This document shows positions 1 through 64,000 of a stretch of DNA of 64,000 nucleotides, in pieces. The position numbers and the translations under genes were made by a program. Where the stretch lies: NCBI GenBank assembly GCA_024404325.1, contig JAKSQC010000001.1, positions 13,340 to 77,339 of the forward strand. Direction: 5' to 3'. The number at the start of each line of letters is the position of its first letter. Positions within the stretch are counted from its first letter, which is position 1. Under the pieces are notes generated by a model that saw nothing but the letters and a program-made list of their open reading frames with translations, was not told where the DNA came from and did no database searches. Source of the stretch: Clostridia bacterium. Its GTDB lineage: Bacteria; Bacillota; Clostridia; Oscillospirales; Acutalibacteraceae.

Positions 1-11
1 AATCTTTCATT

Positions 12-1684
<1,673 letters not shown>

Positions 1685-2488
1685 TTATCTGCCGCTTCCG
1701 GCTACTATTTCGGTTATTTCCTGCGTTATCGCACCCTGCCTTGCACGGTTATATTCAAGTTGCAAGTCATCTATCATCTGCTGTGCATTCTTACCTGCTG
1801 AGTCCATAGCCATACGCCTTGCCGCAACCTCACTCGCAAAACTTTCCCTTACTGCGGCAATTATCTTTCCCGCTACGTACTCATTTACAGCATAGTTTAA
1901 TATCCCGAGTTCATCAGGCTCAAAAATTACACCGCCGTTTTTCTTCTCGTCGGGTTGCGATATAGGAAGTATCCACTTTACCTCGGGCGTTTGCGTCATC
2001 ATTGAAATATAGTTTGTACAAAGTATTCCGAGTTTGTTATATTCCCCGCCATAAAAGTCATCACAAAGTTTCTTTGACAGAGAGAAAGCGTCACTGTAAG
2101 AATACCCCTCTGCATAAACGGTATCGCAAGAAAACCGCTCACAAGCACGCTTGCCTATCGGTATAATATCTACGTTTTCAAACTCCCTTAATTTCCTGAA
2201 TACGTTTGCGTTATAACCGCCCGCAAGTCCTCTGTCTCCCGCAATGACGATTAGTTTTGTCTTACTGTTGCCGTCATTATTAAGATACGGACTTTTCGCA
2301 CATTCAGGCGAATTTGCAAGTGTGTTTACAATATCATCAAGTGCTTTATCGTATTCCCTGCTTTTAAGCATTGCATCGTTTGCTTTTCGTATCTTTGAAG
2401 ATGCTACAAGCCCCATAGCCTTTGTAAGATGCAGTGTGGAATTTACACTCTTTATACGGGTGCGAAGTAATTTTGTATTAACTCCCAA
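1685..2488 (-). CDS. atpG: F1 ATP synthase gamma subunit
   Basis: N-terminus RIKSVNSTLHLTKAMGLVASSKIRKA and C-terminus NRARQGAITQEITEIV are typical of gamma. It uses a TTG start 7 nt after the SD GGGGTG. Confidence 0.9.
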   Translation of the reverse strand: MGVNTKLLRTRIKSVNSTLHLTKAMGLVASSKIRKANDAMLKSREYDKALDDIVNTLANSPECAKSPYLNNDGNSKTKLIVIAGDRGLAGGYNANVFRKLREFENVDIIPIGKRACERFSCDTVYAEGYSYSDAFSLSKKLCDDFYGGEYNKLGILCTNYISMMTQTPEVKWILPISQPDEKKNGGVIFEPDELGILNYAVNEYVAGKIIAAVRESFASEVAARRMAMDSAGKNAQQMIDDLQLEYNRARQGAITQEITEIVAGSGR

Positions 2489-2494
2489 ATCTTA

Positions 2495-3988
2495 TCACCC
2501 CTGCATTTCTGCAAGAGCAGTTTTGAGTTTTTCTACGTCGCAATCTTCATAGTAACCCTGCTCAAAACGTTCTAACAAGTCACTGTATTTATTTTCGAGT
2601 TTTTCAAACAAGCGTTGCTCGTATTCCGATACCTTTTCTACCGGCACACTGTCAAGATAACCGTTTATTACGGCATAAACTATCGCTACCTGACAACCAA
2701 CCGAAACGGGTGAATTGCGGTTTTGCTTTAATACCTCAACTATTCGCTCACCTAAGGCAAGACGTGCCTTTGTATCGGCATCAAGGTCGCTTCCGAACTG
2801 TGCAAACGACTGTAATTCTCTATACTGTGAATATAAAAGTTTAAGTTCTCCCGCAACCTTTTTCATAGGCTTAAGCTGTGCCGAACCGCCTACACGGCTT
2901 ACCGATATACCGGGGTTTATAGCAGGCATTATTCCCGCGTGGAAAAGTTCGGTTTCAAGGAATATCTGACCGTCGGTTATAGATATAACGTTGGTCGGTA
3001 TATAGGCAGAAACATCGCCTGCCTGTGTTTCTATAATCGGGAGTGCGGTAATAGAGCCACCGCCGTATTCGGGTGCTACGCACGCCGCACGCTCAAGCAG
3101 ACGTGAATGCAGATAGAATACGTCACCCGGATATGCCTCACGGCCGGGCGGACGGCGAATAAGCAAAGAAAGTGCTCTGTAAGCTACCGCGTGTTTACTC
3201 AAATCGTCATATATTATAAGAACATCCTTACCCTGTTCCCTGAAATACTCCGCCATAGCACAGCCTGAATAGGGTGCTATATACTGTAAAGGTGCAGTTT
3301 CCGATGCCGAAGCCGAAACTATTATGGTATATTCCATAGCACCTGCTTTTGTAAGTTCGTTTACAAGCTGGACAACCGAAGTGCTCTTCTGCCCTATTGC
3401 AACATAAATGCAAAGTACGTCACTGTTTTTCTGATTTATAATAGTATCTATTGCAATTTCGGTTTTACCGGTCTGTCGGTCGCCTATCAAAAGTTCACGC
3501 TGACCTCTGCCTATGGGTATCATACTGTCTATTGCTTTAATACCCGTCTGCAAAGGAACACTAACACCCTGTCTTTCTATTATTCCGGGTGCTTCCTGCT
3601 CAATAGGTCTTGTTTGTTTACAACCGACAGGCCCTTTGCCGTCTATCGGCTGGCCTAACGCGTCAACAACACGTCCTAACAGTTCCTCGCCTACCGGTAC
3701 TGACAATACCTTTCCCGTTCTGCGTACGGTCATACCCTCGCAAATAGCGTTATTATCAGCAAGAACCGCAACCGAAACCGTTTCTTCTTCAAGATTTTGT
3801 GCAACTCCGTAACTGCCGTCGTCAAATTCAAGAAGTTCATTGGACATACAGTCGCTAAGTCCGTAAACCTTGGCTATACCGTCGCCTACAAGTATTACCG
3901 AACCCGTTTCCCGCATCTCTATCTTTGAATGGTAATTCTTTATCTGTTCTTTTATAATACTGCTGATTTCTTCGGCTTTCTTACTCAT
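2495..3988 (-). CDS. atpA: F1 ATP synthase alpha subunit
   Basis: Has Walker A GDRQTGKT and the blocks [41 protein letters not shown]. Confidence 0.97.
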
Positions 3989-4524
3989 CCTTCTATCACT
4001 TCCCTAACTTCACTAAGACGGCGTTTTAAACTTCCGTCTAAAATTTTGCCGTCTGCCTCGACAATTACACCGCCCATAATACTCTCATCAATTACGTATT
4101 CCGGTACAACGGTTTTTTTGCAGATTTTTTCAAGTTTTTTAACTAATTTTGCCTTTTCGTCCATACTTAGTTCAACGGCACTTGTAACCTTAGCGGTTAC
4201 TACCATTTTTGCATCTTTATTAAGCGTTTTATACTCATTAAAACAATCTTTATAATCCTTAATATGACCGTTTTCACAAAGCATCATTATAAAGGAAAAT
4301 ACATATTCGGGCAAACTGTCACCAAACGTATTTGATAGTATCTCAGACCGTTCTTTCTTTGATATAACGGGTGATGAAAGCAGTTCCACATATTCGGGAT
4401 TAGCGTCAAACAACTCACACATTAAATCAAGTGCGTTTTCAAATTCGTCACTGCTGTTATTTTCACGTGAGAGCATAAACAACGCCTCGGCATACTCTCT
4501 ACTGCTTTCAGACATCGTCATCAC
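3985..4524 (-). CDS. atpH: ATP synthase delta (OSCP) subunit
   Basis: A 179-aa ORF between atpF and atpA with the OSCP-like C-terminus ([20 protein letters not shown]). The start is ambiguous: GTG 4524, ATG 4521 or ATG 4515, all overlapping the atpF end. Confidence 0.8.
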
Positions 4525-5014
4525 CTATTCCGTCTAAAAAAGAATCTATCAATTCTTTATGGTCATCTGTATTGATTTCTCTGGACAGCATCTTTTGGGC
4601 AAGTTCAGACGATACATCTATTATTTCCTTTTTTATATCGGCAGTTGCCTTTTTCTTTTCAAGTTCGGCTTCGTTCTTTGCCTGACGGATTATGGCATCC
4701 GCCCTATCCTTTGCATCTGCCAATACTTTTTCGGTATGCTTATCCGCATTAAATGATGCATTTTTTATCAAATTTTCTGCTTCGCTCTTGGCACCGTCAA
4801 GTTTTTGTTGCCACAAAAGTTTATCCTTTTCGGCATCTTCCTTTGCACTCTGTGCCTTATCGTACTGACTGTCTATTTCCTGCTTACGCTTTAACATAGC
4901 CTTTTTTACAGGCTTATACAAAAACTTCTTAAGCAATAAAAACAAAATCAGCAAATTACAAAGCGATATTAAAATCTGCCATATATTTACAGATATAATA
5001 TCCAAAGACTGCAT
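4508..5014 (-). CDS. atpF: ATP synthase Fo subunit b
   Basis: Has a single N-terminal TM helix followed by a long charged coiled-coil, and sits in the expected operon position. Confidence 0.8.
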   Translation of the reverse strand: MQSLDIISVNIWQILISLCNLLILFLLLKKFLYKPVKKAMLKRKQEIDSQYDKAQSAKEDAEKDKLLWQQKLDGAKSEAENLIKNASFNADKHTEKVLADAKDRADAIIRQAKNEAELEKKKATADIKKEIIDVSSELAQKMLSREINTDDHKELIDSFLDGIGDDDV

Positions 5015-5027
5015 TAAAATTTCACTC

Positions 5028-5330
<303 letters not shown>

Positions 5331-6230
5331 TTAAATTGTTTCTTTATTATATTTAGCCTTACGGCTTTTTTTCTTAAAAAAGTCCTCTGCGGGGAAACCG
5401 CCTGAAATATACATCATTGTAAGCATTGCGAATATAAACGCCTGCAAACAACCGCTGAACAAATCAAAATACACAGATAATATTGCAGGTAAACCTATCT
5501 GCAAAATCGGTATTTCTCCTAAAAATGACGGTAGCCAACCGAGTACTATTGAAGAAAGTCCTTTAAGTCCCGACGCTATAAGCACCGATATTACTGTACC
5601 CGAAAGTATATTTCCGTAGTGACGGAACGCCATTGAAACAGGTGTTGCAACTTCACTTATTACATTAAGGGGTGCAAGCAACGGTACGGGATCGCCGAAA
5701 CTTTTTATATAATGGATAGGTCCGCACTTAAACTTATAATACGTTATAAGGATAAATACGAGTATCGCCCAACCTCCGACTATATTTATATCGGACGTCG
5801 GCGGGTATAAACCTATAAGCGTCAGCAGACTTGAAAATGCCGAAAGTCCCATAATAGCCGCAATAAACGGTGCAAAGCCTTTAAAGTATTCACCCATATT
5901 GCCTTTTACAAGAGATTCGGTAGTATTTACTATCCACTCTGCTATATGCTGACGGCGAAGACAATCTTTTGATTTCAGTCCGTGCGTCATATACATACAA
6001 ATCCAGAATATCGAAAGTATTACTATCCACGAATTTACCTGCGACTCGGTAATAGGTAGGTCTTGCAATGGCATTTTTATAGTAAAATATATCAATGCAC
6101 CTGATATTTCTATTCCGCTTGAAGCAGGTGTAAAAAGTATATTAAGCACTATACCGAATAACAAAGGTATAATCGCAAGTGTTAAATATATTATATCCAC
6201 CGCTAAAAAACGCATATTGTTTTTCTGCAT
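5331..6230 (-). CDS. atpB: ATP synthase Fo subunit a
   Basis: A polytopic membrane protein carrying the conserved stator arginine block (SMAFRHYGNILSG). It sits in the expected operon position. Confidence 0.85.
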   Translation of the reverse strand: MQKNNMRFLAVDIIYLTLAIIPLLFGIVLNILFTPASSGIEISGALIYFTIKMPLQDLPITESQVNSWIVILSIFWICMYMTHGLKSKDCLRRQHIAEWIVNTTESLVKGNMGEYFKGFAPFIAAIMGLSAFSSLLTLIGLYPPTSDINIVGGWAILVFILITYYKFKCGPIHYIKSFGDPVPLLAPLNVISEVATPVSMAFRHYGNILSGTVISVLIASGLKGLSSIVLGWLPSFLGEIPILQIGLPAILSVYFDLFSGCLQAFIFAMLTMMYISGGFPAEDFFKKKSRKAKYNKETI

Positions 6231-6249
6231 ACTTTTCTACTCACCCACC

Positions 6250-6645
6250 TTATAATTCCTTATCATTCTTTTTCATAAATATCGGACGCAACATAATGGT
6301 TATTCTCGGGAAAAACAGAGGTATCAATACTGTAATTGTATTAAATATCGGGGCTAAAACACCTATTGCCGCTACCACAAACATCAATGCATTTCTTACA
6401 GTCTGTGAAAGACGCATTGTATTAGCCGCCTGCTTTTCATCCTTTTTCACCGCTTTTTGTACCGTAACACCCATCAGGAAAAAATTAAGTATCGCAACCG
6501 TACCGCTTAAAATATTGCCGAGCAATACCTTATAATTCCATCGCATCAAAATCAAAAAAACCGATTCCATAAGTACACTCAGTATAATTACGCCGATAGC
6601 GATAAATCGGGTTTCCTTTAAAACGGTCTTATCTATTTTAACCAC
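6250..6645 (-). CDS. atpI: ATP synthase protein I-like small membrane protein
   Basis: A 131-aa protein with about 4 TM helices, immediately upstream of atpB. The call rests on position and topology. Confidence 0.55.
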   Translation of the reverse strand: MVKIDKTVLKETRFIAIGVIILSVLMESVFLILMRWNYKVLLGNILSGTVAILNFFLMGVTVQKAVKKDEKQAANTMRLSQTVRNALMFVVAAIGVLAPIFNTITVLIPLFFPRITIMLRPIFMKKNDKEL

Positions 6646-6650
6646 TTTTA

Positions 6651-8930
6651 TCAGTCTCCTGCCAAATTATGCGATTCTGACGAAGTACTGCCCGACTCCG
6701 TTCCCTGTTCTGAAGAAGATTCCGCTTCGGATGAACTCGGTGTTTCACTTGAACTGCTTTGCGAAGATGAACTTGACTGTCCCCCTGAAGACGGTGTCGC
6801 TTGAGAAGAACTTAAACCTTGTTCCGGCGTTGACTCTTTTGGAGTTTCAGATTCTGTTTTCTTTGTATGCACACCGTTACAGGTTGCAACTTCTACACCG
6901 GGTACATAATAGCCATCTGCGGTGCTGTAACAAGATTTTCCCGCTAGCAGTCCCGTACTCCTGCAATATTTTGCGGTTATTATGTCACTGCTTTGCTCAA
7001 ATTCTTTTATTTCAAGACCCTTGTGAAGTTTGGTCATAATTGTTTTCCATACGGTAGCCGCAGCCCCTGCGTTATTAACATTTTCGGGTTTATCAAAACC
7101 GTACCATACAGAACCTACATAATACGGTGTTCCCGCAACCATCCACAGGTCATTTGACTCGCTTGAAGTACCCGTCTTTGCATACGCTTTCATTTTGCTG
7201 TAACCGGATATTCCCCTGCCCGTTCCCTGAGAACCGTAAACTACGTTTTGCAACAGTTTATTCATTATTGTAGCCGTAGCCGGTGATATTGCCTGCCTGC
7301 CGTCAACATCGCACTTAAGTACCGTCTCACCCGTAGCACGTTCTACCTTATAATAGGTGACAGGTTTAAAATATTTACCCCCATTTCCGAATATGGCGTA
7401 TGCCGCCGCAGATTCGGTGGTGGTTATTCCGTATGCACACCCTCCGAGTGCTAAAGATGCAATGTTTTTATCCGTTTCGGTAAGATGTTTCATATTAAGA
7501 TTGTTTGTTAAAAAATTATAAGAGTTTTCTACGCCTAAATCTTTTAAAATCCAACATGGTATGGTGTTTGCGGAACGTTCAAGTGCCTTTTGCAAGGTCA
7601 TGGTACCTGCATAGTATCCGTACCACTCTTTCGGTCCTGATTTACCCGTAGCATAATAATTATCAAGCGGTTTATCCGTAAGCACCGACGAATAAGTTGC
7701 AACGCCTTTATCTATTGCAAGTGCATAAACTCCTATCGGTTTCATCGTAGAACCGGGCTGACGCGGTGATGACCACGCACGGTTAAGACCTCTATTTACC
7801 GTCTTTTCCCCTGTTCCGCCTACTATTCCGAGTATATGGCCCTCATAGTCCATAACCGTCATCGCAGACTCTACGTGTGTACCCTTATTTAACCTTGAAC
7901 CTTGTGAAAAATACTTTTTCGTATTTCGATAAACGCTTTCCATCTCGTCTTGTATTTCAGGCTCTATAGTAGCATAAATTTTAAAACCGCCGTTATACAG
8001 CATTGATGACGCCGTATCGGCACTGCAACCGTATTTCTCACTTAAATCTTCCGTAATATTACTTATAAGCGTATCAACAAAGTAACTGTTTACAGGTATT
8101 TCAAAATTGCTCTGTTGCGACTTATCTATTACCACATCCATATCATACGCCGTATCGTACTCTTCATAGGTTATTTTGCCGAGTTCAAGCATTTTATCAA
8201 GAACAAGCTGTCTTCTGTTCTTATTTCCCTCTGGTTTTTTATCTGGATTATATGCAGACGGATTTTTTGTAATTCCCGCAAGTGCCGCACATTCTACCAA
8301 AGAAAGTTCGCTTACGTCTTTATTAAAGTAATAGTTTGACGCAACCTGAACACCGCATATTCCGTTGCCTAACGATATGGTATTCAAATATGCTTCAAGT
8401 ATTTTATCCTTATCACCTATTATCTGCTCAACGATTAACGCCCTTGCTATCTCTCTCAACTTTCTTGATGCACTTTTATCATTATCGGAAGTTAAATTTT
8501 TTATTAACTGCTGTGTTATGGTTGAGCCACCCTGATTGGAAGAATATATGTTTACAAACGGCAGATAATTTACAAATGCAGAAGTTGTTCTCTTCCAGTC
8601 AACACCGCTATGAGTATAAAAACGCTGGTCTTCAATACTTACAAATGCGTCTATTAGTTTTTGCGGTATTTTATCGAAGTCTACCCAAATACGGTTTTCA
8701 TTTCCGTGTATACGCTGATACTCCTCCCACTTATCTGAAGAATTTTTAACGTATATTACCGAAGTCATATTTATTTCAAGGTTTTCTATATTCTGTACTA
8801 TATCATTACAGCCAAATACATCAATTGCAGGACCTATACCCGTTTTTGCTACTGCAAAAACCATTGACAGTGATGCAATCGCGATAATTCCGGCTAAAAC
8901 AGCACTAAAATATCGTAGCGGTTTCTCCAT
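6651..8930 (-). CDS. Class A penicillin-binding protein (glycosyltransferase + transpeptidase) with a Ser-rich C-terminal tail
   Basis: Has GT51 motifs EDQRFYTHSGVD, GGSTITQQL and RKLRE, and transpeptidase motifs STMKP (SxxK), SAN and KTGT. It has an N-terminal TM anchor and a low-complexity S/T/E/Q tail over the last ~70 aa. Confidence 0.9.
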   Translation of the reverse strand: MEKPLRYFSAVLAGIIAIASLSMVFAVAKTGIGPAIDVFGCNDIVQNIENLEINMTSVIYVKNSSDKWEEYQRIHGNENRIWVDFDKIPQKLIDAFVSIEDQRFYTHSGVDWKRTTSAFVNYLPFVNIYSSNQGGSTITQQLIKNLTSDNDKSASRKLREIARALIVEQIIGDKDKILEAYLNTISLGNGICGVQVASNYYFNKDVSELSLVECAALAGITKNPSAYNPDKKPEGNKNRRQLVLDKMLELGKITYEEYDTAYDMDVVIDKSQQSNFEIPVNSYFVDTLISNITEDLSEKYGCSADTASSMLYNGGFKIYATIEPEIQDEMESVYRNTKKYFSQGSRLNKGTHVESAMTVMDYEGHILGIVGGTGEKTVNRGLNRAWSSPRQPGSTMKPIGVYALAIDKGVATYSSVLTDKPLDNYYATGKSGPKEWYGYYAGTMTLQKALERSANTIPCWILKDLGVENSYNFLTNNLNMKHLTETDKNIASLALGGCAYGITTTESAAAYAIFGNGGKYFKPVTYYKVERATGETVLKCDVDGRQAISPATATIMNKLLQNVVYGSQGTGRGISGYSKMKAYAKTGTSSESNDLWMVAGTPYYVGSVWYGFDKPENVNNAGAAATVWKTIMTKLHKGLEIKEFEQSSDIITAKYCRSTGLLAGKSCYSTADGYYVPGVEVATCNGVHTKKTESETPKESTPEQGLSSSQATPSSGGQSSSSSQSSSSETPSSSEAESSSEQGTESGSTSSESHNLAGD

Positions 8931-9072
8931 TTTTCAACCTTCTTAAGCAAAAATGCATTTAAGATATTATAACACTATTTTCCATTTTAATCAAGTTTTT
9001 TATATTCATTCATAATTTTGTTATATTTATGACATATAATACCAAAGTAAACCCTACCGAGAGGAGAAAATT

Positions 9073-11676
9073 ATGCTCAAATTAAGTAATATAACAAAAG
9101 ATTATGACTCAGGTGATACAAAAGTCGAGGCTTTAAGAGGAATTGATATCGAATTTCGTAAAAACGAATTTGTATCGGTACTCGGTCCGTCGGGTTGCGG
9201 TAAAACCACACTGCTTAATATAATCGGCGGACTTGACAGATATACCGAGGGTGACTTAATAATTTCGGGACGTTCAACAAAGGAATTTAAAGATTCCGAT
9301 TGGGACACCTACCGCAATCATACAATAGGTTTCGTTTTTCAAAGTTATAATCTTATTCCGCATCAAAGCGTTCTGTCGAATGTTGAATTAGCACTTACAC
9401 TTACGGGCGTAAAGCGTCAGGAGAGGCGTAGACGTGCTAAAGAGGCACTCCAAAAGGTAGGTCTTTCAGACCAACTTCATAAAAAGCCCAACCAGATGTC
9501 GGGCGGACAGATGCAACGTGTAGCCATAGCAAGAGCATTGGTTAATAACCCCGAAGTCCTTTTGGCGGACGAACCGACGGGTGCTCTTGACAGTGAAACA
9601 AGCGTACAGATAATGAACCTCTTAAAGGAAATAGCCAAAGACCGTCTTGTAATAATGGTAACACATAACCCCGACCTTGCAAACGAATATTCAACAAGAA
9701 TTATTAAACTTTTTGACGGCAAGGTCACCGACGATACAAACCCCTATTCGGGTGAAGAGGAAGAACAGGACAACACACGCAGGAAAAGACCGTCAATGTC
9801 ACTGCTTACAGCCTTTTCCCTTTCCTGCAACAACCTGCTTACAAAAAAGGCAAGAACTATTCTTACCGCCTTTGCAGGCTCAATAGGTATAATCGGAATA
9901 GCACTTATACTTTCCCTTTCAAGCGGTGTAAACGCTTATATAAACCGTGTTGAGGAGGATACACTGTCAAGTTATCCGATTATGATACAGCAAAGCGGTA
10001 CGGATGTCAGCGAACTTATAACCTCGCTTATGAGTGATAATAACGGCAGTACAAAGCGTGAAAAAGACAGAATTTACTCAAACGATATTATGAGCGAAAT
10101 GATGACAACTATGATAAACGGTACGAGCGAAAATGATTTGGCATCGTTTAAAAAGTACGTCGAAGATAAAAAGAATAACTTTAAAGACTATACTTCGGAC
10201 ATTAAATATACCTATTCAACAACAATGAACATTTATACCGAAAACGGATATAAAGTAAATCCCAGCACCGTATTTGAAAAAATGGGCTTTAAAAATGACA
10301 GTACCTCGCCTATGGGTAATACGTCATCATTTTCAAATGCGGAAGTATGGAAAGAGTTGCTTGATAACAAAGAACTTCTTGAAAAGCAGTATAACGTTAT
10401 AGCGGGAAGAATGCCGAAAGACTACAATGAAGTTGTTGTAATTGTTGACGAAAACAACGAAATAAGCGATTACACGCTTTATTCACTCGGTCTTAAAGAT
10501 TCGGATGAACTTTCCGATGCTATAAAAAAGGCTATGAACGGCGAAAAACTTGAAAAGCCTAAACAAACAAGTTATTCTTATAATGATATACTCTCTCTTA
10601 AGTTCAGACTTCTTCTAAATACCGATTACTATAAAAGCAACGGTGACGGTACGTGGACTGATATGAAGAACGATGAACTGTATCTTCTTGACAGATTAAA
10701 AGAGTCAACTGAGGTAAAGGTAGTAGGTATACTCAAAGCCGACAGCGACTCTGCTATGACCTCATCAAATTCGGGAACGGTAGGATATTTAAGCAGTCTT
10801 ATGACACATCTGATAAACGGCGTAAATGACAGTGAAATTGTAAAACAGCAAAAAAACAATCCTGAAACCGACGTTATAACAGGTCTTAAATTTGCAAAAG
10901 ACGAAGAATACACCCTTGACGACCTTAAAGCCTATATTTCACAGCTTCCACAAGACCAGCAAATGCAGTTTAACGGTTATATGTCACAAATGTCTGCTCA
11001 GGGTATGACCGATAAACAGATAGTAGAAAAGTTTTCATCGTATCTTAAAGCAACACAGAGCGAATCAACCTATGAAGACAATTTAGCACTTTTGGGTGTT
11101 TCCGACCTTGATACCCCAACGGGCATAAATATCTATCCAAAAGACTTTGAGGCAAAGGAAACCATAAGCAATAAAATAAACGATTACAATAATGCACGTG
11201 CAAAAGAAAATCAAATAACATACACAGATTATATAGGTCTTATGCTTTCTTCGGTTACAACAATAATAAACGCTATCAGTTATATTTTAATAGCGTTTGT
11301 AAGTATTTCACTTATCGTATCTTCCATTATGATTGGAATTATCACCTATATTTCGGTACTTGAAAGAACTAAAGAAATCGGTATTTTAAGAGCAATGGGT
11401 GCATCAAAACACGATGTATCAAGAGTATTTAACGCTGAAACACTAATAGTAGGTCTTACGGCGGGTGTTATAGGTATCGGAATAACACTGCTGTTGTTGA
11501 TACCTATAAATGCAATCATAAAAGCCATAACCGATATTGGCGGTCTTGCGATACTGCCGACACAGGGTGCAATAGTGCTTGTAATTATAAGTATGTTGCT
11601 TACCTTTATAGCAGGTCTTATCCCCTCGAAAATAGCGGCAAAGAAAGACCCTGTAACTTCACTTAGAAGTGAATAA
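9073..11676 (+). CDS. Fused ABC transporter: ATPase + MacB/FtsX-type permease with a very large extracytoplasmic domain
   Basis: Has Walker A GPSGCGKTT, signature MSGGQMQRVAIARAL and Walker B LLADEPTGALD in the N-terminal ~225 aa. This is followed by one TM helix, a ~450-aa soluble region, and a C-terminal FtsX-like 3-TM bundle. An SD GAGAGGAG precedes the ATG. Confidence 0.9.
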   Translation: MLKLSNITKDYDSGDTKVEALRGIDIEFRKNEFVSVLGPSGCGKTTLLNIIGGLDRYTEGDLIISGRSTKEFKDSDWDTYRNHTIGFVFQSYNLIPHQSVLSNVELALTLTGVKRQERRRRAKEALQKVGLSDQLHKKPNQMSGGQMQRVAIARALVNNPEVLLADEPTGALDSETSVQIMNLLKEIAKDRLVIMVTHNPDLANEYSTRIIKLFDGKVTDDTNPYSGEEEEQDNTRRKRPSMSLLTAFSLSCNNLLTKKARTILTAFAGSIGIIGIALILSLSSGVNAYINRVEEDTLSSYPIMIQQSGTDVSELITSLMSDNNGSTKREKDRIYSNDIMSEMMTTMINGTSENDLASFKKYVEDKKNNFKDYTSDIKYTYSTTMNIYTENGYKVNPSTVFEKMGFKNDSTSPMGNTSSFSNAEVWKELLDNKELLEKQYNVIAGRMPKDYNEVVVIVDENNEISDYTLYSLGLKDSDELSDAIKKAMNGEKLEKPKQTSYSYNDILSLKFRLLLNTDYYKSNGDGTWTDMKNDELYLLDRLKESTEVKVVGILKADSDSAMTSSNSGTVGYLSSLMTHLINGVNDSEIVKQQKNNPETDVITGLKFAKDEEYTLDDLKAYISQLPQDQQMQFNGYMSQMSAQGMTDKQIVEKFSSYLKATQSESTYEDNLALLGVSDLDTPTGINIYPKDFEAKETISNKINDYNNARAKENQITYTDYIGLMLSSVTTIINAISYILIAFVSISLIVSSIMIGIITYISVLERTKEIGILRAMGASKHDVSRVFNAETLIVGLTAGVIGIGITLLLLIPINAIIKAITDIGGLAILPTQGAIVLVIISMLLTFIAGLIPSKIAAKKDPVTSLRSE

Positions 11677-11693
11677 AAATCATATACAAAACT

Positions 11694-11720
11694 CACGGCG
11701 GTGCTTTAAGCACCGCCGTG
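11694..11720. terminator. Bidirectional intrinsic terminator between the convergent ABC and PBP genes
   Basis: A perfect 11-bp GC-rich hairpin CACGGCGGTGC-TTTAA-GCACCGCCGTG. Confidence 0.7.
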
Positions 11721-11727
11721 TTCGTAT

Positions 11728-14007
11728 TTATTCTTGTTTTTCATTTTCGGGTTTACTTTCTTCCTTTTCCTCTTTAGGTGTTTCAAGTAACTTCCCGCCG
11801 TGGGTTTTACAAGCACCCGGCACCGAGCCTTTCTTGTACCAGCCTACCGCCTTTGACGGGCAGGAATCTGTTGCCAACAAACCCGTACTTGTACAGTAGT
11901 ATTTCTTTACTGCGTAACTGCTGTCGGTAAACTGTTTTGCTTCGAGTCCCGAATGTATTTTAGACATTACCGCTCCCCACATCTTCATTGCAATAGCACT
12001 GTCGGATATTGCCTGTTGCGTATCGTAACCGCACCAGCAAGATGCTACATAATACGGTGAACCGCCTACAAACCACAGGTCGTTTGAATTATTGGAAGTA
12101 CCCGTTTTTGCGTATATCTTCATATTGGGTATATATGATGCCGCACCCTTACCTGTACCGTTAGAGCCGTAAACTACATTTTGTAAAAGGTGATTCATAA
12201 CGGTAGCAGTATCATCGCTTATTGCAAGGTGCTTTTCGGTATCTTCCGACAGTATTACCTCGCCGTGCTGGTCTTCTACCTTTTTATAAAGCATCGGCTT
12301 ATAATAAAGTCCGCCGTTACCGAACACCGCATACGCCGCCGCCGATTCAAGCGTTGTTATACCGCCGTTAGTACCGCCCATTCCAAGAGGTGACAAATCA
12401 ATATCATTATTATTAAGTGTTGTAACACCGAGTTTTTGAGTGAGGAAATCATAACTTGCCTGAGGTGTAAGTTTGTTTACAAGATAAACGGGTATAGTAT
12501 TTACCGAACGTTCCAATGCATACTGTACGGTTATATTGCCCCAATAAGATTTATACCAGTTTACAGGTGTCCAACCGTTATAATTGGTGGCAGTATCGTT
12601 TACTATACTTGAGTAGTTTATTAGCCCGTTTTCAATGGCAAGTGAATATGCCGCAATAGGCTTCATTGTAGAACCTGGTTGACGTACGGCGTTTATAGCC
12701 CTGTTAAAGCCTGACATACCCAAATTTACCGTCTTTTGACCGATACCTCCCGCAAGTCCCAAAACGTGTCCCTCATAGTCCATTACGGTGAAAGAACCCT
12801 GTAACTTTTGACCGTCTTTGCCCTTTATACCGTAGGTGTCGGAATTTGAGAAAACCGTATCAACGGTTGACTGTATATCGGGGTTTACGGTAGCGTATAT
12901 CTTATATCCGCCACTGTAGAAGTTTGTGGATGCGTGGGTTTCGTCATAACCGTATTTTTTTGCGAGGTCTTTAGTGACCTGAACTATAAGTGCATCAACA
13001 AAATAATTGTTGACCTCACTTTCGTTAAGTTGCTCCTTTGAGGCTACAAGATTAAGTTTCTCTTTAAGAGCTTTATTGTATTCGTCCTTTGTTATATAGC
13101 CTTGTGAACGCATCTCTTTTAAAACGGTTTCACGTCTTAATTTATTATTTTCGGGTTGTTCGTCGGGAACAAATTTTGCAGGACTTTTTGTAATTGACGC
13201 AAGCGTTGCACATTCAAGCAGTGATAACTCGTTTACACTTTTCCCGAAGTAGTAGTTTGACGCAACCTCTACTCCGTACATACCGTGACCTAATGCTATT
13301 GTGTTAAGATAACATTCTATTATTGTATCTTTTGAGTAATGACTTTCAAGATACCTTGCCCTCATTATTTCACGTATCTTTCGGCTCGGTTTCTGCGAAG
13401 TATCGCCCGTAAGGTTCTTAACCAACTGCTGTGTTACGGTAGAACCGCCCTGATTGCTTGAGTAGAAATGCAGGAACATATTTGCAAACGCCGATACAGT
13501 TCGTTTCCAGTCAACACCGTCGTGTACCCTGAAACGCTTATCCTCAATAGCGATGAATGCATTTACAAGGTTTTCGGGTATTCCATTGTAGGTTTCATCC
13601 TTTTTCTGTGCCAAGTTGCGGTCATACGGCACCCATATACGGTTAAACTGACCGTGAAGTCTTTGATACTCCACCCACTCGCTTTTGGCATTCTGGACAT
13701 ATATTGTCGTTGTGAAATTAAGCTTTAAATCATTAAGGTTTTCTTCCATTGTGCCGTCTACCGCAGTAAATACATATACTATGAAAGAGCCTGCAACAAT
13801 ACTACAGGTTATTATCCCCACCAATGCCACAGTAAGCAACGTCTTAAGCAATCTATCCTTGCCTTTTTTCGCACGCATTCTTTTTTTTCTTCTGTCATCT
13901 ACCGCACTTGAAGAAAAACTGTTAAGGTCTAAGGCAGGCTCGTTACCGTCTACTTGGTTATCGTCGGAATTAGAACTGAAAAGGTCATCATAATCCAACA
14001 AAAACAC
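11728..14007 (-). CDS. Class A penicillin-binding protein, paralog of 6651-8930
   Basis: Has EDKRFRVHDGVD, GGSTVTQQL and RKIRE, plus STMKP, SVN and KTGT. It has a charged N-terminal cytoplasmic tail, then a TM anchor. Confidence 0.9.
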   Translation of the reverse strand: MFLLDYDDLFSSNSDDNQVDGNEPALDLNSFSSSAVDDRRKKRMRAKKGKDRLLKTLLTVALVGIITCSIVAGSFIVYVFTAVDGTMEENLNDLKLNFTTTIYVQNAKSEWVEYQRLHGQFNRIWVPYDRNLAQKKDETYNGIPENLVNAFIAIEDKRFRVHDGVDWKRTVSAFANMFLHFYSSNQGGSTVTQQLVKNLTGDTSQKPSRKIREIMRARYLESHYSKDTIIECYLNTIALGHGMYGVEVASNYYFGKSVNELSLLECATLASITKSPAKFVPDEQPENNKLRRETVLKEMRSQGYITKDEYNKALKEKLNLVASKEQLNESEVNNYFVDALIVQVTKDLAKKYGYDETHASTNFYSGGYKIYATVNPDIQSTVDTVFSNSDTYGIKGKDGQKLQGSFTVMDYEGHVLGLAGGIGQKTVNLGMSGFNRAINAVRQPGSTMKPIAAYSLAIENGLINYSSIVNDTATNYNGWTPVNWYKSYWGNITVQYALERSVNTIPVYLVNKLTPQASYDFLTQKLGVTTLNNNDIDLSPLGMGGTNGGITTLESAAAYAVFGNGGLYYKPMLYKKVEDQHGEVILSEDTEKHLAISDDTATVMNHLLQNVVYGSNGTGKGAASYIPNMKIYAKTGTSNNSNDLWFVGGSPYYVASCWCGYDTQQAISDSAIAMKMWGAVMSKIHSGLEAKQFTDSSYAVKKYYCTSTGLLATDSCPSKAVGWYKKGSVPGACKTHGGKLLETPKEEKEESKPENEKQE

Positions 14008-14156
14008 CTCCGTATTTAAAAAACATTATAGGCAATACTTAACCATTTTAAAATATTATACCACAATAAGACAATTTTTGAAGTTACAATTTTTTAACCA
14101 TTATCTGCATATTGTCCTTATTTTTGATAAAAATAAATACAAGGGAGGATTTTTTT

Positions 14157-14447
14157 ATGATAAATTATAAAAAAATTTCAATTTTAATTATTGCGGTAAC
14201 TTTAATATTTGTAATAGCGGTTGTTGTTTTCGGACTCAGTATGAAATCGGGTACTGCAAACACTTCCTACACCCTTAAAGCGTACAGAAACACCGTAGCG
14301 TTATATCAAAACGATAATTTAATTAAAACCTATGACGACATAGTTTTAAACACACTCCCAATATCGGATATAAACAGATTTAAGTCCGGTATTACCGTAT
14401 CTTCCGAAAATGACGCCATAAGAATTATTGAAGATTATGACGGCTAA
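14157..14447 (+). CDS. Small membrane-anchored protein of unknown function (96 aa from the ATG)
   Basis: SD GGGAGG lies 8 nt before ATG 14157; the ORF track begins earlier, at TTG 14112. It has one N-terminal TM helix and a small soluble domain that vaguely resembles BofC-N. Confidence 0.45.
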   Translation: MINYKKISILIIAVTLIFVIAVVVFGLSMKSGTANTSYTLKAYRNTVALYQNDNLIKTYDDIVLNTLPISDINRFKSGITVSSENDAIRIIEDYDG

Positions 14448-14522
14448 AAATATTTACTCTTGAAAGTTTTTATGTTACACTTTATAATTGTATAAAGACT
14501 TTCATTTAAGGGAGTAATTATT

Positions 14523-15077
14523 TTGGAAAATAATGCTATGTCCGCAGGAGTTAAACGTGGCGGACTTTTTAACACGGCAGAAATTAAAATACTTATTTGT
14601 TATATATTAAGTACCATTGATGATCCTGTACCCGTTAATATGCTTGCAAATGTTCTGAATTTTGAGGGAATTGCAAATGCGTTTGAGGTGAGTGATGCGG
14701 TAGTTTCACTTTATAAAAGCGGTAAAATTGCTCAAACAGACGAAAAAGAAGATACCTACGTTATTACAAACAGCGGTCGTGAGATAGCAGGTACGCTTAA
14801 TTCTTCTTTATCATTTTCAGTCAAAGAAAAAGCGTATTCTGCGACAATAAAAATGATGTCGCGTTTTAAAAACGCAAAGTCAACTGATTTTGAAATAACC
14901 AAAGAGGATACGGGAACATACATCACCTGCTCTGCTTTAGACGGTACAAAACCTTTTTTCAGCATAAAACTTTTAGTCACCGACGAAGCACAGGCAAACC
15001 ATATAAAGGAAAAGTTTTTATCCGACCCGTCAAACATTTACTGTGAACTTATTGAATTGCTTACTAAACAAGATTAA
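14523..15077 (+). CDS. DUF4364-like putative winged-helix protein
   Basis: A 184-aa ORF with a TTG start 7 nt after SD AAGGGAG. The N-terminal pattern (AEIKILICYILSTIDDPVPVNMLANVL) resembles the clostridial DUF4364 family, recalled from memory only. Confidence 0.5.
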   Translation: MENNAMSAGVKRGGLFNTAEIKILICYILSTIDDPVPVNMLANVLNFEGIANAFEVSDAVVSLYKSGKIAQTDEKEDTYVITNSGREIAGTLNSSLSFSVKEKAYSATIKMMSRFKNAKSTDFEITKEDTGTYITCSALDGTKPFFSIKLLVTDEAQANHIKEKFLSDPSNIYCELIELLTKQD

Positions 15078-15080
15078 AAA

Positions 15081-15114
15081 AATTGAGGCTGTATCGTTTG
15101 ATACAGCCTCAATT
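15081..15114. terminator. Bidirectional intrinsic terminator
   Basis: A 15-bp perfect hairpin AATTGAGGCTGTATC-GTTT-GATACAGCCTCAATT, flanked by an A-run and a T-run between convergent genes. Confidence 0.8.
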
Positions 15115-15119
15115 TTTTG

Positions 15120-17207
15120 TTATAGAATATGATATTTAACAACTACTGCCGCAAATACTATTGAAACCATTGAGAGGAGTTTTATCAGTATATTTATTGA
15201 CGGTCCTGAAGTATCCTTAAACGGGTCGCCTACGGTATCGCCTACAACGGCACCCTTATGCTGGTCACTGCCCTTACCGCCGTGAACTCCGCTTTCGATA
15301 TACTTCTTTGCGTTATCCCACGCACCGCCCGAATTTGACATAAATATTGCAAGCAAAAATCCGCAGGAAGTAGCACCCGCAAGCATACCCACAACACCCT
15401 GATAACCGAGTATTATACCGGTTAATATAGGTGTTATGATTGCTACTACGGTAGGAAGTACCATTTCACGAAGACTTGCCTTTGTACATAGGTCAACGCA
15501 AGTGGCGTAATCGGCGTCTGCCTTGCCTTCCATAAGTCCTACTATATGTCTAAACTGTCTGCGTACCTCTACTACAACCGACTGTGCCGCTTTGCCTACC
15601 GAGTCCATAGTAAGGGCTGCAAATATAAACGGCAGACAGGTACCGATGAAAAGTCCTACCAAAACCGTAGGCGACATAAGGTCAAATACCGTATTTGCGT
15701 CAGGACTTATCTCCTTGACCTTATTTATATAAGACGCCATAAGTGCCAAAGCCGTAAGTGCCGCAGAGCCTATAGCAAAACCCTTACCCGTAGCGGCGGT
15801 TGTATTGCCCAAAGAATCAAGTGCGTCGGTTCTTTCTCTTACAGATTTATCAAGTCCTGCCATTTCGGCTATACCGCCTGCGTTATCCGCAACGGGACCG
15901 TAAGCATCGGTTGCAAGGGTAATACCAAGCGTAGATAACATACCTACTGCCGAAAGTGCTATACCGTAAAGTCCCAAATTGGAATTGCCTTTTCCGCCTG
16001 AAACAAAAAATGCTATCAGTATACAAGCCGCAACTATTACTATAGGCAAAGCGGTAGACAACATACCAAGTCCCAAACCGCCTATAATTATAGTTGCACT
16101 TCCCGTTTCCGATTTTTGTGCTAATTTTTTAGTAGGTGAATAGGAATCGGATGTAAAGTACTCGGTTGAACGGCCTATTAAAACGCCTGCTATAAGACCT
16201 GCAAGTATTGCAAAGTATATACCTATTGTTTTAAAGCCGTCAAGACAGAAGTATACTATCGGGAAAGATATTATCGCTATCATTACAGCACTGAAATTCG
16301 TTCCTCTGCTAAGGGACTTAAGCAAATCTTTTTGACTTGCATTTTCCCTTGTACGAACAAGGAATGTTCCTATAATCGAACACAATATACCGGCGGTTGC
16401 AATTAACAGGGGTACGGAAATTGCACCGTAGACAGAGCCTTTAAACGCCGCAACACCCAAAGCCATTGAGGATATAACAGAGCCTACGTAAGATTCATAA
16501 AGGTCTGCACCCATACCTGCAACGTCGCCTACGTTATCGCCTACGTTATCGGCAATAACGGCAGGATTTCTCGGGTCGTCCTCGGGTATACCCGCCTCTA
16601 CCTTACCTACAAGGTCTGCACCTACGTCTGCCGCTTTTGTGAATATTCCTCCGCCTACTCTTGCAAAAAGTGCCATTGAAGATGCACCCATACCGAACGT
16701 AAGCATAGCGGCGGTTATCGCATCGGGTGTAAGTTTAAATGCAAACTTTAAAAGTATAAACCAAAGGGATATATCAAAAAGTCCCAAACCTACTACCGTA
16801 AAGCCCATTACAGAGCCTGCTGAAAAGGCAACTCGCAGTCCCTTATTAAGACCGTCTATACAGGCATTTGCCGTCCTTGCATTAGCACTTGTTGCTATCT
16901 TCATTCCGACAAATCCCGAAAGTCCCGAGAAAAAACCACCCGTTACAAATGCAAACGGTACAAACGGGGTAAGAAGCCCTGTAATAGACATTGCCGACAG
17001 TATTATAAACATTACCGCAAAGAACACCAAAACTACGGTATACTGTCTTTTAAGATATGCGTTAGCCCCCGATTTAACAGAATCGGAAATTTTTTTCATC
17101 AGGTCGTTTCCACGGTCAAATTTAAGTACTTTTCTTGCGGTAAGACCTGCAAAGGCAAGTGCTATGATTGAACCTGCGAGCGTTAAAAAGATTGAATAAA
17201 CTTGCAT
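15120..17207 (-). CDS. hppA: Membrane-integral pyrophosphatase (ion-pumping), K+-dependent type
   Basis: A 695-aa polytopic protein with [36 protein letters not shown] and [10 protein letters not shown]. Confidence 0.95.
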
Positions 17208-17251
17208 AAAATAATTCCTTTCCTTATGTTTTTATATATTTAAGTGACTGC

Positions 17252-17899
17252 TCAGGTCATTTTTTCCTGCTTTATTTTTTTATCAATAACGTGACGTGAC
17301 GCCAATTCTTTATATATATCCTCAAGCGAAATACCTGCCTCAATCATAAGTACCATAACGTGATATGTAAGGTCGGCTATTTCGTAAATGGTTTCCTTTT
17401 TATCCTCTGCCTTTGCGGCTATTATCACCTCGGTACTTTCCTCTCCTACCTTTTTCAGTATTTTATCAATACCCTTCTCAAAAAGATAGGTAGTATATGA
17501 GCCTTCTTTTTTATCGGTCTTTCTGCCCTTAATCAGGTCAAAAAGTTGCTCGTAGGAAAAGTCTTTACGCTTATCGCTTTCGAATACTTTATTATTAAAA
17601 CAGGATTTTGTATTAAGATGACATGCAGGGCCGTCAGGCTCTACCGTTACTACAAGTGCGTCATTATCGCAATCGGCAGTAATTGATACTATATGCTGAT
17701 AGTTACCGCTCGTTTCACCCTTCAACCAAAGTTCGTTTCTTGAACGGCTCCAAAAACAGGTAAGCTCCTTTTCCATAGATATTTTAAGGCTTTCCCTATT
17801 CATATAAGCAAGGGTTAATACCTGCTTTGAAACGGCGTCTACAACAACCGCAGGGATAAGTCCTTTTTCATCAAATTTAAGTTCATCAATGTTTATCAT
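17252..17899 (-). CDS. hisIE: Bifunctional phosphoribosyl-AMP cyclohydrolase / phosphoribosyl-ATP pyrophosphatase
   Basis: The N-terminal half resembles HisI (GLIPAVVVD..., [17 protein letters not shown], cysteine cluster). The C-terminal half resembles HisE (SYTTYLF..., [12 protein letters not shown]). Confidence 0.9.
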
Positions 17900-17912
17900 A
17901 ATGCCAATCTCC

Positions 17913-18671
17913 TTATAATCTTGCCGGTATACCGTTTTTGTTCATTTCTTTTTTAAGGTCGGATATTTTGACCTCGCCAAAGTGGAATATTGATGCCGCA
18001 AGTCCTGCGTCTACCTTAGGCAGAGTTTTGAACAGTGTTATAAAATCTTCTATGTTACCTGCTCCGCCCGACGCTATTACGGGAACGCTTACGGCGTTAC
18101 AAACCTCGTTTAGCATTTCAAGGTCAAAACCTTTTTTAACACCGTCGGTATCAATAGAATTCACAACTATTTCTCCCGCTCCGCTGTCTACTCCGCGTTT
18201 TATCCACTCTATTGCCTCAAGTCCCGTATTCTCTCTGCCACCTTTGGCAAAAACGCGGAACACACCGTCTACACGCTTAATATCAACCGACAGTACTACG
18301 CATTGGTCACCGTAAAGTTTTGCCGCCTGCTCTATTAGTTGCGGATTTTTTATAGCACCCGAATTAACGCTTACCTTATCGGCACCGCATTTAAGCACCC
18401 TGTCAAAATCGTCTACCGTATTTATTCCTCCGCCTACCGTAAGAGGTATAAATACGTTTTTCGCCGTTTCGCAAAGTATATCGGAAAAGAGTTTTCTGCC
18501 GTCGGACGATGCCGTTATATCATAAAAGACAAGTTCGTCTGCACCGCACTCGCTATAATACTTTGCAAGTTCTACGGGTGAGGATATTTCCCTTAGTCCC
18601 TCAAAATTTACGCCCTTTACTACGTTCCCGTTTCTTACATCTAAACAGGGTATTATTCTTTTAGTTATCAT
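17913..18671 (-). CDS. hisF: Imidazole glycerol phosphate synthase cyclase subunit
   Basis: Has [14 protein letters not shown] and IASGGAG blocks, and sits in the operon. Confidence 0.95.
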
Positions 18672-19381
18672 TTTGCCACCTCGATTGCCTCGTTTAAAGA
18701 AATGGCATTAGTATAATACGCTTTACCTATTATTGCACCGTATAGGTCAAGTTTACGCAAAGCCTTTACATCTTCAATATCGGATACTCCGCCTGATGCA
18801 ATAATATCCATTAAAAAACGGCTTGAAAGGGTGCTGTAAAGCTCTCTGTTTGTGCCAATCATTGCACCGTCTTTTGAAATATCGGTACAAATAAGGGTTT
18901 TAACACCTATGTCCTGCATATTTTTGCAAAACTCGAATGCATCTATTCCTGAATTTTGTGTCCAACCCTTTATTGCAACAAAGCCGTCTTTAATATCAAT
19001 ACCTACGGCAATTTTTTCTCCGTATTCCTTAACGGCAGTTTCCACAAAGCCCTCACTTGTTACGGCGGCAGTACCTAATATAACCCTGTCAAGTCCTCCT
19101 GATAGGTATTTTTCAATTACGTCCATACTGCGTATTCCGCCACCGATTTCACAAAACAGTCCGCTTGTTTTCTTGATACTGCAAACGGTATCAAAATTAG
19201 GCGTAAGACCTGTCTTTGCACCCTCTAAATCAACAAGATGGATGTGCGTAGCACCCTGTTTTTTAAAATCAAGGCTAACATTTACAGGCTCTTTACTGTA
19301 AACCGTCTTTTGTGCGTAATCGCCCTTATAAAGACGCACCGCTTCGCCCTCGTATAAATCAATTGCAGGATATATCAGCAT
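18668..19381 (-). CDS. hisA: ProFAR isomerase
   Basis: Has IYPAIDL, VDLEGA, GGGIRS and IASGGVS blocks, and sits in the operon. Confidence 0.93.
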   Translation of the reverse strand: MLIYPAIDLYEGEAVRLYKGDYAQKTVYSKEPVNVSLDFKKQGATHIHLVDLEGAKTGLTPNFDTVCSIKKTSGLFCEIGGGIRSMDVIEKYLSGGLDRVILGTAAVTSEGFVETAVKEYGEKIAVGIDIKDGFVAIKGWTQNSGIDAFEFCKNMQDIGVKTLICTDISKDGAMIGTNRELYSTLSSRFLMDIIASGGVSDIEDVKALRKLDLYGAIIGKAYYTNAISLNEAIEVAK

Positions 19382-20001
19382 ATTGCACCTTCTCTCATTT
19401 CACAAAACGCCCTTAAAATATTAAGCCCTGTTTCTCCGCTCTTTTCGGGGTGAACCTGACAGCCTAAAACATTTTTGCTTGCAACGGCGGCGGTGATATC
19501 CGTCCTGTATTCTGCCGATGCTATTATACTGTCAAAACAGTTTACCGCATAAAAGGAATGTACAAAATATACACATTCGCCCTGCTTCACATATTTAAAC
19601 AACGGATGTTTACTGCCTTTAAAGTTAAGAGCATTCCAACCCATATGCGGTATTTTTAAATCTTTAACATCATCGGCAATAGGTCTTATTTCTCCTTTAA
19701 TAAGCCCTAAGCCGTTATGCTCGCCGTACTCAAAACTTTTATCAAAAAGCAGTTGCATACCAAGGCATATACCCATTATGGGTTTGCCTTTTTTTATTTG
19801 TTCTTTTAATACAGGTACTAAACCTGATTTATTTAGTTTATCCATAGCATCAGAAAATGCCCCTACTCCGGGTAATATTATTCTGTCTGCTTTTTTTAAT
19901 ACTTCTTCATCACGGGTGATAACGGTATCTTCGCCTATCTTCTCAAAAGAGCAGACAAGAGAAAACAAATTTCCCACACCGTAATCAATAATAGCGGTCA
20001 T
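19375..20001 (-). CDS. hisH: Imidazole glycerol phosphate synthase glutaminase subunit
   Basis: Has IIDYGVGNL, LPGVGAF, GICLGMQLL (catalytic Cys) and QVHPEKS. Confidence 0.93.
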   Translation of the reverse strand: MTAIIDYGVGNLFSLVCSFEKIGEDTVITRDEEVLKKADRIILPGVGAFSDAMDKLNKSGLVPVLKEQIKKGKPIMGICLGMQLLFDKSFEYGEHNGLGLIKGEIRPIADDVKDLKIPHMGWNALNFKGSKHPLFKYVKQGECVYFVHSFYAVNCFDSIIASAEYRTDITAAVASKNVLGCQVHPEKSGETGLNILRAFCEMREGAIC

Positions 20002-20588
20002 TATAAAACTCCTTTGGTGGACGGTATTTCGTCTTTAAACTCATTATCAATACTTACCGCCGTTCTCAGACTTCTTGCAACCGACTTAAACGCACCCTCG
20101 ATTATATGGTGTGAATTTTTGCCTGCAAACATTCTTATATGCAACGCACACTCTGCTTTTCTAACAAAGCCCAACCAAAATTCCTCAATAAGTTCGGTAT
20201 CAAAGTCGCCGACCTTTTGGGTGGGGATATCCATATCGTATCCTAAATAAGACCTGCCCGAAAAATCAACTGCGGAAAGTATCAAAGTTTCGTCCATCGG
20301 CAAAATTGTATCGCCGTAGCGGTGTATACCCTTTTTATCACCGAGTGCATCAAAAAACGCTTTACCGAGAGTTATTCCTATATCCTCAACCGTGTGGTGA
20401 TAATCAACATAGGTATCACCTTTACACTTTAATATTATATCAAATCTTCCGTGAGATGCAAAAAGTGTCATCATATGGTCGAGAAAACCGCAACCCGTAT
20501 CAATTTCACTTTTACCGCTTCCGTCAAGATTTAATGTAAGTTCTATATCCGTTTCGGCGGTTTTCCTTTTGATTTCAGACTTCCTCAT
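20001..20588 (-). CDS. hisB: Imidazoleglycerol-phosphate dehydratase
   Basis: Has the RKTAETDI start, the metal motifs DHMMTLF and HHTVEDIGI, and HHIIEGAFKS. Confidence 0.93.
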   Translation of the reverse strand: MRKSEIKRKTAETDIELTLNLDGSGKSEIDTGCGFLDHMMTLFASHGRFDIILKCKGDTYVDYHHTVEDIGITLGKAFFDALGDKKGIHRYGDTILPMDETLILSAVDFSGRSYLGYDMDIPTQKVGDFDTELIEEFWLGFVRKAECALHIRMFAGKNSHHIIEGAFKSVARSLRTAVSIDNEFKDEIPSTKGVL

Positions 20589-21649
20589 ATCATTTCCTCC
20601 AAAACGCCCTTTAAAATATCAATAAATGCCTGCATTTGCTCATCACTGCCTATTGTTATGCGGTTGTAGTCCTTTAAAAGTTCTGTTTCAAAGTGACGGA
20701 TAAGCACTCCCTTTTCCTTTAAGGCAAGATATAATTCCTTACCGCCTATTTTAGAATGTTTTGCAAAAATAAAGTTTGCTTTTGAATCAGTCATTACAAA
20801 ACCTAATTCCTTTAGTTTTTCTTCTGTATATTTCCGTGTGTCCTTAATTTTTTTGCAGTTTGTAACAAAATATTTATCATCGCACAAAGCACCTATTCCC
20901 GCACTCATTGTCATACGGTTTACATTATACGGATTAGTGGAATACTTTATAGTATTTAGGTCTGCTATCAGTTCCTTACAGCCTACTCCGAAACCGAGTC
21001 TTCCCCCCGCAAGAGAACGCGACTTTGAAAAGGTTTGGCAAACAAGCAGATTATCATACTTATGTATTAAATCAGTACAACTTTCTCCCCCGAAATCAAC
21101 GTATGCCTCATCTACTATAACCACATTATTTTTGTTTGAAGAAACTATTCTTTCTATTTCACCTTTTGAAAGTGCTATACCCGTAGGTGCATTGGGGTTT
21201 GCAATAAATACCGTCTTATTTATACCTATATAATCGTTTATATCAAGTGTAAAATCGTCCTTTAGGGGTATTTCACTGTAGGGTACGCCGTTATACTCTG
21301 CAAAAACCTTATAAAAACCGTAGGTAATATTTGCAAATACCGCAGGGTTATCCTTATCACAAAAGGCTGAAAATGCAAAATTTAAAATTTCATCCGAACC
21401 GTTAGTAAAAAGTATTTCGTCTTCTGCTATCCTTAACTTCTGTGACGCAATTTTTACAAGTGCTTTACATTCGGGGTCGGAATACAGTTGCAAATCACCT
21501 GCCGACTGACGTGCAAGCCTTTGTGCCATAGGAGAAGGCGGAAAGGGTGACTCATTGGTATTAAGTTTTATATACTTTCTTTCCTGCGGTTGCTCACCCG
21601 GTGTATAGGGTGTAAGAGAGTTAAATTTACTGCTGATAAATCTACTCAT
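20585..21649 (-). CDS. hisC: Histidinol-phosphate aminotransferase
   Basis: A class II aminotransferase with LNTNESP, NPNAPTG and TFSKSRSLAGGRLG (PLP lysine). Confidence 0.9.
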   Translation of the reverse strand: MSRFISSKFNSLTPYTPGEQPQERKYIKLNTNESPFPPSPMAQRLARQSAGDLQLYSDPECKALVKIASQKLRIAEDEILFTNGSDEILNFAFSAFCDKDNPAVFANITYGFYKVFAEYNGVPYSEIPLKDDFTLDINDYIGINKTVFIANPNAPTGIALSKGEIERIVSSNKNNVVIVDEAYVDFGGESCTDLIHKYDNLLVCQTFSKSRSLAGGRLGFGVGCKELIADLNTIKYSTNPYNVNRMTMSAGIGALCDDKYFVTNCKKIKDTRKYTEEKLKELGFVMTDSKANFIFAKHSKIGGKELYLALKEKGVLIRHFETELLKDYNRITIGSDEQMQAFIDILKGVLEEMI

Positions 21650-22929
21650 CAGTCATCCTCCTCTATACGGACAACGGCACTCTTTGCGTGTGCTGTAAGT
21701 CCCTCTTTCTTTGCAAAGTACTCTACGTCCCTTGCCACCTTGCAAAGTGCATCTTTAGTATAGTAAGTATACTGTGTTTTCTTTACAAAATCGTCTACCG
21801 AGAGCGGACTTGAAAACTTAGCAGTACCGCTTGTCGGAAGTGTATGGTTGGGCCCTGCAAAATAATCGCCTAAAGCCTCAGGGCAGTTGCGTCCCATAAA
21901 CACAGAGCCTGCGTGACGTATACCGTCTAAATAATCAAACGGGTTATCAACGCAAAGTTCAAGATGTTCGGGTGCTATTTCGTTTGCAATTTCAATAGCA
22001 CTGTAAAGCGATTTTGCCACTATGATTTTTCCGTTATCGTCTATTGACGCTCTTGCTATATCACATCTTTCAAGTTTCGGTATTTGAACTTCAAGTTCTT
22101 TACTTACCTTGAGTGCTAAATCGTAACTGTCGGTAACAAGTACGGCAGATGCCATTTTATCGTGCTCCGCCTGAGAAAGCAGGTCAGACGCCACGTATTT
22201 CGGGTTTGATGCACCGTCGGCAACAATAAGTATTTCGCTCGGCCCTGCTATCATATCTATTGAAACTTTGCCGAATACCTGTTTTTTAGCCTCTGCTACA
22301 AATGCGTTACCGGGGCCTACTATCTTATCAACTTTCGAAATACTCTGTGTGCCGTATGCAAGGGCTGCTATCGCCTGAGCACCGCCGACCTTGAATATTT
22401 TATCAACCCCTGCAACGCTTGCCGCTGCAAGTATTACGGGGTTTACTTTTCCCTCACTGTTGGGAGGTGTTACAATTACAACCTCTTTTACACCCGCAAT
22501 TTTTGCAGGAATAGCGTCCATCAAAACGGTAGACGGATACGCCGCCGTACCTCCCGGAACATACAGTCCCGCACGGTCAACCGGTATAACCTTTTGACCT
22601 ATAACAACACCATTTTCATCGTTGATTATAAAACTGTTTCTCTTTTGTCTTTCGTGAAATTTGGTTATGTTTTTTGACGCCTTTTTAAGTATTTCAAGAA
22701 ATTCGGGTTCTACAGATGCTACCGCCTCATCTATTTCGTCTTTGGTCACAAGCAAACTTTTTAAATCTGCCTTATCAAATTTCTTTGAATATTCATAAAG
22801 TGCCTTATCGCCGTTTTGTTTTACGTTTTCTATTATTTCGGTAACTATATCCTGAACATTTGCCTGCGGATTAGTTCTTGCAAATATTTCCTCGTTTTTA
22901 ACCTCACCGTATTTATATATCTTAATCAT
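21649..22929 (-). CDS. hisD: Histidinol dehydrogenase
   Basis: A 426-aa protein with the blocks YVPGGTAAYPSTVLM, GPGNAFVAEAK, SQAEHD and GDYFAGPNHTLPT. Confidence 0.95.
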   Translation of the reverse strand: MIKIYKYGEVKNEEIFARTNPQANVQDIVTEIIENVKQNGDKALYEYSKKFDKADLKSLLVTKDEIDEAVASVEPEFLEILKKASKNITKFHERQKRNSFIINDENGVVIGQKVIPVDRAGLYVPGGTAAYPSTVLMDAIPAKIAGVKEVVIVTPPNSEGKVNPVILAAASVAGVDKIFKVGGAQAIAALAYGTQSISKVDKIVGPGNAFVAEAKKQVFGKVSIDMIAGPSEILIVADGASNPKYVASDLLSQAEHDKMASAVLVTDSYDLALKVSKELEVQIPKLERCDIARASIDDNGKIIVAKSLYSAIEIANEIAPEHLELCVDNPFDYLDGIRHAGSVFMGRNCPEALGDYFAGPNHTLPTSGTAKFSSPLSVDDFVKKTQYTYYTKDALCKVARDVEYFAKKEGLTAHAKSAVVRIEEDD

Positions 22930-22931
22930 CG

Positions 22932-24488
22932 TTATCCCTCCGTAACTTCTGAAAGAGCATTAAATATATTCTTAATCTTTTCTGCCTTAAATTTATAAGA
23001 TGCCTTATTTGCTATAAGTCTTGCACTTATAGGCACTATTGTTTCCTTAACCTCTAAATTGTTTTCTTTTAGCGTTGTTCCCGTTTCGACTATATCGACT
23101 ATTACATCGGACAGTCCTAAAATCGGTGCTATTTCAATAGAGCCGTTAAGGTGAATTATATCAATATCCCTGCCCTTTGTACGGTAAAAGGACTTTGCAA
23201 TATTTGAAAATTTAGTGGCAACCCTTAAGGTCTTTGAATTATCATCGGTAAAACCGTCAGGTCCTGCAACCGCCATACGGCACTTGCCCATATTAAGGTC
23301 TAAAAGTTCGTATACATCAGGCTCATATTCAAGTAAAATATCCTTTCCCGCAACACCTATATCGGCGGCACCGCGTTCAACATATATTGCTACGTCGGAC
23401 GGCTTTACCCAAAAGTATCTTACCTTTTTTTCGATATTCTCGAATATAAGTTTTCTGTTGGTTTCGAGTATTGACGGACATTCAAATCCCGATTTTGCAA
23501 ACAAATTATAAACTTTTTCACCGAGCCTGCCCTTTGGAAGTGCTACGTTTATAAAACCGTCATCAACCGTCTGTGCGTTTTCTTGAAAGTTTATGCGTTC
23601 TAATACATCGGTATAAACGGCAAACCCTATTGCACAGGACTTCCTGCCCATCTTACGCATAAGGCAGTCATACTGACCGCCCGAAAGTACCTCTGTGGGA
23701 ATATCCCTTAAAAAGCCTTTGAAAACTATTCCGTTATAATAGTTTGTATCCCCTACAACCGAAAAGTCAATCACAACATAATTTTTATCTTTAAACCGCT
23801 GTATAACACTTAAAAACTTTGAACAACTGCCATCGTCAATTTCCCTTAAACTTTCTGTAACCTGAGAAACCGTACCGTTTATTGACAGTAATTGTTTTAA
23901 TAAAATAACAGTCTTTTTATCGCAACTATCCTTACATATATTATCTATTTCGTGGAAATTCTTCTCACCTATTGCCTTGTAAAGCGAATATTCAAGTGTT
24001 TTTGATAAATTAAGTTTTTTAATTATATTTGAAAGGATATCCAAATCGGATACTGCAAGCACATATTCCTTTGAAAGCATACTAAGACTATCCAACGCAA
24101 GAGAGAGTACCTCGCAAATATCATTTTCACCGATACTGCCGAAGCACTCTACGCCCGACTGCATAATCTCCTTAAAAGAGCCTGTACCCTTTGATACACG
24201 GTATACATTCTCATTATAAAAGAGTTTTTGTACGGTGTTGTTTTCATCGGTGCTGTTTTTAATTATAGATAATGTAACATCGGGCTTTAACGCCATAAGT
24301 TTACCGCTTGTATCGGTAAAGGTGATGACATTATCCGAAACAAGAAAATCTTTATTTTTTGCATATAAATCATATTCTTCAAACTTACTCATACGGTAAG
24401 GAAGATAACCGTACTTTAAATAAAGTTCCCTTAAAGTAAATATTATTTTTTCACTGTTTTGTAAAACGCTGTCATTCACCGTCATCAT
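22932..24488 (-). CDS. hisZG: Fused ATP phosphoribosyltransferase: HisZ-like regulatory domain + short-form HisG catalytic domain
   Basis: The N-terminal ~310 aa resemble HisRS/HisZ (YLPYRMSKFEEYDLY, LKPDVT). The C-terminal ~210 aa match HisG-S (ALPKGRL..., VKPSDVAIYVERGAADIGVAGKD, DIVETGTTLKEN). The start is ATG 24488 or 24485, 4 or 7 nt after GGAG, overlapping the upstream gene's stop. The ORF track's 24515 start is unlikely. Confidence 0.85.
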   Translation of the reverse strand: MMTVNDSVLQNSEKIIFTLRELYLKYGYLPYRMSKFEEYDLYAKNKDFLVSDNVITFTDTSGKLMALKPDVTLSIIKNSTDENNTVQKLFYNENVYRVSKGTGSFKEIMQSGVECFGSIGENDICEVLSLALDSLSMLSKEYVLAVSDLDILSNIIKKLNLSKTLEYSLYKAIGEKNFHEIDNICKDSCDKKTVILLKQLLSINGTVSQVTESLREIDDGSCSKFLSVIQRFKDKNYVVIDFSVVGDTNYYNGIVFKGFLRDIPTEVLSGGQYDCLMRKMGRKSCAIGFAVYTDVLERINFQENAQTVDDGFINVALPKGRLGEKVYNLFAKSGFECPSILETNRKLIFENIEKKVRYFWVKPSDVAIYVERGAADIGVAGKDILLEYEPDVYELLDLNMGKCRMAVAGPDGFTDDNSKTLRVATKFSNIAKSFYRTKGRDIDIIHLNGSIEIAPILGLSDVIVDIVETGTTLKENNLEVKETIVPISARLIANKASYKFKAEKIKNIFNALSEVTEG

Positions 24489-24780
24489 TTTTCTCCGTTT
24501 CCGACAAGTTGTCAAGTGCTATTCTGTATCCGTTTGAGCCGTAGGTAAGGCAACGGTTTACCCTGCTGATAGTTGCAGTACTTACCCCCACCTTTTCGGC
24601 TATCTTTTGATAACTTAACCCCTCGTCTAAAAGTATAGCGGTATCAAAACGCTGTGCCATATCCTGAATTTCTTTTATGGTACACAAATCGTCAAAAAAC
24701 GCCTCACATTCTTTGGGTGTCTTTATATTCGATATTGCCTTGAAAAGCCTTTGTATTGACCTGTTTTGATAATTAGGCAT
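24472..24780 (-). CDS. TrpR-like YerC/YecD-family DNA-binding protein, first gene of the his operon (HisR-type candidate)
   Basis: 102 aa from ATG 24780 (SD GGGAG). It has the family-typical LCTIKEIQDMAQRF and YQKIAEKVGVSTATISRVNRCL helix-turn-helix. It overlaps the hisZG start by ~14 nt, suggesting translational coupling. Confidence 0.75.
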   Translation of the reverse strand: MPNYQNRSIQRLFKAISNIKTPKECEAFFDDLCTIKEIQDMAQRFDTAILLDEGLSYQKIAEKVGVSTATISRVNRCLTYGSNGYRIALDNLSETEKNDDGE

Positions 24781-24812
24781 AATCTCTCCCTCTAACAATT
24801 TAGTATGTTATC

Positions 24813-24841
24813 ACTTTACCACACTAAATCAATAAAGTCAA
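24813..24841 (-). promoter_or_regulatory. Putative sigma-A promoter of the yerC-his operon
   Basis: On the minus strand: TTGACT, 17 nt, then TAAAGT with TG at -15/-14. It lies ~33 nt upstream of ATG 24780. Confidence 0.45.
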
Positions 24842-24850
24842 GCATTTTTT

Positions 24851-24884
24851 AAAAAACAGGGACATTCCCTTAAAGAACGTCCCC
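24851..24884 (-). terminator. Intrinsic terminator of argF
   Basis: On the minus strand: GGGACGTTC-loop-GGAATGTCCC (9 bp including one G-U) followed by TGTTTTTT. It begins 11 nt after the argF stop. Confidence 0.65.
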
Positions 24885-24894
24885 TAAATACATA

Positions 24895-25878
24895 TTAAAG
24901 TGTTGCCGCCATAACCGCTTTTATTGTATGCATACGGTTTTCCGCTTCATCAAATACTATCGACTGTTCACTCTCAAATACTTCCTCGGTAACCTCCATA
25001 CAGTCAATACCGAACTTTTTATAAATATCCTTACCGATAGCGGTATCAAGGTTATGAAAGGCTGGCAGACAATGCATAAATCTGCATTGTTTTCCTGCAT
25101 TTTCCATAATCGCTTTATTTACCTGATAAGGTGATAAGTCTTTTATACGCTTTTCCCACACGCTGTCAGGCTCGCCCATTGATACCCAAACATCGGTATA
25201 AATAACGTCCGCACCCTTTGTTGCAACAAACGGGTCTTCGATAAATTCAAGCACCGCACCGGTACTTTCGGCAATTTTCTTACATTCATTTATAAGTTCT
25301 TTATTCGGGAAATACTCTGCCAAAGTACAGGCAACGAAGTGCATACCCATTTTAGCACAACCGACCATTAAGGAATTACCCATATTATAACGTGCATCAC
25401 CCATATAAACTAACTTTTTACCCTCAAGTGTGCCAAAATGTTCTTTTATTGTCAAAAAGTCAGCAAGTATCTGTGTCGGATGAAACTCATTTGTAAGACC
25501 GTTCCAAACAGGAACACCTGCGTATTTTGCAAGTTCTTCCACGATAGACTGCTCAAAACCGCGGTATTCTATACCGTCAAACATTCTGCCAAGCACCCTT
25601 GCGGTATCTGCAATACTCTCTTTCTTTCCCATTTGCGAGCCTGACGGGTCAAGATACACGGCGGTCATTCCAAGGTCAGATGCCGCCACCTCAAATGCAC
25701 ACCGCGTACGCGTACTCGTCTTTTCAAATACAAGTGCTATATTTTTACCCGCTTTAATTCTATGCTCAATTCCGTTTTTCTTTTCTTTTTTTAGTTTTGC
25801 AGACAAATCTAAAAGTTCGGATATCTCTTGCGGTGTGAAATCAAGCAGTTTTAAAAAACTTTTTCCCTTTAAATTCAT
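24895..25878 (-). CDS. argF: Ornithine carbamoyltransferase
   Basis: Has STRTR, HPTQ, DVWVSMG and HCLPA motifs. I cannot separate anabolic from catabolic by eye; the ARG box suggests an arginine regulon. Confidence 0.9.
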
Positions 25879-25905
25879 AAATTCTCACCCTGTAATTAAT
25901 TTTTT

Positions 25906-25919
25906 TGAATAATTATGCA
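25906..25919. promoter_or_regulatory. ARG box (ArgR/AhrC operator candidate)
   Basis: TGAATAATTATGCA fits the palindromic TGAAT-N4-ATKCA consensus. It lies 5 nt downstream of the argF -10 element. Confidence 0.45.
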
Positions 25920-25923
25920 ATAA

Positions 25924-25952
25924 ATTATACTGTATAAAACCCTTTTTGTCAA
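25924..25952 (-). promoter_or_regulatory. argF sigma-A promoter
   Basis: On the minus strand: a perfect TTGACA, 17 nt, then a perfect TATAAT. Confidence 0.65.
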
Positions 25953-26032
25953 GTATATTCCGAAATATTCATAAAAATGCAAAAAATATGCAAAAACTGT
26001 GACGTATGGAAAAATTTTGCCGTAAAAAACGC

Positions 26033-26061
26033 TTGACATACGGTGTTTAGTGTGGTAATAT
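26033..26061 (+). promoter_or_regulatory. Sigma-A promoter P1 (drives T-box 1)
   Basis: TTGACA, 17 nt, then TAATAT preceded by TGG (extended -10). Confidence 0.65.
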
Positions 26062-26069
26062 AATTGCAA

Positions 26070-26339
26070 ATTTTAAAGGCTATGACGAAGACGGCTTTGC
26101 TTTTTTATTCAAGAGAGCGGATGTTTGGTGCAAATTCCGTATAAAAAATCAAAACAGCCCATCACTTCCGAGCCGGATAGCTGAAAATCACAGTAGGCGT
26201 ATCCCGTGATTGCTGCGTAAAGGCATAAGGGTTGTCAGACCCTGAGTGGCAGTATTTACTGCAATTTGAGTGGTACCGCGAGTGTATGAATTTTTCCACA
26301 CCCGTCTCAAAGCAAATGTTTTGAGACGGGTGTTTTTTT
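26070..26339 (+). promoter_or_regulatory. T-box leader 1, specifier AUC (Ile)
   Basis: Stem I base GGCT/AGCC has K-turn TGA..GA, an AGAGAG bulge and a GGTGCAA distal loop. The specifier layout is ATC-A-CTTCC-GA-GCC, with ATC at 26161-26163. The T-box sequence AATTTGAGTGGTACCGCG lies at 26263-26280. The terminator CACCCGTCTCAAA/TTTGAGACGGGTG (26299-26332) is followed by T7. Confidence 0.9.
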
Positions 26340-26355
26340 GCAGGAGGACTTTAAA

Positions 26356-28623
26356 ATGTCGACAGTAAAATCAAACAAACTAATGGAAGTTGCAACACGT
26401 ATTCGTGAAATGCGTCAGATTTTCGGTTTTACCGAAGAAGAAATGGCACAAAAAACCGAAGTGACTTTAAGTGAATATCAAGACTATGAAACAGGAAAAC
26501 TTGATTTTCCTTTTACCTTTATTCATAAATGTTCTCTTGCTTTTGGAATAGGAATTACAGACCTGCTTGAGGGACAAAGTGCCCACCTTTCGTCATATAC
26601 GGTAACAAGAAAAGGTCAAGGTACGCAGACGGCGGAAGAAGACGGCATTGAAATACGCAACTTAGCACCAATGTTCCGTAATAAGATAGCAGAACCTTAT
26701 TGGGTTAAATATGAATATAGTAAAGAACTTCAAAACAAGCCAATTCATTTAACAAAACATTCGGGACAGGAATTTGACCTTGTACTCAAAGGCAGACTGA
26801 AAGTACAAGTAGGTGATAATATAGAGTATTTAAGCGAGGGTGACAGTATCTACTACAACAGTTCTACCCCTCACGGTATGATTGCGGTAGACGGGGAAGA
26901 ATGTTTGTTTGTAGCGGTAGTTCTCCCCGGTGCTAATCAGGAAGAAATACTTATAAGAGATACCCTGCTGACGTCAAAAAACCACAACAAGAAACTTGTC
27001 AGCGAAAAGTTTGTAAGTGTTAAGGAAAATCAGGACGGCTATCCTATATCCATTAACTTTAAGAATGAAGACAAATTTAATTTTGCATTTGATATAGTAG
27101 ACGAGATAGCGAAACGTGAGCCTGACAAACTTGCCTTACTTCACATTTCACAGGATAAAACCGAACGCAGATTTACTTTTAACGATATTAAACGTGCGTC
27201 CAATCAGTGTGCAAACTACTTTAAGTCACTCGGCATTAAAAAGGGTGACAGGGTAATGTTGGTACTCAAACGCCACTATGAATTTTGGTTTTCAATCATT
27301 GCACTTCATAAATTAGGTGCAATAGTAATACCCGCAACAAATCAACTTCAAAAGCACGATTTTGAATATAGATTTAAAGCGGCAGGAGTAAGTGCGATAG
27401 TATGCACTTCCGACGGCGATGTTGCAAATCAGGTTGACTTGGCGTCTGAAAACTACCCCCAACTCACAACAAAAATAATAGTGGGCACAAAAAGAGACGG
27501 TTGGCACAACCTAAAGGAAGAATACAACATTTACAGTGCACACTTTTACCGCACCGAAGATACCCCCTGCGGAAACGAGCCTATGCTTATGTTCTTCACT
27601 TCGGGTACTACGGGATATCCTAAAATTGCAACCCACACATATAAATACCCGTTAGGTCACTATTTAACGGCTAAATATTGGCACGGAGTAAGTGATGACG
27701 GACTTCACCTTACAATATCCGATACGGGTTGGGGTAAAGCGTTATGGGGTAAACTCTACGGTCAGTGGCTATGTGAGGGAGCAGTATTTGCCTATGACTT
27801 TGACCGTTTCGATGCAAGCGAGATACTTCCGATGTTTGCAAAATATCAAATAACAACATTTTGTGCGCCGCCGACAATGCTTAGAATGATGATAAAACAG
27901 GATATATCGCATTATGACTTTTCATCCGTAAAGCGTATGACAACGGCAGGTGAGGCACTTAATCCTGAGGTTTACCGTCAGTTTGAAAAGGCGACGGGAC
28001 TTCAAATTATGGAGGGTTTCGGTCAAACCGAAACCACGCTTACCGTTGCAAACTTTATGGGCGGTTCTCATAAATTAGGTTCTATGGGCAGACCGTCACC
28101 GCTTTATGATATAGATATTATAAATGCCGAGGGCAAAAGCGTTGCAGACGGTGAAACGGGCGAAATCGTAATACGAACAGACAAAGAAGTCCCCTGCGGA
28201 CTGTTTACGGGATACTATAAAGACGAGCAAAAGACAAAAGAGGTATGGCATGACGGATATTACCACACGGGTGATTCGGCGTGGCGTGACGAGGACGGAT
28301 ATTATTGGTACGTAGGTAGAGTTGACGACGTAATCAAGTCTTCGGGTTACAGAATAGGGCCGTTTGAAATTGAAAGCGTTATTATGGAACTGCCTTACGT
28401 TTTAGAGTGTGGAGTATCTGCCGCCCCCGACGAGGTAAGAGGACAGGTAGTAAAAGCAAGCATTGTTCTTGTAAACGGCACTAAGCCTTCAGAGGAACTT
28501 AAAAAGGAAATTCAAAATTACGTAAAAACCCATACTGCACCTTATAAATATCCGCGTATAGTCGAGTTCAAAGACAGTCTGCCTAAAACTGTTAGTGGAA
28601 AAATACAGAGAAATCTGTTATAA
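26356..28623 (+). CDS. Three-domain fusion: XRE HTH + cupin + AMP-forming (medium/short-chain) acyl-CoA synthetase
   Basis: ATG 26356 lies 8 nt after AGGAGG. Residues ~10-75 are HTH_3-like. Residues ~100-195 are a cupin (HSGQEFDLVLKG...GDSIYYNSSTPHGM). The remainder has adenylate-forming motifs FTSGTTGYPK, GFGQTE, YHTGD, GRVDDVIKSSGYRIGPFEIE and PKTVSGKIQR. Confidence 0.9.
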   Translation: MSTVKSNKLMEVATRIREMRQIFGFTEEEMAQKTEVTLSEYQDYETGKLDFPFTFIHKCSLAFGIGITDLLEGQSAHLSSYTVTRKGQGTQTAEEDGIEIRNLAPMFRNKIAEPYWVKYEYSKELQNKPIHLTKHSGQEFDLVLKGRLKVQVGDNIEYLSEGDSIYYNSSTPHGMIAVDGEECLFVAVVLPGANQEEILIRDTLLTSKNHNKKLVSEKFVSVKENQDGYPISINFKNEDKFNFAFDIVDEIAKREPDKLALLHISQDKTERRFTFNDIKRASNQCANYFKSLGIKKGDRVMLVLKRHYEFWFSIIALHKLGAIVIPATNQLQKHDFEYRFKAAGVSAIVCTSDGDVANQVDLASENYPQLTTKIIVGTKRDGWHNLKEEYNIYSAHFYRTEDTPCGNEPMLMFFTSGTTGYPKIATHTYKYPLGHYLTAKYWHGVSDDGLHLTISDTGWGKALWGKLYGQWLCEGAVFAYDFDRFDASEILPMFAKYQITTFCAPPTMLRMMIKQDISHYDFSSVKRMTTAGEALNPEVYRQFEKATGLQIMEGFGQTETTLTVANFMGGSHKLGSMGRPSPLYDIDIINAEGKSVADGETGEIVIRTDKEVPCGLFTGYYKDEQKTKEVWHDGYYHTGDSAWRDEDGYYWYVGRVDDVIKSSGYRIGPFEIESVIMELPYVLECGVSAAPDEVRGQVVKASIVLVNGTKPSEELKKEIQNYVKTHTAPYKYPRIVEFKDSLPKTVSGKIQRNLL

Positions 28624-28637
28624 TTTATAAAAAGGTC

Positions 28638-28666
28638 TTGACAAATTAAAAAAGCAGTGGTATTAT
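28638..28666 (+). promoter_or_regulatory. Sigma-A promoter P2 (drives T-box 2)
   Basis: TTGACA, 17 nt, then TATTAT preceded by TGG. It starts 15 nt after the ACS1 stop. Confidence 0.65.
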
Positions 28667-28672
28667 ATCACT

Positions 28673-28988
28673 TAATTAAAGACTTTGACGAAGAGTGTAT
28701 AAAAATACGTCCTATGCCAAAGCATTTAAACTTGAACTTGAATGTTTTGGCATCAGAGAAATGACGGTTGGTGCAAGTCATCGGAAACGGTTTTTATATT
28801 TGTAGCTTCCGAGTCGGGAAGAAGAACGGGCAAAACCTTAGTAGAACTTCTCCGTGATTGCTGCGTAAATGCATAAGGGTTGTCAGACCCTGAGTGGCAG
28901 TATTTACTGCAATTTGAGTGGTACCGCGGGTGTTTAAGATTATCACACTCGTCTCAAAGTTATCATTGCTTTGGGACGGGTGTTTTTG
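28673..28988 (+). promoter_or_regulatory. T-box leader 2, specifier GUA (Val)
   Basis: Stem I base GACT/AGTC has K-turn TGA..GA, an AGAGA bulge and a GGTGCAA loop. The specifier layout is GTA-G-CTTCC-GA-GTC, with GTA at 28802-28804. The T-box sequence lies at 28911-28928. The terminator (28947-28959 / 28969-28981) is followed by T5. Confidence 0.9.
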
Positions 28989-29015
28989 TATGTCCGTCCG
29001 GAAAGGTTGAGAAAT

Positions 29016-31313
29016 ATGGGACAAAATAACGGTCTTGATTTTAAAATCAAAGAAATGTCTTCAAGAATTCGCGAACTTCGTGAAATCACGGGTTATACAA
29101 CCGAAGAAATGGCGAAAAAGACCGACGTCAGCACCGAGGAATATATAAAATGCGAAAACGGGGAGGCAGACCTTAACTTTGCTTTTATTTACCGTTGTGC
29201 CATTGCCTTTGGTGTGAACGTTACCGATATTATTGAAGGTGTAAGCCCGACGCTTACTTCTTATACTCTTACAAGAAGCGGTCAAGGTCAAAAGATAGAC
29301 CAAGCACACGGAATGGTATACTATAATTTAGCGGCTGCTTTTCAAAACAGAATAGCAGAGCCTTTATACGTTTGCAGTGCATACAGTGAAGAGGCACAAC
29401 ATAAAGATATAGAGTTGACAACACATTCAGGACAGGAATGTGATATAGTAGTTTCAGGTCATCTTACGGTGCAGGTAGGCCGCCACAAGGAAACATTGGG
29501 ACCCGGCGACAGTATTTATTATGACAGTTCCACACCTCACGGTATGATTGCGGTAAACGGTGAAGACTGCATATTTTACGCAATAGTACTTAATCCTACG
29601 GGCGAGCCGATACCCGAACTTTCAAGTACGGTTGAAAATGTTACTTTAAAAGAAACAAAACCGTCCAAAAAGGATAATAAGGAAAGAATATACCGTAAGT
29701 TTATAGACACCGAGGTTGACGAAAACGGCACACCTACAAAAATAACGTTTAAAAATGAAGATAAGTTTAATTTTGCATTTGATTTGGTGGACGCACTTGC
29801 AGACCGCGAACCCGATAAACTTGCAATGCTTCATATATCAAGGGATATGACAGAACGCCGTTTTACCTTTAAAGATATAAAAAAGGCATCTAATCAGTGT
29901 GCTAACTATTTTAAGTCTTTGGGCATTAAAAAAGGTGACAGAGTAATGCTTTGTCTTAAGCGTCACTATCAATTCTGGTTCTGTATGTTAGGTCTTAATA
30001 AACTCGGTGCTGTTGCGATACCTGCCGTAAATCAGTTGCAGGAACACGATTTTGAGTACCGTTTTAAGTCTGCCGGTATAAGTGCGGTTATTTGTACTGC
30101 CGACGGCGACACTGCACATCAAATGGACTTGGCGGCGGAAAAATGTCCCGACCTTACGATAAAACTTATAGTAAACGGTACGCGTGAGGGTTGGAAAAAC
30201 TTTGACGAAGAATACCCCCTTTTCAGCACACATTTTAAAAGAACCGCCGATTCACCCTGCGGTAATGACACTATGATTATGTATTTTACGTCGGGTACTT
30301 CGGGTTATCCGAAAATCGCAACCCATTCTCATAAGTATCCTTTAGGGCATTTCCATACTGCAAAGTATTGGCATCACGTTGACCCTGACGGACTTCACCT
30401 TACAATATCCGATACCGGTTGGGCAAAGGCTATGTGGGGTAAACTTTACGGACAGTGGCTATGCGAGGCGGCAACCTTTGTTTATGACTTTGACCGTTTT
30501 GATGCAAGCGAAATACTGCCGATGTTCGCAAAGTATAATATTACTACTTTTTGTGCACCGCCTACAATACTCAGAATGATGGTTAAGCAGGATATATCAA
30601 AGTATGATTTTTCATCGGTAAAGCATATGACTACGGCGGGAGAGGCGCTTAACCCCGAAGTTTACCGTCAGTTCAAAAATGCTACGGGACTTAAAATTAT
30701 GGACGGTTTCGGTCAAACCGAATCGACTATGATTATAGGAAATCTTGTAGGTATGCAACATAAATTAGGCTCTATGGGTAAACCCGCACCTATTTATGAC
30801 GTTGACCTTATTGATGAAAACGGTAACACGGTAGCCGTAGGCGAAACAGGTGAAATTGTTATAAACGTTAAAAACGGTGCACCTTGCGGACTGTTTAAGG
30901 GTTATTATAAAGACGAAGAAAAAACCAAAGAGGTCTGGCACGACGGATATTACCACACGGGTGATTCTGCGTGGCGTGATGAGGACGGATACTATTGGTA
31001 CGTAGGCAGAGTTGACGACGTAATCAAGTCTTCGGGTTACAGAATAGGGCCGTTTGAAATCGAAAGTGTTATTATGGAACTGCCTTACGTTTTAGAGTGC
31101 GGCGTATCAGCCGCCCCCGACGAGGTAAGAGGACAGGTAGTAAAGGCAAGCATTGTTCTTGTAAACGGCACTAAGCCTTCAGAGGAACTTAAAAAGGAAA
31201 TTCAAACTTATGTTAAAACACATACCGCACCTTATAAATATCCTCGTATAGTAGAATTCCGCGACAGTCTGCCTAAGACGGTTACGGGTAAAATACAAAG
31301 GAACAAACTTTAA
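29016..31313 (+). CDS. Paralogous XRE HTH + cupin + AMP-forming acyl-CoA synthetase fusion
   Basis: Same three-domain order as 26356-28623. Has FTSGTSGYPK, GFGQTE and YHTGD. The C-terminal ~115 aa are identical to the paralog. The start is ATG 29016; the ORF track start 28971 lies inside the T-box terminator. Confidence 0.9.
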   Translation: MGQNNGLDFKIKEMSSRIRELREITGYTTEEMAKKTDVSTEEYIKCENGEADLNFAFIYRCAIAFGVNVTDIIEGVSPTLTSYTLTRSGQGQKIDQAHGMVYYNLAAAFQNRIAEPLYVCSAYSEEAQHKDIELTTHSGQECDIVVSGHLTVQVGRHKETLGPGDSIYYDSSTPHGMIAVNGEDCIFYAIVLNPTGEPIPELSSTVENVTLKETKPSKKDNKERIYRKFIDTEVDENGTPTKITFKNEDKFNFAFDLVDALADREPDKLAMLHISRDMTERRFTFKDIKKASNQCANYFKSLGIKKGDRVMLCLKRHYQFWFCMLGLNKLGAVAIPAVNQLQEHDFEYRFKSAGISAVICTADGDTAHQMDLAAEKCPDLTIKLIVNGTREGWKNFDEEYPLFSTHFKRTADSPCGNDTMIMYFTSGTSGYPKIATHSHKYPLGHFHTAKYWHHVDPDGLHLTISDTGWAKAMWGKLYGQWLCEAATFVYDFDRFDASEILPMFAKYNITTFCAPPTILRMMVKQDISKYDFSSVKHMTTAGEALNPEVYRQFKNATGLKIMDGFGQTESTMIIGNLVGMQHKLGSMGKPAPIYDVDLIDENGNTVAVGETGEIVINVKNGAPCGLFKGYYKDEEKTKEVWHDGYYHTGDSAWRDEDGYYWYVGRVDDVIKSSGYRIGPFEIESVIMELPYVLECGVSAAPDEVRGQVVKASIVLVNGTKPSEELKKEIQTYVKTHTAPYKYPRIVEFRDSLPKTVTGKIQRNKL

Positions 31314-31315
31314 TT

Positions 31316-31981
31316 ATGGAAAACTTTAAGCGTATTACCCTTTTGTGCGGTCACTACGGAAGCGGTAAAACAAATATCGCGGTCAATATGGCATACGAAC
31401 TTAAAAAGAAATATTCAAATGTTGCCATAGCCGACCTCGATATAGTAAACCCGTACTTTCGCACCAAGGACAGCATAAAAGAGTTTGAAAAAAGGGATAT
31501 AAAGTTAATTTGCTCAAAATATGCAGGCTCTAATGTAGATATACCCGCCCTCCCACAGGAGATGTATGCACTTACAGACGATAGGCAAATGCACTGTATA
31601 ATAGACGTCGGCGGGGACGACAGAGGTGCGTTGGCACTCGGTCGCCTATCCCCTGCAATAAAAGAAGAAAACGATTATGATATGCTTATGGTTATAAACT
31701 GTTACCGTCCGCTGACGCGTGACGTACCCTCAACCATAAATATTATGCGTGAAATAGAAACCGCTTCGGGTATTAAGTTTACAGGTCTTATAAACAACTC
31801 AAATTTAGGTAAGCTTACAACAAAGCAAACGGTTATCGATTCACTTAAATTTGCCGACGGTGTTTCAAAGGCTTCGGGACTTCCGATATTTTGCACCGCA
31901 GTAAAACAAGGTTTATTTGACAGAAAAGACGGCAGTTTAAAAAACGTCTTTCCGATAGAACTTCAAGAAAACATATACTGA
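31316..31981 (+). CDS. Uncharacterised SIMIBI-class P-loop NTPase (CooC/GPN-loop-like)
   Basis: 221 aa with Walker A GHYGSGKT, DLDIVNPYF, Walker-B-like IIDVGGDD and an NNSN block. It starts 2 nt after the ACS2 stop. Confidence 0.7.
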   Translation: MENFKRITLLCGHYGSGKTNIAVNMAYELKKKYSNVAIADLDIVNPYFRTKDSIKEFEKRDIKLICSKYAGSNVDIPALPQEMYALTDDRQMHCIIDVGGDDRGALALGRLSPAIKEENDYDMLMVINCYRPLTRDVPSTINIMREIETASGIKFTGLINNSNLGKLTTKQTVIDSLKFADGVSKASGLPIFCTAVKQGLFDRKDGSLKNVFPIELQENIY

Positions 31982-31996
31982 TAAGGAGCGATGAAT

Positions 31997-32203
31997 ATGG
32001 CAAAACTTAAGTTCAAAACAGATTTTTGTAAAGGTTGCGGACTGTGTGTAGACGCTTGTCCAAAAAAACTGTTAAAACTCGCAACCGACAAAATCAATAA
32101 AAAGGGACATCATCCGGCAGAAATAACCGATCAAGATTCCTGTACGGGTTGCACAAGTTGTGCAATAATGTGTCCGGACTGTGTAATAACGGTAGAAAGG
32201 TAA
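31997..32203 (+). CDS. 2-oxoacid:ferredoxin oxidoreductase delta subunit (2x[4Fe-4S] ferredoxin)
   Basis: Has CKGCGLCVDACP and CTGCTSCAIMCP motifs. ATG 31997 lies 8 nt after AGGAG. Confidence 0.85.
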   Translation: MAKLKFKTDFCKGCGLCVDACPKKLLKLATDKINKKGHHPAEITDQDSCTGCTSCAIMCPDCVITVER

Positions 32204-32211
32204 GTGAAATT

Positions 32212-33273
32212 ATGGCTGATAAAGTACTTATGAAAGGTAACGAAGCCTTAGCGGAAGCCGCAATATTAGCAGGTTGCCGTCACTACTTCGGTTATCCTAT
32301 CACCCCGCAGACAGAGGTTGCGGCTTATATGGCAAAAAAGATGCCGAAAATCGGCGGAACGTTTTTGCAGGCGGAAAGTGAAATTGCCGCTATAAATATG
32401 GTATACGGTGTTTCTTCGGCAGGTCACCGCGTTATGACATCATCTTCAAGCCCCGGAATTTCCTTAAAGGGCGAGGGAATATCATATCTTGCCGGTGCAG
32501 ACCTTCCTGCACTCGTAGTAAACGTACAGCGTGGGGGTCCGGGACTCGGAGGCATACAACCGAGCCAGTCCGACTATTTTCAGGCTACAAAGGGTGCCGC
32601 ACACGGCGACTTCCATATGATAGTATTAGCACCTGCATCTGTTCAGGAAATGGCAGAGCTGACCATTAAGGGATTTGAACTTGCAGACAAGTACAGAATG
32701 ACCTCTATGATTTTGGCAGACGGTACTATGGGACAGATGATGGAACCTGTTGACCTTGATTTTAAAATCACACCCGAACCCGAAAAGCCTTGGGCAACTA
32801 CGGGTACAAAACTCAAAAGAAATCATAACATAGTAAATTCTCTTTCCCTTGTTCCCGAAGAACTTGAACAACTCAATATAGCACGTTATGAGCGTTATAA
32901 GACGGTTGAAGAAAACGAATGTATGTATGAGGAATACTTAGTAGACGATGCCGATATAGTGCTTGTAGCATTCGGTATTACTTCGAGAGTTTCAAAACAC
33001 GCTATTGACAATGCAAGAGAACAAGGCGTAAAGGTCGGTCTTATCCGTCCCATTACCCTTTGGCCGTTCCCGAAAGCACCATTCCAAAAGGCAGTAGGAC
33101 ACGCCAAAGCATTTATAACGGTAGAACTTAATATGGGACAGATGATAGAGGACGTTAAACTTGCAACTAATTGTAAGGTTCCGGTACATCTTTGTAACCG
33201 TGTAGGCGGTATGATTCCTGACCATACACAGGTATATGATAAAATTATGGAAATCAACGAGGAGGTAAAATAA
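32212..33273 (+). CDS. 2-oxoacid:ferredoxin oxidoreductase alpha subunit (VorB/KorA-like)
   Basis: Has N-terminal KGNEALAEAAILAGCRHYFGYPITPQTE and MTSSSSPGISL. The start is ATG 32212; the ORF track start 32149 overlaps the delta gene. Confidence 0.88.
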   Translation: MADKVLMKGNEALAEAAILAGCRHYFGYPITPQTEVAAYMAKKMPKIGGTFLQAESEIAAINMVYGVSSAGHRVMTSSSSPGISLKGEGISYLAGADLPALVVNVQRGGPGLGGIQPSQSDYFQATKGAAHGDFHMIVLAPASVQEMAELTIKGFELADKYRMTSMILADGTMGQMMEPVDLDFKITPEPEKPWATTGTKLKRNHNIVNSLSLVPEELEQLNIARYERYKTVEENECMYEEYLVDDADIVLVAFGITSRVSKHAIDNAREQGVKVGLIRPITLWPFPKAPFQKAVGHAKAFITVELNMGQMIEDVKLATNCKVPVHLCNRVGGMIPDHTQVYDKIMEINEEVK

Positions 33274-33275
33274 CT

Positions 33276-34028
33276 ATGGTAGTATTTGAAAAACCGCACG
33301 CACTTACCGACGTGCCTTTACACTATTGCCCCGGTTGTACTCACGGTATCGTACATAGGCTCGTTGCCGAAGCAATCGACGAACTCGGAATTGAGGGACA
33401 GACAATAGGTATAGCACCCGTTGGTTGTTCGGTAATGGCTTACGATTACTTTAACTGCGATATGATAGAAGCCGCTCACGGACGTGCACCGGCAGTGGCA
33501 ACAGGCGTTAAAAGAGCCGACCCCGATAATCACATAGTATTTACCTATCAGGGCGACGGTGACCTTGCTTCCATAGGTATGGCTGAAACCGTACACGCAG
33601 CGGCAAGAAATGAAAATATAACCGTTATTTTTATAAACAATGCAATTTACGGTATGACAGGCGGTCAGATGGCACCTACTTCCCTGCCCGGTCAGGTTAC
33701 ACAGACTTCTCCTTACGGCAGAGATACATCCCACTGCGGTTATCCTATTAGGGTTTGCGAAATGCTCGCAACATTAGAAGGACCCGAGTATCTTGAAAGG
33801 GTAACCGTAAATAATGTTGCTAACGTACGCAAAGCAAAAAAGGCCATTAAAAAGGCTTTCCAAAACCAAATAGATAAAAAAGGTTTTTCACTAATAGAGG
33901 TTGTATCTTCCTGTCCTACCAACTGGGGTATGACACCGCAAGACGCACTTAAGTGGATAGACGATAATATGCTTCCATATTATCCTCTTGGCGTTTATAA
34001 AGACCGTTCTGCAAAGGAGGAAAAGTAA
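33276..34028 (+). CDS. 2-oxoacid:ferredoxin oxidoreductase beta subunit (TPP-binding)
   Basis: Has a CPGCTHG cluster ligand block and the GDGDLASIG...NNAIYGMTGGQ TPP motif. Confidence 0.88.
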   Translation: MVVFEKPHALTDVPLHYCPGCTHGIVHRLVAEAIDELGIEGQTIGIAPVGCSVMAYDYFNCDMIEAAHGRAPAVATGVKRADPDNHIVFTYQGDGDLASIGMAETVHAAARNENITVIFINNAIYGMTGGQMAPTSLPGQVTQTSPYGRDTSHCGYPIRVCEMLATLEGPEYLERVTVNNVANVRKAKKAIKKAFQNQIDKKGFSLIEVVSSCPTNWGMTPQDALKWIDDNMLPYYPLGVYKDRSAKEEK

Positions 34029-34570
34029 TGAAACTTCCAATACAGTGCTTATTTTCAGGCTTTGGCGGACAGGGTATCCTGTTTTCCGGCAAATTTATGG
34101 CATATAAGGGTATGATTGAGGATAAATTTGTATCATGGCTTCCTTCCTACGGTCCCGAAATGCGTGGCGGTACCGCAAGTTGCAGTGTGGTTATAAGCGA
34201 TAGGGAGATTGCATCTCCCATTATTTCAACACCCGATATTTTGGTTGCAATGAATTTACCGTCACTTGATAAGTACGAAAAAATCGTAAAAAAAGGCGGT
34301 ACAATATTTGTTGACTCAACCCTTATCGAAAGAAAGGTTGAAAGGGACGATGTAAACGTATATTATGTCCCTGCAACCAAACTTGCAAGCGATAATAATA
34401 TGCCGACTCTTGCAAATATGATACTTGTCGGTAAAATATTAAAGGTAAGAAATGAATATTCAGAAGAAAGTGTCCGTGCGGCTCTTACAAAGGTAGTTTC
34501 CGCAAAACACGCCGATTTGCTTGAAGTCAATATGAAAGCAATGCAAATAGGTGCTTCTTACGAGGAATAA
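34028..34570 (+). CDS. 2-oxoacid:ferredoxin oxidoreductase gamma subunit
   Basis: 180 aa with GFGGQGILFSGK and YGPEMRGG blocks. Its ATG overlaps the beta stop (ATGA-type junction). Confidence 0.85.
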   Translation: MKLPIQCLFSGFGGQGILFSGKFMAYKGMIEDKFVSWLPSYGPEMRGGTASCSVVISDREIASPIISTPDILVAMNLPSLDKYEKIVKKGGTIFVDSTLIERKVERDDVNVYYVPATKLASDNNMPTLANMILVGKILKVRNEYSEESVRAALTKVVSAKHADLLEVNMKAMQIGASYEE

Positions 34571-34589
34571 CAAGAAAGGAATTATTGCT

Positions 34590-35651
34590 ATGAATATCAG
34601 AGTTGAAAACACACAGCATCCGTCATCAATGCCGGGTAGTGAATTTGGATTCGGCAGAATTTTTTCAGACCATATGTTTATGATGGACTACAATGCAAAC
34701 GAGGGTTGGCATGATGCAAGAATAGTCCCGTTTGGAAGACTTTCCATTCACCCTGCTTCCACCGTACTTCACTACGGTGCAGAGATATTTGAGGGACTTA
34801 AGGCATACCGCCGTCCCGATGGCGGAGTACAACTTTTCAGACCTATTGAAAATATCCGCCGTATGAATGATTCGGCAGAGCGTTTGTGCTTACCGCAAAT
34901 TCCCGAAGATGAAGCTATGGAAATACTCACCACATTTATCAGTCACGAAAAGGAGTGGACACCGTCAGCCCCTGGAACAACACTTTACATTCGTCCTTTC
35001 CTGTTCGGTAACGATGAATCACTCGGCGTACACGCAGTGAAGAACGCTACTTTCGTAATTATTGCATCACCTACGGGAAGTTATTATAAAGAGGGCTTTA
35101 AGCCGGTACGCATTATGATTGAAGATGAGGACGTAAGAGCAGTACGAGGCGGTACGGGTTATGCTAAATGCGGAGGTAACTACGCAGCAAGCACACGTGC
35201 AGGAGAGAGAGCCGAACAGATGGGTTATTCTCAAGTACTTTGGCTTGACGGTGTTGAGCGTAAGTACATAGAGGAAGTAGGAGCAATGAACGTTATGTTC
35301 AAAATAAACGGCGAAATCGTTACTCCTAAACTTACAGGCTCAATACTCCCCGGTATTACAAGAAAGTCCTGTATTGAACTTTTAAGAAGCAAGGGTTATA
35401 AGGTTTCAGAGCGTCTGCTCAGTCTCCAAGAACTCGTAAGTGCTATGACTGACGGCACACTCGAGGAAGCTTGGGGTTGCGGAACAGCGGCAGTAGTATC
35501 ACCTATCGGTGAGCTTTGCTATAAAGATATTAAGTACGCTATCAACGGCGGTAAAATCGGTGAGCTCACACAAAGCCTTTACGATACCCTTACGGGTATA
35601 CAGTTTGGCAGAAGTGAAGACCCGTTCGGTTGGACTGTTCGTATAGACTAA
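34590..35651 (+). CDS. ilvE: Branched-chain amino acid aminotransferase (long, ~350-aa type)
   Basis: Has FGRIFSDHMF, YGAEIFEGLKAYR, GGTGYAKCGGNYAAS, EEVGAMNVMF and PGITR blocks. Confidence 0.9.
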   Translation: MNIRVENTQHPSSMPGSEFGFGRIFSDHMFMMDYNANEGWHDARIVPFGRLSIHPASTVLHYGAEIFEGLKAYRRPDGGVQLFRPIENIRRMNDSAERLCLPQIPEDEAMEILTTFISHEKEWTPSAPGTTLYIRPFLFGNDESLGVHAVKNATFVIIASPTGSYYKEGFKPVRIMIEDEDVRAVRGGTGYAKCGGNYAASTRAGERAEQMGYSQVLWLDGVERKYIEEVGAMNVMFKINGEIVTPKLTGSILPGITRKSCIELLRSKGYKVSERLLSLQELVSAMTDGTLEEAWGCGTAAVVSPIGELCYKDIKYAINGGKIGELTQSLYDTLTGIQFGRSEDPFGWTVRID

Positions 35652-35665
35652 TCATTTAAAAAGAC

Positions 35666-35694
35666 TTGACATATAATGATTTATGTGGTATAGT
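35666..35694 (+). promoter_or_regulatory. Sigma-A promoter P3 (drives T-box 3)
   Basis: TTGACA, 17 nt, then TATAGT preceded by TGG. It starts 15 nt after the ilvE stop. Confidence 0.65.
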
Positions 35695-35700
35695 TATTAA

Positions 35701-35975
35701 AAATTTCAAATGCATTGATGGAATTATTCCTTTTTTGTATGTCTATTTCAGAGAGCCGTCGGTTGGTGCAAGACGGAAAGGCTTTAAAGGGAAGTCTCAT
35801 TTCGGAGCAGAACTGCCTGAAATTTTAGTAAGCAGTTCCGGTTTGACCCCGTTACCGTGGTCAAGGGCTTGTTTGAGCCTATTTAAGTTGACCGTTTATT
35901 CGGTAAACAGGGTGGTACCGCGGATTAAATTATTCGTCCCTGAAACTGATGTATTTCAGTTTCAGGGATTTTTTG
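35701..35975 (+). promoter_or_regulatory. T-box leader 3, specifier CUC (Leu)
   Basis: Stem I base TGC/GCA has K-turn TGA..GA, an AGAGAG bulge and a GGTGCAA loop. The specifier layout is CTC-A-TTTC-GGA-GCA, with CTC at 35796-35798. The T-box sequence GGGTGGTACCGCGG lies around 35908-35922. The terminator TCCCTGAAACTGA/TCAGTTTCAGGGA (35937-35968) is followed by T6. Confidence 0.9.
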
Positions 35976-35996
35976 TTTTAAAAGGATTGGTGACTT

Positions 35997-37376
35997 ATGA
36001 ATAATATTAAAATTTCAGATTTAACTCTTTGTCTTGTAAGCAGTGATTTGACATTTAAGGAAAAAATAGAAATTGCAAGACAACTTGAAAAGTTACAACT
36101 TGACTGCATTGAACTTCCCGAAATCAAAAAGGTTAAATCTGATACCCTTTTTATACGCACTGTTTCTTCTTTTCTTAAAAACAGTATACTTTCGGTTTGT
36201 GCGGGAAGCAGTATAGAGAGTATAGACAATGCCGTTACGGCACTTAGTGTATGCAAAAAGCCGATGATAAGAATAGAACTTCCGGTATCAACTGTAAGAA
36301 TGGAATATGATTTTCATAAAAAAGCACCAAAAATGCTCGAATGGATAAATAAAACCGTTTGCTATGCTTCGCAAAAATGTGACGTTGAGTTTTGTGCACT
36401 TGATGCCACAAGAGCCGAGTCTGAATTTTTAATTGAAGCACTGAAAACCGCAGAGTCGGCAGGTGCAAAGATAATAACCGTTTGCGATGATGCAGGCGAA
36501 ATGCTTACCGATGAATTTACCGAATTTATAAAGCGTATAAAGAGCAATATATCAACGCCGATATACATTAACTGTAATAATAAAAACGGTATGGCACTTT
36601 CCCTTGCGGCTATTTCAATAAAGAACGGCGATGCACAAGGTGTTAAGACTTCGGTAAACGGTGACACCGTAAGTTTAGAGAATATATCAACTTTTATAAG
36701 AAACTGCGGAGAAAAACACAGTATAATATCAAATATAAGATACACAGAACTTTACCGTACTATCTCCCAAATCAAACGTATTACGGGAAATGTTACTGAA
36801 AGCAATGAAAAGACCGTATCCACAGTTACTTCAAACGATGAAATAAAACTCGATAAAAATGATGACAAAAACACCGTAATCACAATGGTGGCAAGACTCG
36901 GTTATGACCTTTCAAAAGAGGATGAAGACAATGTTTATGAGCAGTTTTTGCGTGTAGCCGATAAAAAGACAGTCGGAGCAAAGGAACTTGATGCGATAGT
37001 AATCAGTTCTGCTTTACAAGTACCGCCCACCTATAAACTTGATAATTATATAGTAAACAGCGGTAATTCTATTTCCTCAAGTGCACAGGTAACGCTTAAA
37101 CACTTTGACAGTGTAACTCAAGGCATAAGCATAGGCGACGGACCTATTGACGCCGCATTTTTGGCTATTGAGCAGATAATAGGTTGTCACTACGATTTAG
37201 AGGACTTCCAAATTCAAACCGTAACCGAGGGCAAAGAGGCAATCGGTTCTGCAATAATCAAACTGCGTTCGGCAGGTAAAATATATTCAGGCAACGGCAT
37301 TTCAACCGATATAATAGAGGCAAGCATAAGGGCGTACTTAAACGCACTTAACAAAATTGCCTACGAGGAGGTATAA
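35997..37376 (+). CDS. 2-isopropylmalate synthase-like protein with degenerate active site (pseudoenzyme) and intact LeuA C-terminal regulatory domain
   Basis: It is colinear with LeuA along its whole length, but the catalytic motifs are replaced: DTTLRDGEQ becomes DLTLCLVSS, HCHNDLG becomes NCNNKNG, and GIGERAGN becomes NGDTVSLEN. The C-terminus (GDGPIDAAFLAIEQI..., ISTDIIEASIRAYLNALNK) matches the LeuA_dimer/allosteric domain. Confidence 0.8.
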   Translation: MNNIKISDLTLCLVSSDLTFKEKIEIARQLEKLQLDCIELPEIKKVKSDTLFIRTVSSFLKNSILSVCAGSSIESIDNAVTALSVCKKPMIRIELPVSTVRMEYDFHKKAPKMLEWINKTVCYASQKCDVEFCALDATRAESEFLIEALKTAESAGAKIITVCDDAGEMLTDEFTEFIKRIKSNISTPIYINCNNKNGMALSLAAISIKNGDAQGVKTSVNGDTVSLENISTFIRNCGEKHSIISNIRYTELYRTISQIKRITGNVTESNEKTVSTVTSNDEIKLDKNDDKNTVITMVARLGYDLSKEDEDNVYEQFLRVADKKTVGAKELDAIVISSALQVPPTYKLDNYIVNSGNSISSSAQVTLKHFDSVTQGISIGDGPIDAAFLAIEQIIGCHYDLEDFQIQTVTEGKEAIGSAIIKLRSAGKIYSGNGISTDIIEASIRAYLNALNKIAYEEV

Positions 37377-37378
37377 CG

Positions 37379-39916
37379 GTGAAATTTTCTTTTTCCACAA
37401 AGGGTTGGCATAACTGTACCTTTGAAGATTTTGTAAGAATTGCAAATGAGCTTCAGTTTCAGGGTATAGAACTGCATAACATCCATAACGAGGCATTTAC
37501 CAAAAAAGGCGGTGCTTTACACGATTATACTGCGGCGGCTACTTTGCGTTATTTAAAAGAAAAAAATCTTTCACTGCCGTGTGTTGATGCGATAGGCGAC
37601 ATTGCAAGTGCCGACAGTGCTGATAATTTAAAGCAGGAAATTTCGCAGTGTATAGAGGTTGCATCACATCTTAAAATTTCATATATAAGGCTAAAGGCGG
37701 AAAAAAGTGACGATATAGATACTGCTACCAAAAACGTAATAAACCTTTTAGAGCAGATGCTACCCATCGCCGAGCAGGAAAATATCACTTTTCTTATTGA
37801 AACTTCTGGACTTTTTGCAAGTTCACTTAAACTCAGGGATATACTCGAATATTTTGCATGTGATAATTTGGCGGCTTTATGGAATTTATCCGATGCTTAT
37901 TTTGAAGCAGGAGAGAGTGCAGAAGAAATAATAAAGAATTTAGGTGCTTATGTACGCCACGTTCACGTAAACGATGCCGTTAAAACCGAAAACGGTACAA
38001 ATTACTGTCTTTTAGGCGAGGGAGAAGTTCCGTTTGAAGAAATTATGCTTGCCTTAAAATCGGTTAATTATGACGGCTTTTTATCGCTTGTATGGGACCC
38101 TGCTTGGTGCGAGGAACTTGACGATATTGAAATACTGTTTTCACAGTTTACAAATTATATGAAGCAGTTTGGCACAACCTACCGCAGGAATAAAACACTT
38201 TATTATAACAAGGCACGCACAGGCGAATTTGTATGGAAAAAAGACCTGCTTATAGACGAAACGTTTTCGCAGGTTCTTGACAGAATGGTTGAGGAATTCC
38301 CCGACCAATATGCCTTTAAGTATACAACACTTGATTACACAAGGACATATTCACAATTCCGTGATGATGTAAATACCTTTGCAAGAGCGTTAGTTGCACT
38401 CGGTGTTAAAAGCGGTACACACGTAGCGGTTTGGGCATCAAATGTACCGCAGTGGTATATAGCCTTTTGGGCGACGGTAAAGTTAGGTGCGGTTCTTGTA
38501 ACGGTAAATACCGCATACAAAATTCACGAGGTAGAGTATCTTTTAAAGCAGTCTGATACGCATACAATAATTATGACGCAGGGTGCTAAAGATACAAACT
38601 ACGGTGAAATTATTGCACAGCTTTGTCCTGAACTTGAAAACAAGAAACCATCTGGGCACCTCCACGCACGCAAACTGCCGTTTTTGAGAAATGTTATTAC
38701 CGTGGGATTTCGTCAAAAGGGTTGCCTTATGTGGAATGATGCATTAGAATTTTCATCACAGGTATCGCTTGAAACGGTAAACCGTATGGCAGATAGTGTA
38801 AATCATAATGACGTATGCAATATGCAGTATACTTCGGGTACAACGGGATTTCCTAAGGGCGTTATGCTGACGCATTATAATATAGTAAATAACGGTAAAT
38901 GTATAGGCGACCGTATGGACTTATCAACTGCTGACAGAATGATGGTACAAGTGCCTATGTTCCACTGTTTTGGAATGGTACTTGCAATGACGGCTACTAT
39001 GACGCACGGCGGTACGCTTTTACCTCTGCCCTATTTCTCACCGAAACCCGCACTTTCCTGTATAAACAACGAAAGAATAACGGCATTTCACGGTGTTCCC
39101 ACAATGTTTATAGCCCTCCTTGAGCACCCCGACTTTGCAAAAACCGACTTTTCTTATATGCGTACGGGAATTATGGCAGGAAGTCCGTGTCCTATTTCTG
39201 CTATGCGTGACGTTATTGATAAAATGAATATGCGTGACATAACAATAGTTTACGGTCAGACCGAAGCCTCCCCCGGTTGTACTATGAGTTCTACCGATGA
39301 TTCCATAGAGATAAGGGTGGGTACTGTCGGCAGACCTCTGCCAGAAATTGAATGTAAGATAGTAGACCCCGAAACGGGAGAAGAATGTCCTATAGGTGTT
39401 ACGGGTGAGTTTATAGCACGCGGTTATAATATAATGAAAGGCTATTATAAAATGCCTAAGGCCACAGCATCTGCCATTGACGCTAAAGGTTGGCTTCACA
39501 CCGGCGACCTTGCCTGCAAAACCGAGGACGGCAACTTCCGTATTACGGGCAGACTTAAAGATATGATAATAAGGGGCGGAGAAAATATCTATCCAAAGGA
39601 AATAGAGGAATTTATTTATACGCATAAAAAGGTCAGTGACGTTCAGGTTGTAGGCGTTCCCGACGAGCAGTACGGCGAGGAAATTTTAGCCTGCATTATA
39701 TTAAAAGAAAACGAGCAAATGACCGTTGATGAGATGAAAACGTATATTGCGGAAAATATGGCACGTCATAAAGTACCGAAATATATTGAGTTTGTGTCCG
39801 AATTTCCGATGAACGCCGCAGGCAAAATTTTGAAATATAAAATAAGAGAGGATGCTGTTAAAAAGTTGGGTTTAAACGCAAACGACAGCATAGTTATGGA
39901 CAATGGTAAACGGTAA
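37379..39916 (+). CDS. Fusion of xylose-isomerase-like TIM barrel (AP_endonuc_2-type) with a FadD-like AMP-forming acyl-CoA ligase
   Basis: Uses a GTG start 7 nt after GAGGAGG. The N-terminal ~270 aa are TIM-barrel-like (GIELHN..., IRLKA..., FLIETSG, HVHVND, SLVWDP). The C-terminal ~560 aa carry YTSGTTGFPKGV, VYGQTE, LHTGDL and GRLKDMIIRGGENIYPKEIE. Confidence 0.85.
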   Translation: MKFSFSTKGWHNCTFEDFVRIANELQFQGIELHNIHNEAFTKKGGALHDYTAAATLRYLKEKNLSLPCVDAIGDIASADSADNLKQEISQCIEVASHLKISYIRLKAEKSDDIDTATKNVINLLEQMLPIAEQENITFLIETSGLFASSLKLRDILEYFACDNLAALWNLSDAYFEAGESAEEIIKNLGAYVRHVHVNDAVKTENGTNYCLLGEGEVPFEEIMLALKSVNYDGFLSLVWDPAWCEELDDIEILFSQFTNYMKQFGTTYRRNKTLYYNKARTGEFVWKKDLLIDETFSQVLDRMVEEFPDQYAFKYTTLDYTRTYSQFRDDVNTFARALVALGVKSGTHVAVWASNVPQWYIAFWATVKLGAVLVTVNTAYKIHEVEYLLKQSDTHTIIMTQGAKDTNYGEIIAQLCPELENKKPSGHLHARKLPFLRNVITVGFRQKGCLMWNDALEFSSQVSLETVNRMADSVNHNDVCNMQYTSGTTGFPKGVMLTHYNIVNNGKCIGDRMDLSTADRMMVQVPMFHCFGMVLAMTATMTHGGTLLPLPYFSPKPALSCINNERITAFHGVPTMFIALLEHPDFAKTDFSYMRTGIMAGSPCPISAMRDVIDKMNMRDITIVYGQTEASPGCTMSSTDDSIEIRVGTVGRPLPEIECKIVDPETGEECPIGVTGEFIARGYNIMKGYYKMPKATASAIDAKGWLHTGDLACKTEDGNFRITGRLKDMIIRGGENIYPKEIEEFIYTHKKVSDVQVVGVPDEQYGEEILACIILKENEQMTVDEMKTYIAENMARHKVPKYIEFVSEFPMNAAGKILKYKIREDAVKKLGLNANDSIVMDNGKR

Positions 39917-40709
39917 ACTTTTTGTTATTGATGCACACTGCCACGTCTACCCCGATAAAATTGCAACCATAGCATCGGGCAATACCGACCGTTTTTACGA
40001 TACAGTATCTAAACACGATGGCAAGGTGGGTACGCTCCTTGATTTAAAAGAGGAAAGCGGTATAGACCGCTTTTTGGTGCAGTCAGTAGCAACCACGCCG
40101 AAACAGGTACAAAGAATAAATCAGTTTATTGCCGATACCGTAAATAACAGTAACGGTATTATGACGGGACTTGGTACTCTCCACCCTGACAGTGCAGATT
40201 TAAAGGCGGACGTAATGCAAATAAAGCAACTTGGTCTTCACGGGGTAAAACTGCACCCCGATATCCAACAGTTTAAAATTGATGATTACAGATGTCTTAA
40301 AATTTATGAACTCTGCGAGCAGGAAAATTTACCTGTTCTTATGCACACGGGTGACAACAGATATGATTTTTCCAATCCAAACCGTCTTTTACCCGTTATA
40401 AAAATATTTGATAAATTAACCCTTGTAGCCGCCCATCTCGGCGGATATTCGGTGTGGGAAGAAGCAGTACAAAAACTTGCAGGTATTAAAAATCTGTATT
40501 TTGACTGTTCATCATCATTTTTTTGGTTAAACCCAAAACGTGCAAAGGAGATAATTGAAATTTACGGTACTGACCGTGTATTATTCGGAAGTGACTATCC
40601 GATGTGGTCGCCCAAAGCAGAACTTGATACCTTGTTATCTCTTGGCTTTGGCGATGATGATTTAAAGATGATTTTATCTGAAAATGCTAAAAAAATTTAT
40701 AATATTTAA
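39903..40709 (+). CDS. Amidohydro_2-family metal-dependent TIM-barrel enzyme (hydrolase/decarboxylase superfamily)
   Basis: Has IDAHCHVYP (HxH), LHPD, MHTGD, AHLGG and FGSDYP. It overlaps the upstream gene by 14 nt. Confidence 0.8.
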   Translation: MVNGKLFVIDAHCHVYPDKIATIASGNTDRFYDTVSKHDGKVGTLLDLKEESGIDRFLVQSVATTPKQVQRINQFIADTVNNSNGIMTGLGTLHPDSADLKADVMQIKQLGLHGVKLHPDIQQFKIDDYRCLKIYELCEQENLPVLMHTGDNRYDFSNPNRLLPVIKIFDKLTLVAAHLGGYSVWEEAVQKLAGIKNLYFDCSSSFFWLNPKRAKEIIEIYGTDRVLFGSDYPMWSPKAELDTLLSLGFGDDDLKMILSENAKKIYNI

Positions 40710-40726
40710 AGGACTTGTTTTAAAAT

Positions 40727-41569
40727 ATGAGAAAGTATAAATCAATCACTTTATATTTAATTGTTGCTCTTATGCTTTTATGCCTTTGCGGGTGCAGAAA
40801 AACAAGCACTTCCAATTTAAGTTGTGAAAGCAGTTATCCGTCTATAACATCATCACAAGAAAGCGAAGAAGAACAGACGGAAGAATCGGCACCCGAAAGT
40901 ACACAGGTTTCGGCATCGGTTCAAGAAAACACATCTTCTGCATCTTCTGCATCTTCGGCACAAAAAACACCTGCCAAACCAAAAACCAATCCAAACCCCT
41001 ATCTTCTTAAAGTCAACCGTACACAAAATCTTGTAATTGCATATTCAAAAGACGGAAACGGTGAATATACCGTTCCGGTAAGGGCTATGATATGTTCTGT
41101 CGGTTTAAACGGTGACACTCCTACAGATACATATAAAACACAAAACAAATACGTTTGGCGTCCGCTCATAGGCAATGTTTACGGTCAGTACGCTACAAGA
41201 ATTACGGGAAGTATACTTTTTCACTCGGTGCCATACAGTTCACAAAATAAATCTACTCTTGATTACAATGAGTACAATAAGCTTGGCAGTTCTGCTTCGC
41301 ACGGTTGCGTGAGAATGACGGTAGAAGATGCTAAATGGATATACGATAACTGCCCGCTTGGTACTACCGTAATAATCTATGACAGCAATGCTCCCGAGCC
41401 TCTTGCAAAGCCATCGGCACAAAAAATCGACCCGTCAAGTCCAATGTGTGGTTGGGACCCGACAGACCCTGACCCTGCAAATCCGTGGAAAAATACAACA
41501 CCCGCTCCAAAAGAACCTGAAACCGAACCGCAACAGGAAATAACAGAAGAAACAGAGCAAACAGAATAA
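40727..41569 (+). CDS. L,D-transpeptidase (YkuD domain) lipoprotein
   Basis: Has a signal peptide with lipobox LCLCGC, an S/E/Q-rich linker, and a YkuD catalytic block FHSVP...SHGCVRM. Confidence 0.85.
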   Translation: MRKYKSITLYLIVALMLLCLCGCRKTSTSNLSCESSYPSITSSQESEEEQTEESAPESTQVSASVQENTSSASSASSAQKTPAKPKTNPNPYLLKVNRTQNLVIAYSKDGNGEYTVPVRAMICSVGLNGDTPTDTYKTQNKYVWRPLIGNVYGQYATRITGSILFHSVPYSSQNKSTLDYNEYNKLGSSASHGCVRMTVEDAKWIYDNCPLGTTVIIYDSNAPEPLAKPSAQKIDPSSPMCGWDPTDPDPANPWKNTTPAPKEPETEPQQEITEETEQTE

Positions 41570-41604
41570 AACAAAACAGTCTGTGTCATATTAAAAATAT
41601 AAAT

Positions 41605-41650
41605 AGAGCATATTAAGTCTCCGTTTACGGTTTTTCACTTAATATGCTCT
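41605..41650. terminator. Bidirectional terminator between ldt (+) and dnaJ (-)
   Basis: A 14-bp stem AGAGCATATTAAGT / ACTTAATATGCTCT with an 18-nt loop, followed by TTTTCTTT. Confidence 0.6.
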
Positions 41651-41669
41651 TTTCTTTATTTTATGGTTA

Positions 41670-42821
41670 TTATTCGTTAAAAAAGTCTTTAACCTTATCC
41701 ATAAAACCTTTGCGTTTTTTGTAGTTTGATTCGCCTGTTGCAAGGTCAAATTCTTTTAATTTTTCTTTTTGGGCTTTTGAAAGATCTCTTGGCACTTCTA
41801 CGTTTATTTTAACGTATTGATCACCCTTACCTGAGTAATTAAGACGTTGTATACCCTTGCCTTTCAACTTAAATTCATCACCTGGTTGAGTACCCTCATG
41901 AATGGTAAATTTAACCTTACCGTCAAGAGTTGGCACGGTGATTTCAGCACCTGATGTTGCCTGTGCGAAGGTTATCGGTATTTCGCAAAAGACATCAAAA
42001 CCGTCTCTTGTGAAAATCGGGTGCGGACGAACGTTTACATTTATACGCAAATCTCCCGCAGGACCGCCGTTAGCACCTGCATCACCGCCACCGCGAACAC
42101 TTATTATCTGACCGTCGTCTATACCGGCAGGAATATCAATATTTTGTTCTACTGTATGCCTTATACGTCCCTTTCCTGCACAGGTATGGCAGGGCTTATC
42201 TATTATCTTACCGCTTCCGTGACAGTTATCGCAGACCTTTTGTGTCTGCATAACGCCGAAAGGTGTTCGCTGTGTGGCAGATACCTGACCGCTTCCGTGA
42301 CATACAGGACAGGTTTTAGAAGAAGTGCCTTTTTCACAACCCGTACCGCCACAATCTTTACAGTTATCTATTTTTGTAACCTTTACTGTCTTACTGCAAC
42401 CTTTTGCCGCCTCTTCAAATGACAGATTTACAGATGCAGCCGCATCGTTTCCCCTACGCGGTGCATTTGGGTTGGAACGTCTGCCCCCGCCGAAACCTCC
42501 GCCGAAGAAAGAACTGAATATATCGCCGAGGTCGGAAAAATCTCCGGTAAATCCACCGCCGAAACCTCCGCCACCTGCACCGAAGTTCGGGTCAACACCT
42601 GCGTGTCCGAACTGGTCATACCTCGCACGCTTTTCCTTATCGGACAGTACCTCGTAAGCCTCATTTACTTCCTTAAAGTTTTTTTCAGCTTCGGCATCAC
42701 CGGGGTGTAAATCGGGGTGATACTTCTTTGCGGCTTTTCTGTATGCTTTTTTTAGTTCCTCGTCGCCTACCGATTTGTCAACGCCGAGTACGTCATAATA
42801 ATCTCGTTTATCTTCAGCCAA
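41670..42821 (-). CDS. dnaJ: Chaperone DnaJ
   Basis: Has a J-domain with HPD, a G/F-rich linker and four CxxCxGxG zinc motifs. It uses a TTG start 8 nt after AGGAG. Confidence 0.95.
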
Positions 42822-42901
42822 AGTAATTTCTCCTACAACTTTATGTAAAGTTTATATCAGCAAAGATTTTCTCTTTGCTGATACTACTGCTAAACTAAAT
42901 A

Positions 42902-44746
42902 TTACTTATTGTTGTTATCATCAACGTCGGTATAATCAGCCTCATATACGTTGCTGTCCGCATTATCCTGAGCGTTGCCCTGAGCATCGCCCTGTGCGGC
43001 ACCCTGAGCCTGTGCAGCCGCATTATATACCTTTTCGCTTATCGCATAAAGTTCCTTTTGAAGTTCGTCCTGCTTTGCCTTAATAGCATCATTATCTTCG
43101 CCCTTAAGTGCCTCTTTCAAAGCCTCTTTGGCAGTTTCTATTTTAGATTTTTCTTCATCGGTAAGTTTATCACCGAATTCACTTACTGTCTTTTCGGTTT
43201 GATAAATCATCTGGTCTGCATTATTTCTTAAATCAACGTTTTCTCTGCGTTTCTTGTCCTCTGCCGCATAAGCCTCTGCTTCCTTAACCGCCTTGTCTAT
43301 ATCCTCTTTGGACATATTGGTATTTGAAGTAATGGTAATGTTGTTTTCCTTGCCTGTACCTAAATCTTTTGCGGATACGTGAACAATACCGTTTGCATCT
43401 ATATCAAAGGTAACTTCGATTTGAGGAATTCCTCTCGGTGCAGGTGCGATACCGTCAAGATGGAATACGCCCAAAGTCTTATTATCCTTTGCAAATTCAC
43501 GTTCACCCTGTAAAACGTGTACCTCAACAGAAGTCTGACCGTCTGCGGCGGTAGAGAAAATCTGACTTTTTTTAGTAGGAATGGTGGTGTTACGCTCGAT
43601 AACCTTTGTTGAAACTCCGCCCATTGTTTCAATACCGAGTGACAGTGGGGTTACGTCAAGTAAAAGAAGTCCCTTTACGTCACCGCCTAATACACCTGCC
43701 TGAAGTGATGCACCGATTGCAACACATTCGTCAGGATTGATACCTTTAAACGGTTCACTGCCCATAAATGACTTTACTGCCTCTTGAACGGCAGGAATTC
43801 TTGAAGAACCGCCGACCATTAAAACTTTATTTATTTCATTCTTATTAAGTCCCGAGTCCGAAAGTGCCTGACGTACAGGTCCCATGGTAGCCTCTACCAA
43901 ATCTGCCGTAAGTTCGTTGAACTTTGCTCTTGTGAGGGTTGTTTCAAAGTGTTTAGGACCTGTGGAATCAGCCGTTATAAACGGAAGATTTATATCTGCC
44001 GTAGTCATACCCGAAAGGTCGATTTTCGCCTTTTCAGCAGCCTCTTTTACACGTTGCATTGCCATTTTATCCCCTGAAAGATCAATGCCCTGCTCTGCTT
44101 TAAAGGTAGAAACGATAAAGTCCATTACACGTTTATCGAAATCGTCGCCGCCGAGTTTGTTGTTACCGGCAGTTGCCAAAACCTCTTGAACACCGTCACC
44201 CATTTCAATAATGGAAACATCGAAAGTACCTCCGCCTAAGTCATATACCATAACCTTTTGGTCGTCCTCTTTGTCTATACTGTAAGCAAGAGCGGCGGCG
44301 GTAGGCTCATTTATAATACGTTTAACGTCAAGACCTGCAATTTTACCTGCATCCTTTGTTGCCTGACGCTGTGCATCTGTAAAGTATGCAGGAACGGTAA
44401 TAACCGCCTCTGTAACCGTCTGACCTAAATAAGCCTCTGCGTCGGTTTTAAGTTTTTGAAGAATAATAGCCGAAATTTCCTGCGGAGTATACTTCTTATC
44501 GTCAATGGCAACGGTATAAGAACTTCCCATTTCACGCTTTATTGAACTGATTGTTCTGTCAGGGTTTGTAATTGCCTGACGCTTTGCAACCTGACCTACC
44601 ATACGTTCGCCCGTCTTTGAAAAAGCAACAACAGACGGTGTTGTTCTCGAACCCTCTGCGTTCGCAATTACTACCGGCTCTCCGCCCTCCATAACTGCTA
44701 CACAAGAGTTTGTAGTACCTAAATCAATACCTATAATTTTTCCCAT
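42902..44746 (-). CDS. dnaK: Chaperone DnaK (Hsp70)
   Basis: Has [25 protein letters not shown] and other Hsp70 blocks. Confidence 0.98.
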
Positions 44747-44787
44747 AATAAAATTCCTCCAAAGTTATATATGTTGTTATATTAAAC

Positions 44788-45300
44788 TTAATTTGCTACC
44801 TTTACCATTGCCGGACGTATAACCGTATCGCCTAATTTATACCCCTTTTGCAAAACTTCGGCTATTACGTTTTCCGACATTTCTTCGTCTTCTATATGCA
44901 TAACCGCTTCGTGCATATTCGGGTCAAAGTTATCTCCGACACTTCCGATTTGCTCAATACCCAGCGTATCGACAATAGTTTCAAACTGCTTGACAATCAT
45001 CTCAATTCCCTTTATATAGTCTGCACTTTCTTTATTGGAAACAGACGCACGGTCTATGTTATCAATGATTGGCAAAAGTTTCTTGATTATACCTGCCTTT
45101 GCAAATTCCGCCACACCCGATTTTTCTCTTTCGGTGCGTTTCTTATAGTTATCAAACTCGGCGGCTGTACGGATAAGTAAATCGTTTTTATTTTCAAGTT
45201 CTTCCTTTAATTTCTCAATTTCCGTATCTTTTTTGCTCTTCTTTTTTTCTTTTTTCTCGCCTACTTGTTGCTCGTTTTGTACCTTTTCTTCCTCTGCCAC
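44788..45300 (-). CDS. grpE: Nucleotide exchange factor GrpE
   Basis: Has a charged N-terminus and a GrpE core (RTAAEFDNYKKR, HEAV). It uses a GTG start 8 nt after GGAGG. Confidence 0.9.
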   Translation of the reverse strand: MAEEEKVQNEQQVGEKKEKKKSKKDTEIEKLKEELENKNDLLIRTAAEFDNYKKRTEREKSGVAEFAKAGIIKKLLPIIDNIDRASVSNKESADYIKGIEMIVKQFETIVDTLGIEQIGSVGDNFDPNMHEAVMHIEDEEMSENVIAEVLQKGYKLGDTVIRPAMVKVAN

Positions 45301-45303
45301 TTG

Positions 45304-46302
45304 TCAGTCCTCCATATCTTTTACCGCCTGTGTCATAAGCGATGTCAGACACAGTGCCGTATATTCTATACTCGGAATTATTTGTTCGTAAGACATTCTT
45401 CCACGCCCTAATATACCGATTTTTCCGCAATATGTTTTGCCGTTTGAATATCTTGAAACAACCAATGTTTTGCCGCTTAGCTCATTAAATAAAGTATCAT
45501 TACCGAAAATAACCTCTGTTTTAACATTTTCGTTGCCCATTGCCGAAATAAGAGGCTCGCCTCTTTCTGCAAGGGACATTATGCGTCTTGCTCCGTCATC
45601 ACCGAAAAGATTATATAAATTTGAACTTCCGATTATATTTACGCTTGAACTGTCAGCCTTTTGTGCCATTTCAAAAAGTGCCGTAAAAATCGGCATAAGT
45701 GCAAACGAATTAAGTCCCGAAAGGGAAATAATATTTTGCAGTGTTGCCATATTAAAATCGGATAGTGGTCTTCCTTTAAGACGGTTATTTACAATATCGC
45801 AAAACAAACTTTTAAGTTCATTATTAAGACCGCTTTGAAGACGTACTACCGCATTATCCGCCCTGCCGTCAGACGTTATCATAAGTATTACCGCACTGTG
45901 TAAACTTATTGTAATAAGTTCTGCTTTTCTTAAATAAACTCCGCTTCCGACCGCATACGATACAACCGATGGAAAACCCGTAAGCTCGCAAAGAATATTC
46001 CCCGCCACACAGGGCATTTCTTTAAGACCGCAATTAATGGATGAAAACTGTAAATCAATATACTCTTTTGTACTGACACTAAGCGGTGCGGGTTTTAAGG
46101 AACTTATATAAAACCTATATCCCGAACTTGTGGGTATCCGCCCTGCCGAGGTATGCGGTTGGCTTAAAAGACCAAGTGTACAAAGTTCGTTCATTTCATT
46201 TCTAAGTGTTGCAGATGACGGTGCATTTTTAAGCAACCCCGTAAGTGCTTTTGAACCTACCGGTTCTCCCGTTTCAATATAAGCCTTTACAACCGCCTGC
46301 AA
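45304..46302 (-). CDS. hrcA: Heat-inducible repressor HrcA (true N-terminus probably ~10 codons further upstream; see findings)
   Basis: Has GEPVGSKAL winged-helix and HrcA C-terminal blocks, and is the first gene of the dnaK operon behind CIRCE. The ORF-track start is TTG 46302. Confidence 0.88.
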   Translation of the reverse strand: MQAVVKAYIETGEPVGSKALTGLLKNAPSSATLRNEMNELCTLGLLSQPHTSAGRIPTSSGYRFYISSLKPAPLSVSTKEYIDLQFSSINCGLKEMPCVAGNILCELTGFPSVVSYAVGSGVYLRKAELITISLHSAVILMITSDGRADNAVVRLQSGLNNELKSLFCDIVNNRLKGRPLSDFNMATLQNIISLSGLNSFALMPIFTALFEMAQKADSSSVNIIGSSNLYNLFGDDGARRIMSLAERGEPLISAMGNENVKTEVIFGNDTLFNELSGKTLVVSRYSNGKTYCGKIGILGRGRMSYEQIIPSIEYTALCLTSLMTQAVKDMED

Positions 46303-46365
46303 AACCGCCTGTTTTCTCTGTGAAAGTTCCGTTTTCCGTCACCCCCGCAAAACCGTTTTCATAAA

Positions 46366-46392
46366 TTAGCACTCTTGCTGTGCGAGTGCCAA
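46366..46392. promoter_or_regulatory. CIRCE operator
   Basis: TTAGCACTC-N9-GAGTGCCAA has one mismatch to the consensus TTAGCACTC-N9-GAGTGCTAA. It lies between the promoter and hrcA. Confidence 0.9.
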
Positions 46393-46399
46393 CGATTAT

Positions 46400-46427
46400 A
46401 TTATATACTGAATTTTCCAAAAGTCAA
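46400..46427 (-). promoter_or_regulatory. Sigma-A promoter of the hrcA-grpE-dnaK-dnaJ operon
   Basis: On the minus strand: TTGACT, 16 nt, then TATAAT, directly upstream of CIRCE. Confidence 0.6.
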
Positions 46428-46547
46428 CACTTTTTATCAAATTTTCTTTGACCTTTCCTGACCTTTTACATTTTGTTAATAATTTGTATTCAGTTTCTCT
46501 CGTTCGTTGCTTTAATTATATCATATCTCCTCTTTTTCATTTTTCAT

Positions 46548-46579
46548 GAAAAAACAAAGCCCTCCGTAAAGGACTTTGT
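46548..46579 (-). terminator. Intrinsic terminator of putP
   Basis: On the minus strand: a hairpin ACAAAGTCC..GGAGGGCTTTGT followed by TTTTTTC, ~15 nt after the stop. Confidence 0.6.
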
Positions 46580-46594
46580 CTACAATCATTTATT

Positions 46595-48142
46595 TCATCT
46601 TTTTAAACTCTGTTTAACTTCTTCAAATGTATCGACTATTTCCTGATTTGGTGCTTGTGTGAGAAGACTTACCACTATAATGGAAATCAGTCCTAATATG
46701 AATGCCGGCAGCAGTTCATATATATCCAAAACCGTACCTGCAAAAGCAGAACGAATAACAAATTTCCAAATGAATACAGTTGCACTTCCGACTAATATTC
46801 CGGTAATAGCACCGTACTTATTAGTACGTTTCCAAAACAGTGCACAGAGCATCAACGGACCGAATGCCGCACCGAAACCTGCCCACGCGAATGAAACTAT
46901 GCGGAATACCGAACTTTCGGGATCACGTGCCAAGAAAATGGCAATTACAGAAATTAAGACAACCGAGATACGTGCAAGCAACATTGCTACCTTTGGTTTT
47001 AATTTTATATTAAAGGTTTCCTGAATAATATTTTGCGACACACTTGATGCCGCCGCAAGCAACTGTGAATCGGCAGTAGACATAGTTGATGCCAATATAC
47101 CTGCAAGAATGATACCTGCCGTAAATGCGGGTACACAACCGAAACGGCTTAAATATTTTGCTATATCAACAATTATTGTTTCTGCGACATCGGCATTTTT
47201 ATAAGACGGAAGAACACCGTTTTTCATAAGTGAATATCCGACTACACCGATAAGAATTGCAACAGCCATTGAAATGACAACCCATGTACTTGCCACTCTA
47301 CGCGAGGTTTTAAGTTTATTTTCGTCCTTTATGCCCATAAATCTTAAAAGAATATGAGGCATACCGAAATAGCCGAGTCCCCAAGCAAGGGTGGACGCAA
47401 CGGGTAATGCTCCGTAACTTGTAGCAACGCCGTTTGCCACATCGTGTCCCTTAAACAAATTTGTAAAGCCTTCAAGTGATGAAACGTTTGAAAATACGTT
47501 TCCGAAACCTTTTACAAGTCCCTCGCCAAACCCTACTACAACGAAAAGTGCAATAGTCATAACAATAGACTGAATAAAGTCGGTAGTGGAAGCGGCAAGG
47601 AAACCTCCTAATGTACAGTATATAATTATTACTGCCGCACTAAGAATCATTGCACGCATATAATTTATACCGAAAAGCGAAGAAAACAGCTTACCGCAAG
47701 CGGCAAAACCCGATGCAGTATAGGGAATAAAGAAAATAATAATTATCAATGCGGAAAGAGTAGTGATTACCTTTTTATCGTCACCGAAACGTGTACCGAA
47801 AAAATGCGGTATTGTGTAAGCATCTATTCTCTGACTGTAAACACGAAGGCGTTTCGCAACAATCAGCCAATTTATGTATGTACCTGCCGCAAGACCTATT
47901 GCCGTCCAACTTGCCTCGGCAAGACCGCCCATCATCGCAACTGCGGGAAGTCCCATTAAAAGCCAGCCACTCATATCGGAGGCTTCGGCACTCATTGCCG
48001 TTACCAAAGGTCCTAACGATCTACCACCTAAAAAAAAGTCTTTTGTGGTTTTGTTTTTATCGGCAAACTTAAAGCCAATAACAATCATCATAATCATATA
48101 AATTACGATAGCCACAAGAATAATCCAAAGTGAAGTTGTCAT
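46595..48142 (-). CDS. putP: Sodium:solute symporter, PutP-like (Na+/proline)
   Basis: 515 aa and ~13 TM helices. The N-terminal block GGRSLGPLVTAMSAEASDMSGWLLMGLP is characteristic of PutP. Confidence 0.8.
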   Translation of the reverse strand: MTTSLWIILVAIVIYMIMMIVIGFKFADKNKTTKDFFLGGRSLGPLVTAMSAEASDMSGWLLMGLPAVAMMGGLAEASWTAIGLAAGTYINWLIVAKRLRVYSQRIDAYTIPHFFGTRFGDDKKVITTLSALIIIIFFIPYTASGFAACGKLFSSLFGINYMRAMILSAAVIIIYCTLGGFLAASTTDFIQSIVMTIALFVVVGFGEGLVKGFGNVFSNVSSLEGFTNLFKGHDVANGVATSYGALPVASTLAWGLGYFGMPHILLRFMGIKDENKLKTSRRVASTWVVISMAVAILIGVVGYSLMKNGVLPSYKNADVAETIIVDIAKYLSRFGCVPAFTAGIILAGILASTMSTADSQLLAAASSVSQNIIQETFNIKLKPKVAMLLARISVVLISVIAIFLARDPESSVFRIVSFAWAGFGAAFGPLMLCALFWKRTNKYGAITGILVGSATVFIWKFVIRSAFAGTVLDIYELLPAFILGLISIIVVSLLTQAPNQEIVDTFEEVKQSLKR

Positions 48143-48236
48143 TTTTTACTCTCCTATAAAAAAATATAGAATATTTTACCATAAAAACATAAATTTTACA
48201 AGACTTAGGGAAAAATAAATTTTCACTCAAAATATT

Positions 48237-48911
48237 TCACAGTAAAAGCAAATCATTTTTACATTCCAAATTTGTCTTTTGAACTGTACCGTTTATGCAG
48301 TATGCTACGCAGAAATCAGGTATATCAGAGTACTCTGCAAAGTTATAAATACCGTCTGTATCACAGCAACTGACTGATATATTTTCCCCGTCTATACTTA
48401 TACAAAATCTATCAAGCGGTAGTTTTAGTCCAAAGCCCGTAGCCTTTATAAAACTTTCCTTTAACGTCCAAAAACTAAAGAATTGCCGTTGTTGCTCGGC
48501 AGTGTTATGTAAACCAACTATATTGTTGTATTCATCTGTATGAAAAAACCTCTTTGCAATACTTAAATCAATATTATCAATTCTTTCTATATCGCAACCT
48601 ATTTCCGTATCAGAAATTGCTACTAATGCTTTATTGTCGCTATGTGATACGCTAAAATATAAATTAGGCTCATTTTCAAAATACGGCTTACCGTATTTAC
48701 CCTCTTTATAAAGCATATTCTTTTCTATAAGTCCCAAATCTTTTAGTGCACTACCGAGCAAAATGCCCGCACCAAGGCTTAAATTTTTATCTTTTCTTTG
48801 CTTGAATGTATTTATTTTTTCCTGCCTGTATTTTGAAACATTTTTATAAAAAAAATTAAAAGTATTTTCATCGCTTAGCGGTGTTACATTCATATACATC
48901 AACCGTATCAA
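48237..48911 (-). CDS. Sfp-type 4'-phosphopantetheinyl transferase
   Basis: Has FSVSHSDN, IGCDIE and FWTLKESFIKATG motifs. It uses a TTG start 6 nt after GGAGAG. Confidence 0.8.
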   Translation of the reverse strand: MIRLMYMNVTPLSDENTFNFFYKNVSKYRQEKINTFKQRKDKNLSLGAGILLGSALKDLGLIEKNMLYKEGKYGKPYFENEPNLYFSVSHSDNKALVAISDTEIGCDIERIDNIDLSIAKRFFHTDEYNNIVGLHNTAEQQRQFFSFWTLKESFIKATGFGLKLPLDRFCISIDGENISVSCCDTDGIYNFAEYSDIPDFCVAYCINGTVQKTNLECKNDLLLL

Positions 48912-48942
48912 GTCAATCTCTCCATATCCCGTTAGTCTAAAA

Positions 48943-48973
48943 AAGATGCATTGCTAAAATAGCAGTGCATCTT
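48943..48973 (-). terminator. Intrinsic terminator after the CapD-like gene
   Basis: A 14-bp hairpin (one mismatch) AAGATGCATTGCTA/TAGCAGTGCATCTT, flanked by an A-run and a T-run. Confidence 0.6.
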
Positions 48974-48983
48974 CTGTTTTTTA

Positions 48984-50891
48984 TCAGGTATTTACCATTT
49001 TCATTTCTTCCGACTTTTCAGCACAGCTGTTTACCGCCTCACAAGTTTTATATGTAGGCACAACTTTGGCTATTGCATTTTTTAATATATCGGCATTACC
49101 TATACCGTAGGCAGATTCAACCGCATCGGTCAAAACCTTGATTTTGCTGTCAACTTCTGCTCTTGAAAGCGGAGCGTCATGCTCGATAAATATTAAATCG
49201 TTCTCTGTCTTATCAAGTTCTTCGCCCTTCATCAAAAGTTCTTCATACAGTTTCTCTCCCGGACGAAGACCTATTTCATCAATTTTGATATCCTTTTCCG
49301 GCTCAAATCCCGAAAGACGAATCATATCACAGGCAAGGTCGTAAATTTTTACAGGCTTACCCATATCAAGCACAAACAACTCACCGTCTTTTGCCATTTT
49401 ACCGGCGTGCATTACAAGCTGGCTTGCTTCGGGTATTGTCATAAAGTAACGAATAATACGCTTGTCCGTTATGGTAATCGGCCCGCCTTGCTCAATCTGT
49501 TTTTTAAAAAGCGGTATAACACTTCCATTAGAGCCTAAAACGTTGCCGAATCTTACAGCCGCAAAGTTTGTATTACTGTCGGTACGGCACTGTATTATCA
49601 TTTCACAGACGCGTTTAGACGCACCCATAATATTTGTAGGATTAACAGCCTTATCGGTAGAAATAAGAATAAACTTCTCTGCCTCGTATTTTTCTGCCAT
49701 ATCGGCGGTATTATATGTACCAAGAACATTATTTTTTACTGCTTCACTCGAACTGTGTTCCATTAACGGGACGTGTTTATGTGCCGCCGCGTGGAATACT
49801 ACATCGGGACGGTGAATTTTAAACACCTCGTCAAGTCTTTTCCTGTCCCTGACAGAGCCTATTTCAACACAAAGATTAAGCTTTTCGCCGTATTTACGGA
49901 CAAGTTCCTGCTCAATATCATAAGCATTGTTTTCATAAATTTCAAAAATAACCAACTTGTTCGGTCTGCATTTTGCAATTTGACGGCAGAGCTCAGAACC
50001 GATTGAACCGCCTCCGCCTGTAACAAGAATGGTTTTACCTTTGTAATAATCAAGAGAACTTGCATTTTCTATAAGTATCGGATTACGGAAAAGCAAATCT
50101 TCTATCTGGAAAGTTCGTATTACTTTCTTAAATTCGTTGCCATTATCTTGGAGAGGAGAGTCGTATATCTTTACCTGACATCCAAAATTTGAATATCTTT
50201 CATAAAGCATATTCAAAGTGTTACTGTCAGCGTTTGCAATTGCAATTACAAACTCTTTTATGTCAAGAAGTTCTACAAACTCCGACAGGCGGTCTTCGCC
50301 GTAAACGGGGAGTTCTGAAACAGAATTACCGATTTTCCCATATGCTTTATCAATAAAACATACCGGATTATAATGTGCATTTGGATTTGTAATAAGTTCT
50401 TCTGCAAGACTCGCACCAAGTTGACCTGCACCTACTATTGCTATGTTGATTTTTTTGCTCTTTTCTGCGGAACGTTGGTTACTCCATCTATACAATAGCT
50501 GATAGGTAAACCGTGAAAGCAATGTCAAAAGTGCATTAAGCGAGGTAACAATTATAAAATGCCAAACACCTGTATAAATACTGAATATTCTTGAACAAAA
50601 TATAGCTAATATACCGCTGAAACAGTCAGCCCACACAAGTTTAAAATAAACCCGTGTGTTTGAATAACGCCAAATATTACGGTACATTCTCAGTATAAAT
50701 CTTACACCGAAAATAAAAATAGCCATAAGACAGGCATTGTCTATATATGTTCTTAAATCATAACTTAACGGTGAATCGACAATATTAACCGATACATAAA
50801 AAGAAATATTGATAAAAGCAAAACAAAATACATCAAAAGCAATCAGCAATACTCTTCTGAGCTTTTTATTCAAAAAACCAAGAAACCGCAT
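48984..50891 (-). CDS. Membrane-anchored polysaccharide biosynthesis protein CapD/PglF-type (NDP-sugar 4,6-dehydratase)
   Basis: Has four N-terminal TM helices and two Rossmann regions (IVGAGQLG; VTGGGGSIGSEL), plus an SDR catalytic region (STDKAV...YGASK-like MGASKR). Confidence 0.8.
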   Translation of the reverse strand: MRFLGFLNKKLRRVLLIAFDVFCFAFINISFYVSVNIVDSPLSYDLRTYIDNACLMAIFIFGVRFILRMYRNIWRYSNTRVYFKLVWADCFSGILAIFCSRIFSIYTGVWHFIIVTSLNALLTLLSRFTYQLLYRWSNQRSAEKSKKINIAIVGAGQLGASLAEELITNPNAHYNPVCFIDKAYGKIGNSVSELPVYGEDRLSEFVELLDIKEFVIAIANADSNTLNMLYERYSNFGCQVKIYDSPLQDNGNEFKKVIRTFQIEDLLFRNPILIENASSLDYYKGKTILVTGGGGSIGSELCRQIAKCRPNKLVIFEIYENNAYDIEQELVRKYGEKLNLCVEIGSVRDRKRLDEVFKIHRPDVVFHAAAHKHVPLMEHSSSEAVKNNVLGTYNTADMAEKYEAEKFILISTDKAVNPTNIMGASKRVCEMIIQCRTDSNTNFAAVRFGNVLGSNGSVIPLFKKQIEQGGPITITDKRIIRYFMTIPEASQLVMHAGKMAKDGELFVLDMGKPVKIYDLACDMIRLSGFEPEKDIKIDEIGLRPGEKLYEELLMKGEELDKTENDLIFIEHDAPLSRAEVDSKIKVLTDAVESAYGIGNADILKNAIAKVVPTYKTCEAVNSCAEKSEEMKMVNT

Positions 50892-51000
50892 ACCTCATCC
50901 ATCTTTCTTACAAAAATATTCCCTTGTATTCGAAAAAACAAACAACATATCCATAACATTGCTATAATTATATACCTTTTTGCATATTAAGTCAACTTTA

Positions 51001-52923
51001 TTATTTTAAAAGGCAGTCGCCAATAAATACCAAACCGCAACATACTGATGCTATTGCTTTTTTGTTTTTTATGCCGAGTCTCGAAATAAGTGCTTTTACT
51101 ACACTTATGCAAACGGTAATCTTAATAATACTGCTTGCAAAAAACACAAAATAAGAAAAACCGTCCATTCTTGTGAACAGTTCGCCTACGGTTACGGTAC
51201 TGATTGCGTCTGAATAAGGGAATTCCATCTCCGATGCGACATTAGTTCCGAAAAGTAAAAGACTGTTAAGCAAACATATACAGAGTAATACTGCTCCCAA
51301 TACAACAGCTAAGCACATATATTTCTTTGCCATATTTTCAAAAAAACATTTTCTATACAAGAGTATAGGCAGCAAAGTAACGAAAACATTAACAAAGTAA
51401 GATGATGTTTGTCTTAATGTATCTTTAATATCGGGGAACTGTAAAACAATTATATTTTCAAGTCGGTATCTGGGAATTGATATAATAAAAAGCAAAATTA
51501 TTATTATGGCAGTAATAACAAGAGAAAATAAAGAAAATTTGAGTATTATTTTGTCTTTTTGAAGTGAAAACCACAAAACGCACAATGCAAATACCACCGA
51601 TACTATAAACCTCGGTGTATTAGGTAACATTCTGAAAGCCACAAAATCGGTATAATCGCTGAAACACAGTACGGATATAAAAATAAGCAAAATACTGCTT
51701 ACTATATAAACAATCTTTAATATGACAGTATTTTTCAAAAGCCTTTTTTCATCGTATAAAAAGTCAAATGCAAAGGTCAGCAGGTATATTAGTGCCAAAC
51801 CTGATACCGAAGCAATTATGAAACTTAAAAAGTTATTTTGACCGGCATTTTTATAAGGTACACCGATGACGGCGTTACCAAGCAAAAACATTGCCGACAT
51901 CATTAGAAAATGAATATTATAGTTTGACTTCTCTTTCATACTCTTCCTACTTTGTTTCACATTCATTTTAAAATCATCTTTAAGACTGTTATAAAGTGAC
52001 CTGTCCCTTAAATACAATCTGTTTTCAAAACCGAAAACATCGCCGTAACCGTTGTCTGTCATTTTTTTTATAAGTGCATTGCAATTATTTTCCAAAGTAT
52101 TTTCAAAGTTTTTCGTTTTATATTCAAAAGAAAATATTGTTTTTAAATCAATTTCAAGTATGTTGTTTTTATAATTAAAATTGAATTTTGTATGCATTTT
52201 ATTTATCTTAGCCCTTTGCTCACCCAAAAGAATTTTACCGCCGTTGTTTGAGTTCGAAAGAACCGAATAAATATAACTTTCCGATTCGTTTATATTTGTT
52301 ACAAACTGTCTGTTGCGGTATATATTTCTGCCGTCCATTTTAATACCGTCTTCTAAGCATTTAAAAAAGGGAAGTGAAAATACTTTTCCTTTTTTCGCCT
52401 CAAGTGCCTTTATTTCGTAAAATCTGTTTTGATAGAGTATACCCGTTTCGTCACTGCTTCGCTCAATCATTCCCATAATGTCATAACCCGAGGTGAGTGC
52501 AGAAACACTCTCCTGCTGTAAGAGCTTATTTGCATTATCTGTCGCAACAAAATATACGCCTAAATTAAGATTTTTTTGGTCGGCACTGTAATCAAATATA
52601 TCTCCGAGCGTCTCAGATGTTATACCGTTTCCTATCGCCACTACACCGCAATGGTCAAATAACAGTGATTTTGAAAGAAATGATGGAATATTAAAAATCG
52701 CCTGCGACGGCGTACTGCCGTCTGCCGAAAATACCTTTATTTCAGCCTCCTCGTTAATACTGTCAGTACCGACTATTACAGCCTGAATACTTGCAACAAT
52801 ATTACCGTTATCGGCGTCAAACCCTACCGCCGATACCATATACTGACTGTTGCTTTCCCTGTAATCACTGCAACCTGCAAGTGTTAAAGCACAAAGCAGT
52901 ACAATTAAAATCAGTCTTTTCAT
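51001..52923 (-). CDS. Germinant receptor GerAC-like lipoprotein fused to a GerAB-like permease
   Basis: The N-terminus has lipobox LAGC and GerC hallmarks (VSAVGFD...; C-terminal GDVFGFEN). From ~aa 335 there is a polytopic GerAB-like segment (HFLMMSAMFLLGNAVIGVPY...). It is a single uninterrupted 640-aa ORF. Confidence 0.7.
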   Translation of the reverse strand: MKRLILIVLLCALTLAGCSDYRESNSQYMVSAVGFDADNGNIVASIQAVIVGTDSINEEAEIKVFSADGSTPSQAIFNIPSFLSKSLLFDHCGVVAIGNGITSETLGDIFDYSADQKNLNLGVYFVATDNANKLLQQESVSALTSGYDIMGMIERSSDETGILYQNRFYEIKALEAKKGKVFSLPFFKCLEDGIKMDGRNIYRNRQFVTNINESESYIYSVLSNSNNGGKILLGEQRAKINKMHTKFNFNYKNNILEIDLKTIFSFEYKTKNFENTLENNCNALIKKMTDNGYGDVFGFENRLYLRDRSLYNSLKDDFKMNVKQSRKSMKEKSNYNIHFLMMSAMFLLGNAVIGVPYKNAGQNNFLSFIIASVSGLALIYLLTFAFDFLYDEKRLLKNTVILKIVYIVSSILLIFISVLCFSDYTDFVAFRMLPNTPRFIVSVVFALCVLWFSLQKDKIILKFSLFSLVITAIIIILLFIISIPRYRLENIIVLQFPDIKDTLRQTSSYFVNVFVTLLPILLYRKCFFENMAKKYMCLAVVLGAVLLCICLLNSLLLFGTNVASEMEFPYSDAISTVTVGELFTRMDGFSYFVFFASSIIKITVCISVVKALISRLGIKNKKAIASVCCGLVFIGDCLLK

Positions 52924-54410
52924 TGACGTTTTTTAACATCTCCGCTTCTTATGATATTTCTGTTAAACACAGGTCTTTTTTTCATAAAAGTCCAAGGTGC
53001 ACGCCATACGGTGTCTTTTAGATTTTGAGAATTAGGGTTGTTAAGAGATACGGTATAGTCTACTCCAAATGACGTTATACTGAATATTCTTATCACAAAC
53101 ACCGCAGATACGGCAATATACCCGAAAAGTCCGAAAACGGAACTTGCTATAACCAAAAGAAGTCTTAAATAAAATACTATGCCTTTAAGTCTCGGTATCA
53201 TAAGACCTGCTATACCGCTGAGTGCTACGGCAATAAGCATAGGTGCACTTATTATTCTCGCCTCTACCGCCGCCTGCCCTACAACAAGCCCGCCTACGAT
53301 ACTAAGAGCATGTCCCAAACTCTGTGGCATTCGTACGCCCGTTTCCTTTAATATTTCAAAAACGAGTATTAAAATTATACATTCCACTACCGACGGCATA
53401 GGCACACCGCCTCTCAGTTGTGCTATTGACAGTGCAAAATTTGTCGGTAAAAGTTGCATATGGAATGTTGTAAGAGCTACAAATATGGCAGGTACACTTA
53501 CCGCTATAAAAAAACATATATAACGAAGTATCCTATTAACCGAGGAAATCATATAGTTAAGATAATAGTCTTCGTCCGACTGAAAGTTTTCCGAAAACAA
53601 GTATGGAAGTGTAAGGACTACAGGAGTACCGTCAACTACTACTGCTATGCGTCCTTCAAGCAGTCTGGCGGCTACTATGTCAGGTCTTTCGGTTGTACCC
53701 GTTGTTTTAAAAAGTGAATTTTTATGGTCTCTTATATGCTCGGCAATATAGTTGCTGTCAAGTATGCCGTCTATATCTATCATACTCATTCTTCTTTTGA
53801 GTTCATCTACCGTAGACTTATCGGCAAGACTTCCCAAATAACATACAAATACAACCGTTTCCGTCCGTCTGCCTATTCTCAGCATTTCTACACATAGGTC
53901 AGGGGTTAAAAGTTTTCTTCTGAGCATTGCAATATTAAGCAGTGCAACCTCGTCAAAGCCCTCTCTCGGTCCTTGAAGTACACGCTCGTCCGCAGGCTCG
54001 CTTATGCCCCTTGACCTAAAGCCTTTGGTATTAACCGTAAGTGCCGATGTGCACCCCTCTATAAAGATTACCGTATCACCGTACAAAACCGACCTTATTA
54101 AATCTGCCATATCATTAGTTGTATTTACTTCGCCTGCAAAAAGTATATTGGCTGATATATAATCTGCATCAAATTTTACGGTACTTGGTATTTTTGAAAG
54201 TATCAGCGGACGCACTATTGCCTCGTTTATAAGTTCAGAGTTTACCATACCGTCCATATAAAAAAGAACTGCACTTCTATTCTCGTCTGTTTTTATCAGG
54301 CGCTCTCGCAAAATACCGTCATTTTTAAATATTTCTTTGAATTTTGCCGTATCTTGCGTAAAATTCCCGCTTAATTTAATATTATCATAATCAGAAGTAA
54401 GACCGCTCAA
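52920..54410 (-). CDS. Germinant receptor A subunit (GerAA/GerKA family)
   Basis: A 496-aa protein with a GerA-family soluble N-domain and a C-terminal 5-TM region (TERPD, LLEGR, PMPSVVE blocks). It uses a TTG start 8 nt after GGAGG and overlaps the downstream gene by 4 nt. Confidence 0.85.
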   Translation of the reverse strand: MSGLTSDYDNIKLSGNFTQDTAKFKEIFKNDGILRERLIKTDENRSAVLFYMDGMVNSELINEAIVRPLILSKIPSTVKFDADYISANILFAGEVNTTNDMADLIRSVLYGDTVIFIEGCTSALTVNTKGFRSRGISEPADERVLQGPREGFDEVALLNIAMLRRKLLTPDLCVEMLRIGRRTETVVFVCYLGSLADKSTVDELKRRMSMIDIDGILDSNYIAEHIRDHKNSLFKTTGTTERPDIVAARLLEGRIAVVVDGTPVVLTLPYLFSENFQSDEDYYLNYMISSVNRILRYICFFIAVSVPAIFVALTTFHMQLLPTNFALSIAQLRGGVPMPSVVECIILILVFEILKETGVRMPQSLGHALSIVGGLVVGQAAVEARIISAPMLIAVALSGIAGLMIPRLKGIVFYLRLLLVIASSVFGLFGYIAVSAVFVIRIFSITSFGVDYTVSLNNPNSQNLKDTVWRAPWTFMKKRPVFNRNIIRSGDVKKRQ

Positions 54411-54421
54411 AAATAAAACCT

Positions 54422-54451
54422 CCGCAATAACCTATAAATATATTATTGCGG
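54422..54451 (-). terminator. Hairpin between the cortex-lytic gene and gerAA
   Basis: CCGCAATAA-N12-TTATTGCGG; on the minus strand it is followed by AGGTTTTATTTT. It overlaps the gerAA SD, so it may act as an attenuating structure rather than a full stop. Confidence 0.4.
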
Positions 54452-54494
54452 AAATTTTTATAAAAATACTCAAGGCAAGCCAAACCCGTCAGAC

Positions 54495-55856
54495 TTATTG
54501 TGTTTCGATTAAAAAATCATATTGGTTTGCAATATTATACCACGTTACCGGTCCTACCGCACCGTTAACGGGAAGCCCGAAAAGCGACTGAAACGTTCTT
54601 ACTGCATCTGCCGTTTGACTTCCGAAGTATCCCGTCACCGGAAGTTCGGGTATTTCGGGATAATATCTGCCTATTAACGATAAATAGGTTTGTAAATCTC
54701 TTACGTCCTGACCGCTTGTTCCCTCGGTCAAAAAGTATCCGGGATAGAGTTTAGCACGGTCGCCCGAATACCCCTCGGGAAGTGACGCCACAGTTTGAGA
54801 ATAAACATCTCTTAACCTTATCCAAGTTGCGTTGTTTACTATGCCCGTTTGCGGCAGACCGTTAAGTGCCTGAAATTCTCTTACCGCCGTAGTCGTTTGC
54901 GGTCCGTATATACCGTTTAACGGTGATAAATTTAAGTTTGGGTTAAAATACGCTATAACGTTTAAATAATATTGCAGAATTTGTATTTGAGGACCTTGCA
55001 TACCCTCGGAGAGTTGTCTTGTAAATGGCAGTTGTGCCTCCTCAATGGTTATGCCCTCGGACACAAGGTCGGAAAGACTTTTTACACCTGCATAGTATTG
55101 CTTTATTCTATACCACGTTGATTTATCTACTTCTCCCGTAACACTTAGATTGAAAATTCGCTGAAATTCTCTTACGGCGTTTTGGGTGTCAACGCCGAAT
55201 ATACCGTTTTCCTCTGCAATTTTGGGTATTGCGGGATAGTTTCTTGAAATACGGTTTAACTCTGTTTGTATCGTCTTTACGCTGTTGCCCGTATCACCTA
55301 TCCTTACAGGCACACCGGGATACGACTCCTCGATATTCTGCACAGGTGCATTTGTAACGATATCTATATCCTCACCGTAATAATTACGAAGAATTTGAAG
55401 CGGGTCAAGTCCGCTTTCTGCAAGCGATACCGTACCCCATTGTGAAAGTCCGTTGCAGGTAGACGTTGTACCGTTGCAAAACTGCGTAAAATACGGTGCA
55501 ACACTACCCTGCCTTACAACGTAATTATTGAATATTTCGTCTACTATGTCACTTACATTTTCATATATTTCTCTGTTTTCTACAAATGCTTGGTCATACC
55601 GTGTGGTGTTTGTTATATCAAAGTTATATCCCCTTGAACGGTAGTATTCGGTATAAACCCTGTTAAGTGCATACGATATTATTGCATAAACATTCGCCCT
55701 TATTGCATTTTCAGGCCATGTTGGGTATATCTCACTCGAAGCTACATTCTTTATATAATCTGAAAAACTTACCGTTACATTCCGTGCATTTGAATCGGGT
55801 GCACCGAGGTGAACTACTATACTTTCGGGTATAACGGGAAAATCTACTTCAGGCAT
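54495..55856 (-). CDS. SpoIID/LytB-like domain protein with three PG_binding_1 repeats (candidate spore cortex-lytic enzyme)
   Basis: The N-terminal ~165 aa resemble SpoIID (AIRANVYAIISYAL..., YFTQFCNG). These are followed by three ~65-aa repeats of the pattern GxxGxxVxxLQxxLxxI...G.FGxxTxxAVxxFQ...L.xxGxVxxxTW. Confidence 0.6.
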   Translation of the reverse strand: MPEVDFPVIPESIVVHLGAPDSNARNVTVSFSDYIKNVASSEIYPTWPENAIRANVYAIISYALNRVYTEYYRSRGYNFDITNTTRYDQAFVENREIYENVSDIVDEIFNNYVVRQGSVAPYFTQFCNGTTSTCNGLSQWGTVSLAESGLDPLQILRNYYGEDIDIVTNAPVQNIEESYPGVPVRIGDTGNSVKTIQTELNRISRNYPAIPKIAEENGIFGVDTQNAVREFQRIFNLSVTGEVDKSTWYRIKQYYAGVKSLSDLVSEGITIEEAQLPFTRQLSEGMQGPQIQILQYYLNVIAYFNPNLNLSPLNGIYGPQTTTAVREFQALNGLPQTGIVNNATWIRLRDVYSQTVASLPEGYSGDRAKLYPGYFLTEGTSGQDVRDLQTYLSLIGRYYPEIPELPVTGYFGSQTADAVRTFQSLFGLPVNGAVGPVTWYNIANQYDFLIETQ

Positions 55857-55868
55857 AAAATCTCCCCC

Positions 55869-56369
55869 TTACAAATCATAACTATTCGACTCGTCAAAAA
55901 TTGCAGGCGACTTATTATTACCCGCCGCAGAAACTAAAACGAGGTCTGCTGTTTGTACAGATTTCACACCCGGAAATACGGGAACATTCATATTTATTTG
56001 TTCTACATAACCGTCCGACTTTACCGATATGTTATACTCTGCGTATGGCAGTCTGCTTTCTCCTGCACTCTCGGAATAACTTTTAGGCGGTGTGGCAAGT
56101 CTGAAAGAGGGCGTACGTCCGCTTTGGTCGGTTACCGCAGTATGTAGCACTTCCATATTATCATAATTCCCCTTAAATATCGTAACTACTGCACCTACAA
56201 CGGGATATAAACCTCTTAGTGTTGTTACGTTTACCGTAAGTTCCCCCGTATTTTGGTCACTCGGTATCTCCACGCCCGACGACTGCACACTCACCGCCTT
56301 ATTTTTTGCAGATTTATACAGTGACATCAGTTCATCGCTGTACTTTTTTATAAGTTCTTTCTCATTCAT
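55869..56369 (-). CDS. Small protein with a carboxypeptidase-regulatory-like (Ig/transthyretin-like) beta domain
   Basis: 166 aa from ATG 56369 (SD GGGGTG). Has the pattern GELTVNVTT...GAVVTIF...TDQSGRT...Y.ISVKSDGY. Confidence 0.5.
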   Translation of the reverse strand: MNEKELIKKYSDELMSLYKSAKNKAVSVQSSGVEIPSDQNTGELTVNVTTLRGLYPVVGAVVTIFKGNYDNMEVLHTAVTDQSGRTPSFRLATPPKSYSESAGESRLPYAEYNISVKSDGYVEQINMNVPVFPGVKSVQTADLVLVSAAGNNKSPAIFDESNSYDL

Positions 56370-56526
56370 AAAAAAACACACCCCAAAATTATTATAAAGC
56401 ATTATATTTTATGCTTTGTTTTGGAATGTGTTAAATATTATTTTGTTATAATTGCGAATATAATTAAACCATTGAAAGTAAATAATCATTCAGTCGGCAA
56501 AGCCGACACCTAAATTATTCTTTTTT

Positions 56527-56592
56527 AAGTCTTAAATATTCATTATTCATTTAGAAAACCTATCACTCTAATTTAATGAATATTTAAGACTT
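56527..56592. repeat. Perfect 19-bp inverted repeat with a 28-nt spacer
   Basis: AAGTCTTAAATATTCATTA (56527-56545) pairs with TAATGAATATTTAAGACTT (56574-56592). Confidence 0.8.
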
Positions 56593-56617
56593 AATAATGA
56601 ATTATGAATAATACAAA

Positions 56618-56651
56618 GCGAAAACCTACCACTTGCGTGATAGGTTTTCGC
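56618..56651 (-). terminator. Intrinsic terminator of tRNA-Ser
   Basis: GCGAAAACCTA-N12-TAGGTTTTCGC; on the minus strand it is followed by TTTGTATT. It begins 3 nt after the tRNA CCA end. Confidence 0.7.
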
Positions 56652-56653
56652 TT

Positions 56654-56747
56654 TGGCGGAGATGGAGAGATTCGAACTCTCGAGAACGCTTTAACGTCCT
56701 ACACGATTTCCAATCGTGCGCCCTCGACCGGACTAGGCGACATCTCC
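56654..56747 (-). tRNA. tRNA-Ser (anticodon GGA), class II with long variable arm, CCA encoded
   Basis: On the minus strand the 94-nt sequence is GGAGATG...CATCTCC-G-CCA. It has a 7-bp acceptor stem, an anticodon stem CACGA/TCGTG with loop TTGGAAA, a variable stem GGACG/CGTTC, and a T-arm GAGAG-TTCGAAT-CTCTC. Confidence 0.93.
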
Positions 56748-56792
56748 GTAACTCCACAGTATTATACATTAAGAAAACTGAAAAATCAAGCA

Positions 56793-57788
56793 TTATTTAT
56801 AAAGTTTTAATATTTTATTTGCTCTGTCATACACCATATCACGCAGTCTTTTGGGTGTAATAACCTCTATTTTTTCGCCGTAGTTCATAATCCATGTTAC
56901 AAGTGCATCGCTTACAGACACCTTTGCAGAAAAGCGGAAACTATCTTCTGTTACGTTTTTTATAAATATTTTATCTGTAAATCTGTCTGTTACCTGCTCT
57001 AATATGCCTTTTTGACACTTTAGTTCTATTTCCTCGGTGTCACCGCCGTACATACTGAAAAGTTTTTTAGTATAATCTACAACGTCAAATACGTCGTTAT
57101 ACTCACTTACTTCGCTAAACGGTCTTGCTGTACACTCACTCTCACTTACCGAACGCATACGGTCTATACGCAGGTGTATCAGATTATCGTATTTTTCGTA
57201 ATTGCCTATCAAATAATAGTGGTCATCCTGCCACGTCATAGCATACGGGCTTACCGTCATTTGCTTATAAACCGTCTTAATTTCCCTATCTTCAAGACAG
57301 CGTGTACCGTACCTGAACGTTATTTTTTTCTTATTTTCTATCGCTCTGTTAATACTGTCAATAGTGTAAAAAATCTCCTCATTAGCACACTTGCCGACGG
57401 TATCAATGTATATACCCATATCTCTGCCTGAGAATTGATGAACGCTTAACATTTTTTCAAGTTTTTTTGTCAGTTCTCTGGTTTTCTTTGCACTAATAAA
57501 TTTCGCCGTTCTCACAGCATCGCACAAAAGATAAATTTCCGGCAGTTCAAACTCCCTTTCGGCTAAAAAATACCCTGCACGGGGAACGCGGGTTTTAATT
57601 ATATCAAAACCGTAGTTTACAAGACATTCAATATCGTCATATATAGCCTTTCTCTCGGCAGTAATGCCCATTGAAATAAGTCTGTCGCATATCTCGTTTG
57701 CAGGCATCGGGTGGTCTTCGTCGGTATACTTTTTAAGTATATCGGCAACATAAAAAAGTTTTAACTTTTGTCCGCTTCTTGCTCCCAT
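56793..57788 (-). CDS. HTH-WYL-domain transcriptional regulator
   Basis: Has an N-terminal wHTH and a central WYL block (VSPYAMTWQDDHYYLIGNY). ATG 57788 lies 8 nt after GAGGAG and overlaps the upstream gene's end. Confidence 0.75.
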   Translation of the reverse strand: MGARSGQKLKLFYVADILKKYTDEDHPMPANEICDRLISMGITAERKAIYDDIECLVNYGFDIIKTRVPRAGYFLAEREFELPEIYLLCDAVRTAKFISAKKTRELTKKLEKMLSVHQFSGRDMGIYIDTVGKCANEEIFYTIDSINRAIENKKKITFRYGTRCLEDREIKTVYKQMTVSPYAMTWQDDHYYLIGNYEKYDNLIHLRIDRMRSVSESECTARPFSEVSEYNDVFDVVDYTKKLFSMYGGDTEEIELKCQKGILEQVTDRFTDKIFIKNVTEDSFRFSAKVSVSDALVTWIMNYGEKIEVITPKRLRDMVYDRANKILKLYK

Positions 57789-58372
57789 TTTTTCCACTCC
57801 TCAAAAAACCTATCATAACCGTATACTGCATTTACGGCATCTAAAAATGCGTTTGCGGAAAGATTTGACGGCAGTCCTAAAAACACCGATAACCGTTTTC
57901 TTAAATCACTGCTGTTATTACTTCCGCTTAAACCGATTTTATAAAGGTCGGTTTTGGTAATTTTCTTTTTTACCTTTATTTCTTTAAATTCACTGACACC
58001 GCTGTTTACAAGTGCCTGTTTAATTATATCAGCCGTCATTCCCTCAACGCCTAAAAGTCCCTCTTTGCCGAAACTGGTTTTGCGTTTTTCCTTACCGAGT
58101 ATTTGAGGAATATAAACGTTTATAATACTGCCGTCCTTACAAATATTTTTAAGATACGACCGTATCACCGCTCCCGCACTGTCCGAATCGGTCATAACAA
58201 TTATGCCGTTTTTTTGTGACAAACTGCGTATTAAATCGCACTTTTCTTTATCCTTAAAAATTCCAAAACCGTCGGTTGTGATTATATAGGCATCAATAAT
58301 ATTTTCAAGCGTTTTTTTATCGTATTTCCCCTCAACCACCACCGCCTGAGCAAGCCTAATCAACCGCCTCAC
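57761..58372 (-). CDS. Toprim-domain protein, RNase M5-like
   Basis: Has VVVEGKYDK (Toprim Glu) and VMTDSDSAG (DxD), about 200 aa. It overlaps holA by 17 nt. Confidence 0.6.
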   Translation of the reverse strand: MRRLIRLAQAVVVEGKYDKKTLENIIDAYIITTDGFGIFKDKEKCDLIRSLSQKNGIIVMTDSDSAGAVIRSYLKNICKDGSIINVYIPQILGKEKRKTSFGKEGLLGVEGMTADIIKQALVNSGVSEFKEIKVKKKITKTDLYKIGLSGSNNSSDLRKRLSVFLGLPSNLSANAFLDAVNAVYGYDRFFEEWKKWEQEADKS

Positions 58373-59408
58373 CCTTAACGATTATATAAATTAGCTTTAC
58401 CGTTAACTGCTCTAAAACCGTTCTCGGCTCCAAACCGAAACTTTTAAGTTTTTTATCTGCACTCATAAGTGCCTCGAAACTTAAAAGCAATTTTTCTCTG
58501 TTCATTTTTTTAAGGTCAATTTTTGCCCTATCGAGTACAAATGCTTTATTTTTGTACCCGAAGTCAGACGATACGTCCAATATTTTTTTGCCTGCATTAA
58601 GAGCAGTAAAAACTCTGTACATATCAACGTATGTTGCCGACGCTGTATAAAGAATTATCATCGGTTCAATGTGCATAAAAAACATATTGTCAAGTTGTTT
58701 TAACGCACCCGACACATCTAAGGCAAATATTTGCTTAACGTAATCGTAAACGGAAGACTCAACAGATTTTATACAAACAAGGTCTACCGTTTCCTTTGTT
58801 ATCTCACTGCCGTTTGCATAACTGCACAGTTTATCAAGTTCATTTTTAAGGGTGCTGATATCCTCTCCGCAGGTTTCAATTAAATGTTTAGCGACGTTAT
58901 CGGACATTATGCATTTGCGTTTCTTTGCACCGTCTGTAAGCATTTTTACAAGCACTGCACCTTTACGGTGGTCAAGTTTTACCGCTCTGCCACCGCCTTT
59001 TTCGACTGATGATATAAGTTTTTTAGCCTTTGCGTTTCTTTTATCGTCAAACTCTATACTGTCAAACCTGACAATAAATACGCATCCATCTGTAGTGTCA
59101 CAAAGCAAATTACAAAGTTTATCAAAATCGGACTTTGACGAATGCTCAAAATCGTAATCGGTAAGTGTTACGCATTTGCTGTCAGCCATCATCGGATACT
59201 GTTTTACAGCATCATATACCTCTTGCAGGTCTGCGTTACCGTCAAATTTTTGCAGGTTGAAAAACGGGTCGCCCCCGTATGCTTTATCACTTATCTTATC
59301 GGCATAATACTTTTTTAAGTATGTATCATCACCGAAAATCAAATATGCTCCGCAAAGTCTGTCAGAAGAAATTTCTTTTGCGAGTGCATCTTCATAAATC
59401 AAAGCCAT
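58356..59408 (-). CDS. holA: DNA polymerase III delta subunit
   Basis: A 350-aa protein with N-terminal YLIFGDDTYL and a clamp-loader delta fold pattern. It sits in the conserved position after comEC. Confidence 0.8.
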   Translation of the reverse strand: MALIYEDALAKEISSDRLCGAYLIFGDDTYLKKYYADKISDKAYGGDPFFNLQKFDGNADLQEVYDAVKQYPMMADSKCVTLTDYDFEHSSKSDFDKLCNLLCDTTDGCVFIVRFDSIEFDDKRNAKAKKLISSVEKGGGRAVKLDHRKGAVLVKMLTDGAKKRKCIMSDNVAKHLIETCGEDISTLKNELDKLCSYANGSEITKETVDLVCIKSVESSVYDYVKQIFALDVSGALKQLDNMFFMHIEPMIILYTASATYVDMYRVFTALNAGKKILDVSSDFGYKNKAFVLDRAKIDLKKMNREKLLLSFEALMSADKKLKSFGLEPRTVLEQLTVKLIYIIVKGEAVD

Positions 59409-59423
59409 TTTCTACCTCCGATT

Positions 59424-60908
59424 TTAAATCTGATTTAATTTTAACAGATGTCTTCGCATTTTACAAGCATACATTATAAGAAGTACCGCAATTATAAACA
59501 TAACAGACAAAACTGTCAGTATATCAATCAGTGCCTCATTAGATATGCCGACAGATGCAAAGGGCAGTTTTGAAAGTTTTAAAATTACGTTGTTTATATA
59601 TTTGGCAAAAAGTCCCGCTGTTATAAAAAACGGCTCGGAAATAAAACGAATAACGGGTAAAAGATTTAAAGATAACGCACACACAATAAATAGCAATGCT
59701 CCTGTAACCGCATAAGAAATAAGAATGTTAGTAATAGACGAAATAAGCGAAACACTTCCGAAATTATAAATAAGTATCGGCATAGACATAAATGTTGCAG
59801 AAAGCGTAACAACCGTTATCTCTGTAATTACATTTAAAATAAAACTTTTAGGTATATATTTTTTGATTTCACCGATAAAAAACGGTGCTATATAAACTAC
59901 GCCGAACGTACATAAAACCGACAACTGAAACGCCACGTTAAAAACAACAAACGGAGAGCTGATGATTATAAGAGTAACCGCAGTACAAAGATTGCTTAAA
60001 GTATCACTGTCCCTTTCAAAAAGCGGTGCAAAGGACGCTATTATATACATAATGCCTGCCCTGATAATCGACGTTGTAAAACCGCATACCGCAATAATCG
60101 CGAAAACCGTTGTAATTGATAACGTAAATCTCAAATACTTATTGTAAAACAGTCTATCCAAAACGGTATAAAACCCACTCATAATAATAGACAGATGAAG
60201 TCCCGATACTACCATAACGTGGCTTACTCCCGTTGTTTTAACCGCCCCGTAAAATTCATCACTTAAATAGGTTTTGTTTCCTGTTGTTATGGCATTAAGC
60301 GTTGCCGCCTCAAAATAGGGTAACTTTAAAAATAATGTTTTTGTTATGTAATTTCTTATTTTATTAAGAGAATAGAAAAAGTTATTTTTTCCCTTAATTC
60401 CTATAAACCTTTCCAAACTGCAATCACTGTAAATCCCATCGGAAAACCGCCACGTTTTATACTTTGAGCCGTCAAGACTCTTAAGCATAACATCTGCATC
60501 AAATATATCCCCTGCTGAAATATCAAGGTTTTTATCCTGATAAAAAATCTCAAATTTACTGCCGTTACCTATTACCGAATTTCCGTTTGTGATTACATTT
60601 ACCGTACTGTAATTGTCAAAATGCTCACAGTTTTCTGTTGCGGTAAACCGCAAGGTCATTATACCGCCCGAAAAATCATCAACCGTTTTTACATTTTTAC
60701 ATACGGTTGACAGGGACAGTACCGTAACACCTACAAAAAACATTACTGTTATAATACAACTGTTATGCGTTTTAATACTTAAAACCAACAGTATTAAAAT
60801 AAGCACCGCACCTAACGGCAATAAAGCACCGTTAAAGTAATAAACGGTAAAGGTGAGCATACTGCAAAGTATTGCAGAAAGTACCGTCATTCTTTTTAAA
60901 GCAATCAA
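59424..60908 (-). CDS. comEC: ComEC/Rec2-family competence channel protein (no metallo-beta-lactamase domain)
   Basis: Polytopic, with an N-terminal OB-like insert after TM2/3 and a competence-domain block TGVSHVMVVSGLHL. It is 494 aa and so lacks the C-terminal MBL module. Confidence 0.75.
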   Translation of the reverse strand: MIALKRMTVLSAILCSMLTFTVYYFNGALLPLGAVLILILLVLSIKTHNSCIITVMFFVGVTVLSLSTVCKNVKTVDDFSGGIMTLRFTATENCEHFDNYSTVNVITNGNSVIGNGSKFEIFYQDKNLDISAGDIFDADVMLKSLDGSKYKTWRFSDGIYSDCSLERFIGIKGKNNFFYSLNKIRNYITKTLFLKLPYFEAATLNAITTGNKTYLSDEFYGAVKTTGVSHVMVVSGLHLSIIMSGFYTVLDRLFYNKYLRFTLSITTVFAIIAVCGFTTSIIRAGIMYIIASFAPLFERDSDTLSNLCTAVTLIIISSPFVVFNVAFQLSVLCTFGVVYIAPFFIGEIKKYIPKSFILNVITEITVVTLSATFMSMPILIYNFGSVSLISSITNILISYAVTGALLFIVCALSLNLLPVIRFISEPFFITAGLFAKYINNVILKLSKLPFASVGISNEALIDILTVLSVMFIIAVLLIMYACKMRRHLLKLNQI

Positions 60909-60924
60909 AATATATTTCCTTTTC

Positions 60925-61167
60925 CTAACGTATTTCCTGCTCTAAATTATCAAACTCAGGAGTAGAGAAAAACTGACCTAAGGTTATTTCAAGACCGTCA
61001 CAAAACTTTTTTATGGTTGTTATTGATACGTCGCGTCTGTTTCCGCTTAGCATACTGTATGCCGTTGAAGGCGTAACCCCCGATATGTTTGCGAGTGTGT
61101 TTATCCTGATATCCCTTTCCCTGCACAGTTCCTCAAACCTTAATACAACAATATCTTTAACGCTCAT
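60925..61167 (-). CDS. Small XRE-family HTH protein
   Basis: 80 aa from ATG 61167 (SD GAGGTGG, 5 nt upstream). Has an HTH, LANISGVTPSTAYSMLSG. Confidence 0.7.
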   Translation of the reverse strand: MSVKDIVVLRFEELCRERDIRINTLANISGVTPSTAYSMLSGNRRDVSITTIKKFCDGLEITLGQFFSTPEFDNLEQEIR

Positions 61168-61268
61168 TAGTACCACCTCAAAAACATTGTAAAAATAATT
61201 TCGCAGTATCGTATACGCAGTTGCGTAATACACTTCTTTTCTTTCTACAAATTTCGACAGGTCTTACC

Positions 61269-61430
61269 TATACCTCAGCATTTAAACCCGAATCAGCCTA
61301 AAAGGGCGGTTTTTAGGCGTCTTTCGGCTCATTGTCGCTCATAGGCTGACGGATTTACGAGTATTTTAACGAAGCCACAGCGGAAAATTCTTGTTCCAAA
61401 ATCTGGTTCGGGGTTAAATGCTGAGGTATA
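61269..61430. other. 162-nt element closed by a 28-bp imperfect inverted repeat (structured RNA or MITE-like element)
   Basis: The arms at 61269-61296 and 61403-61430 match at 26/28 positions. There is an internal 8-bp hairpin GCCTAAAA-N7-TTTTAGGC. The element lies between the mntP terminator and the XRE gene. Confidence 0.6.
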
Positions 61431-61431
61431 T

Positions 61432-61465
61432 AAAAAATCAGGCAACATACGTTTTATATGTCGCC
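61432..61465 (-). terminator. Intrinsic terminator of mntP
   Basis: On the minus strand: GGCGACATA-loop-TATGTTGCC (one mismatch) followed by TGATTTTTTA. Confidence 0.6.
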
Positions 61466-61485
61466 CAATCAGTTAAAAAATAAAA

Positions 61486-62055
61486 TTAAAAATTCAAAAC
61501 GCCAAGATGTTCGAGAAGTATTTTAAGCCCTATAAGTATCAGTATAATACCGCCTGCAAGCTCAGCTTTATTTTTATACACCGCACCGAATTTGTGTCCT
61601 AAAAATACTCCTATAGCTGATAACAAAAACGTTATTGTACCTATTACGGTTACGGCAAGTACAATCTGCACCCTTAAAAATGCAAAAGTTATCCCGACAG
61701 CTAAAGCATCAATACTTGTGGCAACCGCCAAAACAAACAGTTCCTTAATATCAAATTTACCGCTTGCCTCACTGTCAGTATCTGTTTTAAATGACTCTAT
61801 TGCCATTTTTCCGCCTATAAACAAAAGTAAGCCGAAAGCTATAAAATGATCAACCGAAGTTATGTACTTCTCAAACCTTTGACCTAAAACCCAACCTATA
61901 AACGGCATAAGTGCCTGAAATCCGCCGAAAAACAGTGCTATTATTAAAGTTTGAGAGTAACTGAGTTTAGGCGTTTTAAGTCCTTTACATATAGACACCG
62001 CAAAAGCGTCCATAGCAAGACCTATACCTATTAAGGTCAATTCCAAAAATCCCAT
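61486..62055 (-). CDS. mntP: Manganese efflux pump MntP
   Basis: 189 aa and 6 TM helices, with a duplicated motif (GLAMDAFAVS / ATSIDALAVG). Confidence 0.8.
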   Translation of the reverse strand: MGFLELTLIGIGLAMDAFAVSICKGLKTPKLSYSQTLIIALFFGGFQALMPFIGWVLGQRFEKYITSVDHFIAFGLLLFIGGKMAIESFKTDTDSEASGKFDIKELFVLAVATSIDALAVGITFAFLRVQIVLAVTVIGTITFLLSAIGVFLGHKFGAVYKNKAELAGGIILILIGLKILLEHLGVLNF

Positions 62056-62077
62056 ATAAAAACTCCGTTAAAAATAA

Positions 62078-62959
62078 TTATTTATCGCTGTTCCATTTTT
62101 TAATGTCTTTAAGTTCACAGAACATCTGCTTATAACTGTTATGCCGTGATTTTTCAAGTTTTCCGTCCTCGACCGCTTTCAAAACTCTGCAACCTTTTTC
62201 ACAGGTATGCGTACATGTGGTAAATTTACAACTATCAGTAAATTTGCTTATATCGGGAAAACTTTCGGCGAGATGAAGTTTAAATTCATAGTTTTTATCT
62301 GCCGTCTCTATTGATGAAAAACCGGGTGTGTCCGCAACGTAACCGCCGTATTCTGTCTTAAATAGCTGTGTATGGCGTGTGGTGTGTCTGCCCCTGCCGA
62401 GTTTATCGCTTACTTCACCTGTTTTAAGCGATAACTCACCGAATACCGCATTTAGAATACTTGACTTGCCTACACCTGAATTGCCCACAAACGCACTGAT
62501 ACAGTTTTGTACTTCCGATTTTATATCTTTAATACCCTCATTTGTAAGTGCCGATACAATATATGTTTTAAACCCTGAATTATTATAAATTTTTTTATAA
62601 TTTTCAAAATCACCCATATCGCACTTATTAAAAACTATTATCGGCTCTATGTTATTGAATATGCATACAGCAGTAAGTCTGTCTATCATAACGGTATCGG
62701 GCTTAGGTACGGAATATGACGAAACTATAAACAGTTTGTCTATATTGGCAATTATAGGCCTGTTTAGTATATTCTTACGTTCCTTAATACTTTCCACTAC
62801 GCCGTGTTCACCGTCGGTAAGTGTAAAGTCCACCTTATCACCGACAACGGGGGAAATTCCCGTCTTACGGAAATTTCCCCTTGCTTTGCACTCATATACC
62901 TTATCTTCACAATCTACATAGTAAAACGAAGATACTGCCTTTAATATTAAACCATTCAT
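62078..62959 (-). CDS. rsgA: Ribosome small-subunit-dependent GTPase A
   Basis: Has an OB fold, then circularly permuted GTPase motifs (NKCD, GNSGVGKSS), and a C-terminal zinc knuckle CKFTTCTHTCEKGC. Confidence 0.9.
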   Translation of the reverse strand: MNGLILKAVSSFYYVDCEDKVYECKARGNFRKTGISPVVGDKVDFTLTDGEHGVVESIKERKNILNRPIIANIDKLFIVSSYSVPKPDTVMIDRLTAVCIFNNIEPIIVFNKCDMGDFENYKKIYNNSGFKTYIVSALTNEGIKDIKSEVQNCISAFVGNSGVGKSSILNAVFGELSLKTGEVSDKLGRGRHTTRHTQLFKTEYGGYVADTPGFSSIETADKNYEFKLHLAESFPDISKFTDSCKFTTCTHTCEKGCRVLKAVEDGKLEKSRHNSYKQMFCELKDIKKWNSDK

Positions 62960-62961
62960 AA

Positions 62962-64000
62962 TCAGTATGTTTGCGACTTTTCGGTTGAACTGCCGTCGCT
63001 GTACTTCTTATAATCTTCGTATCTCTTTATCGTGTCGTATTTGCCCGTCGAACAGTCTATCTCTATATCGCGGTATTTGATATAATCACCGTCTTTAGCC
63101 TTTAATTTAATTGTAGCCGTCATAGTCTTATCGGTTGATGTAATACCTTTAAATGTATAATTTGAAATGTCCGAAAAGGCTACCGTTTCGCTCTCTTTTA
63201 TTAACTTTCCGTCTTCCCAAAGTGAAACCGTACCCGTGCTTGCCTTAAAATCACTCGGAAGGTCAGCACGCAGGTCAAAATTGTAATTAGTGACACCTGT
63301 ACTTACGTAAATTGTAACGGTCGTACCCTCTGCTACCTGTGAAGACGAATTTGCATCGGGGTTTTGAGAAATAACATAACCCGCATCATAATATTTATCT
63401 TTTGAAGTAAGATCACGCTTTTCGATGGCAGGTACTAATCCCAATTTCTTTATATCGGAAACCGCCTTTTCCTGTTTAAGACCTATAACATTCGGTACGT
63501 CTACCATTTTAGTTGCCTTTCCCGTGCTTACAAACACAGTAATTTTAGTACCCTCAGCAACAACGGTGGTTCTTGCAGGCTCGGTCTTTACTACAAGACC
63601 CGACTCAATATCGTCATCGGCAACCTCGTTAATTTCTGTAACAAAGCCCTTAGACTTAAGCTCCGATACCGCGTATGATTCGGTTTTGCCGTAAACGTCG
63701 GGAACTTTTATAGTAGACTGCCCCTTGCTTACATAAAGGGTGATTTCCGCACCTTTTTTAAGTTTTTTACCGTCTGACGGGTCCTGTTTAAATATATAAC
63801 CGTATTTATATTCCGAGTCATAGTCCCATTCTTCCGTAAACTTAAATTTGTCTTTATATTCTTCGTTATTCTTAACTTCTTCAAGTGTAAGTCCTACAAA
63901 TTTCGGACATGCTATTTCATCACCCGTGCTTGTAAACAGACGCGGAATAAATATAATTCCCAACACAATAATAGCAATAATAAGCGTTGCGGCAATACCT
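62962..64000 (-). CDS. prkC: PASTA-domain Ser/Thr kinase, C-terminal part (gene continues beyond the window)
   Basis: The frame stays open to the window edge. It contains a TM helix, three PASTA repeats (VPDVYGK..., VPNVIGL...) and a terminal beta-rich domain. It sits in the conserved prkC-rsgA order. Confidence 0.8.
   Translation of the reverse strand, partial: GIAATLIIAIIVLGIIFIPRLFTSTGDEIACPKFVGLTLEEVKNNEEYKDKFKFTEEWDYDSEYKYGYIFKQDPSDGKKLKKGAEITLYVSKGQSTIKVPDVYGKTESYAVSELKSKGFVTEINEVADDDIESGLVVKTEPARTTVVAEGTKITVFVSTGKATKMVDVPNVIGLKQEKAVSDIKKLGLVPAIEKRDLTSKDKYYDAGYVISQNPDANSSSQVAEGTTVTIYVSTGVTNYNFDLRADLPSDFKASTGTVSLWEDGKLIKESETVAFSDISNYTFKGITSTDKTMTATIKLKAKDGDYIKYRDIEIDCSTGKYDTIKRYEDYKKYSDGSSTEKSQTY

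Follow-up and report, generated by a model that had tools for sequence, protein, structure and literature searches.

What does a homolog of 2-isopropylmalate synthase (LeuA) do when it sits behind a leucine-specific T-box, lacks the catalytic signatures of LeuA, and is followed by an acyl-CoA ligase gene? This question was raised by a preliminary description of a 64,000-nucleotide stretch of a Clostridia bacterium contig (Acutalibacteraceae), referred to here as the window. All features described below lie on the forward strand.

Domain structure and predicted fold of the LeuA-like protein

The LeuA-derived pseudoenzyme gene (35997..37376) begins with ATG and encodes 459 amino acids. The protein was comprised of a degenerate HMGL-like TIM barrel (residues ~1-265), a shortened linker (~266-327), and an intact LeuA_dimer regulatory domain (328-454). 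Pfam scored two domains above cutoff. HMGL-like spans residues 17-222 (E 3.7e-26), and LeuA_dimer, aligned over profile positions 4-130 of 131, spans residues 328-454 (E 9.5e-30). The protein stayed far below the curated cutoffs of the NCBIfam LeuA equivalogs, with 257 bits for TIGR00973 (cutoff 532) and 233 bits for PRK00915 (cutoff 599). An end-to-end alignment with LeuA, as had been claimed, was obtained only when deletions were allowed, the 459 residues comparing with about 500-520 in LeuA. The NCBI annotation of the protein is hypothetical.

The AF2 model of the protein had a pLDDT of 84, and the Listeria LeuA barrel (3ewb) matched it at a TM of 0.90 (rmsd 1.8 A). The top structural matches were LeuA and methylthioalkylmalate (MAM) synthase; 3rmj and 1sr9/3fig were also matched, and M. 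tuberculosis LeuA and MAM synthase matched along the full length of the model. The predicted fold is that of an intact LeuA despite the catalytic losses.

Loss of the catalytic residues

For the motif comparison, the protein and 120 family members were aligned with E. coli LeuA. The DTTLRDGEQ signature has become DLTLCLVS followed by a deletion, in which R13 is replaced by C12, D14 is replaced by L13, and E16 and Q17 are gone. SCEDAGR has become CALDATR, replacing the catalytic Glu (E. coli E141) with L135. VHTHDD has become INCNNK, so that both metal-binding His residues are lost (H202 to N192; H204 to N194). The GIGER loop is absent through a 5-amino acid deletion. A 29-amino acid deletion in subdomain I, common to all 120 close members, takes out AHSSGIHQDG and the following Tyr.

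The three losses named in the preliminary description, namely Arg, Asp, and Glu of DTTLRDGEQ, the HxH ligands (HCHNDLG to NCNNKNG), and the GIGERAGN motif, were each recovered in the alignment. The E141 to L135 replacement and the 29-amino acid HxSGIH/Tyr deletion had not been listed there. A rescue of the catalytic residues in a shifted register, which would have spoken against a pseudoenzyme, was looked for and was found neither in HMMER alignments to 3ewb and 3rmj nor in MAFFT alignments.

The losses extended to the broader family. In all 104 family representatives (33-60% identity) the former catalytic positions were lost and were variable rather than re-fixed; likewise, H295 was lost and H300 was absent in 104 of 104. 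The closest solved homolog is the MAM synthase 6E1J, in which the metal ligands are D90, H288, and H290, the substrate is bound by R89 and T257, and Q93, E227, H388, and Y399 also contribute (PMC11532901). Mutation of the equivalent Arg, Glu, or His in 6E1J abolished activity, with the exception of the isosteric changes E227Q and H388N, which lowered efficiency ~20-40-fold; the Arg of DTTLRDGEQ is invariant among DRE-TIM enzymes (PMC11532901). Eight positions needed in 6E1J according to mutagenesis or structure were all substituted or deleted in the LeuA-like protein.

The absence of the catalytic residues, the intact predicted fold, and the loss in all 104 representatives examined uphold the earlier pseudoenzyme call. 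Sequence comparison gives good support to the reading that the protein is a non-catalytic descendant of 2-isopropylmalate synthase that has lost the whole Claisen-condensation machinery, and it is expected to have no isopropylmalate synthase activity. A new Cys-based metal or Fe-S site formed by C12, C133, C163, and C193 was considered and rejected: C193 is the Cys already present in the HCH motif of firmicute LeuA and faces away, and the other Cys residues are not conserved family-wide.

Retention of the regulatory domain

The C-terminal LeuA_dimer domain is well conserved, as first described. It contains GDGPIDAAF (380-388) and GNGISTDII (432-440), and the corresponding GxGPxDA and GxGxSTDI loops were invariant in the family. 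In E. coli numbering, G425, G427, G479, and D483 were invariant in all family representatives, and P428, D430, and T482 were conserved in more than 90%. Within the family, the p-distance was 0.23 for the regulatory domain versus 0.43 for the barrel, about half the rate, and the barrel and linker were the fastest-evolving parts. The single pair of true LeuA sequences compared showed the opposite order, with the barrel 50% identical and the regulatory domain 31% identical. Across the family, the catalytic residues have been lost and the modeled fold has been maintained under selection.

When the regulatory domain alone was searched against PDB sequences, the only match was the Leptospira CimA regulatory domain at E ~1. 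The homologous regulatory domain of citramalate synthase binds Ile, and in M. tuberculosis IPMS, His379 and Tyr410 of subdomain I relay allostery to the enzyme's own active site (PMC9860122). The segment matching this relay lies in the stretch deleted from the LeuA-like protein. Because the relay to its own barrel is deleted, a leucine signal would have to go elsewhere.

Promoter, Leu T-box leader, and coupling to the ligase gene

A putative sigma-70-type promoter (35666..35694; TTGACA-17-TATAGT, extended TG) matched 11 of 12 consensus positions, was the best site in the region, and sits directly upstream of a T-box. The T-box leader (RF00230; 35706..35944) matched the full-length model with 111.6 bits (gathering score 93). 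The specifier is the Leu codon CUC (35796-35798), followed by a purine (A at 35799), in a context, GGGAAGuCUCAUUUCGGAG, common to related loci. An intrinsic terminator (35936..35979), consisting of a 14-bp stem (hairpin 35936-35969) and the T-run TTTTTTGTTTT, overlaps the T-box/antiterminator sequence. The T-box core was found in 75 of 80 loci: the specifier was CUC in 67 and CUG in four, and it was unparsed in four, two of which read CUC by eye. These results agree with the Leu-specific T-box that the preliminary description placed ahead of the gene; its class is Leu, with the tRNA specificity predicted from the specifier codon.

The second gene of the operon (37379..39916) encodes an 845-amino acid fusion protein. 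Its N-terminal part (residues 1-~275) is a xylose-isomerase-like TIM barrel (AP_endonuc_2), and residues ~290-832 form an AMP-forming acyl-CoA ligase; both were identified with Pfam. The ligase part matched AMP-binding and AMP-binding_C (E 5.7e-94). The best NCBIfam match of the fusion was PRK12583 (685 bits, cutoff 832), and its solved relatives were diverse. The metal-ligand quartet of the TIM barrel is E-N-H-V versus the canonical E-D-H-E, and the barrel was also degenerate in most family members. Foldseek matched it to generic ketose-epimerase, AsbF, and UlaE-like barrels; a homolog search with the TIM domain recovered only fragments of the same fusion family and no named stand-alone relative.

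Reading of the junction (...GAGGAGGtaTAAcgGTG) agreed with the earlier account: the GTG start at 37379 follows the stop by 2 nt, and its Shine-Dalgarno sequence is contained within the 3' end of the LeuA-like gene. Across related loci the gap between the two genes was mostly -4 to +6 nt, and the two genes are predicted to be translationally coupled. The LeuA-like gene was followed by the TIM-ligase gene in every locus that was long enough, including those of members 34-39% identical, and in the remote members L088-L090. The TIM-ligase gene was the sole universally adjacent and coupled gene, even in loci with no VOR or IlvE gene nearby (L003, L009, L014, and others).

The third gene of the operon (39903..40709; 268 amino acids) overlaps the ligase gene by 14 nt and was present in most loci. 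It encodes an Amidohydro_2 metal-dependent hydrolase or decarboxylase (PF04909, E 2.5e-31) with conserved HxH, His, and Asp metal motifs, the closest solved structure being the uncharacterized BB4693. Mirror-tree comparison with the LeuA-like protein did not discriminate between the TIM domain (partial r 0.66) and the amidohydrolase (0.60).

The upstream branched-chain cluster

Upstream of the operon, two MbcS-like fusions of HTH, cupin, and acyl-CoA ligase lie in tandem (26338-28623 and 28971-31313); their domains were identified with Pfam, and MbcS was their best NCBIfam match, below its cutoff (443-452 bits against 850). These are followed by a CbiA/MinD-like P-loop protein (31316-31981), a 2x[4Fe-4S]-type ferredoxin (31991-32203), the alpha (~32212-33273), beta (33276-34028), and gamma (34028-34570) subunits of a 2-oxoisovalerate:ferredoxin oxidoreductase (VOR), and an IlvE branched-chain aminotransferase (34551..35651). 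The VorB model scored 539.5 bits on VOR (NCBIfam cutoff 399). The IlvE gene, with a probable ATG at ~34590, matched NF009897 (463.7 bits versus 307) and Aminotran_4. The MbcS-like/ferredoxin/VOR/IlvE cluster lay directly upstream of the LeuA-like operon in the window and in ~40% of related loci; about one related locus in three had HTH-cupin-ligase fusions upstream, and the share was higher where the flank was long enough. By its gene content the cluster is predicted to make branched-chain amino acids from branched-chain fatty acids.

A requirement for branched-chain volatile fatty acids has long been recognized in rumen fiber-degraders, and in rumen bacteria VOR reductively carboxylates branched acyl-CoAs. 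In the 1960s, Allison and Bryant reportedly found that rumen ruminococci make leucine from isovalerate. The preferred substrates of purified MbcS are 2-methylbutyrate and isobutyrate, and the enzyme is poor with isovalerate (PMC10026030), which would leave isovalerate for a third, Leu-controlled ligase of another subfamily. The Leu-operon ligase is ~24% identical to the MbcS-like ligases and belongs to a different, PRK12583-like subfamily.

Size and distribution of the family

Clustering at 50% identity divided the LeuA-like family into more than 100 clusters, and at least 521 species genomes carried it. Its carriers were all uncultured Oscillospirales from gut or rumen. The open reading frames were intact and full-length, with no frameshifts or stops in 80 loci. 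The survey of the degenerate form beside ligase fusions that had been proposed thus revealed a large family in which the pair was adjacent in every locus of sufficient length. The remote member L087 (33% identity) stood alone, without ligase and without T-box. No second, canonical leuA was found in 1.17 Mb of flanks around related loci, and no single-chain fusion of the LeuA-like protein and the ligase (~1300 amino acids) was found among the best 150 representatives. A search of the literature on IPMS pseudoenzymes, Leu T-box regulons with acyl-CoA synthetase, and rumen reductive-carboxylation genes found no description of the family. The LeuA-like pseudoenzyme family is large and unnamed.

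Proposed role of the LeuA-like protein

On these sequence data, the earlier suggestion that the LeuA-like protein is a leucine-sensing regulatory or scaffolding partner of the downstream ligase gains in plausibility. Because of the Leu T-box, the adjacent ligase, and the kept regulatory domain, we tentatively propose, at slightly under even chances, that the LeuA-like protein, itself non-catalytic, senses leucine as the partner of a CoA ligase that is induced by leucine starvation and probably acts on isovalerate. The operon would be made only when tRNA-Leu is uncharged. The TIM-ligase would then activate an acid with the leucine skeleton, most likely isovalerate, to its CoA ester; ferredoxin-dependent VOR would reductively carboxylate the ester to 4-methyl-2-oxopentanoate, which IlvE would transaminate to leucine. 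The regulatory domain of the LeuA-like protein would bind leucine, and the protein, as a trans-acting subunit, would throttle or organize the ligase, perhaps by docking on the TIM barrel of the ligase, which is itself largely degenerate. Such a subunit would supplement the slower T-box control with fast end-product feedback, an arrangement that true LeuA provides in the classical pathway. We infer leucine as the ligand, the physical complex, isovalerate as the substrate, and the direction of regulation; the regulatory domain could instead bind Ile, Val, a 2-oxo acid, or isovalerate. The model leaves the TIM domain and the amidohydrolase without an explained role.

In its most specific form, which we consider rather doubtful, LeuA was kept when these Oscillospirales turned to environmental isovalerate as a source of leucine, through ligase, VOR, and IlvE. 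Stripped of catalysis, it would lend its leucine-binding domain as a trans-acting feedback sensor to the acyl-CoA ligase, a committed-step enzyme not homologous to it, and may dock on the fused, largely degenerate TIM barrel. If this is true, an allosteric module has moved from an old pathway to one that replaces or supplements it.

Four other explanations bear on the same evidence. Homologous regulatory domains bind different amino acids, as with Ile in citramalate synthase (PMC9860122), the VOR/IlvE cluster is often adjacent, and the amidohydrolase co-occurs in most loci; a different ligand (Ile, Val, 4-methyl-2-oxopentanoate, or isovalerate) or a different target (VOR, IlvE, a transporter, or the amidohydrolase) would suit these observations. 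Such a reassignment is nevertheless unlikely: the specifier was a Leu codon wherever it was readable, and the TIM-ligase alone was universally adjacent and coupled, even where VOR and IlvE were not nearby. It is distinctly unlikely that the dead LeuA dimer is instead a scaffold or assembly subunit, which stabilizes or oligomerizes the TIM-ligase or links VOR and IlvE and uses the C-terminal domain for dimerization with no sensing. LeuA_dimer is, as its Pfam name says, also a dimerization domain, the synteny is tight and translationally coupled, and the barrel fold is kept at high model confidence. The invariant residues, however, are the glycine-rich loops GxGPxDA and GxGxSTDI and not a general surface, a pattern typical of a small-molecule site, and a link to leucine is expected in this operon because its T-box already senses leucine.

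The remaining two explanations are a new function for the barrel and none for the gene. A remodeling of the barrel into a new enzyme or carrier, with metal-independent catalysis or substrate binding acting on the ligase product, would suit the barrel-face positions that the close subfamily (at least 56% identity) has fixed to new residues (C12, R92, E94, C163, K217, and T218); nearly all family representatives also retain D142, R145, and D170 (E. coli numbering). Family-wide, however, the new residues drift (H97 to R, Q, N, S, C, and others; F99 to E, S, A, and others), the two former His positions show no constraint, the barrel and linker evolve fastest, and the Cys-cluster idea failed on C193, the ancestral HCH Cys that points away from the site. 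We therefore hold neofunctionalization to be very unlikely. It is scarcely credible that the gene is a relic, a leuA without function that is decaying while transcription from behind its original T-box continues. The loss of all catalytic residues and the hypothetical label would fit such a relic, but full-length frames persist across the family's 521 or more species genomes and its 100-plus clusters at 50% identity, the 80 loci are free of frameshifts and stops, the regulatory motifs are invariant, the fold model is confident, and the translational coupling is conserved. This conservation effectively refutes decay.

The LeuA-like pseudoenzyme family has consequences for annotation. Thousands of gut and rumen proteins are labeled "hypothetical" or "2-isopropylmalate synthase," and the latter label would wrongly imply, when the metabolism of uncultured Oscillospirales is modeled, that the classical leucine pathway is present. 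The operon would be a concrete candidate set of leucine-regulated genes for converting isovalerate into leucine. A soluble LeuA regulatory scaffold that is by nature free of catalysis could also serve as a leucine biosensor chassis.

Comparison with known systems

The LeuA-like protein shares with LeuA (EC 2.3.3.13, a DRE-TIM metallolyase of the Claisen-condensing branch), CimA, and methylthioalkylmalate synthase the order of HMGL-like barrel, linker, and LeuA_dimer domain and the predicted fold. Leu T-boxes precede leuA in many Firmicutes, and the LeuA-like gene likewise has a Leu T-box leader; its regulatory loops are conserved with E. coli LeuA. Unlike LeuA, the protein is without the Arg, Asp, Gln, Glu, both His, the GIGER loop, and the HxSGIH/Tyr segment, is ~50 amino acids shorter, and scores under half of the curated cutoffs. 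Its gene is not beside leuBCD and is coupled to an acyl-CoA ligase instead, and the barrel of its family evolves faster than the regulatory domain.

HisZ is a catalytically dead histidyl-tRNA synthetase paralog that serves as the regulatory subunit of short-form HisG, with the complex and function experimentally established. The proposed logic is similar: a dead paralog of an amino-acid enzyme survives as the regulatory partner of the enzyme that commits to the pathway of that amino acid. In contrast to HisZ, the fold is unrelated, the partner ligase does not come from the ancestral pathway, and the complex and function of the LeuA-like protein are inferred. The window itself encodes a HisZ-HisG fusion. 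IlvN and IlvH are small ACT-domain regulatory subunits of acetohydroxyacid synthase. Like them, the LeuA-like protein is a separate polypeptide proposed to bind a branched-chain amino acid and to exert feedback on an adjacently encoded catalytic subunit; unlike them, it is a full-length dead enzyme with another catalytic partner.

We know of no LeuA-like partner described for MbcS. The genes immediately upstream, two MbcS-like ligases, ferredoxin, VOR, and IlvE, resemble branched-chain fatty acid salvage by S. aureus MbcS (PMC10026030), and the Leu-controlled ligase would supply a third, isovalerate, branch of MbcS-type salvage. It differs from MbcS in its N-terminal TIM barrel and its subfamily.

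Plant MAM synthases and alternative IPMS isoforms have lost the regulatory domain (PMC11532901, PMC12994207). Both they and the LeuA-like family would have evolved by separation of the catalytic and regulatory functions of LeuA. If the proposed role is true, a feedback sensor has outlived its own enzyme and been reassigned to another, which mirrors HisZ and reverses the course of the plant MAM synthases: the plant enzymes keep catalysis and drop the sensor, whereas the LeuA-like family keeps the sensor and drops catalysis.

Residue losses and fold of the LeuA-like protein

The LeuA-like gene (35997-37376, + strand) encoded a 459-aa protein, deposited as MCQ2440307.1 under the name "hypothetical protein". 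Pfam placed an HMGL-like barrel at residues 17-222 and an almost complete LeuA_dimer domain, in true LeuA the site of leucine feedback, at residues 328-454 (E 9.5e-30), bearing out the preliminary description of a retained regulatory domain. All NCBIfam LeuA equivalogs matched far under their cutoffs (best 257 bits vs 532).

The protein was aligned with E. coli LeuA (L001) and 120 database relatives. E. coli residues R13, D14, H97, E141, H202, H204 and E226 corresponded to C12, L13, R92, L135, N192, N194 and K217, respectively, and E16 and Q17 were absent. A 5-aa deletion took out the GIGER loop, and AHSSGIHQDG and the next Tyr fell within a 29-aa deletion in subdomain I. The changes originally described in the DTTLRDGEQ, HxH and GIGER motifs were correct, and that list had omitted the Glu (E141) and the subdomain I deletion. 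The end-to-end alignment with LeuA claimed at that stage exists only with gaps, being interrupted by these deletions.

Aligning the protein to solved LeuA barrels with HMMER left the register unchanged, at high posterior probability. An AlphaFold2 model built with 54 family sequences had a mean pLDDT of 84 and exceeded 90 over most of the barrel. Its top PDB matches were MAM synthase (6E1J), M. tuberculosis LeuA (1SR9, 3FIG, 3HPZ) and the Listeria LeuA barrel 3EWB (TM 0.90, rmsd 1.8 Å). Neither the HMMER nor the MAFFT alignments revealed a shifted register that would restore the catalytic residues. The protein is a LeuA by fold and ancestry and lies outside the enzyme family by its defining catalytic features.

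Family size, hosts and conservation

A word-indexed database search with the LeuA-like protein returned thousands of matches. The top 120 were 456-491 aa long (nearly all 456-462), 56-100% identical to the window protein, found in Clostridia MAGs only, and labelled "hypothetical protein" or "2-isopropylmalate synthase". When 1.84 billion cluster representatives were searched exhaustively with HMMER, over 100 family clusters (50% identity level) emerged, each matching in a single stretch, 33-60% identical to the query and 453-497 aa long (nearly all 453-484); proteins of LeuA length (497-516 aa) first appeared at about 190 bits. Scanning one genome per GTDB species identified at least 521 carriers. 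The best 80 of these were all MAGs, mostly from the rumen or the gut or faeces of ruminants, and belonged to: Acutalibacteraceae, Oscillospiraceae, "Ruminococcus sp.", Eubacteriales and Monoglobales. The family is large, coherent and unnamed; no description of it was found in the open-access literature searched.

Positions were surveyed in 104 family representatives, none shorter than 440 aa. All 104 had lost the twelve former catalytic positions, which were variable; where the two His once stood, for example, one position held R, S, K, G, E, C, Q or others and the second S, D, N, A, K or others. G425, G427, G479 and D483 (E. coli numbering) were invariant, and P428, D430 and T482 were kept in more than 90%. 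Across 59 syntenic loci the mean pairwise p-distance was lowest in the regulatory domain (0.23), against 0.43 in the barrel and 0.48 in the linker, whereas in one pair of true LeuA sequences (E. coli and P0260) the barrel was the more conserved part (50% identity vs 31% for the regulatory domain). Selection has therefore shifted away from the active site and onto the sensor domain.

In MAM synthase, the closest solved homologue, the essential metal is held by Asp90, His288 and His290, the 2-oxo acid by Arg89 and Thr257, Gln93 and His388 bridge to CoA, and His388 is positioned by Glu227 and Tyr399; mutants R89A/K/Q, E227A/D and H388A/Q/D/E are inactive (PMC11532901). Because all of these positions are substituted or deleted in the LeuA-like protein, it is not expected to catalyze Claisen condensation. 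In M. tuberculosis IPMS the leucine signal passes from the regulatory domain to that enzyme's active site through His379 and Tyr410 (Tyr313 in the Neisseria enzyme; PMC9860122), and the counterparts of these residues fall within the deleted segment. Judged from sequence, the pseudoenzyme status first proposed for the window protein is well founded and holds across a very large family in gut and rumen Clostridia.

The nearest longer relatives were of LeuA length: P0257 (L091 7001-8536; 511 aa; DTTLCDGEQ, IRAYNDLG) and P0259 (L092 2005-3516; 503 aa; DSTLCEGER, VHSQNDLG). Both had Cys for the catalytic Arg, had lost one or both metal His residues, and stood immediately before a LeuC-like gene of the aconitase family. 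They could mark an intermediate stage in evolution or form a further type of degenerate LeuA within leu operons. Two other proteins, P0255 and P0265, kept R-D and HxH and had no HxSGIH.

T-box leader and downstream genes

The only T-box in the window (35706-35944; Rfam, 111.6 bits) preceded the LeuA-like gene, with a near-consensus candidate promoter just before it (35666-35694) and a terminator hairpin with T-run overlapping its 3' end (35936-35979). Its specifier, CUC (35796-35798, specifier loop GGGAAGuCUCAUUUCGGAG), agreed with the Leu specificity read earlier. Rfam found identical structure and CUC in three other loci, and, of 80 distinct loci whose upstream DNA was long enough, 75 had the T-box core by pattern search (CUC in 67, CUG in 4, and 4 unparsed, two of these CUC by eye). 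The Leu link is thus conserved wherever the specifier was readable. In the CUG loci (L029, L041, L055 and L062; context GAAAUUCUGGCUCC) the specifier, located 5' of the LeuA-like gene, is again a Leu codon but would pair with another tRNA-Leu isoacceptor.

The TIM-ligase gene (37379-39916) encoded a fusion of an AP_endonuc_2 (xylose-isomerase-like) TIM barrel with an AMP-forming acyl-CoA ligase (Pfam); its best NCBIfam match, to the "fatty acid CoA ligase family" model PRK12583, scored 685 bits, under the cutoff of 832. As noted previously, its GTG start lies 2 nt past the LeuA-like stop, with GAGGAGG inside the LeuA-like gene. Adjacency to the ligase fusion extended across the 85 fetched loci: LeuA-like gene then TIM-ligase wherever the contig was long enough, mostly with gaps of -4 to +6 nt. 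The pairing persisted in members at 34-39% identity (L088-L090), where the ligase domain was still 69-75% identical and the LeuA-like protein and TIM domain 27-39%. The exception, and the remotest member examined (L087 1287-2693; 33% identical), stood alone downstream of a tRNA gene, with neither T-box nor ligase; its flanking RhuM and HTH genes look like mobile-element cargo.

The TIM domain (37379-38200) was confidently predicted as a TIM barrel (pLDDT 92) resembling ketose 3-epimerases, AsbF and UlaE. Only 20 of the 84 family members kept the canonical E-D-H-E metal quartet whole; 44, the window's protein among them, had E-N-H-V, others had E-H-H-I or E-Q-H-V, and two remote members had lost the His. 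TIM-domain catalysis therefore also looks dispensable and seems to be in the course of being lost, whereas identity in the fused ligase domain holds at 69-86%.

The amidohydrolase gene (Amidohydro_2, 39903-40709) overlaps the 3' end of the TIM-ligase gene, was third in most loci, and retained its HxH, His and Asp metal motifs. A YkuD-type L,D-transpeptidase gene followed on the same strand (40727-41569, +), its product having a signal/lipoprotein-like N-terminus and a Ser/Glu-rich linker; it probably lies outside the operon, since it was not conserved there in other loci.

Upstream cluster predicted for branched-chain fatty acid use

Two tandem paralogues upstream (26338-28623 and 28971-31313, +; 761 and 780 aa) fused an XRE-type HTH, a cupin and an MbcS-like ligase; the model they matched best was MbcS synthetase of S. 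aureus, at 443-452 bits and under its cutoff. A CbiA/MinD-like P-loop gene (31316-31981, +; 221 aa, no NCBIfam match) separated them from the ferredoxin and VOR genes, a placement conserved in most related loci. Directly 5' of the T-box operon were genes for a ferredoxin, three 2-oxoacid:ferredoxin oxidoreductase subunits (VorB 539.5 bits vs cutoff 399) and IlvE (463.7 bits vs 307). At least one HTH-cupin-ligase copy preceded ferredoxin-VOR-IlvE in many related loci, and the block, whole or partial, lay directly 5' of the T-box operon in about 40% of all related loci.

Rumen ruminococci classically make branched-chain amino acids from branched-chain fatty acids. The predicted products of the cluster are the set expected for that route: activation, reductive carboxylation and transamination. 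Purified MbcS activates 2-methylbutyrate and isobutyrate, and isovalerate only poorly (PMC10026030). Since the TIM-ligase belongs to a different ligase subfamily and is under predicted tRNA-Leu control, it is a good candidate for the branch that runs from isovalerate to leucine, and we infer isovalerate as its substrate. With the HTH-cupin fusions and the TIM/LeuA-like pair, all three branched-acid ligases would come with an accessory or sensor module, either N-terminal or acting in trans.

Proposed role and comparison with known systems

The LeuA-like protein is proposed to be a non-catalytic LeuA dimer whose regulatory domain would still bind an amino acid, most likely leucine, and which would act in trans on the co-translated TIM-ligase, possibly docking on the latter's own N-terminal barrel. 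Uncharged tRNA-Leu would switch on TIM-ligase expression, and leucine sensing would add rapid feedback atop this T-box control. This regulatory-partner role and the isovalerate-to-leucine setting are both coherent, though unproven, proposals.

Rival readings make the protein a purely structural scaffold, or a sensor whose ligand or target is a different one. A neofunctionalised barrel would fit the fixation of some new barrel-face residues in the close subfamily, but conservation of these residues does not extend to the broader family. Family-wide conservation effectively excludes a functionless relic.

Elsewhere in the window, a single 527-aa ORF (22932-24515, - strand) joining a HisRS-like (tRNA-synt_His, HisZ-type) domain to HisG headed a his operon, a fused form of the classic pseudoenzyme-regulator pair.

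If the proposed role is right, the LeuA-like protein would be a dead-enzyme regulator. Its closest functional likeness is to HisZ and the AHAS small subunits, which bind effectors as separate regulatory polypeptides. Plant MAM synthases kept catalysis and lost the sensor; the LeuA-like family is their mirror image.

Follow-up and report, generated by a model that had tools for sequence, protein, structure and literature searches.

The window, i.e. the whole stretch of 64,000 nucleotides of Clostridia DNA that was analysed, carries a three-gene operon in which a LeuA-like gene, a TIM-ligase fusion and an Amidohydro_2 gene follow a T-box leader in this order; all features described below lie on the + strand. 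A sigma-70-type promoter (35666–35694; TTGACA-17-TATAGT with TG present, 11/12 matches) is located 12 nt 5′ of the T-box match (35706–35944), which scored 111.6 bits against a gathering threshold of 93 and covered the Rfam model RF00230 over its full length (1–219), with Stem I, the specifier loop and the antiterminator T-box sequence. The specifier codon CUC (35796–35798; context GAAGU-CUC-A) encodes leucine and is followed by a purine, and a UGGU bulge within the leader (35913–35916) pairs with the tRNA acceptor, features that, judged by sequence, place the leader in the leucine class. A UGGN bulge is expected to match the discriminator A73 of tRNA-Leu. The expression platform contains an intrinsic terminator (35936–35979; hairpin 35936–35969) with a 14-bp stem and a T-run, and no convincing terminator was found on the + strand between the T-box leader and position 40709. 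The Leu T-box that an earlier note on this DNA had described is thus real; the same note had placed all genes of its finding under this leader, omitting the first one, which encodes a 459-aa LeuA-like protein (35997–37376). A T-box motif precedes the LeuA-like gene in 62 of 73 loci. Of the loci, 48 have CTC as specifier and 6 have CTG; four more were identified as CTC on visual reading, and CTG is also found at L084, a distant locus, so that every locus read holds a leucine codon at the aligned position (CUC/CTC or the synonymous CUG/CTG). That the T-box and synonymous Leu specifiers persist even in clades with only 42% identity in the TIM domain argues for a maintained function.

The LeuA-like protein contains both LeuA domains (Pfam HMGL-like barrel, 92.5 bits; LeuA_dimer, 103.6 bits) and is clearly derived from a true leuA, as these domains indicate. 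All NCBIfam LeuA equivalog cut-offs were failed (best NF002086, 257 vs 532; TIGR00973, 232.9 vs 598.7). Alignment with E. coli LeuA revealed the exchanges R to C, D to L, E to S and Q to S; the counterpart of DTTLRDGEQ is SDLTLCLVSS with a 4-residue deletion, the HxH metal motif is changed from HTH to NCN, and the SGIHQDG...G catalytic segment is deleted. The GxGPxDA and TDI motifs of the regulatory domain are retained. Among 74 LeuA-like orthologues the catalytic and metal positions vary, and the identity amounts to 49% in the barrel, the lowest value in the operon, vs 69% in LeuA_dimer. By its residues, the protein is a catalytically dead LeuA paralogue, probably a non-catalytic partner and possibly a leucine-sensing subunit.

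The fusion ORF (37379–39916) runs uninterrupted from a GTG start over 845 aa. Its Shine-Dalgarno sequence GAGGAGG lies inside the last codons of the LeuA-like gene, the stop codon of which is found 2 nt before the GTG. Pfam HMMs matched AP_endonuc_2 at aa 20–238 (75.6 bits, cut-off 31.1), AMP-binding at aa 301–690 (315.5 bits, cut-off 29.9) and AMP-binding_C at aa 741–816 (64.5 bits, cut-off 24.5), confirming the earlier description as an AP_endonuc_2 barrel joined to an adenylate-forming ligase. An independent Logan contig showed the same gene order and an identical fusion ORF, and complete fusion ORFs of 706–845 aa (median 835 aa) were present in 62 other species-level genomes. The linker between the two domains is conserved among the orthologues, and all TIM-domain homologues that reached past the domain ran on into a ligase. 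That two separate genes were joined by a frameshift or an assembly error, the caveat raised in the earlier note, is thus virtually ruled out by the independent assembly, the 62 complete orthologous fusions and the conserved linker. Searches of the PDB and the literature yielded no characterised protein with the TIM-ligase architecture, in agreement with the initial impression that it was not recognisable among characterised enzymes.

The C-terminal part of the fusion (aa ~277–845, 38207–39916) is an AMP-forming acyl-CoA synthetase of the ANL superfamily, as indicated by its Pfam domains AMP-binding and AMP-binding_C and by a complete set of core motifs, namely the A3 P-loop YTSGTTGFPKGV, A5 YGQTE, A7 HTGDL, the A8 hinge GRLKDMIIRGGENIYP and the A10 catalytic Lys in AAGKILK. 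Each of these motifs, aligned to PDB ligases, is at least 98% conserved in 63 orthologues. The best NCBIfam model was PRK12583 (685.5 bits, aa 290–832); the score lies below the curated cut-off of 832 bits and does not place the domain within that subfamily. This model, which describes a 'fatty acid CoA ligase' in generic terms, is the closest one for the domain even though the cut-off was missed. The two ligases encoded upstream match MbcS and are ~25% identical to the fusion ligase, consistent with the earlier assignment of this third ligase to a different subfamily. With 78% mean identity and 62–65% near-invariant columns among orthologues, the ligase is the most constrained domain of the operon, and its identity still amounts to 67–71% in clades in which the TIM domain has dropped to 33–42%.

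The N-terminal domain (aa 1–265, 37379–38173; Pfam AP_endonuc_2, PF01261) forms a xylose-isomerase-like TIM barrel, the AF2 model of which (pLDDT 91) gave TM scores of 0.74–0.79 to AsbF, UlaE and IolI at 13–22% identity. The canonical E-D-H-E site is incomplete in the window protein, which displays E141, N169, H194 and V238; alignments to MJ1311 and Art22 assigned N169 to the Asp and V238 to the Glu position. Across orthologues, residue 169 is N in 34, D in 21, H in 4 and Q in 4 sequences, and residue 238 is V in 40, E in 17 and I in 6. D169 and E238 covary, both being lost in 42 of 63 orthologues that retain the TIM domain itself, while the full E-D-H-E set is kept in 17/63, also in a distant clade. 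Invariant polar residues are still found at E31, H33, D70, E141, H194, D199 and E214. Among close orthologues the mean identity of the TIM domain is 58% vs the 78% of the ligase, corresponding to an evolution about twice as fast. Since two of the four metal/catalytic ligands are gone, jointly so in most orthologues, and since the domain evolves fast, the 'additional chemistry' that had been suggested for the barrel is doubtful in the window protein. We rather tend to regard the domain as chiefly a structural or docking module and not as an isomerase, although the invariant polar residues and the full ligand set in 17 orthologues and the distant clade mean that it may have a catalytic role.

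The third gene (39903–40709) overlaps the fusion by 14 nt (39903–39916), as stated in the earlier note, and encodes a metal-dependent TIM-barrel enzyme of 268 aa belonging to the Amidohydro_2 family (PF04909; 110 bits, cut-off 26.4) by Pfam, by its fold and by its HxH and His/His/Asp ligands. The ligand set is indeed intact: no variation was seen among 52 orthologues at D10, H12, H14, H94, H118, H148, H178, D201 and D231. The AF2 model (pLDDT 93) reached TM scores of 0.72–0.79 to family structures, the nearest folds being aromatic-acid decarboxylases and the uncharacterised structures 3irs and 3cjp at 14–21% identity. The gene is missing in 4 of the 55 close loci and in the distant-clade loci L082, L083 and L084; the LeuA-like/fusion pair is kept there, as is the VOR linkage. 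This pattern points to an accessory enzyme, perhaps a hydrolase, lactonase or decarboxylase, rather than a core step, even though the protein looks catalytically intact.

The surroundings of the trio were analysed by genome-context conservation. Upstream of the T-box lies a partner operon (26338–35651; Pfam and NCBIfam) that codes for two HTH-Cupin-MbcS-like ligases, a P-loop protein, the alpha, beta and gamma subunits of a 2-oxoacid:ferredoxin oxidoreductase and the branched-chain aminotransferase IlvE. The VOR/IlvE/MbcS-like block is found directly 5′ of the trio in ~30 other loci, and in ~10 loci the trio has become part of that operon, with only 22–170 nt and no T-box separating IlvE from the LeuA-like gene. 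The VOR association persists at 33–45% TIM identity. Upstream of the fusion, which is complete in 62 other genomes, the LeuA-like gene was present in 71/71 loci, and Amidohydro_2 followed in 51/55 close loci; the LeuA-like gene and the fusion form an invariant pair in gut and rumen genomes of the Oscillospirales. Two further genes, metY and metA, show translational coupling to the operon in 13 loci.

Taken together, the fusion is on balance probably a leucine-specific isovalerate-CoA ligase of the reductive-carboxylation route that is controlled by a Leu T-box and accompanied by the LeuA-like protein as a possible leucine-sensing subunit. Uncharged tRNA-Leu would cause readthrough at the T-box, and the ligase would convert isovalerate, ATP and CoA into isovaleryl-CoA, from which the shared VOR would form 4-methyl-2-oxopentanoate by reductive carboxylation; transamination by IlvE would then yield leucine. 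As the ligase would be the only leucine-specific step of this route, leucine-specific control would be placed on it alone. Isovalerate, already proposed as substrate in the earlier note, is the most economical reading, since the specifier is a leucine codon in every locus read, since the operon stands behind or is fused into a ligase-VOR-IlvE operon, and since characterised MbcS accepts 2-methylbutyrate and isobutyrate, while isovalerate is accepted poorly (PMC10026030). The incorporation of isovalerate into leucine by ruminococci has long been known (Allison 1962, as cited in PMC7356843). The coupling to metY and metA is not predicted by the isovalerate model.

With less assurance, the LeuA-like protein may be assumed to make isopropylmalate no longer and to persist as a leucine-binding regulatory subunit. 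A more specific version of this idea, which we put forward as a tentative and on the whole rather unlikely proposal, is that leucine binding by the regulatory domain is the sole reason for the retention of the dead paralogue, which, as an allosteric subunit docking via the degenerate TIM barrel, shuts down the isovalerate-CoA ligase at high leucine levels. If so, a feedback module taken from de novo leucine synthesis would now act on the reductive-carboxylation (salvage) pathway at its first committed step, and two layers of leucine control, T-box and allostery, would have been made from two pseudoenzyme barrels.

The fully intact and tightly coupled Amidohydro_2 protein counts against the isovalerate model, being unexplained by the three-step scheme. 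This enzyme, with its complete and invariant metal set and its translational coupling to the ligase, would find a place if the operon represented a multi-step route of its own, in which the TIM barrel and/or Amidohydro_2 convert another compound with the leucine skeleton (e.g., a lactone, a hydroxy acid, an unsaturated acid or a carboxylated precursor) to the acid that serves as ligase substrate, or process the ligase product; this corresponds to the 'additional chemistry' of the earlier note. Fused domains often catalyse consecutive steps, and the barrel has kept E141, H194 and other invariant polar residues, with four ligands in 17/63 orthologues. We nevertheless consider such a route unlikely, given that the window barrel lacks two ligands, one of them at the position of the epimerase catalytic Glu, that this pair is lost in 42/63 orthologues of a domain changing about twice as fast as the ligase, that Amidohydro_2 is dispensed with in 4/55 close loci and in L082, L083 and L084 despite the kept pair and VOR linkage, and that none of the neighbouring genes suggests a candidate substrate.

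Another explanation, less probable still, is a non-leucine use of the acyl-CoA formed by the ligase, for instance as iso-odd fatty-acid primers, with the T-box and the LeuA-like gene being leftovers of an old ilv-leu leader. Leu T-boxes precede ilv-leu operons in Firmicutes, and the leader could have been inherited; the LeuA-like gene clearly descends from a true leuA; moreover, neither that gene nor a T-box was seen in the short upstream sequence of the distant fusions L085 and L086. A strongly conserved T-box with synonymous Leu specifiers down to 42% TIM identity, however, argues for a maintained function, and the ties to VOR and IlvE, up to fusion into one operon, are indicative of amino-acid synthesis. 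It is very improbable that the LeuA-like protein is still an enzyme that acts on the acyl-CoA product of the ligase through a re-invented active site (e.g., Cys12/Cys163): C12 (61/74), C163 (57/74), D136-A-T-R139 and D164 are conserved in its barrel and LeuA-family enzymes bind acyl-CoA, but all known Claisen-condensation and metal residues are replaced, the HxH positions vary, the SGIHQDG subdomain is gone, no other part of the operon is as poorly conserved as the barrel, and the erosion is graded over the clades (in L082 the protein still has R, E, Q and one His), which is typical of decay and not of redesign.

Under the preferred reading as an isovalerate-CoA ligase, the operon bears on a trait of rumen and gut Clostridia such as ruminococci, whose need for branched-chain volatile fatty acids and formation of leucine from isovalerate have been known since the 1960s. 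Assignments of genes and of regulation to this route have so far been poor; the operon offers a specific, testable candidate for its leucine-specific step and would most likely be the long-missing one. Its carriers are uncultured Oscillospirales species, which we put at hundreds, complete fusions having been counted in 62 other genomes; they come from livestock guts, a setting in which 'isoacid' supplementation is practised. The Leu T-box provides a clean regulatory handle that marks the operon. Current pipelines label the proteins as 'AMP-binding protein', 'hypothetical protein' or, wrongly, '2-isopropylmalate synthase', and such labels would mislead metabolic reconstructions of leucine prototrophy. 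The locus also appears to be an unusually clear case of pseudoenzyme recycling, in which a highly conserved ligase is accompanied by a dead LeuA and an isomerase-type barrel in decay. New compared to the earlier note are the dead LeuA-derived partner, the degenerate TIM site, the constrained ligase, the accessory nature of Amidohydro_2 and the VOR/IlvE linkage.

The operon can be compared with several known systems. MbcS of S. aureus (NCBIfam NF047394), two relatives of which are encoded in the neighbouring operon, is likewise an ANL enzyme, and the proposed task is alike, i.e. the formation of a CoA ester, at the expense of ATP, from a branched short-chain acid of exogenous origin. The fusion differs in belonging to another subfamily (~25% identity) and in carrying an N-terminal TIM barrel instead of an HTH-Cupin part or no extension; moreover, the MbcS product enters fatty-acid priming, whereas the proposed product of the fusion would undergo reductive carboxylation to an amino acid. 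The PRK12583 'fatty acid CoA ligase family protein' subfamily, the best model for the ligase, shares its core motifs and is set apart by the extra 270-aa N-terminal domain, the own Leu T-box and the LeuA-like partner of the fusion. The barrel has the same fold as the 3-dehydroshikimate dehydratase AsbF, UlaE, IolI and ketose 3-epimerases, and E141 and H194 align with two of their metal ligands, but it is only 13–22% identical to them, has N169 and V238, is fused to a ligase and lacks a sugar-metabolism context. Similarly, the Amidohydro_2 enzyme has the fold and HxH...H...H...D metal site of LigW, gamma-resorcylate decarboxylase, ACMSD, IDCase, BB4693 (3irs) and CAC3332 (3cjp); it is 14–21% identical to these proteins, and at 268 aa it is smaller than the decarboxylases (320–380 aa), whose aromatic-acid context is absent, and closest in size to the uncharacterised 3irs and 3cjp. 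With the 2-isopropylmalate synthase LeuA, the LeuA-like protein has in common the HMGL-like and LeuA_dimer domains, the GxGPxDA/TDI motifs and a Leu T-box like that of the ilv-leu leaders of Firmicutes, but it is ~60 aa shorter, has lost the substrate Arg, the metal Asp, Glu/Gln, both metal His and the SGIHQDG segment, and is always found beside an acyl-CoA ligase in place of leuBCD. The ilv-leu operon of Bacillus and other Firmicutes likewise has a Leu T-box with terminator/antiterminator before a leuA-type gene; here, this leader precedes a dead leuA, a ligase fusion and an amidohydrolase instead of the de novo leuABCD genes.

Behind the T-box, the window holds four ORFs in one direction: a LeuA-like gene (35997-37376, +, 459 aa), the TIM-ligase fusion (37379-39916, +, 845 aa, GTG start), an Amidohydro_2 gene (39903-40709, +, 268 aa, ATG start) and a YkuD gene (40727-41569, +, 280 aa). 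Pfam placed AP_endonuc_2 (aa 20-238, 75.6 bits), AMP-binding (aa 301-690, 315.5 bits) and AMP-binding_C (aa 741-816, 64.5 bits) in the single 845-aa ORF, in agreement with the earlier note, which had read it as a TIM barrel joined to an acyl-CoA ligase. The GTG of the fusion lies 2 nt after the LeuA-like stop codon, with GAGGAGG just 5′, and the Amidohydro_2 ATG is located 14 nt inside the fusion gene, the very overlap that had been described. The note was also right to put both genes under a Leu T-box (Rfam match, CUC specifier), but left out the LeuA-like gene, which is the first behind it. A frameshift or assembly artefact, which the note had raised, was ruled out: the same protein and gene order were found on an independently assembled Logan contig, and when one genome per GTDB species was scanned by pattern, at least 585 of 600 stretches examined proved to be relatives of the TIM domain. 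Among the best 80 of these (54-66% identity), nearly all from Acutalibacteraceae, Oscillospiraceae and Ruminococcus MAGs of ruminant and other guts, 62 carry a complete fusion ORF with a median of 835 aa. Moreover, wherever a database homologue of the TIM domain reaches past it, the same conserved linker follows and then the ligase, which marks the fusion as a conserved gene. The YkuD protein is an L,D-transpeptidase with a lipoprotein-like N-terminus and a Ser/Glu/Pro-rich linker; no terminator separates it from the Amidohydro_2 gene in the window, and, as it adjoins the other three genes in no other locus examined, it is probably unrelated.

Gene neighbourhoods within ±10 kb of each related locus (numbered L0xx) confirmed that the genome context is conserved. 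The LeuA-like gene directly precedes the fusion in all 71 loci with enough sequence, and Amidohydro_2 directly follows it in 51 of 55, the exceptions being L015, L021, L027 and L028. In about 30 loci, as in the window, one or more HTH-Cupin-MbcS-like ligases, a P-loop protein, the alpha, beta and gamma subunits of a 2-oxoacid:ferredoxin oxidoreductase (VOR) and the branched-chain aminotransferase IlvE lie directly upstream. The gap between IlvE and the LeuA-like gene is only 22-170 nt in some ten loci, so that the trio of LeuA-like, fusion and Amidohydro_2 genes belongs to the IlvE operon there. Three loci with a TIM domain of 33-42% identity (L082, L083 and L084) keep the LeuA-like/fusion pair, two of them (L082 and L084) also the VOR linkage, and all three are without Amidohydro_2. 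For L085 and L086 (TIM 28-31%), no LeuA-like sequence was present in the 160-269 nt available upstream. The ligases of these distant fusions (L086:161-3700 and L085:270-2792) are 47-59% identical, and in L086 a 2-oxoacid_dh acyltransferase-domain protein and HTS follow.

The two MbcS-like ligases of the window (26338-28623 and 28971-31313, both +; 761 and 780 aa) are paralogues with HTH_3/HTH_19 and Cupin_2 domains ahead of the acyl-CoA synthetase, an architecture also seen in L084 and in some 29 related loci. All three ligases thus carry N-terminal add-on domains. Encoded after the ligases and ahead of VOR, the P-loop protein (31316-31981, +, 221 aa) has weak CbiA/ParA/MinD-like matches and is conserved across 28 loci; it may help VOR to mature or supply it with Fe-S clusters. 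The window shows no ferredoxin-like delta subunit as a gene of its own, whereas L082 and L084 have a Fer4 gene ahead of VOR alpha. Elsewhere in the window, a 527-aa ORF (22932-24515, -) joins a HisZ-like (tRNA-synt_His) part to HisG (ATP phosphoribosyltransferase) inside a complete his operon (17252-24515), and a 640-aa ORF (51001-52923, -) combines Spore_GerAC_N, Spore_GerAC and Spore_permease (GerAB-type) in one protein adjoining a GerA gene (52920-54410).

The AlphaFold2 model of the TIM domain is a confident barrel (pLDDT 91). Fold searches assigned neither this barrel nor the Amidohydro_2 protein to a functional subfamily. The top matches were all 13-22% identical; for the barrel, Foldseek gave AsbF, Art22, UlaE, IolI and ketose 3-epimerases (TM 0.74-0.79, identity only 13-22%). 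Alignment to MJ1311 and Art22 revealed N169 at the canonical Asp position and V238 at that of the second Glu. Among 63 orthologues, E141 is near-invariant (62/63) and H194 invariant, position 169 is N34/D21/H4/Q4 and position 238 is V40/E17/I6, with E238 occurring only where D169 is also present. To judge from these residues, roughly two in three family members, the window's included, have had their classical metal/catalytic site dismantled as a unit. The earlier note had suggested that the TIM barrel or its Amidohydro_2 partner adds chemistry of its own, and the barrel may still perform residual or different chemistry, given that E31, H33, D70, D199 and E214 are invariant. Yet the domain is kept after the loss of its site and evolves faster than the ligase, which favours a chiefly structural or regulatory part for it in the lineage of the window.

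The Amidohydro_2 protein (Pfam, 110 bits) has a confident model (pLDDT 93). Its ligands H12, H14, H118, H148, H178 and D231 (the note had seen HxH, H, H and D) are invariant in the orthologues, as are D10, H94 and D201, and the protein is probably an active metalloenzyme. Structurally it comes closest to aromatic-acid decarboxylases and to the uncharacterised BB4693 (3irs) and CAC3332 (3cjp), at 14-21% identity. As some close loci and the distant clades lack it, it counts as accessory. In 13 loci without VOR upstream (L031, L037, L039, L045, L053, L054, L063, L064, L065, L067, L069, L071 and L075; e.g., L031:5402-8491), Amidohydro_2 is translationally coupled to metY (Cys_Met_Meta_PP, O-acetylhomoserine sulfhydrylase type) with gaps of -14 to +6 nt. 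The metA gene (HTS) follows in 10 of the 13, the other three contigs ending first; HTS is also nearby in L084 and L086. Rfam found no riboswitch between Amidohydro_2 and the met genes in the five of these loci scanned, and in the 13 genomes transcription from the Leu T-box thus seems to take in the methionine genes as well. This is not predicted by the three-step model, in which a ligase converts isovalerate to isovaleryl-CoA, VOR yields 4-methyl-2-oxopentanoate and IlvE yields leucine. Editing of homocysteine by LeuRS is known; together with the metY/metA coupling, it prompts the speculation that Amidohydro_2 might hydrolyse homocysteine thiolactone or homoserine lactone.

The LeuA-like protein comprises an HMGL-like barrel (92.5 bits) and a LeuA_dimer domain (103.6 bits), and misses every NCBIfam LeuA cut-off (e.g., 257 vs 532). 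Compared with E. coli LeuA from RefSeq, DTTLRDGEQ is changed to DLTLCLVSS with a 4-residue deletion, HTHDD to NCNNK and the Glu of EDAGR to Leu, while the SGIHQDG...G segment, which carries a catalytic His, is absent. A re-invented active site is an unlikely rival reading: the former metal positions are variable across 74 orthologues, and the erosion is graded by clade (L082 keeps R, E, Q and one His, L084 the Arg alone). The regulatory domain retains GxGPxDA and TDI motifs and is much better conserved than the barrel, both in identity (69% vs 49%) and in near-invariant columns (40% vs 16%). The LeuA-like protein thus bears the marks of a pseudoenzyme that has been kept for the sake of its regulatory domain. 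A search of this domain against PDB sequences gave nothing useful. The regulatory domain of true LeuA binds leucine, and it is conceivable, though on balance doubtful, that the dead LeuA is a leucine sensor acting on the ligase. Annotation of the window gene and of homologues P0249, P0253, P0287 and P0291 is inconsistent: NCBI has 'hypothetical protein' and JGI '2-isopropylmalate synthase', a name under which these genomes would be mistaken for carriers of a working LeuA.

The T-box (35706-35944, +) is a full-length Rfam match (111.6 bits, gathering score 93), preceded by a near-consensus promoter (35666-35694, +) and followed by a 14-bp terminator hairpin (35936-35969, +). A 112-aa TTG-start ORF covering all three elements (35666-36004, +) has no Pfam match and was rejected as spurious, although gene callers might annotate it. 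In the T-box, GAAGU-CUC-A forms the specifier loop and UGGU the acceptor-pairing bulge. Of 73 evaluable loci, 62 have a T-box motif 5′ of the LeuA-like gene, and Rfam confirmed the T-box in all 19 that it detected. The aligned specifier codon is CTC in 48 loci and CTG in 6, CTC in 4 more read by eye and CTG in the distant L084, hence a Leu codon in every locus read. With synonymous codons exchanged at this position, there is good evidence for a leader that senses tRNA-Leu, and the operon would thus respond to leucine limitation; a role unrelated to leucine is a much less likely rival reading. The tRNA in the window, tRNA-Ser(GGA), is unrelated to the T-box.

The ANL core motifs of the fusion ligase (YTSGTTGFPKGV, YGQTE, HTGDL, GRLKDMIIRGGENIYP and AAGKILK) are complete and nearly invariant. 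Constraint in the operon is strongest on this ligase: its mean identity is about 78% (77.7%), 62-65% of its columns are at least 95% conserved, and it is still 67-71% identical in the clades whose TIM domain has fallen to 33-42%. As anticipated from the sequence, it belongs to another subfamily than the upstream ligases: among NCBIfam models the generic PRK12583 fits it best (685.5 bits, cut-off 832), whereas those match MbcS (443-452 bits) and share about 25% identity with it. Since VOR and IlvE are common to all three branched-chain acids, acid activation is the only possible leucine-specific step. Characterised MbcS activates 2-methylbutyrate and isobutyrate, but isovalerate poorly (PMC10026030), and ruminococci are known to incorporate isovalerate into leucine (Allison 1962, cited in PMC7356843). 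Together with the subfamily, the Leu T-box and the operon adjacency, this makes an isovalerate-CoA ligase the simplest and a reasonably probable assignment. Isovalerate activation by the fusion would then be the leucine-specific step, with the shared VOR and IlvE completing the route.

No published description of the TIM-ligase/dead-LeuA/T-box arrangement was found in the PDB, NCBIfam names or the literature, nor of the TIM-ligase architecture in papers on the cluster, isovalerate-CoA ligase, YngI or BCFA auxotrophy genes. The operon makes an old physiological question, the origin of leucine from isovalerate, directly testable. The ligase chemistry and the isovalerate-to-leucine physiology are of known kinds; new are the TIM-ligase architecture, the obligate dead-LeuA partner and the Leu T-box wiring. 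If the leucine-sensor reading were true, the system would parallel the de novo pathway, whose first committed step is feedback-inhibited.
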